From the NCBI GenBank assembly GCA_010405405.1, contig MU004230.1:2452627-2516626 (forward strand): a stretch of 64,000 nt of DNA, given 5' to 3'. This stretch comes from Microthyrium microscopicum (Eukaryota). Under the pieces are notes generated by a model. That model ran no database searches. It was not told the DNA's origin and was given only the letters and a program-made list of their open reading frames with translations. Of the stretch, positions 1 through 64,000 are shown piece by piece; within the stretch, counting starts at the first letter, position 1; the number at the start of each line of letters is the position of its first letter. A program made the translations under genes and the position numbers.

Positions 1-632
1 ATTGAGCCAGTGTAAGGCATCTAGCTCAGCAAAACCTCCTTTGGCGGTTTCAGCCATTTCGGTCCATCGTTTGAAGAACAGCTCGAGGTTAGCGTGCTAC
101 GCATTATGGTCAGTCGCTCTCCTGAAACTTTTTCTCATGAGAGGACTTACCATGTATTGTTCAAACTGACCAATATTTTTGGCGCTGAAGGTATGGGAGA
201 CTATACGCCGTTTTCTCGCATGGTCTGCACGATCTCTTGTGTTGAAAAGTCCGCGATGTATCGAGACAAATGCATCATAATACTCACTTTTAAGCGTTAG
301 CTTGAAATTGAAGTAAAGTCTTCCGTGATTGAGTCGACCTACCTTTTGAGAAAGCCATTGCCGTGTCCATATACTATCTGGATGGCTTCTGGGTCTGCAA
401 TCGATACGTGATGAGGTTGTAATCTAACTAAAGCTCCGTATTTCTTATGCGCTTCGTCGACTGACTGGTAGCGCTTTCCCAAACGGCATTGAATGAGCAA
501 CCAGATGCTGGAGAAAGACGCGAGATGGGGACCGGGTATATCCCATAGAGATCGATTTCGAACATAAGGGAGAAGATAGTATAGAACAGGGAGTAGCAGG
601 AGGGTGTAAGGAGATATCAAGTAGGATATCAT
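1..632 (-). CDS. CYP53: Cytochrome P450 of the CYP53 family (benzoate 4-monooxygenase), 5' part; runs off the window
   Basis: ATG at 632. Exons 632-343, 286-151 and 96-<1, joined by GT-AG introns 342-287 and 150-97. The spliced product has an N-terminal TM anchor, IPGP, and YGHGNGFLKSEYYDAFVSIHRGLFNTRDRADHARKRRIVSHTFS, which is characteristic of CYP53/BphA. Confidence 0.88.
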
Positions 633-1270
633 GATTGCTGTTACTACACACCTGTGGTATGGCAAGAAGGGTGTGGTTGCAGTAAGAGCGGCAGAGAAGA
701 TGCGCTTCTCAGTTGGTTTTATACAAATGTCGCAATATTTGTTTTCACCCTCGCCATATATCAAGCTTTTGTGACAGACCCCGTGGTGAAAGGTAACCAG
801 ACGGTGAACGCGTAAAGTAAGCTGAGATAGAGCCGTTGTTGACAGCCGGAATAAGCTCCTTTTCAGCCTCCCCCGCAATGACATCCACTCGCCGCTTGCC
901 CGTATGCATGCCAAAGATCTACAAGATATTTAGTGCATGGTATCTGGCCACTTAGATGCATCGTGATCAGAATTCTAGGCGGTATCATCATCTAAGACGG
1001 AGAATCGGTGATATATCGCACAACTCTCGGACGTTAGCACCTAGTGCGCGGATAAGCTCCGCTGTTCACGATACATCGATATTATCAAAGCATCAAGAAT
1101 TTGGAATTTCTATAACGGCAGGGAATGCGTAATCGCCTTGCGCCTGCGTCTACTAGGTTAAGAAACAGATAAAGTAACATTGGTAAGATTAATGATCCCA
1201 TCATTTGCCGAAAAAAGGCCTGCAATCTGGCACTTCGTACACTTGACAAGCTGTAGGAAGTGTCACTGTC

Positions 1271-2575
1271 TCAACCAAATATACCATATTTGATAGCACC
1301 GGCCATATCGCGGAACCAGCCGACCCAGCCTTTGACACTTTCTATGCCCTTCAGGATTTGAACCATGCGTACAGTAAACCGCTCAGCGTCGTCGAAATCA
1401 TGAGCATGAACATCCCAGACGGCAGTTGTCTCTCCTTCAGCCTCCTTTGACACTACGATCCATTCTCCGTCTTCTTGTTGCTGAACTTTGACTTTGGGTC
1501 CGACAGCAAGGGCACGTCCATGGATGGTGCTGTCGGCGACAATCCGACTGGCGGCATCCACGACATCTTCGACTTTGCCTACTCCTCCACCTGCTAGTAG
1601 TGCTCGAAGCGGTGCTGGTGACATGGCTGTTTCTATAAAGTAGGGACATAACATTCCGATGCGAATCCCATCGGCAAATAATGATGCGCGTAATGACCTG
1701 AAGAGACCAAGAACGGCATGTTTGGATGTTCCGTACAGTGGCACATTTGGGATTGGGGCCAGTGAGGCCAAGGATCCAAGCAATAGTAAGCATCGATCTC
1801 TTGTCCTCGTTGCTGGATCGGACTCTGGAGAAGCTGGCTCTGAGCCAGGATTTCTTGGAAGCCAGTATATTGCAAGATGGGTCGTGTATAATAGTCCGTA
1901 CAGGTTAACATCGATGACCTTGAAGTTAGGCTTCCTTGGTTCAGCAGCTGAGAGATCTTTTGGCATTTGTAGGCCTTCTGGATCGGCAACACCAGCGTTG
2001 GCAACGACCACATCAATTCCACCATGAGGACTTAACCTAACCGCTTCCTTGAACAAATGAACTTGTTGTTGCCAGTCTGTCACGTCGCAGGCAACGAAAT
2101 GTACATTCTTGTTGCCTGTGTCGTTGCGGATTGCACGAACTGCCTTGTCGCCTTGTTCGACATTGATGTCTCCAACGACGAGACTTGCTCCAGCCCCAGC
2201 CCATTGGCGAACGAACGCTTCTCCAAAACCAGTCGCACCACCAGTGACCTGGAATGGGTCAGTGTAAGATTACGATCGAAATCAACACGCTCTGAAAGAC
2301 CAAATGGTCTTTTCGGGGTGAAATCACAAAAACCCCCATCACATTCGATGGTGGCCATCAAGTGCGGTTGAAGATACGATTCTTTTGGTTCCATCGGATT
2401 TCATCGAGAAATTTAGCTTTGCACGGGGAAATCTTACTATGATATGCTTACCGCTGATCCAGGCAAGGTCATATGGCTTCCTAACGTCAATGGGTGGAGA
2501 CTGCTTGACGTCCTGGGACACATTGTTCGGAGGAAGAGCCGCCATTTTGGCGTTGGGGTCAGTGAAGATATCCAT
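1271..2575 (-). CDS. Short-chain dehydrogenase/reductase (classical SDR)
   Basis: Exon 1 2575-2438, intron 2437-2249, exon 2 2248-1271. Motifs: VTGGATGFG (NAD(P) binding), VVVANAG and catalytic YGTSK. An alternative ATG lies at 2545. Confidence 0.85.
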
Positions 2576-3087
2576 GGCCACTTGTCCTGGAGTATTGGCC
2601 GTTGAGATATAAATTCAAGAAGACCCTGTCCTAAAAGGTTGAAGCTAGCGGGAATCCTTGCTCTTTAACGTGTTGACATGGGAGGTAGTTGATTTTGGTT
2701 GGCGTCGACGCTTGTTACAGAGGTCGATGGTTTTGATGGATTCCGACAATTTAGGCGGCTGTCAAGAAATTACCTGATGTGCAAATAATTCTCGCCGTAG
2801 ATTTCTTCAATAAATTAAGGTAAAGGAGAGAAAGAGATTTTGGCTGGGAGAAGCTGGTCTGGGGAACGTGCTTTCAAGCTTTCCCACGTGGCATCGTCCA
2901 TTAATAGGCCCATTTTTAGCCAGACCTAGCCTGATCCAGGAGTATCGCCGAATATAAAAGGAGGAAATTTATATGTTCCGGTCAAAGCTGAAAAAGCATT
3001 TTAAAGTTGTGTTTTAAAACATGTCTCTCATTCCTGTTGTTGAAGAACTTGACTGTCTATACTTCATCTCCCTTATCCCTGCTGATT

Positions 3088-4263
3088 TTAGGAAAATCCG
3101 GAGATGTACTTGTGTTTAAAGGTTGTATCTGTGACAGCGACGGCCATGCCGACATCTATTACACCCTCCTCTCTCGGCGCGCAAAGCATCCCAAAGCACG
3201 GCTTATATTTGAAGCCTTCATCAACTCTTCGGTAGCTCATGAGAGTGCTCCATGGTTCTTTCTTATGCTTCTCTCCTGTTGTTGGCTCTACGTTCGGTAC
3301 CTATCTGAACTTTAGCAAAATTCTCTGAGACAAGTGCTGAGAAATTGATACCTGACATCTCGCGCATCTTGCCAGAACGTCCATGCAGAGCTCGCCATCG
3401 TCCCCTAGCGCTAGCGTTTTCCAAACGTCCTCGTTCCACGGCTGGGCACCCTCCACGATGATATTTGGTCTGAAGCGTTCAATCGTGATCGGTTTTTGGC
3501 CTTTTTCGAGCAGCCGAACGTTCAGCTCGGCTAGGCTGCTATCACTGCCAACCAAAATAGGCGCAACGTCGGGGAACATGGTATGTTCTACACGTCCAAG
3601 GTGTTTTGAATGCCCGTTGCCGCTTAGTACGCGCGGTTCAGGGCCTTTGAGAACGAGGCGAACCTGCATTCCGCCGAATAACTGCTCGAATCCTGCTGTG
3701 AGCTTCGCCGAATAGACCCAACCATCCGTCTTGCGACCCCAAATCTCAACGGTCTGGAGCTCTGTGTGCTTTTTCAACCACTCTGGTGTAGGATGAGCCG
3801 GAACTGTAAGCTTTGCTTGGGCGTTTATCTTCTCAGCGTGAACATGAAGTTGGTCATCCTCCGTTATGTCAATATTGATCAGAGTCATGCTTGAGTTCTC
3901 GCGAATAGTCAAGAACTTGTTGGTCGCGGCATCAACAAACATCCATTTTCGATCCAAGTCTATTCCAGTGCGGAGTAAAGTTGCCGACTTCACGCTGATC
4001 CCCCGACAGGATTTGATAGGGTAGATGCGGATATCGCTTATCTTGGTAGGTTGAGGCAATGGAGGCTTCTTTTCGTTATCCCTTACGACTTGCCGAATAC
4101 TATCCAGCAGATAAAGCCCGACAGGCAGTACCATCAACACCAATGCCAATGCGTAAAAGTACAGGCTTCCATAGCTTGGAAAGCGAAGCTCGGAAAAGAG
4201 AGTCGAATTCTTGATGCTGTTTGTATTGAGCACTTTGCTGATAGGGAAGGAAAGGTATTCCAT
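3088..4263 (-). CDS. MOSC-domain (mARC-like) molybdenum cofactor protein with N-terminal TM helix
   Basis: Exon 1 4263-3352, 51-bp intron 3351-3301, exon 2 3300-3088. Motifs: IYPIKSCRG, DRKWMFVD, ERFRPNIIVEG, RCARCQVPNV..TG and CFGM. Confidence 0.9.
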
Positions 4264-4661
4264 TTTGAATGAGGTCGAATCGTTGATGCGTCAAAAGATC
4301 AGGAAGAAGTAGAAAGTCAACTTGCGACTGGAACTTTGAGGGTGAACTTGGTCGAGTGTCTTTCAAGTGGACCATGCGAACGCTACCAAAAGGTACCTAC
4401 ATGTTCTATGCTAGGCTGTGCTTGGCTAGCTTAAAACCTGCAGGTTATCTGTGACTAACAATGAAGAAAATTGTCAGGGATTTGTCAGATTTGGAGACCG
4501 ACGTCTATTTTATTCTAATGCTACACAGGTATGACACCCGAACAAGTGCTCAAATCGGAGGAAGAGAAGTAGAAGAGGTTTGAAAGTGAAACGGATATTT
4601 TGTTTTGATTCCACCAATTTACAGCCTATCTACATGATAAGTTCGTACTTTTCCTTGCGCT

Positions 4662-7621
4662 CTACGCATATGTACCTCCTTCTTCAGGTGGTTCTAGATC
4701 TCTGGCCGTACTAAAGCAACAATGACCCGGTGTGTCCTGTGCGGCTTCCTGAGCACTCCTTGATCTAACAATATTTGTTTTCGGACCTGCTTCGAGTTGC
4801 AAAGGGTTCTCAGACTGGATAACGACTTCGTCATCACTCTTCATAGTTTCCACGATGATCTTCTCCTGGTCATGGCTTGGGGGTTTGAATCCACCGTTGT
4901 CTCCGTTGCTTGTATCTTGATCCTTGGATATTTGGACACTCCAAGAGCTTGGATGGGATACTGCGCCCCATTGAACCGGGAATTTGAAACACTCTTCATC
5001 CCCAGATTTTGGATGACATGCTGCTGAAATGACAGCGGAACACGTGGCGCCTATTGGTATGTGTCCGGGATAAGGCTTTCTTCCATATAGGATGAGAACA
5101 ATCATCAAAATGAGACCTAGAAGAATCGCTACTCTTATGTTAGCATATATTCTTCTTTTCTATATCGCGTCCACGAGGATTTGGGTCAAGGAATATTGAG
5201 TAAGACAAGGCAACTCACAAACGATAGTAGGCCAAACACTAAATCCTACGCTCATGGCACCAAGTTCGGAAGCCCCGTCGAATTCTTGAGTTGGGCCTTC
5301 GGTGTCCTGTAATACCACAAACATGCTCTGAGACAGTGACCATTGAATGAACGATGTGGCAGCCATCAATGGGACTCCGTAACGCCACGGCATTGAGATG
5401 TAGTAGGATGATCTTTGTAAGCCAACGGGGGTAGACACTCTTATGGGTTTCTTTTCTGTAGCGTAGCGATTCCATTCTCGATTCGCAAGCATGCATGTAA
5501 GTAGGGAATTATACTGAACGTAGACCATAGATGCCGCAAATTGCCAGGCATTAGCGAACATGATATCGAAATAGAGCTGGACGTAATACGGTTCTTGAAA
5601 GAATACACAGTCAGTACAGTACTTGAGTTCTTCTGGCACACGGTGGTCAACTTACTGTTTGCAAGCCCGACACGACCTTGGGCGTACTGATTTGCCTCAC
5701 CGAATCCAAGTCCCGTGAATATACCAGCACTCCCAGCATTGTCTCCAATAGTGTTAAGCTCCCACGCTAGCAACCCAGCACCCAGGAAGGCCAATATAAC
5801 ACATCTATACAGCGATGTTAGCTTTAGCTTCATTGCGGGTTGTCTTGTATACCTACGAGGCGATTGTGCAACGCCATCTTCTATGGGAGGCCGAATCAGA
5901 CATTCTCAGTCGGCAACGAGTCCACACTCGTGGTTCCAAATGGTCCCAGGGACTTGACTCGTCTTTCTTTGGTACTGGACGAACTTTTTTGAGTTGAATT
6001 GGTCGCCATTTCCATATACCGCGGAGAGGAAATTTGGCGTCATTTTTGTCAGTTGGGCCACTTATCAAGCACATGCGCTTTGTGGTTGAATCTGGTGCTG
6101 CAAGAAACGAAACAATGGCATCTCCAATAGTTGAAAGCGTTTCGTCATCTTGTTTTTGGTGTGCAATTATTAGTGTGTATATGATACATATACACTTGCA
6201 CCAGTTCGCGCAGCAAACGACTTGAGCCTAGTTAGTCTTTTTCAACTGGTATTGGTGCTTGAAAACCTCACTAATCATGATAGGTAGCGAGTATTTTACT
6301 ACACAAGCCTCATCTAAAGAACGTTCACTGCTGAGACAGTAGTCGATCTTATACCCGATGACATTCCAATTTTCTATAAGCGTTGGATTTTTGAGTAAAT
6401 TGCTCCTCGTCCGACAGTCGAAGGTGTTTGTAGAGCCACATTCCCAGTAGAATCCAGGTGTAGATAGATATGATTCTGCAGCAAATAGCAAAGTGTTGTT
6501 TGACGAAAACGTAGTATTTGGCGCTAGAATATCTTCTGTTGATATGAGCAGGACGTCCGATCTATTGCCAGAGGAGGTCAGATAGGCATCTAGACACTGT
6601 GATTTTGTCAAATTTTTGGAAAAGCTATTGTTCATAACCTTCTGACGATAGTCTGTGCAGCTATCATCGGAACAAAAGTTGGAAATGTTGAACGTCCATT
6701 GGCCGTTTCCTTGGCCCCAGTTTGAATCGATGGGCAAGGTTTCTATTTTATACGGTGGACCTTGAGGAAGGCTTTCTAATGTCACATTTCGCCGACTCAT
6801 GGCCACTGTAGTAGCCGTGCGAGTACTAACAGGGCCATCGTTCAAGAAGTCGGGCTTGACGACGAGGAAGTTTATAGCATTGTGTGGCTGACTGTTGTAA
6901 ATTCCCGAGTTGTATCTGGAAACAAGTTAGCACCATGAACAACTATATTGCGTTGCTCTCACTTTGCCTTGACAAGGAAAATATCAAGGGTCAAATACAA
7001 CGTTTCGTCATGGTGAGAAGAGAAGGATTGTGTTACGACCTGCTAGCTGATACATGGAGCTCGAAACTTGAATTATCAAAATCCAAGATATATAACTTAC
7101 AGGAAATGCAAAGGTACCGATGAAAGGCCAAGAAGCCACCAGGCTACTCTACGCTTCTTCGCCATGTACTTGAGGTTTCGAAGACTTGGTACACCGATGT
7201 CTAGCCATATACGCTTCGCATGTGCCTTGTCAACATCTGAACGAGTAGGTGCAGTGAGCAGCTGCATACAATAATTAGACGCTCCCAATAGTAAGGAGGC
7301 GAGAACGTTGATCATCACGTGCAAACCACTGCTTATCTGAGAGGCTGTCTCGCAATTTCCCACATACAGATCGGAGTTACTGTACTTCTGAGATATTACA
7401 ATGGTTGAGATGGTGTTTATCAGGAATACTGCTGCTGCGGTGATTGATGCGGCGGCCAAAATGACATCTTGTCGAGAGTACCAGCTTTTAGGACGAGAAC
7501 TGTCGACCTGAGGGAAGAAAGGAGCCATAGCTTTTACGGACGCGAACCTTGGCCCACGGCAATTCATCTCCTGCGGATCATAAGCCATACTATCTTTCAT
7601 AGATGTGCCGACAGCCATCAA
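4662..7621 (-). CDS. Multi-exon integral membrane protein, DUF6536-like fungal family
   Basis: Minus-strand ORF pieces 7097-7621, 6228-6845, 5441-5833, 5160-5639 and 4662-5108 are separated by GT-AG introns (first intron 7100-6916). Family-typical motifs: LHVMINVLASLLLGASNYCMQLLTAPTRSDVDKAH..WLDIG, ANAWQ, RVSTPVGLQRSSYYISMPWRYG and CSAVISAACHP..VQWG. Internal exon boundaries are only partly resolved. Confidence 0.75.
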
Positions 7622-8995
7622 TTCGTGGTTCTCATTCCTAGATTACGGGTCAGCGATGTCTATTTGAAGTAATCTCGGGCCGTTACATGGTGTTCATTCA
7701 TATGACGTTTGTACAAGCGTGACTTGAACTCATTAGAAATCAGTAAATCTTATCAGTTATCCAGGTACGGTTTTACGTGATGATTCCCTGCTATCATGAG
7801 CGTAGGAGATTGATGGTCGAATCAGGGAAGCCAGCTCGAGAAGAAAGGTGCGTATCGCGGTCGATAAATAAACTGGAACAATTAACGCAGATACTCCTCT
7901 CCATGCCTTTGCTTGTCTTCATGGCGGATAGCCATGGAAATTCAAACCACAAGTTTTGCCATGCAAGGCTGTGGGACAATCCAATCGCAGTCCTGGGCAC
8001 CTGGGTGGGCCATTCACTAAGCCTTCTGCGAATGTAGATCCAGCGAGTAGGACATAAAAGTTCAACACCGTCTTGGAGCCAATCACATTATTCCCGAAAG
8101 TTGGCGCAGCGATTTGATCCAGTTATGTCTCTGGACATTAGCTCAGCCTCAGCCTGACCGAAGCTATAATCGCCCAAATAGCTTCTCGAGGCCGCTTTGC
8201 TGCTCAAAGTAGAGAACGGGTGGGCCGATTACGGCAAGAAAAGAGCAATCGCATCCTACTTGCAGTTCCGTGGATTGATAAACGTATCAAATGGGGCCAT
8301 TTGAACATCTTATGAGGCCGGATGCTACCACGCTGTGCAAGCACTGATGTGCTCATGCAGGCTTTATGCACTGAAAAACAAGGCGGAATTTACAATGCGC
8401 TGCCTCGTAGCTCCCTGAACACTCGAAACCGCTCAAGAAGTTGCCCGTGTCGTTACATTGCATAACAGCTTCGTTATATGGCGCTTATCCCTATGTTTTG
8501 AATTTTTGGAATGTGCTTGGAAACCTTGTGACGCGTCGTCAAGCTGGAAATGAGGCTTGCCAAGAGGCTTTGGGATTCATTGCGCTCGAGGAAAACAACT
8601 CTATGCTCGCGACGCTGGCAGAGTACCAGTGCTTCAATTGCAAAGCAGGCTAGGATAGTGAAGTTTGTAATTGTAGAACTTTGAAGAGAAGACAACATTT
8701 GAACAGTGAACATTGAAGTCGTCGTTGAATGTACATCGGGCCGAAACACGTGCGATGCTGGATGCGCTAAGGTACTTCGGTCCGAAGCATGGTTGGCACG
8801 GCCTTGCTGGATTTGGGCCGACCAGCTTCACTGCAGAACACTTGTTCTCATCGCGCTCAGTTGCAAAGTTGCGTCCTTCTACTGCCACCAATTCAATCAA
8901 ACGCTCTCTCAAATCTTCACTCCATTTTCATTGTGCTAGCCTGCAGCGCTTGTCCTTGAAACTCCCATCAATCGCCCTACCATAATTCCATAGAA

Positions 8996-9580
8996 ATGGT
9001 ATGTTTTCTTGTCATAGCCGTGCATTTGCTACACTTTATCGACCTGAGCCTCCTTTTCCAGACCATTGACTAATTGCACTGTTTCTATGTAGTCTTCGCC
9101 TCCACCATCCTCACCCGCTCAAGGCGCACCCGCCTCTGGTGCCGCTACAGGTGCCTCTACTGGCCGCGCATCACCAAAACCCCCTGGAGGCCCAGCAACC
9201 GCGATGCGACGAAAGGCAGCCGCAGATCGTGCGGACAAACAAGCATCTGCGCGACCAAACAGCACACGATCGGCTGGAGCTGGTGGAAGCAGCAGTACTA
9301 TGCTGAGTACGTTTGCCCAAAACATGACTCTGGCCCTGACAGCTATTGTCATGCTGAATTGTTGAGAACGATATAGGAGTGCTAACATTCTTGCGCAGAG
9401 TTGTACACTGATGAGTCGCCTGGCCTCAAGGTTGATCCCGTCGTTGTTCTCGTTCTCTCCGTTGGCTTCATTGTATCTGTGGTTGCACTTCACAGTAAGT
9501 GACACATTAACTATTGCTCATGATCCAAAACTAATGAGCGAATAGTCATTGCCAAGATCACACGAAAATTCTCCTCGTAG
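8996..9580 (+). CDS. SBH1: Protein translocon Sec61 beta subunit
   Basis: Not in the ORF track. Exons 8996-8998 (ATG only), 9093-9306, 9399-9494 and 9546-9580. The spliced product ends [61 protein letters not shown]. Confidence 0.95.
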
Positions 9581-10978
9581 AACCGAGCCAGCCAGCAAGA
9601 AATCATATTCAATAACCATGTAGATGGGCTAAACAGGTTGCCAGCGCGAAACGTGTGTCAGTAGTATCAAAAAGTATCGGCGCAACAGTGGGCTTGTCGA
9701 ATTCGATGTATCATACTTTTGCATGCACGGGCAATGGAGTTTTGGGCCTTGGACGTAGCTAGATAGTTCAAGGTGCATGGTCATGGTTACCTTTCAAAGG
9801 GCTGAATGATATGTGTATGGAAAATCCCCGATGCTGGTTCGTTTCACATTCAACTCTTATACATACGGGACTAGACACATGCCACAGTTTTTGCTACACT
9901 TTAGATAAGATAACCAACCGACTGACAAAATTAATGGCACGCTCCCATTAGCTGCTGAGTGTCCTATCCGCTATGTCCTGTCATCGGCTACTTTGCTTAC
10001 TACCCAGTCACAGGTACGTAGAGATACTTGTGGAGTATCGGAAGAGATGAGATTCGGATACTAGTATAATCTTTATAAGATATGATAATAGCCATCGCAA
10101 TCGATGACAGCATTACTATACATTTTGTCGACCGATTGAGAAGCGACCGTCGTTACTGCTTCTGATTATGGAATGGACCATTGGTTGGTGAACACGAACC
10201 TTCATTAAGTGGCTAATATATAGCCATAAAGGACAAAATATAGCAATTGGTCGATATTTATGCCACTAGATATAAGAGTGGTTAGTTTGGGGACTTTTGG
10301 CCTGTTAAAACCAAGGCGGGATCAATTAAGGCGGCCAGCATTACCTCTCGTTATGGTATTGGCAGAACCCCTGAAGGGGAAAGTGTTTAAAGCCCTGAAA
10401 AAGCAATGATTTCATCTGATCGCTGATCGACTTGACTGCAGGAGAAGGTGATTCGGAGCCGAAGATATCAAGTGCAGGTAAAACGCGCCCTCGCTTCAGC
10501 TGCACTGGTCGCTCCTCTCTTCTGCCCCAGTAGTGCCGGTCTCCTGATCGTGGTACAGAACACCAAATCTACCCAACAACCAAAGCGCCATCCCACTCCC
10601 CCAGTACTATACTACCACTTCATACACCAAACATAATCTTTAATCCCTTCCAACATATCGACCAACGCTGAAATAAATCACCGGACGACACGGATTCAAC
10701 TCAAACACACTCGTCGCTGCTCACCTACGTCTTTCACTGCCACCAATCCGCGCGCCGGCCTTCGCTTTCCTACTTCTCTCTAAACGCCCGCTTATGCACC
10801 TTTGCTGCAATCACTATCACTTTGCCAGAACAGATACTACATTTTTGGCTGTTTAGTTCGATCGTCCTGCATACCTCTCTCCCACCGCTATTTCTGTGAT
10901 CGACGCTCCTCACACCAGAGCACACCTGATTAATGGCCCAGACAGACTCGTTCTGTCCTGGGCTTGTTCTCGTATATT

Positions 10979-13546
10979 ATGTTTCTCGACATGCTGACCG
11001 CGGATGCGGCAAGCAGTCACGGCCATGAATTTTCAGAGCGTCAGGCACAACGACTACTTGCTCCGCGACGTTCACCCCTCAGAGCTTTATATGGCGGACG
11101 CCCGAGATCTACTCGATTGAGGAGTGGCCGAAATGGCATGTCTGAGTTGAAGGAGGAGCCTGAAGACGTGGACAATATCGAGAAGGCGCTGCACAAATAC
11201 CATGATCACTCTGTGATGGACCTTAGTATACCCGGAGCATACCACAACTCTCCTGAGCAGCCTTCATCTCCAGTACAAGCAAGCCATATTATATACCCTG
11301 CCGAAGCCTCATCCACACAGGGACCACTAATTGAAGACACTGTAGAAGATGAGATTGTCACGGCCATTCATAGTGCACCTGAGAAACGATCCCATCGCTC
11401 CAAGACTCAATACCGTCTGGCGCATCCTCCACCAGCCACCATCCGAAAGCAAGACAAATGCCGATCCAAGGTCCTGTTCCAGCTACAATCCTTATCAAAT
11501 TCTCGGTTCCACAAACCTGCGTATGAGGTCGCACCTTTAAGCCGATTTGACGATTGTAACCGAGTGGGAAGTCGTCTCAGACGTCTTGGGAAGGGTAAGG
11601 TCAATATCGTCATAGATGACCTTGTGGTTTTAAAATCCTCCGATTACCAAACTCCCAGCGCAACTGCGGAACCTGTTGATCTTCCTGATTCTCGAGATGT
11701 CCTGGGGATAATATCTCCTCTTCCTTTCGAAGCTGGGCAACCAATCGGACGAGTGAAGATTATTCTTGACGATGCTGTTTGGCATGGTACTCCACTTCCT
11801 GATGGAAAATACGATCTCAAGCCCAATGGCACCGAACAATGTGGTGGTCGTTGGTACATACCAAAATCACAACGGACAAAATTCGCAGAGAACGACTCCA
11901 AGCCCGGTGACGATCTCAAGTTTTATTTTGCCGCGATGCTACAACAAACCAAGAAGCACCCAACTTTAGCATCACTGACTAAGTCTCATCTTGACGTGTA
12001 TGATTCTTACACCTTGGCAGCCAGCTCCAATGAAGAGGCTATATCTCCACTTGCGATTAGTCCCCAACCTCAAGATATGGACCTGACAGCAGACTTGTCT
12101 GGCTCATCTACCAGAGAGCCTGTTCCGCTTGACGATTTACATCGCAGGCTTGTGATCGTATCTTCTTTCTGGATCATGCTTCGTGAAGGGTGGTCGTCGA
12201 ATTACACGTTTCCTACAACACCTGCTCCTCAGTCATCATCCGTCAACCCGCCGCCTGCAACGCGTTCGCTGTCCGTTGCCTTTTCAGAAACTCCCTCTTT
12301 AAAGGATCGACAAAGCAATGCTAGCAAGGCAAGCAGCATCACTTCGGAGCATCAACCGTCTTCATGCCGGTCTTCTTTGCGTTCCATTAAGATTGACCAT
12401 ACTGGCAATGCAGCCAAGAGGCTTTCTCTCCCTGCCTTCACATTTGGTCGATCAAGTCCACTTGGGCGTTCCTCCATAGATGCTCATGATTTTCCTGCCT
12501 CTATCTCCCTTGATCGAACGAGATCCTCAAGTCCCTCGATAGATCCACTTCAAATAGACATGCTTCCCATGCAGTCAAAAGTCAAGAACAATCCTACTCT
12601 TACTGTGGACACGGTCAATATTCCAACCATTGATCCAACCGCTCAATTCAGACACTTGCTGGATCTGGAAACTCCAAATTCGGCCATAATATCTAAATCA
12701 CCATTGTCCAAGATCGAGTCAATAATAAGGCGAAAATCGACAAACCACAACTCACCTGCAGAAATCCCAAGCAGACGACGTAGTAGAAGCATTAGCTGGA
12801 ATTGGAATCTTTCGAAACCCAAAACACCAATTCGCGAGCCTGTCCCCGAACTAAGTCTTGTCATGGGTCTCAGTAATACACCAGTTATAGTTGATAGCAC
12901 AGAAACACCTCATGCGCAGCCAATAACACATTTGGATAATGAGAGCTTAGCACTGACCGTAAGCACCGCAACGTCCAACGGCGAGGAGGAAGACAGCCTC
13001 ATCTCTGCGGATGATTGTTTGGAGGAGAAATGCCACTCACACGAGGACCTTGCCGAAGTTACCGAGCCAGAAAGTACAGTGGTGGATAATGATCTAGATG
13101 CGACTCTAGTTTCTGAGCACGACGATTGTTTGGCTTACAACAGAGAGTCGCAGACGCATGCAAACCATACGGTGATGCCCAGTCCTTTGGCACTAGAAAT
13201 GGATGATCGTCGCTCCTCGACTGGATCTAGTGACTTGGAGGAATTTACATTCGGAACGCCTTACTGGAAAGACTTTGACCGCATACAAACGCGAAACTTT
13301 GTGACGCAGGCGCAAAATTTTCAACCAGCCCCAATGAGTTACCACGAACACTTGGTCCCAGCTGGATTGAAAGAGAATATTATCCCAGTGGGAACTTCTC
13401 CAGTGTCAACTGCTCCATTCTCAACCATGGAGGAAGAAAATAGTGCTGTACAGAAGGTTGAAGCTGACAGCACTGAAACAAAAGGATGGTTTACTGGACT
13501 TCGCCGTTCAGTGCATCGTCGAAGGGGTGGATCATTCAGTGGATGA
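10979..13546 (+). CDS. Fungal hypothetical protein with Ser/Pro-rich, probably disordered C-terminus
   Basis: Open frame of about 850 codons. A globular-looking N-terminal block runs from KTQYRLAHPPP..KVLFQLQ to LVIVSSFWIMLREGWS. The start is uncertain (ATG at 10979 or 11138). Confidence 0.75.
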   Translation: MFLDMLTADAASSHGHEFSERQAQRLLAPRRSPLRALYGGRPRSTRLRSGRNGMSELKEEPEDVDNIEKALHKYHDHSVMDLSIPGAYHNSPEQPSSPVQASHIIYPAEASSTQGPLIEDTVEDEIVTAIHSAPEKRSHRSKTQYRLAHPPPATIRKQDKCRSKVLFQLQSLSNSRFHKPAYEVAPLSRFDDCNRVGSRLRRLGKGKVNIVIDDLVVLKSSDYQTPSATAEPVDLPDSRDVLGIISPLPFEAGQPIGRVKIILDDAVWHGTPLPDGKYDLKPNGTEQCGGRWYIPKSQRTKFAENDSKPGDDLKFYFAAMLQQTKKHPTLASLTKSHLDVYDSYTLAASSNEEAISPLAISPQPQDMDLTADLSGSSTREPVPLDDLHRRLVIVSSFWIMLREGWSSNYTFPTTPAPQSSSVNPPPATRSLSVAFSETPSLKDRQSNASKASSITSEHQPSSCRSSLRSIKIDHTGNAAKRLSLPAFTFGRSSPLGRSSIDAHDFPASISLDRTRSSSPSIDPLQIDMLPMQSKVKNNPTLTVDTVNIPTIDPTAQFRHLLDLETPNSAIISKSPLSKIESIIRRKSTNHNSPAEIPSRRRSRSISWNWNLSKPKTPIREPVPELSLVMGLSNTPVIVDSTETPHAQPITHLDNESLALTVSTATSNGEEEDSLISADDCLEEKCHSHEDLAEVTEPESTVVDNDLDATLVSEHDDCLAYNRESQTHANHTVMPSPLALEMDDRRSSTGSSDLEEFTFGTPYWKDFDRIQTRNFVTQAQNFQPAPMSYHEHLVPAGLKENIIPVGTSPVSTAPFSTMEEENSAVQKVEADSTETKGWFTGLRRSVHRRRGGSFSG

Positions 13547-14379
13547 TTGGGGGAAAAGAAGAACATAATCAATGTAGTTTTATCAGTATATAGCATTCAG
13601 CATAGCGGGATGGAGGACTTGGTTTGGTCTGGTTTGGGTTTGGCTTTTCATTGTGAGCGTTACGATACCCTGAACACAACGTAATTCGAATCGCTCTCCT
13701 CCATCGCACTGCAAGTTGAATACTACATGTAACCATGTATTTTCTGGCCGGCGTCTTTCAAAATTACAGCTTTAAATCGTCGCATGGATCTTGATTAGCC
13801 CAGTGCCGATCGATAGGGCCACGTGCGGGAAGACAGCCATGTGGAACCGATTTATAGGAGGCACCAAATGACGTCGGGACCACGCCGCCTTGCTCAAGCT
13901 GCAAAGCAGGCAAAGCAAGCAGAGTTCGTGATCAAGTCTTTTCTAAAGCTCCAATTCGTCCCCTACTATATATCCACACGTCACGATTTATACGGTTGCC
14001 TAACGATAAATCCTAATATTCATTACACTTCTTTTGCGACTGCGTGATACCCATTCGAATCGACATTGTCAAGAATTGACCAGGGACCTTACTACTGCAG
14101 CCCACTTGCCGCATTCCTTCTTCGAACCTGTCTGGTGCAAAGTAGCACTTATGCTTTATTGACTCTACCCCAAAGGCAACGACAAGAGCTACCATTACTT
14201 CACCGATCTCAGGCAGGATTGACTGATTGAACTTTACCAAGTGACGTCTGCCCAACAGGTCCACGATGGTCAACGACCTTTGGCTCTAAACTCATACATC
14301 CCATAACCCTCCCAACTCGAACACGAATACACTCCATAATACACATCCCCGGCCCGGGTAACGGCCAACAATCGCCAAT

Positions 14380-17300
14380 ATGCTTGAGGGTGTCGTTGCA
14401 AACCTCCTCAATCGGTTCTTGGGCATGTACGTCCGGAACTTTGATGCCAAACAGCTCAACGTTGGCATCTGGTCAGGCGATGTCAAACTACGCAACCTTC
14501 AGCTTCGCAAAGAAGCTCTGGACCAACTCCACCTCCCTCTCAATGTCGTCGAAGGATATCTGGGAGAGCTTACACTCTCAATTCCATGGTCGAACCTCCG
14601 AGGTAAACCAGTCAAGATCCAAATCGAGGATATCTTTCTTCTAGCCGCCCCACGAGAAGATGCCGATTACGACCCAGCCGAGCAGGAGAGACGTGATCAT
14701 ACTTTGAAGATGGAAAAGCTTGATAGTGCAGAAATGCTGAAAGAACGGAATACGGAGGGTATGAGCCAGGAAGAACAGAAGAAGAGCCAGAGCTTTACAT
14801 CAACGTTCATCACGGCTGTTGTGGACAATGTGCAGGTCAGCGTCAAAAACATTCACATCCGATATGAGGACTCGATCTCGGATCCTGGACATCCATTTGC
14901 GCTTGGATTTACTCTCGAGGGCTTTGATGCTGTTTCTACTACTAATGAGTGGCAACCCACATTTATTCAGAGTTCGTCAGATACCACCCATAAACTTGCT
15001 TCACTCAAATCTCTGGCCGTATACTGGGACACAGACGCCAAGTTGCTTGGTACTGGAAAGGGATCCCAGGAAGGATTAGACCACGACGAGTTCATGGAGA
15101 AATTCCGGGCCATGGTGAACAGTCCAGAAGAAGCTGAACACCAATATATCTTAAAGCCAGTGACAGGTCGAGCTGGTCTAGAACTAGACAAGACCGGCAA
15201 ATCAGATCGACCAAAGATCAAGGCCAAATTACTCTTTGACGAACTTGGCTTCGTTCTCGATGACGACCAATACCGGGATGCTCTGATGCTCGTTGACTTG
15301 TTCCACTACTTTATTAGACATCAGGAATACAAGAAATTCCAACCGAAAAGCTCGCCATCTGAAGACCCGCAAGCATGGCTCAGGTTCGCTGGGCAGGCAG
15401 TGCTGGATAAGATACATGAGAGAAACCGACAATGGTCTTGGGACTACTTCAAGGAACGTCGAGATGACCGGCTACGATATATCGAACTCTTCAAGAAGAA
15501 AAAGAAGGAAGAGAAGCTCACACCTGAGGAAACTACCGATATCGATCGTCTTGAGCACAAACTCTCATATGAAGATCTTCGATTCTGGCGCTCACTAGCA
15601 CGTAATCAGCTTCGAAAAGAGAATGTAGGCGTCACAAAGCAGCCCAAGAAGCAGACTTGGGGCCAGTGGGTATGGGGCTCCTCCCAGCATGAGGATGCCG
15701 CAGACGACAGCCAAATGAGCGAGGAGCAACGCAAGGAGCTCTACTCAGCCATCAATTTTGATGAAAAACAATCTCTTGCAGACGATATTGATCGGCCGAA
15801 AGAATATGTTAAGATGCAATTCGATCTGAGTCTCCGAACAGGCAGCTTTACGTTGAAACGCGATCCTCATGGAAAGAGTACCAATGTTCTACGTCTGCTC
15901 TTTGACAACTTCAAGACCGAGTTTGCAAAGCGAACAGATTCGTTGCTATTGAATGTTGCTCTCGATGGCATGAGATTGTATGATGGCACGATACCTAACA
16001 GTCTCTTCCCTCAAATCATCAAGATCAAGGACGCCCCTGAAATTCCCGATGATCAGAGAATCCAAGAGCTCGATGATGCCTTTGGTGATGGTGAGGATAA
16101 GCCAAAGGAGCAGAGTGATGACGAGAATGAAAAAGGAGACGACGAAAAGCTCAAGGATGATGCCGCAGCTCCAAGTTCTGACGATCCGTTCTTTCAGATG
16201 GAATTTGAGAATAACCCACTGGATGGTTCCGCCGATACTGCACTGAAGCTTAAATTGAAAGCCATGGAAATTATCTACAACCCAGTCTTCGTCTCGGAAG
16301 TTGTCAAATTCTTCAAGCCGCCAGAGCGACACATGGAATCTATTGGAGCTCTCATGGAGACCGCTGGTGCGACTGTCGAAGGCATTAGACAACAAACTCG
16401 AGCTGGTCTAGAATTTGCTCTCGAAGAGCACAAGACGATCAACGCGCAGTTAGATCTTTATGCACCTTTGATCATCATTCCAGACTCTGTCACTGAGAAG
16501 TGTTCAATTTGTCTGATTATTGATGCTGGCCATGCCAAAGTGTCCAGCGAGTTGGTCGATAAGGAGACCATGAAAGATGTGAAGACAAGACAAAGTCAGC
16601 AACTATCTGACAAAGAGTTCAAGCAGCTTGAGAGTCTGATGTATGACAAGTTCAAACTACGGCTGGAATCTACACAAGTCCTAATTGGCAGCTCTATCGA
16701 AGAAGCAAAATCACGACTTGAGGGTGAAAATGCACAGAAGGATCTTCACATTGTCGACCGAATCAACATGGATTTTCTCATTGAGATCTGCATCATTCCA
16801 AAGGGCACTGAGTTGACCAAGTTCCGCATTTCGGGTAACTTGCCAGTTTTGCATGCATCATTCTCGGACTCGAAATACAAGAAGCTCATGAAACTCATCG
16901 ATGTGGCAATACCCAAATTCGACGATGATGAAGACGAGCCTCGGAGACCGAAGCTGAGTTCGCCAGACCAAGAGCGAGGCAAGGAAACCGATCCTTTCGA
17001 TGATAGGAGAAAGTCTTATCAGCTTACCTCCAAGAAGGATTTGGTCCTTGAGGACGATAGTGATCATGACGACCAGATACCTCAATTAGATGGCTCAAAA
17101 CGAGCCAAGACAGAGTCAGAAACGCCTGTGCACCAGCGGAATTTCGAATTGAAGTTTACTGTTGATAAACTCCAAGGCTCGCTCTACAAATCCGACCCAG
17201 ATGGCAAGAAGCCCGATACCCTTTTGGTGGAGCTCATTGCTGAGCATTTTGGATTCGATTTTACTCTCAGGCCGTATGACATGTCCGCTGAAGTCAAACT

Positions 17301-20300
17301 ACAGAGCCTCATTGTTGAGGATCATATCGAGGAGAATCCTGTCCCGGAGTTCAAAAATCTCATCTACTCTGAAGGAGCCGACTCGTCCAAGGCAGGAGAT
17401 TTACTTCGTTTCAAATTCATGAAAATCAACAAGGACTCGCCTGAATTCCAGTCAAAGTATCGCGGCATAGCTATGAACATTGATACTACAGTGTCTACGA
17501 TCAATCTCGTCGTTACTCGACGAACACTGCTAACTCTCCTCGATTTCATTCTCCTAACATTCACCAATCCTAATTCCGATGAGGACACTTCAAAGGACAA
17601 AGCTATACAGTCTAAAGACAGTAAATCCAAGCCTGTTCAACAGCAAGATGCTAATGCAGACAAAATCAACATCAATGCTAAACTGAAAGGTGTCGCTGTG
17701 GTCTTAAACAATGATGGCATTCGACTCGCCACCCTCAGTCTCAAGACAGCAAGCGTTGTTGTCTTCCTCGATGGCGGCAAAATGAAAATTGCTGCACATT
17801 TAGGCGACCTGGATCTAATTGACGATGTCAATCAAGGAGTGCCAGAAACTTCACCATTGCGACAGCTCATTACTATCCAGGGAGATGAACTAGCTCACTT
17901 TACATATGAGACGTTTGATTCCAAGGCCAAATCATACCCTGGCTACGATACCTCCATTTATCTCCGTTTAGGCTCCTTGAAACTCAACTTTGTCACTGAG
18001 CCATTCCGCAAGCTCATGAACTTTGGTGTGAAATTCGGAAAGATGCAAGCGATCTTCAACGCTGCACGCCAAGCTGCTGCCAACCAGGCCAGTCAAATAC
18101 AAGAGAGCGCAAGCAAGATGCATCTTGACATTATTATCAAGACTCCAATTATTGTGTTCCCTCGCTTAGTAGTTACGGATACTCCAGAGCGGGATGCTGT
18201 CACAGTGGATCTTGGAGAAATCTATCTCAACAACAAGTTTGTCGCATTAGACGATTCCTCAGATTCGATTACTGGCAATAAAATCTCGACGGGAATTCGA
18301 AATACTAGACTAACGTCACTCTTCCACTTTGAGGATGAAAAGTCTGAGGAGCTCCAAGTTATTGAAAAGGTTGATCTGGACTTTAGCATCACTTATGTGG
18401 AGCACAAGGCAGGTCTACGACGACCGGATCTCGAAATAGCTGCGAACATGTCGGATATTAATTTGAGAATCACCCCTGAGCAGATGAAATTCTTGCTGGA
18501 ACTTGCTTCCTCGATACCTGCTGCGTTCGCCGCTGATTCTGATGACGAGGTAGTAGAGGCGGTCGAAGATGAGCTTCCAGAGGAAACTCTCTCTCCTGCA
18601 AGAAAGGCAACGGATGAGCTCGATAAGAAGAGTCAAGACTCCAAGGGCAAAGAAGTCGCCAAAACCGACAGCGAAGTCTGGAGTAAACTTGATCTTGTCT
18701 TCAAAGTTGGCGCCATTGGGCTTGAATTGATTAAGGGTCATGAAAACGCACCAGTCGGCGACCTAGTCAAAGCGAGCTTGTCGAAGTTCTCCTTGAATCA
18801 AACTCATTTGAAGCTGAAGATGATGAGTGACAACTCTCTGGAAGCCGAGCTTCTTGTTCAATCGTTTACGATTGAGGATACACGAGCTCAAGGCACAAAC
18901 AAATTTCGCAAAATCATGTCTCTTATCAACACTGATGTCAGTCAGCAGTTTATGGCAAGCCTTTCCATCTCTGGCGGCGAGGAGAGACACCTTACAGCAC
19001 TTTTGGACGTCGACAGTCCTCGGATTATCCTTGCGCTTGATTATCTCTTCGCTATCAAAGCATTTGTGGACCGTGGTCTTGCATCCGAGCAACCGGCAGA
19101 AATCGAAGAATTAGAAGAGCATTCGGAGACAGAAAGCGACTCTCCCATTCACGGGGATGCCGTGAGCCAGTCGCAGATCAGCTCATCTAAGGGAGAAGAT
19201 TCTACTGCTAGCAGTGGTGGCATGGAAACCTCCTTCCGCGTCAACATTGTTCATGCTCAAATTGTTCTGCTCGCAAATCCTACGATCAAGAACTCGGAGG
19301 CTATCGTGCTTGGAACAAAGCAAATCCTTGTGGCTAAACAACATGCTATGACACTCCAAGTCGACAAGGTTGGCATGTTCTTGTGCCGCATGGATCAATT
19401 CGAGAAGAACAGATTACGTATACTGGATGATTTCAGCATTAGAACTGCGCTGGATATGCGATCTCAAGGAAAACAATCCTCTGTAACCAGCATCCATGTC
19501 GAAGTCGATCCTCTCGTCCTGCGTCTTTCCCTTCGCGATATCCTACTGGCTATGCAGATCTTCAATCGTGCTTCGGCAATCTCGAACGAAGGCTCAGATA
19601 CGATAAGTAGTCCGGAGCCGAAGAAACTTACTCCTCCGAAGAATACACGCGCACTGTCAAGCACTCACAAGGCCAAATCTACAGCTCCGTCGAAGGGCCC
19701 TGGCGCAAAGACCATTTCAACACAAAAGTCTGGATCAAAGCAAATCGATCTTCCCGTAAGACAAGGATCAGCCATCCTGTCAAAAGAGGAAATGAATATT
19801 CAAATGGACGGCATTCGAGTCGTACTTATAGGTGATAAGCATGAACTGCCAATGCTTGACTGGAGCGTCAAGAAGTTTGAGGTTACTGTGCGCGACTGGT
19901 CTACATCGATGATCGCCGACACTAGGATCGACACTTTCATCAATGTCTTCAACTTTTCAAAATCTGCATGGGAGCCATTGATTGAGCCGTGGCAACTTGG
20001 TTTTCATATGGCCAAAGAGACGAATCCAGAGAAGTTGAGCTTGGATCTGTATTCCAGGAAGTCGCTAGAGCTTACACTGACGGTCGCGACGATCGCTCTC
20101 GCGTCAAAGTCGTTTGACTTTTTGAGTAGTGAGCAGGATGTGTTGTCCAAGCCAAGAGGATTGGACTCGCCGTTCAAGATCCGAAATTATACTGGATTCA
20201 CAATCAATGTCTGGGCTGCTAATGAAGGCTCCGACGATCCCAACTCGGCTGCCAAATTGGAAGATGGCGAGGATTGCCCATGGCGATTCGAAGATCCAAT

Positions 20301-23300
20301 GACAACTCGAGAGTCTCTTTCACAGCAGGGTGCCACTGGTGTGGTAGGTGTTCAGCTGGAAGGCAGCGGTTTTGAAAGTCTGAGCAAAATACCAATTACT
20401 GGCGAGGGCGAAACGTTGTATAACCTGCGACCTAAGCAAGCCAATGTTCAACATCGTCTCCTCGTCGAAATCAGTCTGGGTGCCGACAATGTCAAATACA
20501 TCACATTCAGATCACCGTTATTGGTGGAGAACAATACTCAAATTCCAGTCGAACTTGGAGTCTTTGATCCGGATGAGGGCCATATTCTCAAGATCGAGAA
20601 GATTCAGCCTGGCGATGCTCGACCTGCTCCTGTTGGCGCAGCTTACAAGCACTCGTTGATCGTCCGTCCTGATCAGGGCTTTGGATATGCGTGGTCATCT
20701 GAACGGCTGTTCTGGAAAGATTTGCAGCGAAAACCGACAAGAGCACTGACCTGTCGTGGAGAGTCGGATGATCAATCTCCGCCATTCTTTTTCCAGATGA
20801 ACGCTGTTTTTGATCGAAAGGATCCTTTGACTGGTGTTTATCCGCATATGCGTATCAAGCTTCATGCTCCAGTTGAAGTTCAAAATCTTCTGCCATTCGA
20901 TTTCAAGTATCGCATCTTTGATCATAGCACAAAGAAGGATTGGACAAACTTCCTCCGCAAAGGAGGCGTCAGTCCTGTTCATGTTGTTGAATTGCAGCAT
21001 CTTCTCATGATGAGCATTGATTTGCAAAATGATCTCTTCAAACAAAGCGAGTTTACCGTCATCAATTCTTCCGACAAGGAGCAGTTCAAGCGAGAGAAGT
21101 CGATATCGATCAAAGACAAAGACGGGCTGTCGCTTAAACTCAAACTCCACTATTTCACCATCCCTGACAGTGGTGGTGCTTTCAAGGTCACAGTATTCAG
21201 TCCCTACGTTGTCCTCAACCGCACTGGTCTTGATCTTGATGTTCGTTCTGAGGGCTCCAAGCTATTTGGTTCTTCACAGGGCGTCGCTGGCCACTCTTCC
21301 CTCATTGATGTCGATGAAGAAGAAGTGAAAGGTGCTCCGTTCATGTTCTCGTTTCCATCAGAAAACAGAAAAAATCGAGCTCGAATAAAGGTTGGCGATT
21401 CTCAATGGAGCTCGCCTCAGAGTTTCGATGCCATTGGTAGTACCTACAATGTCACGTTGAAGTCTGCTTCTCAGCGCACTGAGATGAATGTTGGCGTTTC
21501 CATCGTTGAAGGCGAAGGCAAGGTATGTAAACTCAGCTCTTATGACGAAAGCTGATGGCTAACATGATTTAGTACAATCTGACTAAAGTTGTGACCATCA
21601 CCCCTAGATTCATTGTCAAAAATAAGATTGGCGAAGAGCTCAATATCAGGGAGCCTGGCTCTTCCGATTTCATGACTCTTAAGAATGGCGAGCTTCTACC
21701 ACTTCGATTCCTGCGACAAAGTGGCTCACAGCAGCTCTGTCTCTGTTTCCCTGGCGTTGATAATCAATGGTCTGCACCATTTGACATTGCAAATGTTGGC
21801 AGTGTTCATGTCAAGCTCGCGAAGGCAAGAGAACGCCAAAAGCTGGTAAGAATCGATGTTCTTATGGAACAAGCAACACTGTTCTTGCACATAAGCATCG
21901 AGACCAAACACTGGCCATTCTCCATGCGAAACGAAAGCAACGTCGAATTCCTCTTCTGGCAGACCAACCCGCATGTCAACGATGATGACGAGGAGATCCG
22001 CGGTACTGGATGGAAGCCAGTCCGCTATCGCCTTCCACCTCGAAGTGTGATGCCTTATGCTTGGGACTTCCCTGCTGCTAGAAAGAAGGAGATTATCCTC
22101 TCGGCTGGTCGTGTCGAACGAGCTGTTAAGTTGGCAGAAATTGGCACACCACCGCCAATGAAATTACCAGCAGTAGAGAATCGCAGGGGCGCCATTATCG
22201 AGCTCAGTATTGCTGCAGAAGGTCCGACGCAAACTTTGAAAATTGCCAATTTCAAACCACAACACAGTCTCTATCGTCAAAAGACCATGGCAGCATCGCA
22301 GTCTAGTATGTCTGGATTCGAAGTCAAGGATCAGGATACAGAAGTCACTCTAAGCGCGAAACTTGCTTTTGCTGGCATTGGTGTTTCGTTAGTCAACAGA
22401 CAGCTTCGAGAACTGGTCTACCTTACACTTCGGGATATTGAGCTCAAATATTCTGATTCGCATCTTTACCAAACTGTCAAGGCTACCATCAAATGGATCC
22501 AGATCGACAACCAGCTCTACGGCGGCATCTTCCCTATCATTCTTTACCCAAGTGTTGTTCCAAAAACAGGCAAAGAACTCGAAGCGCATCCTATTCTACA
22601 CTCCGTTATTACTCGCGTCAAGGATGACTCGTATGGAGTTCTTTACATCAAGTATTTCACCATCCTTCTTCAACAGTTGACTGTCGAGATTGACGAGGAC
22701 TTTATCTTTGCTCTTCTTGACTTTGTCAAGGTGCCCGGCGCTAGCTGGTCCGAGCCTTCGGAAGACAAGCTCTGTGATGACAATCTGGATATCCCCGAAC
22801 CATCACAAGAAGAGCAAGGCCAGGATATGTACTTCGAACTACTTCACATTCAGCCCATGCAATTCGACATCAGCTTTGTTCGAACGGAGAGGATCAACGC
22901 CGAGGATACAATGGCCTCATCACGCAATCCTCTCATGTTCATGGTCAACGTTTTGACAATGTCGGTGGGCAATGTCAATGATGCGCCTATCAAATACAAT
23001 GCCTTGATGCTCGAGAATGCTCGAGTTTCACTGAATTCTCTGTATGACCGAGTCAAGACCCACTACATCCAAGAGTCCATTCGACAAGTCCACGTCGTCA
23101 TCGGATCTGCCGATTTCTTAGGTAATCCCGTCGGCCTATTCAATAATCTAGCATCAGGAATACAAGATGTCTTCTACGAGCCATACCAGGGTCTGGTAAC
23201 CGAACGACCCGAAGACTTAGGTCTTGGCATCGTCAAGGGCGCCGGCAGCTTCGTCAAGAAAAGCATCTTCGGCTTCAGCGACAGTATGGCCAAATTCACC

Positions 23301-24041
23301 GGCTCTGTCTCCAAAGGTCTCGCCGCCGCAACAATGGACAAGGAATTCCAAGATAAGCGCCGCATGTCTCGCAATCGAAACCGTCCTAAGCATGTCCTTT
23401 ACGGTATCACGTCAGGAGGTAATGCATTTAGTAGCTCGCTTGCCTCTGGGATCGGTGGTCTAGCTCGCCACCCGCTCGAAGGTGCTGAAAAAGAAGGCGT
23501 CGCAGGCTTCATGAAAGGTGTAGGAAAAGGCGTCCTCGGCATGGCCACCAAACCCGCAATCGGCGCGTTCGACCTCGCATCCAGCGTAGCAGAAGGCGTC
23601 CGCAACACAACCACAGTTTTCGATCAAGATGGTCTCGACCGCGTCCGCCTAACGCGCTTCATCGGCATTGATGGCATTGTGCGTCCGTATGCTCAGCGAG
23701 AAGCACTCGGCCAATTCTGGTTGAAGACACTTGATAATGGCAAGTACTTTAACGACGACTATCTCGCGCACTTGGAACTCGAGGGACGCGATATGATGGT
23801 CATGCTCACATACACTGGCATCTTGCTTGTAAGAACCAAGAAGTTGCATGTGGAGTGGGATGTGAGTCTTAAAGATGTGCAGACAATTTCAAAGGAGAGG
23901 ACGGGAATTGCTATTTCGTTGCAAGGAGGAACTAACGGGCCGTTTGTGCCGGTTAGTGATGAACAGGCGAGGAACTGGCTGTATCGACAGATTGCGATTG
24001 CGGTCAATGCTTATAATGATAAGTGGAATGCGAAGGGATAA
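14380..24041 (+). CDS. VPS13: Vacuolar protein sorting protein 13 (bridge-like lipid transfer protein), about 3203 aa
   Basis: Chorein N-terminus MLEGVVANLLNRFLGMYV..GIWSGDVKL. One intron 21523-21572 (GTATGT..GCTAAC..TAG) joins the two long ORFs in frame. C-terminal motifs IQIDNQL, GSADFLGNPVGLF and PLEGAEKEG. Confidence 0.97.
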
Positions 24042-24265
24042 ATTAGTGGTGGAACCAGTCAAGATATGTCTTTTGGTTGGGTTGTCTTTGGTGGGTAGCC
24101 GGTACACAAGCATGGCGTATTGGATTAGATTGAACACATAAGATATCACGAGAGCTCTCCTTAGTTTTTAGCCAGCATGTATATGTAGCATGTATTACGA
24201 GGGATCACCGCAATGAAAAGTCTCTTTTCTGTTCGACACTGCATACATTGATATGGTTTGTTTCA

Positions 24266-25393
24266 TTAATCGTTTATTGAAGTAATAATTACAGAGCCCA
24301 GAGATATCTCTGACGGCGATGTTGATGCGAGCGCGTAATGCCTCACTGAGCCTTGAACTTCAGATTCTGTCGATGCTTCGTCCGCTACGGAGGGTGCGGT
24401 ATCTCCATATGCTGAGCGCATAAAGTCTGACATGTTATCCAGAGATTCCAAGTCACTTTCTTCCAGTACAGTATTTATCTGCGCAGGGTTGGAAACCATT
24501 GAAGTCAGTAGTTTCGCAAATGCAGATGTGAGCTGCTGGAATTGCTGCTCGGTCAGCGCTTTGGTGCCGTATCGAGCATATTCATATTGCTCGAGGAAAT
24601 TCGCCGCCTCGCTTGGTCGTTCCGGCGGTTCAATCACACCTAACGATGACAGATGTGAGAGGTAGTCTCGTAACCCCATGCCTGCTGGCCTTTGTAGTAA
24701 AGACACTGCTCTTGGATCTGGCTGGCTCTCTGAATTGTCGATGGAGCTGCTATCTACCGGAAACGTCGGATCTGCTGGTGCCAATGACACAGCCTTGGCC
24801 TCCAAGAGATGAGGCAATTCAATCAGAACCGTCCAATATTCAATACTCTGTCCCTCCCCTAGTGCCACCGCAGGCGAAGACCAGCCCGGATGCGTAATAT
24901 GTCCCCACGCACGCCGTGCTGTCCTTGCAGGTATAACCTTCGATCCTTTATCACTGATCTTGCGATGAAACAACCTTCTTCTACCCTCCAACTCCCCGTC
25001 CTCCTCTGCAAGTTCCGCCGACACTTCCTGGCTAACATCGCGTGGTCGTGAATCCCAAGCCACCATTGCACTTCGTTGCCACTGCCTCTCAATCATTTTT
25101 CTAACTTTCTTGGGTATCTCGCCAGCATCTATGGGGACGTAGGTCTTGGGGATATCGCGGAGAATAGCGCGGTTGGTGTAGATGCGACTGGCCCAGATGA
25201 AGAAGCAGAGAATGGCGGTGGCGACATAGACGGCGGCGACGGATATGACATCGCGGAGAGTGGAGTTTTTGGCGGATTGGTAGACTAGGTCGGCGGGGGA
25301 GACGATGGTGAGGATGAGAGCGAGGAGGAAGCAGATGATGAAGGCGGTAGAATACCAGAGTTTGAAGTAGGGGATTTGAATGGAGCGGGCCAT
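24266..25393 (-). CDS. DLT1: Defect-at-low-temperature protein 1 (Dlt1)-like membrane protein, 375 aa
   Basis: Single exon from ATG 25393. Two N-terminal TM helices, then SRIYTNRAILRDIPKTYVPI, HITHPGWSSP, ELPHLLEAKAVSLAP and YEYARY. Confidence 0.75.
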   Translation of the reverse strand: MARSIQIPYFKLWYSTAFIICFLLALILTIVSPADLVYQSAKNSTLRDVISVAAVYVATAILCFFIWASRIYTNRAILRDIPKTYVPIDAGEIPKKVRKMIERQWQRSAMVAWDSRPRDVSQEVSAELAEEDGELEGRRRLFHRKISDKGSKVIPARTARRAWGHITHPGWSSPAVALGEGQSIEYWTVLIELPHLLEAKAVSLAPADPTFPVDSSSIDNSESQPDPRAVSLLQRPAGMGLRDYLSHLSSLGVIEPPERPSEAANFLEQYEYARYGTKALTEQQFQQLTSAFAKLLTSMVSNPAQINTVLEESDLESLDNMSDFMRSAYGDTAPSVADEASTESEVQGSVRHYALASTSPSEISLGSVIITSIND

Positions 25394-25659
25394 GGTTGGA
25401 AGGGAGGAAGGGTTATTGGATTGTGGTGGTTGAGGGGTTATGTATGAGCCTCGTGGGCCTCTTGGCTGGATTGTCCATGCCAAATGGTATGATAGTTGAA
25501 AGATATAAAGTTGCGATCTCACTCATGGAGTATACCCATGCCCAGAGTCCTGAACATCCCCGCTAGGGGATGTTCACCGTTCAAACCGCCAACCGTTCGA
25601 ACCGCCAAAATGCTAAAATAATTACCAAATCCTATATACCTTAGTTCTTTTTGATCCCC

Positions 25660-27351
25660 TACTTTATATCCTTATTATAACTACTTTATTTTAGTATTTT
25701 TAGAATACTAGAGGCCCTAAACGCGTAGAAACGTAGTAGTTAGATCTTAAAAATAAAGTACGCTTAGGCTTATAATATTAATATACGTACCTTTATAGAC
25801 TATATTAATAAACGCGCTTTATAAGAAGAATTATTTCCTTATAATATACGTTTATACCTATATAAAGAATAAGTAATATTATTATTTATAAAGAAGCTTT
25901 ATAAGCTTAGAATTAATAGAAATATTATTATAATCTAAACTATAGCCTAGTAGTAAATCTATCTTTATCCCTATTAGCCCTTTGATCCTAAGCCTCTTCC
26001 TCTAGGCTAAAATTAGTTCTACTGCTTTATAACCTATTTTCGTAACGAATTACGTCTTTAAACTAATAATCTAAAAGAGCTAGATAGAGCTATAGCTAAG
26101 GATCCTAATAAAATTAAGAAATAGTTTAATAATCTTAAAGAGAAGTTTAAAAAGCTTAGAATTTAACTTAAAGACCTTTAGAACGTTAATAAAGGTAGAT
26201 TTAGGCTTAGGATTAGCAGCAAAGAGAGGGTCGTTATTCTTATTAGTAAAAGTAAGAATAAGAAGAAGAAGAAGAAGAGATAAAAGATTATAGCTATAAA
26301 GGATTTAAAGTAAGAACTTATTACTATAATAGAGTATATAAGTATTACTAGTAATTATATTCTTTTATAGGTAATTTTATTATTAAAATCTAGCAAAGTA
26401 TAAGAAAATTAGGTTTATAAGATATTTATTCCTAAGGACTAGTATATTAACACTTCTAAATTAGCTTATATAAATAATAAGATCCTTCTTAGTTAGATAA
26501 AGTATTTTAATAACGTTTCTAAAGCTTAATAAGTTAGTAAATTTAGGCTTTTATTAATTAATAGCTACAAGAATTAATAAATAAAGAACTTCCTATAATT
26601 TTACTTTAATTAGAAAATAATTCTTTACTTCTTATTACTTTATACTTTTTAGATTCTTTAACTATTAGATATTATAGTGTTTTAGCCTTATAAATACTAG
26701 TATAGAAAGGCTATTAGTAATCTTACTTATAAGAGGATTTTAAACCTCTTTAAAGTTAACTTTTTAGATTAGATTAGTAAGATCTACTATAAAATAATAA
26801 AAATAGGTATAATTAAGAAAAGCTTTAAAGATTCTAGAATTTAGCCTTTTAATTCATTAATAGTCCTTAATAATTTAGTAGAAGAAGAGATAAAGGAAGA
26901 GAAATTAACCCTAGATTAGTTTTTTATAGAGGAGATATTTCTAATACTAAGATTAAAGCAAGATATTAATTAAATTTAAGAGAGTATTTAGCTAGAACTA
27001 GTCTATCCTTATAAAGCTTTTATTAAATATATAAAAGCGTTAAATATTACCTTCTCTTAATACTAAATATATAATCTTTAAATTAGCAAGATAATAGTAG
27101 CTTACGCTAGGAAGACTAAATTATAGTTCTTTAAGAGGTCTATTAACGCGCTTATTAGTAAGCCTTATAAAATATAAGTTAAACGACTTTATAAAGTAGT
27201 TTAGAATTAAGTAGATAAAGAATAGGTAAAGATACGACGTAAATAGGTAAAGGTAGCTAAAAAGGCTACTCTTAAAGTAAGTATTAAATACGTTAAACCT
27301 AGCATAATACTACTACCTAAGGATTTACGATTTAGTAATAGGATTAGACCT
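25660..27351 (+). pseudogene. RIP-degraded DDE transposase of transposon A (boundaries approximate)
   Basis: Degenerate motifs, with the inferred original in brackets: NVNKGRF [NVDE.GF] at ~26182, LLLINSY [LLLIDGH] at ~26548, *LLDIIVF*PYK [QPLD..VFQPYK] at ~26659. Many TAA/TAG stops. Confidence 0.85.
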
Positions 27352-27574
27352 TGTGAGGAGCTAATGGGCACGATTAGGCGAGTAGAAAGTAGCTAGTATT
27401 ATAGGATCTAAGTATGAAGAGAAGAGATCTAGGGATGTAGCTATGAATATAAAGATATAGGGCCTAGGGGATCCTTAGACACACTAACCCTAAATAGGAT
27501 AAAGAGATCTTATCTATAGGATTAGATCTTAGCATCTAAATACTATAATACTAAACTTATAAGGATTCCTTATA
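27352..27574 (-). repeat. 3' LTR of retrotransposon 1
   Basis: 223-bp direct repeat of 34836-35058. The differences I compared are C/T or G/A transitions. Confidence 0.93.
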
Positions 27575-30500
27575 TAACTTCCCCCCTCTAAAATAGACCT
27601 TATAGGCTATATCCTAATCTAATCTATTCTAGTCTAGTCTAAGCTAATCTAGGCTAGGCTAGGCTAGTCTATATAAATATAAAACTTCTTTATATATATT
27701 ACTATTAAGGAATATAGTAATATACTATCTACTTACCTTAGTACTATCTAAATTTATTTAATAAAGAAGAGGATATCTATTTGAGCTAGTTTATAGTATT
27801 CTATAATTCCTTTAGTAGCGTAAATTAAAAACTAAACTAGGGGTATAATGCTTTAGTAAAAATAAATAAATATAACGCTTTTTTATACTATATAATCCTA
27901 ATCCGTAAGTAGTCTATTAGTATTATAATTTTCTTCTTTAACTTTATTTATTAGTAGGGACTAAGAAGGGTATAGACTAGGCTTCTAAAGGTAAAGCCTA
28001 TAGAATTCTAATATAGTATTAAGTACGTTAATAGCATCTTTCTAGGGCTACTAAGTTTTATTATAAAATCTTATCTATTTAATTTTATATTTAAGCACCT
28101 TATTCTTACCTCTACTATCCTATTTGCTATTAATAATAGTATTAATAAGCTATTCCTCTTTACCTTCTTTTTTACTAATAACTGCTAGGAGTAGGTTTAA
28201 TTCCTATAATAGGTATACGTTATTATTAATTAGATATAGTAGCTAGGCATAGAATACTAGGTATATCTTTATTAATTTAGAAAGATCTAATTTATAGATT
28301 ACTCTATTAATTTTATGTAATACCTTAAAGAGACTAGCGCTTTTACTATTAAGTATTTTTAAAGGGTAAGTTATATTATAATTTTAAATATTAAGACGTA
28401 CTTAGTCTCTAAGATAGAGATCTAGTACTAGATATTAATACTTATTAGTATAAAGCTTTTATTAAGCCTAAGCCTATACTAATTACTTCTTTAAGAACTT
28501 ATAAAGCTTTTCTTAACTATTCTATACTTAATTAGTAGTAATGACTTCTTTATAAGCTATAATAGAAGCGTATAATGCTTTAGGTAGTAAATAGTAAGTA
28601 GACTTAAGTCCTAATTTTAGTAGAAAACTATTTTGTGCCTTAAAAGGTATAAAACTAGTAGTAGTACTTATGGCAAAATTTATTATAAATTTAGTAAATA
28701 GTAATAGGGCTATCTAATTATCTTAATCCTAATTAATAAAGGATCTAAGATACTATTTTAAGGTAGTAATAGTTATTTTAGTAATGCTATTAGACTTTAA
28801 ATACTATGTAGTACTTAATCTTAATATAACGCCTATATATTTATATAGGCGATTCTAAAAGGTAGATATAAATTAAGTTCCTTAATCTAAAAGGATAAAG
28901 TTAGGCTAACTATATAGCTTTTATACTTAATTAATAAATGCTATAACTATTATTTCTACTAAAAGACTTAAGAGGGTAATAAACTATTATAATTGCGTTA
29001 AATAATTAATAATAACTATAATATACTAATAAACTATACCCTAGTAAGTATAGCGTAGTAGTAAGATAGTAAAGTCTATAAAGATATTAGATTAAGCCTA
29101 ATCTAGTAGAGGAAATAAGTAAAAGAGCCCTTACTTCTTTTAGCGTACTAGTTTTAAAAAGATATAGTAATAACCTTTAATATATTTCTTAATATATTCT
29201 AATATTCTTAGCTACTAATAATCTTATTAAAGGTAGTAGTATATTATTATAGTTCCTTTATAGCTTATAACTTTATGTTAATATGCCTATTTTATTACTT
29301 TATTTTGTAAATATATTATTAGTATAAATAACTTTTATTAATAGAGGATAGTACTATTTAGTAGAGCCTTATAATCTATTAATTTAATTTAATCTTAATT
29401 TAGTACTTTAAAGGATAAGAAGTAGTCTTTCTATACCTTTACTAGTTAAATCGTAATTAGTAACTTATCTTTCTTACTTACCTTTATTACTTCCTATATA
29501 AACTACTCTAGGTTGAAATCTAGGGATTTAGTATTAACTAGTAGCAAATTATCTAAACTAGCTAGAGCTCTATTCTAAGAGCTCCCTATAATAGATTCTA
29601 AATTAGACTTCTCTACTATAATAATATTTAGCTTATCTAACGTAAGCGTAGCTATCTATATAAAAGATAAGGTAATTAGGTTAATAAGGATTATAGCTAG
29701 CTTAATAGCTTATTTAGTACTAAATTAATATAGAAATAGAAGTAGTTAATATTATTACTTAACCTATAGGTCTTTATTACTCTAGAGTACGTCTTATAAT
29801 CTTTAGGTTAAAGTATTAGCTTTGTTATTATCTCTACTAGAGCGATATTTAATTAAAAAGTAGAATTATAATAAGAATTTAGCCTAGCGTATTTAATAGT
29901 ATATAAGCTTCTTAGTCTTTATAAAGGTTTAAAGGTTCTAATAATCTAAGAATACCTTTATAATATCTTTAGTACTAAACAATTTAGGCTCCTATTTCTT
30001 AAAAGCGTAGATAATAGTAAGTAATTCTTTATTATAAATATTATAATTATATTCTACTAGTAATATCTTTTTAGAGAGGAAGGTAACTAGTCTTAGATTG
30101 CTATTTGTATCTTTTTATAATAATATAGCGGCGTAAGCCTAATTTAATATATCTATCTCTATCTAAGTTTCCTTAGTATAATTAAAGTATTACAAAATTA
30201 GTATACTAGTAAAGTCTACTTTTAGCTTCTTAAAAGCTTACTCCTTAGGCCTATTAAGGTCTTAGGGGAATATAGCTAGAGTATTCTTTTAAGTAAGATT
30301 TATTAATAATACTACTATAGTAGAGTAATTAAAAATAAATTGTTAGTAGAAGTTAGCAAATCTAAGGAACGCCTATATATCTTTAAGATAACTTAGTCGT
30401 TCCTAGTTAACTATAGCGTTAACCTTTAAGGGGTCTATCTTAATACCTTCTATAGTAATAATTAGACTAAAGTATTTTACTTCTTAAATAGTAAACTCTA

Positions 30501-33500
30501 ACTTCTTAATATTAAGGAATAAGCTTATACGTTCTAATGCGTCTAGTACTAAGTATATATAGGCATTATATTCTTCTAGTATTTTACTAAATATTAGAAT
30601 ATTATCTAAGTAAATAGTTGCGAAATCGTCTAAAAACTATATTAATATATAATTAATATATACTTAGAATATCTCTAGTCCCCCTATAAGGCTAAAGGGT
30701 AGTACCTTAAATTTAAATAGGTCGTAGCGTATTAAGAATGCTATTTTGTGCTTATTACTAAGTTTAATATAGATATATTTAAAAGTAGTAATAACGTTAA
30801 ACTTAGAGTAGTATTTAGCCTTTATAAGGCGTATAAGTATCTTACTAATAAGTAGTAGGACGTTGCTATTCTTAATAATAATATTGTTTAATTTGTAATA
30901 ATTGATATAGATATAAATACTTCCTTTTAGTTTGCTTACGTAGAATATAGATATAGCATACTAAGATTTTAAACCTATAGTAAAACCTTACTAGAGTAAA
31001 CTCTTAATATACTACTTAATAACTAGTGCTTACTTTAGTAATATTAATATAGGTTAGCGTTTTAGAATTTTAGCATTAGGAATAAGGTTAATAGCGTAGT
31101 TATATTTACTATAGTATAGTACTAGGATATCTAAACGTTTTAGATTAAAGACTTTAAAATATTAGTAGAAGCGCTCTAGAATAAGTTTTAAAATCTCTTT
31201 CTTTAATAGATAAGAGTAATCTTATTTATCTTACTATTTAAGATAATCTTCTTCTAATATAGCGTATGCTATAAGATTTATAATGAACTCGTCGTTGTTA
31301 TCCTTATCGTTAAAAGGTTTCTTCTCTTTCTTATTGTTAAAATCTTTAAGCTAGAATACGTTAACTATAGCGTCTTTGCGCTTTATTAGTTTTTTAAACG
31401 CCACTATGAATATAAAAGCAATGTCTAATTCCTTAGGTAATTCTAAGTTTATAGATTATCTTTTTAGGTCTATAGTAATTAGGCGTCATAATATAATATA
31501 ATTTATAATATATCTTATGCTATAGAAGGTTAATATTCTTAATTCTTTATATAGGTTAACTTTATATTAATCTAGCTAGAATGCTCCTAGGATTAGATTG
31601 TAAGAGGTTACTTTTATAACGAAATAGTTAATTTGCTTAACGTAGTATCTAATACGTAGGTTAAGGATAGTAGCTTTATTAATAATAGATACTAACTTGT
31701 TATTAGTAAGTATTACTAAGCGTAGATAGGCTAATTAAAACGTTAAAATACTATATTACTAAAAATAATAAGGGTTAATGATTCCTATTGTACTACTACT
31801 AGTATTAATTAAAATGCTAGCATTAGAGTAAGTTAAATATTATAATATAAATACTAAGCTAATAGTAGTCTATTATAATCTAATAATAGGATCTTTCTTT
31901 TTAATATCCTAAGGCTATACTACTAGTATAATAGAGGCTAGTAAGATATAAATAGTATATAAGTATACTAGGAAGATATATTCTTTATAAATAGCATCTT
32001 TATACTTAAAGTGCTAAATATACTAATAAAGGTAACTAAGTATCTTCTTAGTCTTCTCTTAAGCTTTTTCTTTAATATTCTTATAGTCTTCTTCTATCTA
32101 ATAAAATATCTTCTTAGCTTTCTTAGTGTTTTAGCGCTATTCCTTATTATATTAATAGAATATTTCCTTTACGTGTTTAGTTATAGCGTTAAAGGTGCAT
32201 TTCTTTCTTTTATTATATGCTTTAGTCTTATTTAGCTCTTCTTTATAGCTTAGTGAAAGAGCGTCTAGTTTAAAGACTAATAGTTATTATCCTTAGTAGT
32301 ATCCTCTATAGAGGGTTACTATTCTTTTTAAACCTTTATAAATATTGCTACTAAGGGTATAACTAAGGCTTTAATCTTATTATTAGATAAGGGTTTCTAA
32401 TCTTTATATAACATGGTTTTATTAAAGTAGTAGTAATCCTTTTATTTATAATAGACGTAACGTTTATCTATTTTTAAGGCGTTAAAGACGTCTATAGAAT
32501 AATTAACGTTACTATTTTTATTATTTTAAGCCCCTTTATTAGTAGACTAATTATTATTATAGCTATAAGAGTTATTATTTATAGTAATAAGCTTATAATT
32601 AATTTAGTATATAACTAGGTAAAGTTAAGTACAAAATATAGTAAAACTACTAAAATGCTAGCCTACTAGTAAATTTATAAACTTATAATTAATAAGATCT
32701 TATAGTTTAATAATCTTCTCCTACTTAAATAGTTCTATATCTACTAAATTTGTTAAGAAGTAGCTAATAAAGGCTTAAAGACTTTCTATATCTTTTATCT
32801 TAGTATCTAAGGACTTTAACTATACCTTAGTATCTTTAAAAGCGTTCTTAGAGTAATAATATCTATCTAGGTCTACCTATATCTCTTCTATAGTATAATA
32901 AAGGTCCTTTAACTTATAACCTCTACATATAATTATAATGCCATAGATAGGGCTAGTATAATAGATATAAATAAACTTAATCTTCTTCTTCTTAGTAAAG
33001 ACGTAAAGGTATATATTTTTATTAAGAAGTATATCTAATATCTTTTTTTTCTACTATTTATAGTACGTAGGTTTACCTTTAAAATTACTAAGTTCTTTAA
33101 ACTTTATAAGTATTACTAGAGAGCTACTATTAGCTACTAATAATAGTAAGATATAATATATTCTCTAGGCTTAGAGCTATAGATATAAAACTACTAAATA
33201 TATTACTTATAGTATAGAGCAACCTAATAAAAGGTTATCCTCTAGATCCTCTAAATTAATATAAGCTTAATTTAAATTTATCTAAAGTTTATCCTTAAGC
33301 TCTTAGATTTAGTAGCGAAGGTTAATAACTAACTTATAATACTATAAATTAGTATTACGTTTCTTTACTAGTTTAATAAGAGCTACCTATTTATTTAAAT
33401 AAGCAGTAGTTAGTGCTACTTTATAATTATGGTAGACTTAGCTAGTTAGTACTTTAAGATTTATTATTATTTACTAATAAGTAGCTGCCTCTTCTTATAG

Positions 33501-34835
33501 TATATTTACTATTTTACTTAATTGACTTACTTCTATATTAGCATTTATAAGTTCTTCTACTAACTAGTCTTAAAGCTTTTAAGTAGACTAATACTGTAAG
33601 GCTATAGTTTAATTAATTGCCAACGCTATATGTAGTTATTTAAAGAATTAATCTTCTTCTATAAATTTAATGTATTAATTTAAATGCTTACTATTAGATA
33701 TTAATGCGTAATATTTCTAAAGAGTAGTAGAATTATTAGGGTTCTCCTAGAAGACTACTAGTATTTATTTCTCTACCTCTAGTCCTACTCTATGTAGAGC
33801 CTATATAAATAAAGGCTTTATACTAGTAAGTAATGCGACTTTACTATTAAGGTCTACTAGTTCTAAGGGCAAGTAAGGTAAGAATAATATAGGAACGTTA
33901 TAAGGTTCTTTTTTATATGCTAGTAATTCTAACTAATAGTAGATATTAATAAGCAATCTTGCTTCTAACGCGCCTTTATCTAGACTACTAATAATAGCAC
34001 TAGAGGTTACTACCTCTTTGCCTTTTAATCCTAGCTCTTTTATTATGCTTACTAGCGTAATAGGTGCTAAGGTTAATAGTCTAGTAATAATCTTATAAGG
34101 TTGTTAAATATTAATACTAACTTAAGTATTTTAACAAAGGAATTCCTTATCTTTATTATCTAAAGCTACTTTAGGTAATAAAGGTAACTTTTTAATAGAT
34201 TTAACTATTAGGATACTTTCTTGCTATAGCATTAACATAATAGTAGACTATTAATTAGTTTCTATATCTAGAATGACTAGCTTCTTAGCGAAACGGCTAT
34301 CTCTACTATAGTAGAGTAAAACTAAATAGCTTTAAATACTAACGCTACTACGCTTATAGGCAATATAAGAGTCGCTTAATACTAGTTTAAGACTAGGATA
34401 AGTAGCGCCTTACTTATAGTAATATATAGCTAAAATAATATAGTATTTCTTAATAAATTGGAACTAATTTAATAGAATAATAAATATAGATTTAATAAGG
34501 AATAAGATAAGAGTATTTATAGTTAGTAGAGAAGAAATAATGTAAACGCCTCTATAGATCCAAGAAGAATACTACAAAGCAAAGCTTAGGCCTCTAAGTA
34601 GTCTTTATTCTAGCAAATAATGCTAAATTTGCATTACTCTAGTTAGTATTTATAAATTTACTAGCACCTTTAGTAACGCTAATCCTAATTAAGGGTAGTA
34701 TTACTAAATACTAATTAGTTAGATCTATAACATAACTACGATTAAGATAGGAATTAATAAACGCCTCTACGTATTTATTAACGATGCATAAATTTATATA
34801 TAGAGCATAAATTTGGTATAGAGGTACTTAGATTA

Positions 34836-35058
34836 TATAAGGAGCTAACAAGCATAATTAGGCAAGCAGAAAGTAGCTAGTATTGTAGGATCTAAGTACG
34901 GAGAGAAGAGATCTAGGGATATAGCTACAGATACAAAGATATAGGGCCCAGGGGATCCTCGGACACACTAACCCTAAACGGGATAAAGAGATCTCATCTG
35001 CAGGATTAGATCTCGGCATCCAAACACCACAACACCAAACCTGTGAGGATTCCTCACA
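34836..35058 (-). repeat. 5' LTR of retrotransposon 1
   Basis: 223-bp direct repeat of 27352-27574, followed by TSD GACCT. Confidence 0.93.
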
Positions 35059-36149
35059 GACCTAATGCATATTTTTAACTAGATATTTAATAAAAAATAT
35101 AAATACTTTATTTTTAGCTATGTAGCAGTATATTTTAGAGTATCTACGTTTCTCTTAGTATTTTAGCGGTTTGAACGATTAGTGGTTCGAACGGTGGGCA
35201 TCCCCTAGCGGGGATGTTCAGGACTCTGGGCATGGGTAACTGCCCAGGTGTATAACCATACTAGCCAAGAGCGGAGTGGAAGGAGCGGAGCTGATGGTCT
35301 AGACTTTATTGCTTGGCATGACGGCTAGACCTTCCGAAATTAAGTGCCCAGACTATAACCCCGCGTTGGAAGGCAAGAGCTATCACGAAGCAGGAAAAGA
35401 CTGTCTCTTAGTCAACTTCATCTCCACTCTACCCTGTTGCCTTTGCTTCCCTTCCCAGTGCTCCATCTCCAACCTCTCCATTCTTGTTCTCTCTGTCCGC
35501 CTTACTGCTAGCTAGCTTGAGCCAGCCTAAACCTTGTTGCAAGCTACTACCGTTGATTAAATCTCGTGCCAAGCATCTCGGCGTTGTCTTTTATCTGCTG
35601 CTTCTCAGTACCATCGGAACCTTCATACAACTCTTATCTAGATCTGTACCAGCCTCATGTTGCGCATACTGAAAGTCTGGACTATCGTCTTTGTAGATGT
35701 CAGTTTTTCCTGTTGAACCATGATCGATTCTTGGTCCATATCTTGAATAGCTACATAATACTAATAACTCACCAGGAGGGCTAACATTTGTCTGGTCCAC
35801 AGCTGCTGTTACTACAGTGCGGAACAAGTACTTCCTTCACCATCTCTTTAGTGAATGTAGCAGCTAACACTATTTCTTTAGATCTCAGCTTCCTATTAAA
35901 GACATAACAACTCCACCACCTTTCCACCATCCGCAATCGCGTTCCACTCTCAGCCTGTCGCCTTCTTGGTTTCGCCTTCCGCAATATTGCGTACTACCTC
36001 AACAATACCCAATCCATATGGATCTGTTTGTCTACACCTAAGAAAGACAATACCTGCATCCAATCCTTTAGCGCCCTATATCGATAACTTTTATTCCTCA
36101 ATCTTTCATTTTTGTCGCCGATCTTCGCAACCCATATTCTAATCTCATC

Positions 36150-38457
36150 ATGTCTCTCGAAGCCGCCCTCGACGAAGAGCGTCGCGATGTGCTTGCCCTG
36201 CTCGAAGGCCGCACTCCGCGTTCCAGTGGGGGACCTAGAGCTCGCGCGGCTAGTCCAGGAGGAGTGACTCAATCTCCTGTACGCAGCATGCTGGATATTG
36301 TTGATGCGCCGAAGCCCAATGTTGGACGACACGCTTCTATTGCAGGACAAGGCGTTGGTATCACCGCACTACAACCCAACGGAGGCATGTCGCAAGGGTA
36401 TCGCAGCATGCTAGGCCCGGGCTCTCCACCTTCGGGCTCTACCTCTCCACCACCTCTTAATCCTGTCCGCTCTCATTCCCCTGCTATCAATCAACCTCGA
36501 GTCAATCTGGAGAAGGAATATAATTTTGAAATTCTGCCAACCAATGAACATGGATCTCTTCCAAAGCGAGTTGGCCAAGGTGGAAAGAAGAGCAATCAAG
36601 GGATATTTGGATCCTACGACAACACTCGATCAGAAGCTGTCAAAAATCTTATGGGAAAGTCTGCCAATAAATCGAAATCTCCTGTTCCAAATATCTTTGG
36701 CCGTACTGCATCTCCTGCCACGAAAGCCAAAAAACTCAACAGCAACTCTTCCGGGCTAATGGCTGGACCAAATGCGTTCATTAGTGAGAACGGTCAACTA
36801 ATTGACATGGCCAGTGCATACAGACGCCTATCGGATGCAGCCTTGCTTCGATCTGGCGGCTCTCTTTCAAGCCTGCCGATTCGTAAAGGGTCAGACCCGA
36901 CACGTGGAGAGGCCTTGGCACCTGACGGAGGAGTCCGCTTAACGGAGGACTACCCGGGAGACGAAGATGCTGTGGAAAGTAGTGACGATTCATCGCATAC
37001 TTCAGATGAAGAATGGGGTCGAAAACGGCGCGGAAGAGGCCGTCGTCGAACCGGAGAGGAGAGGGATCTTGAGGATATCAGTACAGATGGAAGAAGGCCA
37101 AAAAGTCTACTTGGTGCGGCTGAAGAAGAAAGTAAGTTGGTTCTGATTTTGAAGCTGTGAAGAGACTCACCTTACGTTCTAGGGAAAAACTTGGTTGCCA
37201 ATAGGCGTATCACTTCGCTTCTGGACCCAATGGTACCGAATGTCGATGCAGTGGACGGTAAGCCAGCCGGATCTAAAAGAAGCGGTATCCATCCTCGTAC
37301 TTCGTATGACACAGGAACGCCTAGTTTCCAAACACCACACGGCAGCGATGACGAGGAAGAGCTTGACAACATCAAGCGTGCGCAAAGCCTATCAATGAAC
37401 GTGTCACCAATCAACAGCGACGCCGCAAACCATCGTTGCATTCGACAAATCGTGCGTGGAAACTATCTCGAGATGGCTCAAGAGGCTGCTCAAGGTCTTC
37501 GCCGGCAGCGAATGTACTTGGTTGCAACCGATATGAGCGAAGAAGCGGCTTATGCATTAGAGTGGACCATCGGAACGGTTCTAAAAGACGGTGATACCCT
37601 CTTCGCCATCTATGCTGCAGATGCGGCTGAAGTTGGTGAAGCTGACCTTTCACAAACCAAATCAGGCGGAGGAGAGTCTGGTGCTGTTGACATTGGCCAA
37701 GGAGCAGCGGCCATGAAAGATACTGCTGGATTGGTTAGAATCCTGAGTAACACTGAGGATTTTGTGACCTTACCGAACGACGCCTCTCGGGGCCATCATA
37801 CCAAACCGCTCAACGCATCATCTGGCGACCTCGCTCCACGCTCTGACAGTCCCTCTGCGCGGTCCATGTCCCGTGCTCCAATGACTGTACAAAAGCTGCG
37901 CCGTGCCGACTTCTCTGGTATGAAAAAGGCAGAGACGGATCGATGGAAGGCTACAGAGAGAATCACCGAGCGATGCATTGCGCTTCTGCGCCAAACCAAG
38001 CTGCAAGTTCGCGTTGTTATTGATTGCTTCCATTGCAAGAGTCCCAGACACATGATCACCGAGGTGGTAAGTACATTTTCATTCTTCTTGCTACATGATT
38101 ATATGCTGGGATTTTATTTCATCACGTGTCTGTCTAAAAATCTCAGGGGTCACTCCTGAGCCTTGCATATTGGGTCAAATCTCAAACTAACCGAACCATC
38201 AGATCGATTATCTTGAACCGACACTAGTCATCTTGGGCTCTCGTGGACGTTCTGCAATCAAAGGTGTACTCCTCGGATCTTTCAGCAACTACCTCGTCAC
38301 CAAGTCATCGGTTCCTGTCATGGTCGCTCGGAAAAAGCTGCGCAAGCAGTCTAAGAACCTACGCAGACCTAATATCCGATTTAGCAATGTCTTGCATTCA
38401 TCTGGCTCGTCCGCTGGGCTTGCAGCCGCCAAGATTGATAAAATGATTACCCATTGA
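36150..38457 (+). CDS. Universal stress protein (USP) domain protein with long low-complexity N-terminus
   Basis: Exons 36150-37131, 37183-38066 and 38203-38457. USP motifs YLVATDMSEEAAYALEWTIGTVL..GD and VILGSRGRSAIKGVLLGSFSNYLVTKSSVPVMV. Confidence 0.92.
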
Positions 38458-39354
38458 TGAAGCCCAAGAGTGTATGCAGAACCTAGGGAGGGATATGAAT
38501 GATTAATTTAGACTAATAGCTCACGAAGTCAAGTTGAGATGAAAAATAACAAAACTTGCACTTCGCTAGCTAACTCGTGTGAAGACCAAATATCGATTAT
38601 CGTTGTGGTGTGTGTGTAGTCAACGCCCTGGGACTCGTCAAGTTTATCATCGTTGCCTTGACTAAGACCTGTCTATTTTAACCTTAGTAGCTATGATACT
38701 CTAGTGCTTTGACATCCAAATCCGTTATCTTCTGCGCAGTCAGAGATTGCTTGTACAAATAGCACGGTCACGACGTAGGTGGGAAGACGAAAGTACGGTT
38801 GTTCATGCTGCGCTCGCCCACTAAATGAATTTAGTGCCTTTCGAACCACGCACCCAGGCAGCAGAGCAAGCGCAGAGAGCGGAGAAAAAGAGATGAAAGA
38901 CTTGCGATAACATTTTGCGACGGTCACTGTTCTTGCTGCTACACGGCATACTCGTTAGATCCCATCAAAATCGTTGGTACCCGCTAAATCCCCTCGACCT
39001 ACCTGGCTCTCATCTGCCACGCGGCTCTGAGACCCATGGGTTTCGTGAACAGCCGGGCAAGCTATCGATCCAAATTTACCGGTGAAATCATGTCCTTATC
39101 AACGGGTACGATAGGTGCCATCGCCGCGGGCAGTGGCAGATGGGAGGGAGATCACGTATTCTCCAGTCACAGCGGATGGAAAGAACACCCATTGAAAGAA
39201 TTATTCTTCATTAATTAATGTACAAAAGCTGCCAACGATGGAAGAATTGGTTTTAAGGTACCAAGAACGCGTATAGTCATGAAAGAATGCCAGCCCAATG
39301 CCCCCTAGTTTTCCGTCGCTATGTATTGGTAAAACAAACAAAGTTGACTCCCAT

Positions 39355-40194
39355 TTATCCTCTGTAATTCGGATCCTGATCATCCTCCCCCTCGTTCACT
39401 TCGTCGATAGAGCGCTTCTTGGCATTCGGCGTTCTGGTCTCTTTGCGAAGCCGAAGTCGAACTCCTTGATCCGAGAAGGAGCGTGATAAGAACGTCGACG
39501 ATTCCAGTCCTGGGTAGCTCTTTGTGTTGGTGATGTTGATGATTCCTCCCGAGAGTGTGGTGAGGAATACGACATGAGGTTCTTGGCTTCGTAGGCCACG
39601 CAACTCAAAGAGATTGTATTGTAGTTTGAACTCGCCCATTTGGCACACGGAGATGTCTCCGAAGACGAAGAATCCACTCTCTTGCAGTGGTTCGCCGGCT
39701 TTGAGGCGATGAAGAGACGAGGTTAGTAGGCCAGTCATGGGTGCTTGCTGACCAGGTTGACGAATGGTATTGTATTGCAGGTCAGTAAGCTCGACAGTAA
39801 GGAAGTAATATGGACTTTGCATCCACGTGCTTTGGGGGTCAGCGTCGTTGAGGACCTTCATTTCAATGATTGGAGGCGGGTCCAAGGGTTTTCGCAGCTT
39901 TTCTTTGCCGTGGACGGCGACCACGCCATCTTTTGGCTCTTGACAGATTGAAAGGGAAATTGCTCCCGCGTGCGGTGACTGCCACTCTCTGTTTGGGTTG
40001 TACATGGATGCCATTTGAGGTGCTGGTTGCTGCACTTGGTATGACTGCTGCTGCTCCACTTGATATGACTGCTGCTGATGCTGTACTGGGAGATGCTGGT
40101 GCTGAACGGCGTATGGCTGTTGCTGGAGTTGATACTGGTGTTGCTGACTACCAGGGAACAAATGTCCGTTCTGCGACATGTGTGAGTGATCCAT
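39355..40194 (-). CDS. Velvet-domain transcription factor, VosA/VelD-like, 279 aa
   Basis: Velvet motifs GKEKLRKPLDPPPII, QSPYYF, SSLHRLK..GFFVFGDISV..GEFKL and PGLESSTFLSRSFSDQGVRLRLRKE; Gln-rich N-terminus; no intron needed. Orthology to vosA is not established. Confidence 0.88.
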   Translation of the reverse strand: MDHSHMSQNGHLFPGSQQHQYQLQQQPYAVQHQHLPVQHQQQSYQVEQQQSYQVQQPAPQMASMYNPNREWQSPHAGAISLSICQEPKDGVVAVHGKEKLRKPLDPPPIIEMKVLNDADPQSTWMQSPYYFLTVELTDLQYNTIRQPGQQAPMTGLLTSSLHRLKAGEPLQESGFFVFGDISVCQMGEFKLQYNLFELRGLRSQEPHVVFLTTLSGGIINITNTKSYPGLESSTFLSRSFSDQGVRLRLRKETRTPNAKKRSIDEVNEGEDDQDPNYRG

Positions 40195-43100
40195 GGTGTT
40201 GGATGGAAAAGATGGAGGGAGAAGACAAGATGGAGAGCCTGGTAGGACCAAGAGCGCTACTAAGTACGCTTGAAAGTACGGACGTGATGTCGCAAGTGGC
40301 CACTGGAGCCAGGTCTTCAGCTTAGGTGGTGACTGGATGAGTGGGTGATAGTGTGACTATCTAGCCTAGTAGCCAATTTCAACCAGATTTGAGTTTGATA
40401 CCTCGTGCGTGACTTCGCTGTACCAACTAGACTTTGTCTTCACAAATGCCTGGTAGTTTTGCTGCCTGGTCGACACGTTCAAGCAGCACCAGATCTTGGA
40501 AAATATCTGCAATTCGACGCAGGATGACGGGAGCGCTCGGGAATTTGACTTGTGTTTGGTTCTTTGCCAAGGCAGAGCGAGGTCTAAAGGAAATGTTGTG
40601 GTTGAGCAAGTGATAGTGACAACGGCGCTTGGTGTCCGTCGGGGTTTAGCACGAGTCTTGCTCTGAGAGAAGGTTCGCCTAACGGCATTCAATAGATAGT
40701 CTTCGATGGTGTAGTCAGAGGTAGGCCGCGACTTGAATGAGTCAAATTGGTTTGTAATAATGGTGTCGTATCAAAAAAATGTTTTCTGAGAGGCAGTTGG
40801 ACGACAGGTTCGAGGGGAATGCGGAGCTAGAGATAGACCAACAAACATATGCCAGTGACCTCCTTAGACCCCTGAGCTTGGGACAGTGCTGTCAGAATGA
40901 TGAAGAAAGTGCGACGGGAAATGTGGTCCTCGGGCGATGGCAAGTGAATTGAAGAAAGTAGCTTGTGAAATGTCCAATGGTCCTTCCGCTCTCCCCACTG
41001 CTCCTTTTCAGAATGTGAGCCAACTTGTGCCACCGAGGGTGCTTAGACGGTTCGTTTTTCGTCGATTTAAGATGTCATCCACTGGAACGAGCAATCAGGG
41101 GAGCTTCTCGGGCTTTCCCCGCAGCTGGTGGTTGATGAAAAGAAGGGACCGTGATGGCTCGGTTCCACGGCCAGCGATGAAGCGAATGTAGTTGGGAGGA
41201 CGTACCAGAATTTGCTTGCGTGAGACGCTGTATAGGACGAACAGAGAGTTTACTTGTGCTAAGAACCAGCAGTCTTGCCAAATGGTCCTTGTCGCATAAG
41301 TCTAGGTAGACTAACGTATTGCACACGCGACCGGAAAGTTGACAATGGGCAATGAACTACTCGGTCGCATCCGTGATTCCGCAAAAACCAAAGAAAGCGC
41401 ACGAGGGTGCAGTAAAGAATGTGGTGGCTTGCAGCTTGGTCGTCACAATCTGTGCTTTCGAATGATCTTGAGCGATTGCAGCTATTCGTGAACTATCATG
41501 CAGAATCTGACAGCTCAAGTCGACTCCTCTCAATCAGTTCACGGACAACACTAGGGAGACTTGACCTCTATGCAGTGGACAACAAGATCCACTATTAGTC
41601 TCCAGCTCGACAGCAGTCTTATGCTAGCAGCTCTTGGTATTTTGTTTCCGCCGGCAACCTCCACTGAATTATCACAAGGTCTACGATTGAAGCAATGCCG
41701 AAGCCCTCCCTTGTCAGGCTCTTGAAGAAAGTATAGATTGCTGGAGAGGGTGAAGTCTCGAGAGAGTAATACAAGCTTGGTAGTAGTAGACTCGTGGTAG
41801 CTGCCAAATAATGGGGCGTTCCTAAAAGGTGAGTACCCCGTCTGAGCGCGAAGCCACCAGAAGACTAGTACAATGACGAATTCGTAGCAATGTTGCCCTT
41901 CAGGATGTCTGTCAAGACTCAAGCCGGAAGTAAAGAGACTAAAGAGACAATCTGGTGACTCTAGTCAAGGCGCCCGGAGATGTCACTGATGTGTATGCCG
42001 TATGAAATGATCAAGATCTATGGCCACGAATGACTCGCCTGGGCAAATGAAGCTGTGCCTACATCAAACTCTGAAATCTGGCTTGCAAATAAACTGCCAA
42101 TACTTGTTCCCAAAGTATTTAGCTTGGATTGGATGGGCAACAGTGCGCATGAGCTGCAGGATCTCAGTCAGGCCGGGAGAGCGTTCCTGGATCCCGCGAG
42201 ATGTTGTGCTTTAGTCTTCTACTAGCTCAGCTTGTATCAGTCGACACGAAGACTGTCGAATAATGTATCGGTGGAGCGGAGCTTGGATTGAATCTCGAGA
42301 GTCGAGGCTGTCAGAACTGCCAGTAGTTCGAGAAACGTCTGACAGGACAGAATGATTGGTTGACGGATACCGTGCCGTTGGTTTAGTTGATTTTGATGGG
42401 TTCAATGCTTGCAGATGGCTTGCATGTGGCGTTCAATTGGCGGTCTACCACAGACAGTTTAGGCTATCCAAAAGCCACCCGCTGTCGCTAGCCTTCCGCT
42501 TCCAAGAACCAACTCTTTTGAAGTTCACAGTCTGGATGGAGTCGATGGACGTCTCCAATTACCAATTGAGCCTGGATATTGCCAGCCAGCTCTGCGCCTC
42601 ACCCGGGCTCTCGTCAATAGGCGCCACTTTGCCAATGTAAAGTCACTTGCTCCTCCGCTCTTTTGGAAAGAGTGAACGTCTATTGACTTCAATGGCGTTG
42701 TAGATCTCCTCCAGAGTGCTATGTTGCCGATTGAATCGCATTGATGTTAATCCAGCTATTGACTTTGCAATGAACAAAACAATGTGGCTCAGGGAAAAGT
42801 GAAAAGCATTCAAACTGTCGACGTATTATAGGCTGTTAACGTAAAACTGTTGATGTGCCTAGGTAGTTATGGATGGCCTTGTTGTTGATTATTCGAGAGG
42901 ACTGATCATGGCGAACATTCATCGGTTCCTTTGATAAACATCAAATAATGGTCCCTGGAATATGGTACTCGCGTGGAAGATGAAAGATGTGGTACAACCC
43001 AAAGTATTCTCCGATACAATTTTTGGGAATAGTTCAATGCTTTCGGTGGTTGATGGTGTGGGAGAAAATGAATTATGAAGCTTGCGAATTCAAACGTAGA

Positions 43101-45241
43101 GCATACAGGATTGTGGCCTAAACCGTACTACTACTGGAGCGCAGATGGACTCTGACGGTGCCTTATGCTGCAACCAAACTACATAGCAAGAATATGCGAA
43201 CTGTGCCATACCTGCACGCAGTCGCCCATGTCATCCACAAAGACCTGTGAGCTGCCAGTGCACACTGTCTACTGCTTCTGTGTATCTCCCACTGCTGTCC
43301 ATCCATGTCGTGTTCTCGAAGGATTAGGTCACTTCGCAATCCCAAATCAGTCAGACCGCACCATCAATCCAGGTCAAATGCTGACGCTTCATTGGAGTTG
43401 GGAGCCGTGGGAGAGCATAGCGTCAAGTTCCATCAGTTTGTTACAGAAAGATACATATACCCTCTACGGAAGGCTTCTCCACATGATCTTCTCCAGGAAA
43501 ATATGGGTATATTTCTTCAATCACCAATTCAACCAAAAGATCCAATAATGCTATCAAAAACCACCGCTAGGGTTGAGAGCTAATGCTGTGAGCAGACAAA
43601 TAACAAGCCCCTGAATGGGTGTCCTCCTGCTTAAAGCGGTAAGATACGCGCACAAAATGTAGTCTTGTTGGTCCGCAAGGCTATCCACGCAAGTTACCGA
43701 AGTAGCAAAGCTTGCTCATGTTATAGCCTTTGAATCAGCTATGATAGAACTCCGCCATCGGCATCTGCCTGACATGCTCGATGAGCTATAACAGGATCGT
43801 CCTATCGCGCGTTACGATCCCGTCAATGCCATCACCCGAAAATCGAACAACATCCACTATTCAACTTGACGTCTCTCAGCTCCCAGGTTGGTATGAACCG
43901 TTTAACAGTTCAAATTATCCTATTGGATTTTGTGCTCAACGACTCCATTATGCGTTGTTTCTGGTTTCTTCCCAGTCTGTTTCGATCCACTCACCAAGTT
44001 TCGCTTGTTCAGATTTTCAAATACCGCCTAGGTCTGTTCACGCGCATGAGCCAGCCATGTTCATTTTGTTCTCCTGGTATACGCTTTCGAAAATCCGGGT
44101 TCAGTCACGTCGGCTTTGCCGACTCGCTGCCCTAAGTCGTAGAAGAGTTACCTCTATCGCCATGGGCCCAATAAGTCCAAGTGCCTTCTAGGATCTGGCG
44201 CAGGGAATCTTTCTCCCCTGTATGGTTCAATTGCATATGATCTTCTGTTCAGAAATTTAACTTCACGACGTCTCTACGTCTAATAATCTTTGAGGTTGTC
44301 GTAGATGTATGCGGCAAATATCTGACAGTAGATGTATACTCAAGATTTGCTTGTCTGACTCAGCCTAATACACATACTTTGTGAATAATACAGTAAAGAC
44401 TGGACTTAGTTCATCGCAGATAGCATCTACCACTTGTCCAGTCCGTGCCTTGCTCAGCGCAATCGTGTCGAAGGAGGTATTTGCCAGGGAGACGTGGTAT
44501 GATCGGTGAACCCCATTACTTCCGGCCTCTTGATCTACGCTTATTCGATATATTATAGTGGTCTATGCACCGAGTATCCCTGGATTCATGATGTGATACA
44601 GTGATGCTCACAGCTACTATCCGTGGACAACACCCACCGCCTACGGCGGTGGGGGACGCCTGAACGCTATGGACAGCTAAACGCTACATGTTATAAACAC
44701 TATACATTTAAATAATAAATACCTAATAAATAATTCTCAAAATAATAGTGCTATTAGATCTATTACTTTTCTATATCCTATAAAATTTTTACGCGCTTTT
44801 AATAAGAATTATAATATTAGCTATATAAAATAATACTAATTTAGGATATATCTTAAGATAGTTTTTTTAGCTAGGTTATAGCTAATTTTGCTATAATAGA
44901 TATTTTTTAAATCTAAAAAAAGGAGCATAAATAGTAAGTAATAAATTATATATAGTATTAGTTTAATAAATATTTATTATATTCTAAATAATTAACGTTA
45001 AGTTAAAGTTACTTAGGTTAAAAGATATTATTATTATACTCTACTAAGATTTTACGTTTATAGGCTAGATCTATAACTATAACGCGTTCTAGCTCTTTAT
45101 ATTAAAAAGATAAATTACTAAATCTACTACTACTTTTGTAATACTAAACTAAAAATAATTTCGTAATAAAGCTTATATATTAATAAGAAGAGACGCTTCT
45201 AGAGAGTGTAATTTTATACTTATTTGCTAATCTAAAGATAC

Positions 45242-45509
45242 TGTCAGGAACTAGGACACCTCTAGTTTAAGATAACCACTAATAGGACACGTCTACGTAG
45301 GATGAAGCATTATTAGTTAGGTTGACTAATAACGACCCATTATAAACATAGATAGCTTAGTAAAGTCCTTATAGCTCTAGGTAATAAAAAAGAGAGATTG
45401 TAAGGGTCTAAGTAACTCCTTAGCAATTACTCTTATCTTTATTTTTACGTATTTACTTAAACTATAATAATTATAGTTTTTACCTACTTAAAACGACTCA
45501 TTTCTAATA
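45242..45509 (+). repeat. 5' LTR of retrotransposon 2
   Basis: 268-bp direct repeat of 53752-54019; starts TGTCAGGAA. Confidence 0.93.
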
Positions 45510-48500
45510 TAGTAATTGCTTCTTAATCCTTAAGTACCTAAAGAAATTATTTTTATCTTTTATTTAATTAGAAACTATGTTTAATAGCGAATATTTAGAC
45601 CTTAGCGCCTAGATAAGACTTAGGTAGCCTTAACTATTAGGCTAAGGATTACTAGTACCTATTATACTCTAAATTAATACATTTAGAGGTCTATTAGACC
45701 TATTTAATATTAAACTAGCTAATCTTAATTTACCTAAGCCTAGGAAGACTTAAAATAACTTTATAATACGCTATAAGGAGGAACTTAATATGCTTATTAA
45801 TAAAAAGAAGCTAGAGCTTAAGGTATAAGAGCTAACGATAAAAGCTAGGGTAATTTAGTCTAGTAAGCTTAAAACTACCTAAGAGTTAAAGAACTTTAGC
45901 TAAGTTAACGCAACAAGACCTAATTAGCGTCTTTTAAGCTAAGCTCTCGCCCTTTTAGAACCTTTAAACTAAGATAGGCCTAAGATAGAGCTTTATAAGG
46001 GGAAGAGTCTTTAGGAATATATATTCTAAGTTAATAACGTTAAATAGAAGTTCGTTAAACCTTTTTATTAAGAGAGCACTTATAATTAGCAACTCTATTA
46101 GTATATTTATAAACGTAATTAGCTTAAGAAAGGACTATTATAAATAGGATTAAATAATCTTATTCTTTATAAGGAGTCTTAAGACTTAAGATTCTAAAAG
46201 ATATAATAAGTAGTCTAAAACTACGTGCTAGGCTATTTAGGCTACTTTATAAAGTAAGAATATATTATTTTTAAGAAGTCCTAGATAGTTAAATTAGGTT
46301 AACACTACCTATAGGAGCTCTATAATAACCTTCTTAAGTTATAAAAGAAATAAGAGTATAATAACTAAAAGGGTTATCTCTTTTAGTTTTATAGAAGCCT
46401 CTCTAGGAATATATAAAAGAAGATTCTCTTTAATAAGAAGTTTACTATCGCTATAGTTAAAAAGGCCCTTAAAAAGACTAACTTATACTAGACTCCTAAC
46501 TTTATAGAAGCTAAGGCTTATTTCGCTTCTAAAAAGATAAACCTAAGATAATCTTTTTTAAAATAACGCTTATACTTTTTAGGAAATAAGTATAAATATA
46601 AGAAGGGCTTAAAAGAGCTAAGAATACCTAAAAAGTTCTTTTACTCTTTAAAGAATAGTAAAGTAGAATAAGCTATACCTAAAATAACTTAGAACATAGA
46701 TATTCTACTAGAGTCTAACCTAAAAAAGGTTAAATACTTTAAATATAGTAGACTCTACTTTAAAATAGAATACTCTAAGCTATAAAGAAAAAATAAGGCT
46801 ACAAAGTTATAAACTAGAACTTAGTAGCCTCTCTTATTAATAAGATAGCCTAGCTTAGTATTAAATAGCTTTATAAGACTATTATTATATATATCCTAAA
46901 AACGTTAAGAACTAAGAATAATAACTTACCTAGTAAGGTAAACTTTATAAGACTAAAGTTAAAGCAAATATACCTATAAGGAAGTCTAAGGAATAATAAG
47001 AGCTAAGAGGCCCTATCCTTAGATATTATAGTTAATTATAGGTTATACTTTAATATTATAGACGTTAAGCTAGCTAAAAGACTTTAGCTCTATATTACTC
47101 CCCTTTCTAAGATACTTATAACGTACTTAAATAATACTCTTATATAAATTTATAAAATTATAGAAGCTATAGTAATAGTAGTTAACTTAAATAGCTTCTC
47201 TAAGACTAAGATAGAATTATTTTATATTATAGACTCCCTATATTACTTTATTATTATAGAAATATCTTAATTAAAGGAGTAGAATCCTCTTCTAGACTTT
47301 AAGAATAAGACTCTTACGTAAGAGTAACCTTTTAGTAGCTTTTATAACAAGATAAGGACTATAAACGCTAACGAGTTCTCTAAGTTAGCTTAAGATAATT
47401 TATCTTAACTATTTAATTATCTAATTAGGTTACTAGACCTAAATTTATTTATAGAAGAGCTCCTAAGCAAGTATTTATAGTTTACTAAAGTCTTTAGTAA
47501 GTAAGATACGCTTAAACTAGCTTAATATAATCTATAAGACCTTAAGATTAACCTAGAGCTAGGTGCTATAGTACTATATAGACTTATTTATAGTCTCTTA
47601 GAGGCTAAGTTAATTATTCTACGTAAGTACTTAGATACTTACTTTATAAGAGGTTAGATCTAGAAATTAAAATCTTCTACTAGAGCCTCTATCCTCTTTA
47701 TAAAGAAGAAAAATAGAATATTATAACTCTATATAAACTACTAAAGCCTAAATAATATTATTATTAAGGATTAATACGCATTACCTCTTATTAAGGAGTC
47801 TTTAAATAGACTTTAAAGCGCTAAGTTCTTTACTAGCCTTAACTTACGTAAAGCTTACTATCATTTATATATTAAAGATAGTAATAAGTAAAAGATTATA
47901 TTTAGAACTAAATATAGGATATTTAAGTATATAGTAGTCTTATTTAGACTTATAAATACTCTTATAGCCTTCTAAGTATATATTAACTAAGCATTAAGAG
48001 GCTTAGTAGACGTAATATATATTATTTACCTTAATAACATCCTTATTTACTCTAAAACTAAGGAGTAATATATTAAAGACGTCTAAGAAGTTCTATAATA
48101 ACTTATAGAGTATTATTTATACGTAAAACTATCTAAGTATAAGTTTTACACTAGTAGTATAGAGTATCTAGATTATGTTATAATCCTAGATAGTACTATT
48201 ATAGATTAATTATAGATTAATATATACCTAGATTAGCTAAAACTATATAATATATACTAAGTAAAGAAATTTATTAGCTTTATAAACTACTATTATTAGT
48301 TTATTACTAGATTCTTCTATATTACTATACTACTAAATGCCTTAACCTAGAAAGAACTAGGTTAGGTCCTAAAAGGCCTAAAGCTATAATAGAAGAAGTC
48401 TATAAATATTAAATTACTACTAGACGCCTTAGATTCTTTTAATAAACTAAAAAATTCTTTTATAAACATACCAATTTTAGCCTATTTTAACTCTATGTTT

Positions 48501-50854
48501 TCTATATAGTTAGAAACTAATGCCTCTAGAAGAGTAATTTATAGGATATTAAGCTAAAGATAGCGTAATAAAAGCTAAGATAGCCTATAGAAACTTATTA
48601 CATTCTATTCTTAGAAATTATCTCTATTAGAGAGCTACTATAGAACTCTACAATAGGAGTTCTTAGTAATTATAGATTCCTTAAAAGTATTTAGAAAGTA
48701 CTTATAAAGCTTACTAGACTAATTTTAGGTCTTAATAGACTATATAAACCTTAAATTGCTTAAAATAATACTAAAAATATTATTAATATACATAAGGTAG
48801 GTAGATTTGCTCTTAAAATATAATTTTAATATTAAGCACTACCTAAGCAAGATAAATCTAGCTAATGAATCCTTAAGACGTCTAAACTATATTAAAGAGG
48901 ACTAAAGAGAATAAAAAAAGACTATAGAAGCGTTACTTAATCTACTTTATAATAAGTTATAGCTTAACGACACTCCTATAACTAAAATTAACGCTATTAG
49001 ACTTATAGACTTTATTATTACGTATATTAGTATTAATACGTAATATTCTACTATAAACTAACTTAAGAAGAGTTAAGATAAGCCTACTAAGACCTAGAAG
49101 TATCTAAAAATAAGCTCTAATAAGATTTTAGCTATTAATAAACTCTCTCTAATTAAGAACGACTTAGACGAAGCTAAATAGACAAATAGAAATCTTATTT
49201 TTATTAAGGAAGAGTTATAAAAGAAGAAAATTCTACAAAGGTTTTATAATAACGCTATAGAAGATAGTTATAAGGGGTTAAAGAAGATACTTAAGAAGAT
49301 TAAGTATTACTATACCTAGGATTACGTCTAAAAGAACGTTAAGGACTATTATAAAGCTTGCCTTAACTACTAACGCAATAAATTTATTAGATAGGCTTAG
49401 AAAGAGTTACTAATAGCCTTACTAATCCTAGAAGCGCTATAAGAGGATATTATTATAGATTTTATTATAGATTTACTCTTAAGTATCTATAATAATTAAA
49501 CCTATAACTCTATTATAATAGTTATTAATAAATTAACTAAAATAGCCTACTATATTCTAATAAGAAAGGATATAGATATAAAAAACCTTACTAAGATCTT
49601 CTTATAAGAGGTTATACGCCTATATAGCGTACCTTATACTATTATATTTAATTAAGAACCTCTCTTTATTTCTAAGTACTAGAAAATATTCCTTTATTAT
49701 CTTTCTATCCTTAGAAAGCTCTTAATAGCATTTTACTTATAGACTAATAATTAAATAGAGTACTTAAACTAAGAGGTTAAGTACTACTTATAGATTTATA
49801 GGTATTAAGAATAGGATAATTAGGCAAGATAGCTTAGTTTAGCTAAGTTTAACTATAATAATAGTATTTACTCATTAACTAGAGTTACTCCTTTTATTAC
49901 ATATACTAAAAGGAACCTCTATGCTTCTAAATTAGCTAAAACGCTATTAAAAAGCATTATACCTAATACTAAAGGGATAGTAAACTATATTCTATCTCTA
50001 TAACGTATAATAAGGGACAAATTAGCTAAAGTATAGCTATACTAGGCTAACTAGTATAATAAAGAAAAGAAGGATATTTATTTAAATATTAGTAACTAAG
50101 TCCTACTTAATATAAAGAATATTTAGACTACTCGCATTAAGAAGAAGCTTAATATTAAGTATATAAGTCTCTTTAAGATTATAGAGGTTATAAACACTAA
50201 TACTTATTAGCTTAACCTCCTAAAGAATATATAAGTCTATAATATATTTTATATCTCTCTATTAAAGCTATATAAACTAAACCCCTACTTTCTACAAAAG
50301 TCTATATTACTATAGGATTCTTTAAACCTAGAAGACCTAAATATATATAATATAGAGAAAGTAATAAAGCATATAGTAAATAAAAGAAATAAATATTACT
50401 ACCTTATAAAATAAAAAGGTTACCTAGAGTCTAAATTAACCTAAGAGCCTATAGCTAACCTTTCTTTAACTACTTTAAAGCGCTATTACGTAAAGTTAAC
50501 TAAGAAGAGTATTATACTAGCAATAAGTACAATTAAAGAAGCAGTTAAATACAAAATAATATATCTAAACGATATCATAAATAGATTAACGAATCTTAAC
50601 CTTATAAGACTAAAAAGACAACTAAGAAGGCTAAAGAAGATCTAAAAGACTTAAGACGAGCTTTTAAAGAAGAGGGATAGTTACTTCGTGATTTTCTTAT
50701 TAATTAGAACCTAAATTAACCTCTTTATATATATATCGTAATAAATTAACCTAAAGTAACTTAAAAATAGTGCTAGATAATAAGTATATAGAAAAACTAC
50801 TAAGTTATAAATATATAAAATAACCTAGAATAATACGTAAAATAAGTCTTTATA

Positions 50855-50914
50855 TATATATAAAGGGTACTTCTTTAAGAACTCTTTATAACGCAAAATA
50901 GGGTTAAAATATAT
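50855..50914 (+). repeat. Internal 60-bp direct repeat, copy 1
   Basis: Aligns without gaps to 53011-53070; all mismatches but one are transitions. Confidence 0.85.
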
Positions 50915-51168
50915 ATTAGAAAATATATAAAAGAATAAGTAATTTCTAACTAAGAGTTAAATTAGCTATATAATAGTTTTATAAGGGTATCTATTAACAA
51001 ACCTATTCTTAGAAAGTCCTAGAAGGGTATCTACTAACTAACTTATCCTTAAGGGACGCAAAATAACTTAATATAATAAGAAATAGCTCTACTTAGCTAA
51101 TTAAGGCTAAGTATAGATAATACTAAATTCTAAAAGACTTAAGATAACCTATTTAACCTTATTTTAAC

Positions 51169-52700
51169 CTAAGAAGAAGCTACCTAGCTTATCTTATACT
51201 TTTTTATAGTAAGACTTATAGCCTTAACCTTAGAATAGTCTTTATTAGTATAACTATCCTTATAGAAAGCCTTAATAGCCTTTTTAATATAGGCCTTAAC
51301 CTCTTAATACTTAGAAACGCTAAGATAGGCCTTATAGCGCTTAAGAAGCGCTTAAGAGTTTATAAGGACACTACTTAGATTATTCTTAGTATTAGTAAGT
51401 TACTATAGAATAGTTAGATATAAAGTAACTTATTATAAATATAAAAAGACTTACTTAAAATAAGTTAGGTCCTTAAAGACTAATAATATAGCGAAAGTCC
51501 TAATGCTAGAAATATAGTATATTATAGCGCTTAAAGCGCTTAAGAGAATAGAATTAGATATTAGTAGCTAAGAGAGCTAGACAAGCTATAATACGCTTCT
51601 CTAATTCTAAAAGGCTATTATTTACTAGCTTTTAGGTAACTTTAGTACCTATATAATAGTTAATAAGCGCATAGGTTGCGTAGAAGCTATCCTTAGCAAT
51701 ACTAAAGTATAATAGAAAGAAATTAGCTACTAGCTACTTAAATATACGACTATAAACTAATTAGCGTCTAAATACGTAAAACTAAACTAAAATTAGTTAA
51801 AACGAGTATTTATAACTTATAAAAAATTACTATATACTTATAAGTATACTAAATACTACCATAAAGCACACGTTTATCCTTATAGGATAATTTATCCTAA
51901 GAATCGTTCTTAAGAACATAAATAACCTTATTAATTATAATATAGACTAAGATAAGCTTAGCCTTATTATAAAGGTCCTAATAAGGAACGACTTACCTAT
52001 ATTAGTATAATATAATATAAAATAAGCTAGAATAGGACATTACCTCTAAATAATCCTTAGTTAACTTTATATTAAGGTATTTAACGAAGTACTTACCTAA
52101 ACTAACTTACTAAGTATAATGATACTCTAAGTTAAGAATAAGGTAGAATTTAGTAATTAAAGAAGGAAGAAAATACGCAGCATAGACCTCTATATAACGC
52201 TAATAGGGATTTAAGGTTAAGTAGTACTATAATAAACTAAGTAAGGCTATAACGCTCTTATTAGTATATTTCTACTCTATCTTATCTTTAAAGACTACTT
52301 TAATAAGGTCTACAATATTAGTAGTTAAGATTTAGTTATTATAAAACGTAATAATATTATTATTAGTAGAAATAGTTACTACAATCTTACTAAAGTTAAA
52401 GTTGCCTTTAATAAAGACTTAAGAGCCTTTAATAGAATCTTTAAGTAACTTATTTATATTAACGCCCGCTTTAAATAAAGATAAGTTTAAAAGTATATAG
52501 GTTAGTTAAAATAAGTTATTAAAGGTTAAAAAAGTATAAAGTATACTAAAATAGGTTAAGAGAACCTAAAAAGGCGCTAAGTAGCTTAATAACTAAGAAG
52601 AGAAAATTTATAGTTACTAAAGAAGGACCTATAATATAAAATAGGTTAGTAATAATAATCTTTATATATATTTACAAAACTATAGAATTTCTACTTACCT
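51169..52700 (-). pseudogene. RIP-degraded, intron-containing antisense gene of unknown function inside retrotransposon 2
   Basis: Minus-strand intron-like segments 52698-52629, 52096-52046, 51996-51947, 51830-51782 and 51454-51403. The last three exons join in a coding-like frame. The 5' end is not resolved. Confidence 0.62.
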
Positions 52701-53010
52701 TAAAATTTAAAGTATAAAAGATAAGAGATAAAGAATTTAGAGTAAGAAGAGTTATTTTATACCTAAATCTCCCTACCTTTTTAAAATAGCTAAGTATTAA
52801 CGTAATAATACTTAGTAAAGATCTATAAGAGCCTCTTATAATAAAAGAAAATTACGCATAGTATAGTAAGCACTTAGAGGAGTCATAACTTTCTAAATAG
52901 AAAGGTATAATCTTAGCCTTAGAGTCTCTAAACTTTTAAGTAAAGATTTAAATACCTTACTATAAATAACGCAAAATAACCCTTAATTAGACGTAAGAAG
53001 CGTTAAGATA

Positions 53011-53070
53011 CGTATATAAGAGGTATCCCTTTAAGAACCCTTTTTAACGCAAAATAGAGTCAAAATACAC
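53011..53070 (+). repeat. Internal 60-bp direct repeat, copy 2
   Basis: Aligns without gaps to 50855-50914. Confidence 0.85.
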
Positions 53071-53751
53071 CTTTAATCTAGAGCTAAATAAGGCTTATAA
53101 AGTAGTTTTATATATAAGTTATAGCTACCTAACCTACTATAAAGCTAATTATACTAAACTAATATAAACTTAGTATATTTAACATAGTATAACTAACTAA
53201 GTTAAGCTATATATATTTTAATAACTAGATAACCTATACTATATATAGAATAACTATTTAGTAGTATTTTAATAAGATCTAATTAAATACGAATAGTAGC
53301 ACTACACTATATTTACAAATAGGTTAATTTAGCTTTAATAAAGCTAGTATTAACTAATTAAGACCCTAATAGAGCTATTAACTACTTATTAAATATCCTA
53401 TTAATATATTAGACCTTAATAACTAGACTTCTTTAAGTTTAAGTTAATATAGTTAATTATAGCCTAAGACTAGTAGAAAATAGAGAGCTATCTATCTAGA
53501 GTAAGTAAAAAATAGAGGGCTATCTATTTTAAACAAGTAATATACTAAAGCTAGAGAATAAGAACATTACTAAGCTATAGAAGACTCTCTAAAATATAGG
53601 CAACTTAATCTTATATATTTAATTAAGCCTTATCCTCTCCTAAGTTATAGTATAATAAAGTATAGTTAAAAGCTATATATAAGCATAAGAAATATTTATT
53701 AGAACCTTTAAATATACTTTTTAGGATAAATAGCCTTAAGAAGGAGAATAA

Positions 53752-54019
53752 TATTAGGAACTAGGACACTTCTAGTTTAAGATAACCACCAATAAGATAC
53801 ATCTACATAGAATAAAGCATTATTAGTTAGGTCAACTAATAACGACCTATTATAAACATAGATAGCTTAGCAGAGTCCTTATAACTCTAAGTAATAAAGA
53901 AGAGGAATTACGAGGGTCTAAGTAACTCCCTAGCAATTACTCTCGTCCCCGTTTTTACGTATCTACTTAAATCGTAATAATTATAGTCTTTACCTACTCA
54001 GAACGACCCGTTTCTAACA
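53752..54019 (+). repeat. 3' LTR of retrotransposon 2
   Basis: 268-bp direct repeat of 45242-45509; ends TTTCTAACA and is followed by TSD GATAC. Confidence 0.93.
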
Positions 54020-57000
54020 GATACCTTACTATATTATAGAAAGAATATTTAAATTACTTAAGAAAGATTAAATTTGACGCTAATTCCTTAACCTCTAAGG
54101 CTCTAAATTAAAGTACGCTATAAATAACTAAAGACTAAATAACGTTTAAGATAAAGCACTATATAATTATCTTCTTAAACTCTCTAAGATTAGTATCCCT
54201 CTATAATTTAAATATCTTTAAGATACTACTAATAATATCCTTTACTATAGTATACTACTAGATATCCTAAATCCTCTCTCTATAGACTAAAAGTAGCTTA
54301 GACGCTTTATAAAACTATACCTATAGTTTAAGATTATAAAGTAAGAACCTTTTAAAGTTACTTATTAAAAGGCTATAGACTATAGTAATATTAAAGCTTT
54401 TATATAGAAATATAAACGAACTATTAATTAATATAAAATTTAGCCTATAGATACTTAGAATATAAATAAAATAGGTATTAGAATAGGTATTAGTAAAGGT
54501 TAGTAAGCAATAGTTCCTATAGGTAAAGAATATAGTTATTTTAACTACTATATCTAGAGCTTTAGAGAGAGGAAGAATATTACTATTATAAAGGGCATAT
54601 CTATAGCTAGATATATAATTAGTCCTATAATTATTACTAAGGGCTAAATAATCTAGGGGTAGTAATTTTGTAAAGTTAAAGATAAAGATCTAGCTATTAG
54701 TAGGAAGCTTCCTTATTTATATTAATAACTTACTAATTTTATACTATAAGAATATTAGAATTAAGTTATTTAAATAATATTCTTAGATTCTTATAGATAT
54801 AACATTTTAATTAATTATTAGCTTAAACTTAGTAAAGAGAGTATAGATTATTACTCCTTAATAGCTATAAGAGCTATTTAATGCGTTCCTTTACTTTCTT
54901 TTATAATACGCGTAAGATTATAATTCTTTAACTACTACTATATACTACGTACTTCTTATAATCTCTAGATATTATAATCTTTTAATAATAGAAGCATTTT
55001 TACGCTAAATACCTTAATAAAGCTCTATAAGCTAGATTAGGTAAATTTAATAAATAAACCTTCTTTATTACTATTAAATCTATAAGACGTAAAGTTATAA
55101 AGCTAAATTCTATTAAATCTAGCTTTAGGTATTATAGTTTTTAGCCTTTTAAATTATTAGAAGTGCTATAATATCTATCTATAGATTTACTAAATCTTTA
55201 TATTTTATAGGACTAGAGTAACGTTAAAAAGAGTAAAGATAAAAAGGAATTATCTACTAAATAGCGTACTTTTTTAAATTTATAAGAACTTTATTAGTAA
55301 TTATCTTAGGCGCTTAACTACCTAAGATTCTTTTCTATACTACTAGATATATTAATATACGCGTACTAAAGATTAAACTTTTAGGCTCTATAGTAAGAAA
55401 TCTTTACGTAGAATAATCTTTATTTAATCCTTTTAGAGTTCTATTATAACTTTTATCTTGCCTATATATATTAGAATAGATATAACTAGGCTTAAGTTAA
55501 CTTTGTTTAATAAGAAAGTATAGTTTATGCTAGTAATATTCTCTCTTTCTATAATATTAATACTTTAGAGCCTATTTTAGTTAAATAGTAGGCTTAAGAT
55601 AATAATCTATATTAAAAAATATAGAGATTGCTACTATATTACTTAGTAATTCTATAGCTACTTTAAATAATACTTAGTAAGTACTTATAACTTACTTATA
55701 AAGTAAACTAGCTTTAAGATAAAGCTAAACGTAAGGAAATTAATAAGTTAAAGTAGTATAATACTATAATTAAGAACTAGAAGTAAGAAGTTAAAGAGGT
55801 TACTTACGTATATATACTTTTATAAGTAGTAAAATATATAAGTCTATAGTCGTAATTTAGAGTAGATATAAATATACTTTCTACTAATTTATAAGCTATA
55901 TTTAATAAGAATATAGATTAGGAGATAATACGCTATATATTACTATATTTTTACTTTAGACTAGATAATAATAAGTTATAAGAGTAAATTTAAAGAATTA
56001 CTACCCTAGAATTAATCTTAATCTTAATTTCGTTACTATATTATAAATTTCTTAAACTATAATATTTTTCTTTTAAAATAAATTATATAATAAATATAAT
56101 ACGTTTTAAATATCTCCTAAATTTTTATTAAATAATATTACGTAGTTATTAGATGGCCGTAGTATAGATAAAATATATAGCGTTTAGCTGTCTGTAGCGT
56201 TTAGGCGTCCCCTACCGCCTACGGCGGTAGGTGTTGTCTACGGATATGTTCTTGCGCTATAGTTCTTTCATTTAGTGTCTGTGCCTGTGTTTCTTAAATC
56301 AGTTCCAAACCCTCTTGGCACTAGCAATTGTTTAAAGCCTGTCAATTAATCATCCTCCTATCGCCAGCGAACAGGCAGATGCCAGGCGCACATCATGACT
56401 ATGAATATCTAATGACCAACAGCCAAATTAGCTAGAAAATTGGTTGGAACATACCGCAGGTGCATTTGGAAACTGGAGAGCTTGATGGGACAAGCGTATT
56501 ACACGATATTGGCCTTGTCAGCCTTTCCCGAGCTCTTGTATCGCAGAACCAGAAAGGATAATAGTTTGTAACACTCTGGACGCACGTACGAGAATACCAA
56601 CAAAAGTAGCCTGCCGTCTATCCCTGGTAAAAGAAGCTCTGACTGCAACACGTTACCAACTCACCCATGACCTATCAGCGTAACCAGGTTCTTCCGACTG
56701 CCTTGTACCCGTTTTTTCAAGATCAAAGATTCCTAATGCGGTAAGAATCTCGAAGTGCTAATATAATAACCCTTAAATGTGCACATATAGCCTCGAGACA
56801 CCATGTTAGTACCGCCAAGATGGGAAAACCCTCGTTGCGCCTATCGACATAGTTTCATGTCTTGAGCATTGTCAGTGTGTTATCACCAACACGGGCGGAA
56901 GTTAAGGAGTAGTTCTGCTGCATTCTCGCTGATGTCCAAGATCATAGACATCGTCGGAGGCTTATATGAAGCTATGAGCTAATCATTCACAGCCCTCAAC

Positions 57001-58669
57001 TCGCCCCACCAAATTGCCACAGTTGGCGATTCCTCGGGAACTCGCCCATGGAAATCAGTTCTCAGCGTGTCTTGCATGAACGGTGGAACGTTTTGTTCTG
57101 CTGCAAAGACCAGACGAACCGTGGATGGGGGCCAACTATAAGCCAAATATGCGGGGAGGCAATGAAAGCAACCAGGCTTTGGATTATAACGCAAGAGGCA
57201 TGATGTGTTGTCGAGGCTTTTTCCTGGTCCAGCGCCCTCTTACTGTCTCGCGCAGACTAGGAATTCAGCATGGCTCTTCCAACACAAGGGCATTCTGGGT
57301 TTGAAAGACTTCAAAGTAACTTTTACCCGTGGTATGACAGCACATCGTCGTATGCTGTATTGGCTTAGAGTTGCGAAAGTGAATTTACGAAAGTCAAGTT
57401 GATGGTTCTAGCTTTGCGTTAATCAAGCAAGCATATGACCATATCAAGTTTGATAATGATAGCATGGAAGTAAAAGGTGATGGAAATTGCTAAATTCAAT
57501 GGTACAGAAACAAATGGTATCGTGTTTTCGAGTCTAAAAGATACGATCTTCAACCTGAAAACTTGTCAGCATGTGATCAAAGTGAAGATCGAGGATATTT
57601 CAGACCTTCCAGCCATTGCTAAGCTCAAATCCGTCTGGAGCTTCGGGCTTGTCTGATTGACCTCGAAGGTATCCAGTCAGTCGACGGTCTCGGTCCATCA
57701 CTACGCTACGCATTAGTTGATAGTTCACATCGTTCACAGAGCCTGGTTTACTTTGCTATGTCACTGTTAGCATGTTGTGTGGAAACAATCCATAGTCCTT
57801 ACCTGATCCCATCGATCAATGTTGTATCGAGGCCACTTTCCTCCACTCTGCATCGTCTTGATACCTGTCATTGACACTCCAGTGAAGACAGTGAGCTGTA
57901 CATGTGGTTAGCAGGCGCATATGACCCCAAAGACGAATGACCAACCCCGAACATAAGAGCATAAGGAATGAAAGTCTCGAATGGAATGCCCATGATGGCG
58001 GTTGGCAATTGATTTTGTACGATAAGAGTCAATTGGGGATGATATTGAGACGCGAATCTGATTCCAAAGACGATGGTTCGTTAGATTAGAGTTGAGACTT
58101 TGCTGAGTAAGGCAGGTGTGCGGTCAACCCTAGACCTACGCCACTAAATCCGCACTTGCTTGGTGTCGCTGCAAGACCGGGGTTCAACGCGACTGCATGT
58201 CGCGACGTCGCGCATTTGTCACAAAAGTCTAAACTGGCCACTTCACCAAGTTCACCATCACTATCGCAGTGTCCGCCTAATCAATGAGGCTCTCTAGTCA
58301 TCTGAATAGGTGCAATCGCTGCCCAGGCTGAATACTCGTTGTTGGCGCATCGTCCATGCGCTACTCCCACCTCACAACTCGTACCTTCACAGCAATACGA
58401 GTCGAAACTATCCACTTAACCGACATTAGATATACGGTCGATTTACAAAAGAACCATCCTGTGGCATCATAGCAATTACGAGTCCTTGCCTCCATCGTCG
58501 ATTCCGCGCTGCCTGTTCCTAGGTTGACGCGCCTCCAGTAACTGCATGTCATTCGTTCCTAGCCTACTTCCTCGTTTGAACTCTATATACCAATCACATT
58601 TCGGTAGCGCTAGAGGTACGCTGATAATCTGCGTTTGATTTTGCGCTCGGCTCATCTCGTGACGCAGAA

Positions 58670-61515
<2,846 letters not shown>

Positions 61516-62133
61516 AGCCATTGATACTGGATTATTCCTACCCAAGTGTTGGATTGCCTATCTTTGCATTGTAAAGAGTTAGGAATTGTAATATTGTTGT
61601 TAATCCACTATTTATACTTCACATTCGATGATGTGTAAATTCCTTTGCTTTTTGTTCATGGCAGGCGTTGAAAAGTTAGGCGTTAAATGCAGGCACAAGG
61701 GGGCTAAGGGGAGTCATGCAAGGAGTAAGGTCTTGTGATTGGCTGGTCCCAGACGCGATGTTCAATGTTGCCTCTCAACCTTTCCAGGTGGGATGGTCTA
61801 GGCGTTGCTCCTTTGTTCTCACCAATCTTGCACATTGCACACTGCACTTCCTTTACAACATACATTCTCTGTCTTGCTTTCCAGCTGGCTCTGGTCCGAA
61901 TTCTATAGCGACTTCTCTATTCTATTTTTCACTGCTGTCTGGCTTATCACAGCTCATTACTCTTCCATACCGCCTGCCGTGCTTGTTGACACTGGTTTCA
62001 TATTTGTACCACTATCACCACTGATCATGCTTCACATTTACCGGTGAAATGGACTCCATATAGCATCAGACGCCCCAGCATATTCGCGGTTGCCTCAGAT
62101 CCACTCTTTTATATCGATTGGCCCCTATACAAC

Positions 62134-64000
62134 ATGTCGCAACTCGAGACTCTCACATTTCCACCCTCCAGCGTTCTGCTCGAAGCCGCGAAAAATGGCA
62201 CCGGAGCCAATGCCTTTAACGGCGCCAACACACTCCCTTCGGCCTCCATGACACTAAAAGATCCCGTTGCCATGCACTTGCTGGTCGAAACCGCGCTCGG
62301 AGACAGTCAAGGCTTCGACGTTCTATCATACGAAGAGCTAGACGCCCTCAAGAAAGAAGATGAAATGCTGCTCAAACGGATTGATGGGCTACGGAGGAAA
62401 TTGGCGCTAGAATCGAAGGTTAGGGATGCTGCACAATCGCTCAAACGGTTATATTCGCGGCCGAATTCTGCTTTGTCGCAATCACAATCGGCGACTATGA
62501 ATCCAGAGACGCAGCAAAGAACTGAACGGGAGCTGGAAGAAAGCACCAAGAAAGTAAATGAGATCAGTCGGGAGCTGTATTTTTCGGAAGACCGGTCAAG
62601 GTCTGTGCAGATGCGTTTGCTAAGGCATACAGCCGGTGTCTTGCAAACGACATATGGCAATGGCCATCGACCTAAGATGAATGATTTTGGTCTTCCTGGT
62701 GGTCGTCCTCTGAGTCCAGATAGCTTGAATATGGACGACGATGAGCTGGATCGGACTTATGGAGATCAAGATGGTGTTGGAGATTTGGATGGATTTCTGG
62801 ACCAATTGCGAAGAGACAGTCAACCGAAAGGATCAAGAGGTGATGGAAAAAGAAGAGAGGCTCAATTGGCGATCGGAAAACAGCTGGAAGATCTTAATGA
62901 CTTTGTCCAAGAGATCATTGGACAAGTTAATCCCAATAATGCCATGGCAAGGAGTACGCCGCCAAAGATTTCTGCAGAACCTCAGGCTGTGGACAATACG
63001 ATATTTGAACAACTCAACTTCTTAAATCGTGGCTTGGACCAAATCAAATCTGAGCAAAAGACAATTCGCATGTCGCGTCAATTGCGCAGCACACCAGGGA
63101 CTCCTACAACTCAACTTCAAAATTCAAGACTCCAGTCAGAGCTAGAGACAAGTATTCAGGAAAATCTTGCTCTACAACGTCAATACGATGAGACTGAAGA
63201 TATGATGGCCAAAATGCTTGAAGAACTCAATCTCAAATTCGTCGATGCCCTATCGGCTGCTCCATCTTCACAAAACGATACCCCCACAGTGCCCACTCCA
63301 GCAGCAGGGCCGACTGCTCAGATCAAATACGCCCAAGATCGTATCGCTGGAATCACTCGCATCATAACCTCCCTCTCAGAAGCCGCATCCCGGTCCCGCG
63401 CTGGCTCCGCCTCGAACGACAAGACAGCGCAGTATGAAGTAGTCCTCGAAGGCCTCTGGCAAATCATGCTCGCTGGCGAAGACGACGCCCGTCAACGGAA
63501 ACAAGCCGAACGCGCTGCCATCTCAGCCCGCAAGCCCGCCAACGCCGAAGAGGATAGCGACGACGAAGTCTCCCCCGATGAAGATGATGGTCTACCCGAC
63601 CAATTTAGTCTATCAGCATTCAGCACCAAAGTCCAATTTCTCGTCTCCAAAAGCTCGTATCTTAAAGAAAAACAAGCAGATCTCCGTCGTCGCATGCGGC
63701 AAATGCGAGACATGTACGCCGCCCGCGATGCCTCAACGGCCACCAGTTCTCAATCCACCAGCACTGAACTTGCTCGTATAAACGACCTCTACGCCACAGC
63801 AAAAGAAGAACTGGCCGACGTAGAAGCCCGTTTCCAGCAAAGTGATTCGCGCGCCCGAACTCTCCAATCCGACCTCGACCGCGCCGCAACCAATGCCCTA
63901 GATGCACGCACAGACCTGCAAAATCAATTGGTAGCTGTGGAACAACGCGCCAGCACGCTCGAACAAGCCGTCGCCTCAGCACAAGAGACACGCGCCGATG
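62134..64000 (+). CDS. Up-regulated-during-septation (Uds1) domain coiled-coil protein, 5' part; runs off the window
   Basis: Open frame from ATG 62134 to the window end. Contains DPVAMHLLVETALGDSQGFDVLSYEELDALKKE..LALESKVRDAAQSL and RLLRHTAGVLQ, followed by coiled-coil sequence. An upstream exon is possible. Confidence 0.8.
   Translation, partial: MSQLETLTFPPSSVLLEAAKNGTGANAFNGANTLPSASMTLKDPVAMHLLVETALGDSQGFDVLSYEELDALKKEDEMLLKRIDGLRRKLALESKVRDAAQSLKRLYSRPNSALSQSQSATMNPETQQRTERELEESTKKVNEISRELYFSEDRSRSVQMRLLRHTAGVLQTTYGNGHRPKMNDFGLPGGRPLSPDSLNMDDDELDRTYGDQDGVGDLDGFLDQLRRDSQPKGSRGDGKRREAQLAIGKQLEDLNDFVQEIIGQVNPNNAMARSTPPKISAEPQAVDNTIFEQLNFLNRGLDQIKSEQKTIRMSRQLRSTPGTPTTQLQNSRLQSELETSIQENLALQRQYDETEDMMAKMLEELNLKFVDALSAAPSSQNDTPTVPTPAAGPTAQIKYAQDRIAGITRIITSLSEAASRSRAGSASNDKTAQYEVVLEGLWQIMLAGEDDARQRKQAERAAISARKPANAEEDSDDEVSPDEDDGLPDQFSLSAFSTKVQFLVSKSSYLKEKQADLRRRMRQMRDMYAARDASTATSSQSTSTELARINDLYATAKEELADVEARFQQSDSRARTLQSDLDRAATNALDARTDLQNQLVAVEQRASTLEQAVASAQETRAD

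Follow-up and report, generated by a model that had tools for sequence, protein, structure and literature searches.

Background

Extra genes on the strand opposite gag-pol are recurrent in LTR retrotransposons, and none is given a known function in the available text of a review on the subject (PMC7264820). The closest described system is brtn, an antisense gene that Boty-like gypsy elements (Botrytis, Sclerotinia) carry after pol and before the 3' LTR, as related in PMC7264820 and PMC8365987; its source is Zhao et al. (2011, Virology 417:248), cited in PMC7264820, PMC8365987, PMC4227169 and PMC5987419. Fungal antisense retrotransposon genes are nearly undescribed apart from brtn: our literature search for other antisense or spliced genes of fungal retrotransposons found none, and two text supplement files of PMC8365987 do not mention brtn itself. 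In plants, the Ty3/gypsy genes known as aORF-3R, antisense ORFs that follow pol and precede the 3' LTR, include gene23 of maize Grande and those of rice RIRE2, Silene Retand and Phaseolus PvRetro13. In the available text of the review, they are said to occur in most copies of a family, to lack clear similarity to known proteins, and to act, by proposal, as regulatory proteins or antisense RNA, and Grande gene23 has been shown to have its own antisense promoter (PMC7264820). The term "intron" is absent from that text, which only urges the study of spliced antisense transcripts.

The putative gene described here has the position and, probably, the orientation of aORF-3R, and differs from it in kingdom, in gypsy lineage and in the lack of any sequence relation. 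Antisense genes of retroviruses, such as HBZ of HTLV, resemble the putative gene in yielding a protein-coding transcript from the strand opposite gag-pol, near the 3' terminus of an element that replicates by reverse transcription; they belong to animal retroviruses, have their promoter within the LTR, and bear no sequence relation to the present locus. The HTLV antisense promoter lies in the 3' LTR (PMC7264820, available text), unlike the situation in the present element, where a 680-bp spacer separates the putative gene from the LTR.

We analyzed a window of 64,000 nucleotides from Microthyrium microscopicum (contig MU004230.1, positions 2,452,627 to 2,516,626), which contains two chromoviruses, called here A and B. 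We propose, with a probability of about 0.55, that the 2-kb region separating pol from the 3' LTR in element A is the RIP-killed relic of an antisense gene of about 530 codons, with four exons and three introns, running from 52935 to about 51170; it is probably another case of a known class of retroelement gene. The likeness to brtn is threefold, in host, carrier and position: both hosts are filamentous ascomycetes that have RIP, both carriers are gypsy elements, with a chromodomain in Boty (PMC4227169) and a candidate one in element A, and the extra gene, putative in element A, is on the opposite strand between pol and the 3' LTR. One difference is that the copy in the present element has been killed by RIP. 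Protein searches with the read-through of exons 2 and 3 retrieved no relative, so no named brtn match. The preliminary description of this locus, which named plant gypsy lineages as bearers of extra 3' antisense ORFs, overlooked the fungal precedent of brtn (PMC7264820 and PMC8365987).

The carrier element

Element A (Table 1) is one TSD-flanked insertion, intact as a unit, and its pol and LTRs are where the preliminary description had put them. The LTR pair aligns over 268 columns with 228 identities, 40 transitions and 0 transversions; identity in R/Y space is 99.6%. Pfam domains of pol are found in a single frame and in the order RT - RNase H - integrase: RVT_1 (residues 836-992, E 1e-8), RT_RNaseH_2 (1078-1170, 2.3e-11), Integrase_H2C2 (1341-1394, weak, E 0.035) and SH3_Tf2-1 (1633-1691, 2.3e-9). 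A Chromo match is in the right position, at the integrase C-terminus, and is under the cutoff (E 2.5e-4; 21.4 bits vs 25.1). Nine relatives of this pol were found, none with a family name (best 27% identity and 52.7% RIP-compatible identity, the null being roughly 16%); the best of them, P0001 (E 1.4e-82), carries chromodomain PF00385.

The signature of RIP is plain: copies differ almost only by C-to-T and G-to-A transitions, and GC content has collapsed to 0.23-0.28 in RIPed element DNA vs 0.45-0.52 in the flanks. DNA flanking both retrotransposons of the window gave no Pfam match. Two direct repeats, R1 and R2, bracket the region of interest; their alignment has 111 columns, with 80 identities, 21 transitions and 10 transversions, and scores 133 vs a shuffle mean of 52 (sd 5.8).

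Table 1. Features of the RIP-mutated chromovirus and of the putative antisense gene (positions in the window; frames -0, -1 and -2 are those of the minus strand)
Feature	Position	Strand	Basis and remarks
Ty3/gypsy chromovirus, RIP-mutated	45242-54019	gag-pol on +	LTR pair, TSD, pol domains
TSD, left copy GATAC	45237-45241		Same 5-mer on either side of element
5' LTR, 268 bp	45242-45509	+	TG start; terminal CA RIPed to TA
gag-pol, many RIP stops	45510-50640	+	Pfam on X read-through; pol end near 50640
Direct repeat R1, 3' of pol	50804-50914	+	Alignment to R2
Putative exon 4, ~77 codons	51170-51402	-	4 stops vs 6 and 18 in other frames; best R/Y likelihood; holds ALLKRYKAY...
Putative intron 3, 52 nt, phase 0	51403-51454	-	GTAAGT..CTAAC..TAG; strict pattern; length gives -1 to -0 change
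Putative exon 3, 109 codons	51455-51781	-	8 stops vs 11 and 17, small margin; holds SIAKDSFYATYAL...
Putative intron 2, 49 nt, phase 0	51782-51830	-	GTAATT donor, CTAAT branch-like motif, TAG; loose pattern only
Putative exon 2, 266 codons	51831-52628	-	18 stops vs 27 and 44 in other frames
Putative intron 1, 70 nt, phase 0	52629-52698	-	AAG/GTAAGT..ACTAAC..TAG; strict pattern; length gives -0 to -2 change
Putative exon 1, 79 codons	52699-52935	-	1 stop, other frames 8 and 11; no ATG survives
Direct repeat R2	52959-53070	+	Directly upstream of exon 1 (gene orientation); alignment to R1
Spacer without coding periodicity	53071-53737		R/Y frame scan
Polypurine tract (AAGAAGGAGAATAA)	53738-53751	+	Adjoins 3' LTR; read from sequence
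3' LTR, 268 bp	53752-54019	+	CA end; start set by TG..CA ends and TSD
TSD, right copy GATAC	54020-54024		Matches left copy

A coding-like signal between pol and the 3' LTR

The stretch 51050-52750 has a codon-like three-base periodicity equal in strength to that of pol, which survives RIP because transitions leave the purine/pyrimidine class unchanged. Its R/Y scores in the shuffle test are +10.2 and -3.7, where the shuffle means are +1.6 (sd 2.5) and -9.9 (sd 2.7), and none of 150 shuffles reached the observed values. Under a model built on host DNA only, the plus strand has a z of 4.3 and the minus strand one of 5.9, values that equal those of pol; the same scan of the adjacent 1 kb (52750-53740) gives -1.4 and -0.3. 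The evidence supports the view that the region after pol resembles coding sequence that has decayed.

In the minus-strand model, 31 of 531 codons are stops (17 TAA, 14 TAG, 0 TGA), compared to 96 of 1313 in pol. No control window of non-coding or antisense RIPed DNA has so low a density; where the frame could be chosen freely, the control windows had at least 32 stops (gag-pol antisense) and 34 (gag-pol sense, same element). Sparse stops by themselves are weak evidence for a gene, since stops number 7.3 per 100 codons in the true frame of pol, and 44 in 593 on a plus-strand path through the region. The present copy is dead: it has 31 in-frame stops, has lost its ATG, and has a GC content of about 25%.

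Exons and introns of the minus-strand model

All five intron-like strings that the preliminary description placed on the minus strand exist, namely, the three listed in Table 1 and two more, both GTAAGT..TAG, at 52096-52046 (51 nt) and 51996-51947 (50 nt). The three of Table 1 fit the exon frames, and the putative exon 2 reads through the other two: the 50-nt string, taken as an intron, shifts the reading to a frame in which 9 of 38 codons are stops and was rejected, and the 51-nt string may be plain coding sequence, because it is in frame and stop-free. Removal of the 49-nt and 52-nt strings keeps one frame, as had been said, and the peptides described along with it are present, SIAKDSFYATYAL.. 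in frame -1 and ALLKRYKAYLSVSKY*EVKAY.. in frame -0.

The first three putative exons are 237, 798 and 327 nt long, all multiples of 3, and the intron lengths dictate the frame with the fewest stops and the best likelihood in all four exons; the chance of such a fit is, by our own arithmetic, 1/27 with exon 1 fixed. The 49-nt length, in particular, gives a change from -2 to -1, and the frame scan puts this change between 51852 and 51730. Against the model, frame -1 gives way to frame -0 in the scan near 51556, which lies some 100 nt upstream of the 52-nt intron, and the final 34 codons of exon 3 contain 4 stops where frame -0 is open; the first 20 codons of exon 2 contain 5 stops, and frame -0 continued through intron 1 has 2 stops in about 50 codons. 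The 3' end of exon 4 is approximate, and stops crowd below ~51190.

The RIPed DNA of the window (19.7 kb, or 39.5 kb-strands when both strands are counted) contains two instances in total of a strict intron pattern, GTAAGT..CTAAC..YAG with a length of up to 100 nt. They are the putative minus-strand introns 1 and 3, leaving 0 in the remaining 37.8 kb-strands, and two such patterns were reached in 3 of 300 shuffles. GTAAGT is found 5 times on the minus strand of the 1.77-kb region vs 23 times in 38.5 kb-strands elsewhere, and host DNA has similar intron strings of 46-95 nt at 9 per 85 kb-strands. The loose pattern has 5 matches on the minus strand of the target region; the 49-nt intron, which has a weak donor, was picked over three more loose candidates on the same strand.

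Sequence searches

The preliminary description did not recognize the protein. A HMMER search with the read-through of 51801-52559, i.e., most of exon 2, has 0 matches at E up to 1e-3 among 1.84 billion proteins; in a sensitivity control, 5 of 7 equally RIPed 253-residue fragments of pol would reach E < 1e-3 against their relative. Word-indexed protein searches produced, for the same read-through, 591 candidates, with 0 at E up to 0.01, and for exon 3, 331 candidates, with 0 at E up to 0.1. In Pfam, the X read-through of the complete element in six frames had no match between 50700 and 53700 at E up to 0.1, and the four exons, searched as far as E 10, had noise matches only, on exon 4 (best, Spiralin, 0.018). 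The single match of exon 2 in PDB (E 0.06) is not meaningful.

At the nucleotide level, a transition-tolerant 40-letter probe (51665-51704) matches the window once and has 0 matches in either JGI metagenome contigs or IMG/VR. When the post-pol region, in all six frames, was compared by BLASTP with the rest of the RIPed DNA in the window, there was no match at E up to 1, the positive control, pol of A against pol of B, scoring 6e-37; a BLAST comparison of the region with the window in R/Y space had only R1/R2 above noise, with E-values that are uncalibrated. Duplication of part of the element's gag-pol was rejected as the source of the segment, the two having no similarity. Likewise rejected was a nested DNA transposon: there are no inverted ends around 50915-52958 (0 R/Y 24-mers with at most 1 mismatch, ~1 expected by chance) and no transposase domain in six frames.

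Other copies and the origin of the segment

Contigs of the public runs X1 and X2 contain many transition-diverged pieces of the segment that cover every post-pol bin (for example, 51473-51812 with 46 differences and 52224-52616 with 38), and contigs of run X5, from another organism, contain the segment in part. None of the runs listed as containing the stretch is recorded as RNA, and X6, presumed to be an RNA run, yielded no contig of it, which says nothing on expression. The differences of the X1 copies are A>G 313, C>T 315, G>A 289 and T>C 270, with each transversion class at 9 or fewer. The segment is therefore multi-copy and not a one-off insertion: its absence from all other copies would have refuted the preliminary description, and it recurs with divergence of RIP type. 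Indels between copies, among those listed, occur as compensating pairs, so that the frame changes required by a plus-strand reading look family-wide and not like private mutations.

The segment, unlikely as we find it, might be foreign cargo without a role for the element, picked up in reverse as a fragment of a host gene or of another mobile element; it would have been a pseudogene already when the family amplified, or the other copies would belong to that other element altogether. The old repeat R1/R2, with its 10 transversions in 111 columns, flanks precisely these 2 kb, as in secondary acquisition, and no ATG survives; among contigs of 490 nt or shorter, none was found that joins another copy of the segment to pol or LTR, and their summed depth across the segment is uneven (168-1027 in X1). 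Related chromoviruses are also without such a region, element B having under 400 bp after pol, and the pol match in IMG/VR contigs L001-L010 stopping ~120-890 bases from the contig end. Against this origin, there are no terminal inverted repeats around the segment, its six frames show neither a transposase nor any other Pfam domain, and the search of 1.84 billion proteins with most of exon 2, which had no match, would probably have revealed a conserved host gene or a common transposase. The carrier, moreover, is a single TSD-flanked insertion with LTRs that differ by transitions only, and the stop density of the segment is below that of pol, which argues against a much older pseudogene.

Choice of strand

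In known sense-strand test pieces, second-position G is less frequent than C in 30 of 34 cases (pol A, 9 of 10 chunks; pol B, 6 of 7; B pre-RT, 2 of 3; gag A, 2 of 3; host ORFs, 11 of 11). The minus model agrees with this rule, having 49 G vs 80 C at the second position (16 vs 36 in exon 2), and the plus reading, with 80 vs 49, is the opposite. Second-position G depletion, intron signals and stop density support the minus strand as the better sense strand.

It is improbable, in our estimate, that the region is instead the relic of a third sense ORF after pol, env-like or of ORF3 type, with a repeatedly broken frame and coincidental intron strings on the minus strand. Such sense ORFs after pol are known in plants (PMC7264820, available text), and in the raw R/Y frame scan the plus strand scores higher (+10.2 vs +3.7). 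The plus path has the normal pattern, with 66% purine at the first position and 52% pyrimidine at the third, the minus reading having 52% and 66%; its 44 stops in 593 codons are as low as in pol, and it holds 65 stop-free codons at 51181-51375. Shuffles, however, attribute about 11 units of the raw plus-strand preference to base composition, and the composition-corrected z is higher on the minus strand (5.9 vs 4.3), in a test that was wrong in 1 of 6 control segments. The plus path needs four frame changes, and there are 0 strict or mid-stringency splice patterns on the plus strand of the region; the compensating indels, among those listed, make frame changes look family-wide, and no plus frame has a Pfam match. 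A full-codon strand test trained on pol was neutral (+3.4 over 518 codons, where pol-like coding gives about +48 or -48). The preliminary assignment to the antisense strand is favoured by G2 depletion, introns and stops, but two composition statistics are neutral or favour plus.

Improbable too is that no gene ever existed and that periodicity, open frames and intron strings arose by chance in the TA-rich DNA of a non-coding 3' region: TAA, TAG, GTAAGT-like and CTAAC-like strings do abound in RIPed DNA, genuine pol is also stop-riddled, the searches of Pfam, PDB and 1.84 billion proteins were empty and the strand statistics are mutually inconsistent, but no shuffle matched a periodicity that the neighbouring 1 kb lacks, strict intron strings are confined to the region within RIPed DNA, introns of the right length meet all three frame changes, and the stop density is under that of all non-coding or antisense RIPed controls.

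A possible life cycle of the putative antisense gene and its implications

The putative antisense gene, as read from the statistics of the sequence of a dead relic, would work as follows. In an intact copy, its own promoter, in the spacer beside the 3' LTR, would drive transcription antisense to the genomic RNA, and three short introns of fungal type would be spliced from the minus-strand transcript. An intron-bearing gene could persist in a retroelement because its introns are on the antisense strand: the genomic RNA would stay unspliced there and be copied faithfully at each retrotransposition. The product would be an orphan protein, by analogy perhaps a regulator of the element's own cycle, and duplexes could also form between the antisense and the genomic RNA. 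No function, whether the anti-silencing or other accessory role previously suggested or any other, is readable from the sequence. The old 111-bp direct repeat R1/R2 that brackets the gene suggests entry into the 3' untranslated region of an ancestral element by duplicative recombination.

More tentatively, a family of fungal chromoviruses may have gained, independently of brtn, and maintained a four-exon antisense gene of about 530 codons, with no relative in 1.8 billion proteins, whose introns persist since only the opposite strand passes through RNA. If so, this would be a second, unrelated fungal example, implying that such genes arise repeatedly and that intron-bearing antisense accessory genes are a recurrent invention of fungal LTR retrotransposons, and it would give a second case for asking what these genes do. 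If the gene is real, its three antisense introns offer a clean assay, as junction reads could come only from a minus-strand transcript. The combination of R/Y periodicity with second-position G/C tests recovers the frame, and partly the strand, of sequences in which RIP defeats homology searches.

The carrier element

Element A (45242-54019), a RIP-mutated Ty3/gypsy chromovirus with gag-pol on the plus strand, sits in the second of two AT-rich blocks (25.5-35.2 kb and 44.6-56.2 kb, 22-29% GC) of a window with about 47% GC. C-to-T and G-to-A changes leave the purine/pyrimidine (R/Y) alphabet unaltered, and in R/Y space its LTRs are 99.6% identical. The LTRs differ by 40 transitions and no transversions, and GATAC is found on both flanks; element A is therefore one intact insertion, RIPed afterwards. 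When stops are read as X, Pfam domains appear in gypsy order in one plus-strand frame: RVT_1, two RNase H models, a weak zinc-binding domain of integrase, the Tf2-type SH3 domain and a chromodomain below threshold. The closest pol relative among 5.8 billion proteins, P0001, is a 1158-residue chromodomain Pol (E 1.4e-82, 27% identity); with transition reversal allowed, 52.7% of aligned residues are compatible, against 16% in a shuffled control. The pol gene ends near 50640, as the preliminary description had it. Element A would, in our judgement with a probability of about 0.55, be a dead RIPed copy from a chromovirus family in which a spliced accessory gene of the brtn / aORF-3R type lies in antisense between that point and the 3' LTR.

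Origin and copies of the post-pol segment

A 111-bp direct repeat (R1 and R2, see table) brackets 2 kb of this region. In the alignment of R1 with R2, 80 columns are identical, 21 differ by transitions and 10 by transversions, and shuffles score far lower; the duplication is therefore much older than the insertion of element A. It hints at secondary acquisition of the segment into an ancestral 3' region, and there are no inverted termini around the bracketed segment. Such an acquisition would also suit inert captured cargo, a reading we consider unlikely.

Contigs of two public runs with the same organism label, compared to the element at a likeness of at least 80%, yielded 731 (run X1) and 2092 (run X2) matching pieces across all likeness classes. 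They cover 30 of 30 bins, the entire post-pol region included, and differ from element A almost only by transitions; diverged pieces among those listed span 51473-51812 (46 differences), 52224-52616 (38) and 52241-52684 (65). The segment is multi-copy and RIP-diverged, not the one-off insertion that the preliminary description had allowed for. No contig of these runs lacks the putative introns or has a joint in the post-pol region, and none, the listed pieces being all at most 490 nt, joins the segment to pol or LTR in another copy. Run X5, labelled as another organism, has two pieces of the segment: a 243-nt contig (52520-52762), identical to RIPed element A, and a diverged piece (51092-51424, 35 differences). 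It is odd that a contig labelled as another species should be identical to DNA that is already RIPed; this may reflect labelling or close kinship.

Coding signal and sense strand

For an R/Y codon model of eight classes we used two training sets, long host ORFs and pol, with in-frame patterns that are nearly alike. Three-base periodicity over 51080-52600 matches pol in strength, and a frame-path search with a frame-change penalty scores +10.2 for plus and +3.7 for minus, against shuffle means of +1.6 (sd 2.5) and -9.9 (sd 2.7); scores this high did not occur in any of 150 shuffles. Under a host-only model, z-scores are 4.3 (plus) and 5.9 (minus) for the post-pol region, and -1.4 and -0.3 for the adjacent 52750-53740. 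Because the periodicity is as strong as in pol, lies beyond shuffles and is gone in the adjacent DNA, the region looks like decayed coding sequence, with a signal that ends about 1 kb short of the LTR. It has no similarity to other parts of either retrotransposon in the window.

Since the best frame on either strand reads identical triplets, the periodic signal is a single one, and what has to be decided is its sense strand. Raw R/Y likelihood prefers plus, about 11 units of this preference being due, as judged by shuffles, to the purine-rich plus-strand composition of the element. A pol-trained 64-codon strand test, which performs well in cross-validation and is positive in all 150-codon control chunks (0.4 to 19.9), is neutral here (+3.4 over 518 codons). 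Composition-corrected z is higher on minus, in a test that was right in 5 of 6 control segments. Of 34 pieces of known sense strand, 30 have fewer G than C at the second codon position; the corresponding counts are 49 and 80 in the minus model, and the plus reading is its mirror image. Splice-like signals are confined to the minus strand of the region. Minus is the likelier sense strand, by a margin that is not wide, and an extra ORF on the plus strand, as raw likelihood would have it, is improbable.

Intron-like strings and the gene model

All five intron-like strings of the preliminary description were located on the minus strand, with their coordinates, lengths and end motifs as given, and its two quoted peptides lie in minus frames -1 and -0. 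Both sparse stops and GT..AG strings needed controls, because RIPed DNA abounds in TAA/TAG-type strings and pol itself is stop-filled (96 stops in the 1313 codons of the true frame). Strings of the strict type GTAAGT..CTAAC..YAG, at most 100 nt long, occur twice in all RIPed DNA (19.7 kb, both strands), at the 70-nt and 52-nt strings; 3 of 300 dinucleotide shuffles of the target reach two matches. GTAAGT is 4.7 times denser on the minus strand of the target (5 in 1.77 kb) than in other RIPed DNA (23 in 38.5 kb-strands). In unmutated host DNA, strings of this sort with lengths of 46-95 nt occur at a rate of 9 per 85 kb-strands, so that the strict-pattern strings look like local introns.

The minus path changes frame from -0 to -2 between 52555 and 52472, from -2 to -1 between 51852 and 51730, and from -1 to -0 near 51556, and the 70-, 49- and 52-nt strings have the exact lengths that give these changes. 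The spliced model first proposed is retained to this extent; its 50-nt intron is rejected, since removal would bring in a frame that has 9 stops within 38 codons, and its 51-nt string, in frame and stop-free, may be coding or intron. Putative exons 1-3 have lengths divisible by three, hence all three introns are in phase 0.

Coordinates of features in and around elements A and B
Feature	Position	Strand	Remarks
5' LTR, element A	45242-45509		TG start, CA end (RIPed to TA)
3' LTR, element A	53752-54019		TG start, CA end; polypurine tract adjoins
R1	50804-50914
R2	52959-53070
Putative exon 1	52935-52699	minus	splice model
Putative exon 2	52628-51831	minus	splice model
Putative exon 3	51781-51455	minus	splice model
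Putative exon 4	51402 to ~51170	minus	splice model
Terminal inverted repeats, block of A	44618-44692 with 56172-56246		75 nt, 96% R/Y identity
Terminal inverted repeats, block of B	25533-25618 with 35153-35238		86 nt, 100% R/Y identity
Element B, second distinct RIPed gypsy element	27344-35058	minus	LTRs 27344-27574 and 34828-35058, 99.6% in R/Y space

In all four exons the splice-imposed frame is both the lowest in stops and the highest in likelihood, a fit with a chance of 1/27 once exon 1 is given (our own arithmetic). Over 531 codons the model has 31 stops, exclusively TAA/TAG, at a per-codon density below that of pol; control windows with freely chosen frame have higher minima (34 on the element sense strand, 32 on the antisense strand). 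The weak points of the model are the last frame switch, which the scan puts upstream of the 52-nt intron by about 100 nt; the stop-rich end of exon 3 and start of exon 2, where alternative frames are open; the poor donor of the 49-nt intron (GTAATT); and the lack of a surviving ATG. That there is no gene at all is the least probable reading, set against the pol-like periodicity and the frame fit.

Within putative exon 3, an island at 51640-51700 (AAGCGCATAGGTTGCGTAGAAGC, TpG kept) has escaped RIP, in DNA of around 25% GC. Two further repeats lie in the spacer that separates the putative gene from the 3' LTR: a short direct repeat with overlapping copies (53462-53508 / 53494-53540), 96% identical in R/Y space, and an inverted repeat that is imperfect (72%; 53460-53495 / 53512-53547).

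Protein searches

Pfam gave no domain in six frames of the post-pol region and no meaningful one on the four exons. Exon 2 had no meaningful match in PDB, word-indexed protein searches with the 51801-52559 read-through (most of exon 2) and with exon 3 gave none, and HMMER with the same read-through found no match at E up to 1e-3 among 1.84 billion proteins. At that database size, 5 of 7 equally mutated 253-residue pol slices would score E < 1e-3 against P0001; the search would therefore probably have picked up a conserved host gene or common transposase, but not a fast-evolving orphan. Nothing in the analysis supports a specific function such as the anti-silencing suggested earlier.

Neither JGI metagenomes nor IMG/VR yielded a copy with a transition-tolerant probe. 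Ten IMG/VR contigs filed as viral (L001-L010, 5.5-6.4 kb) have a complete gypsy-type Pol, 35-42% identical to P0001, and a long post-pol region in none of the ten; they look like LTR retrotransposon genomes, not viruses.

Relation to known antisense genes

According to a review (PMC7264820), the plant gypsy elements Grande (gene23), RIRE2, Retand and PvRetro13 have extra antisense ORFs in the interval from pol to the 3' LTR, and so does Boty in Botrytis cinerea and in Sclerotinia sclerotiorum. The fungal gene is reportedly called brtn (Zhao et al. 2011). One paper draws BcGypsy1 with brtn (PMC8365987), and another mentions a BRTN-like transcript in Monilinia (PMC5987419). Searches of the openly accessible literature found no further fungal case outside Boty/brtn, nor any LTR retrotransposon described as having an antisense gene with several introns. 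The putative gene would work like the brtn / aORF-3R class, its likeness to brtn being one of position and orientation. It is a probable new member of this known class of antisense accessory genes, on purely statistical evidence.

Surroundings of the element

Element B, whose pol is 34% identical to that of element A at the protein level (E 6e-37), has less than 400 bp from pol end to 3' LTR and hence no extra gene. Both RIPed blocks are edged, in R/Y space, by terminal inverted repeats that have motifs in common; Pfam found no transposase in the DNA flanking the two elements. To the right of A, 54109-55173 resembles 25842-26872, which lies to the left of B; the two stretches share their orientation and are 61% alike over 1.1 kb (E 4e-38, lax scoring). 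This likeness is not collinear with a simple host element of the same family and orientation. Elements A and B each appear to have inserted inside a copy of a TIR-bounded element of about 2-2.9 kb.
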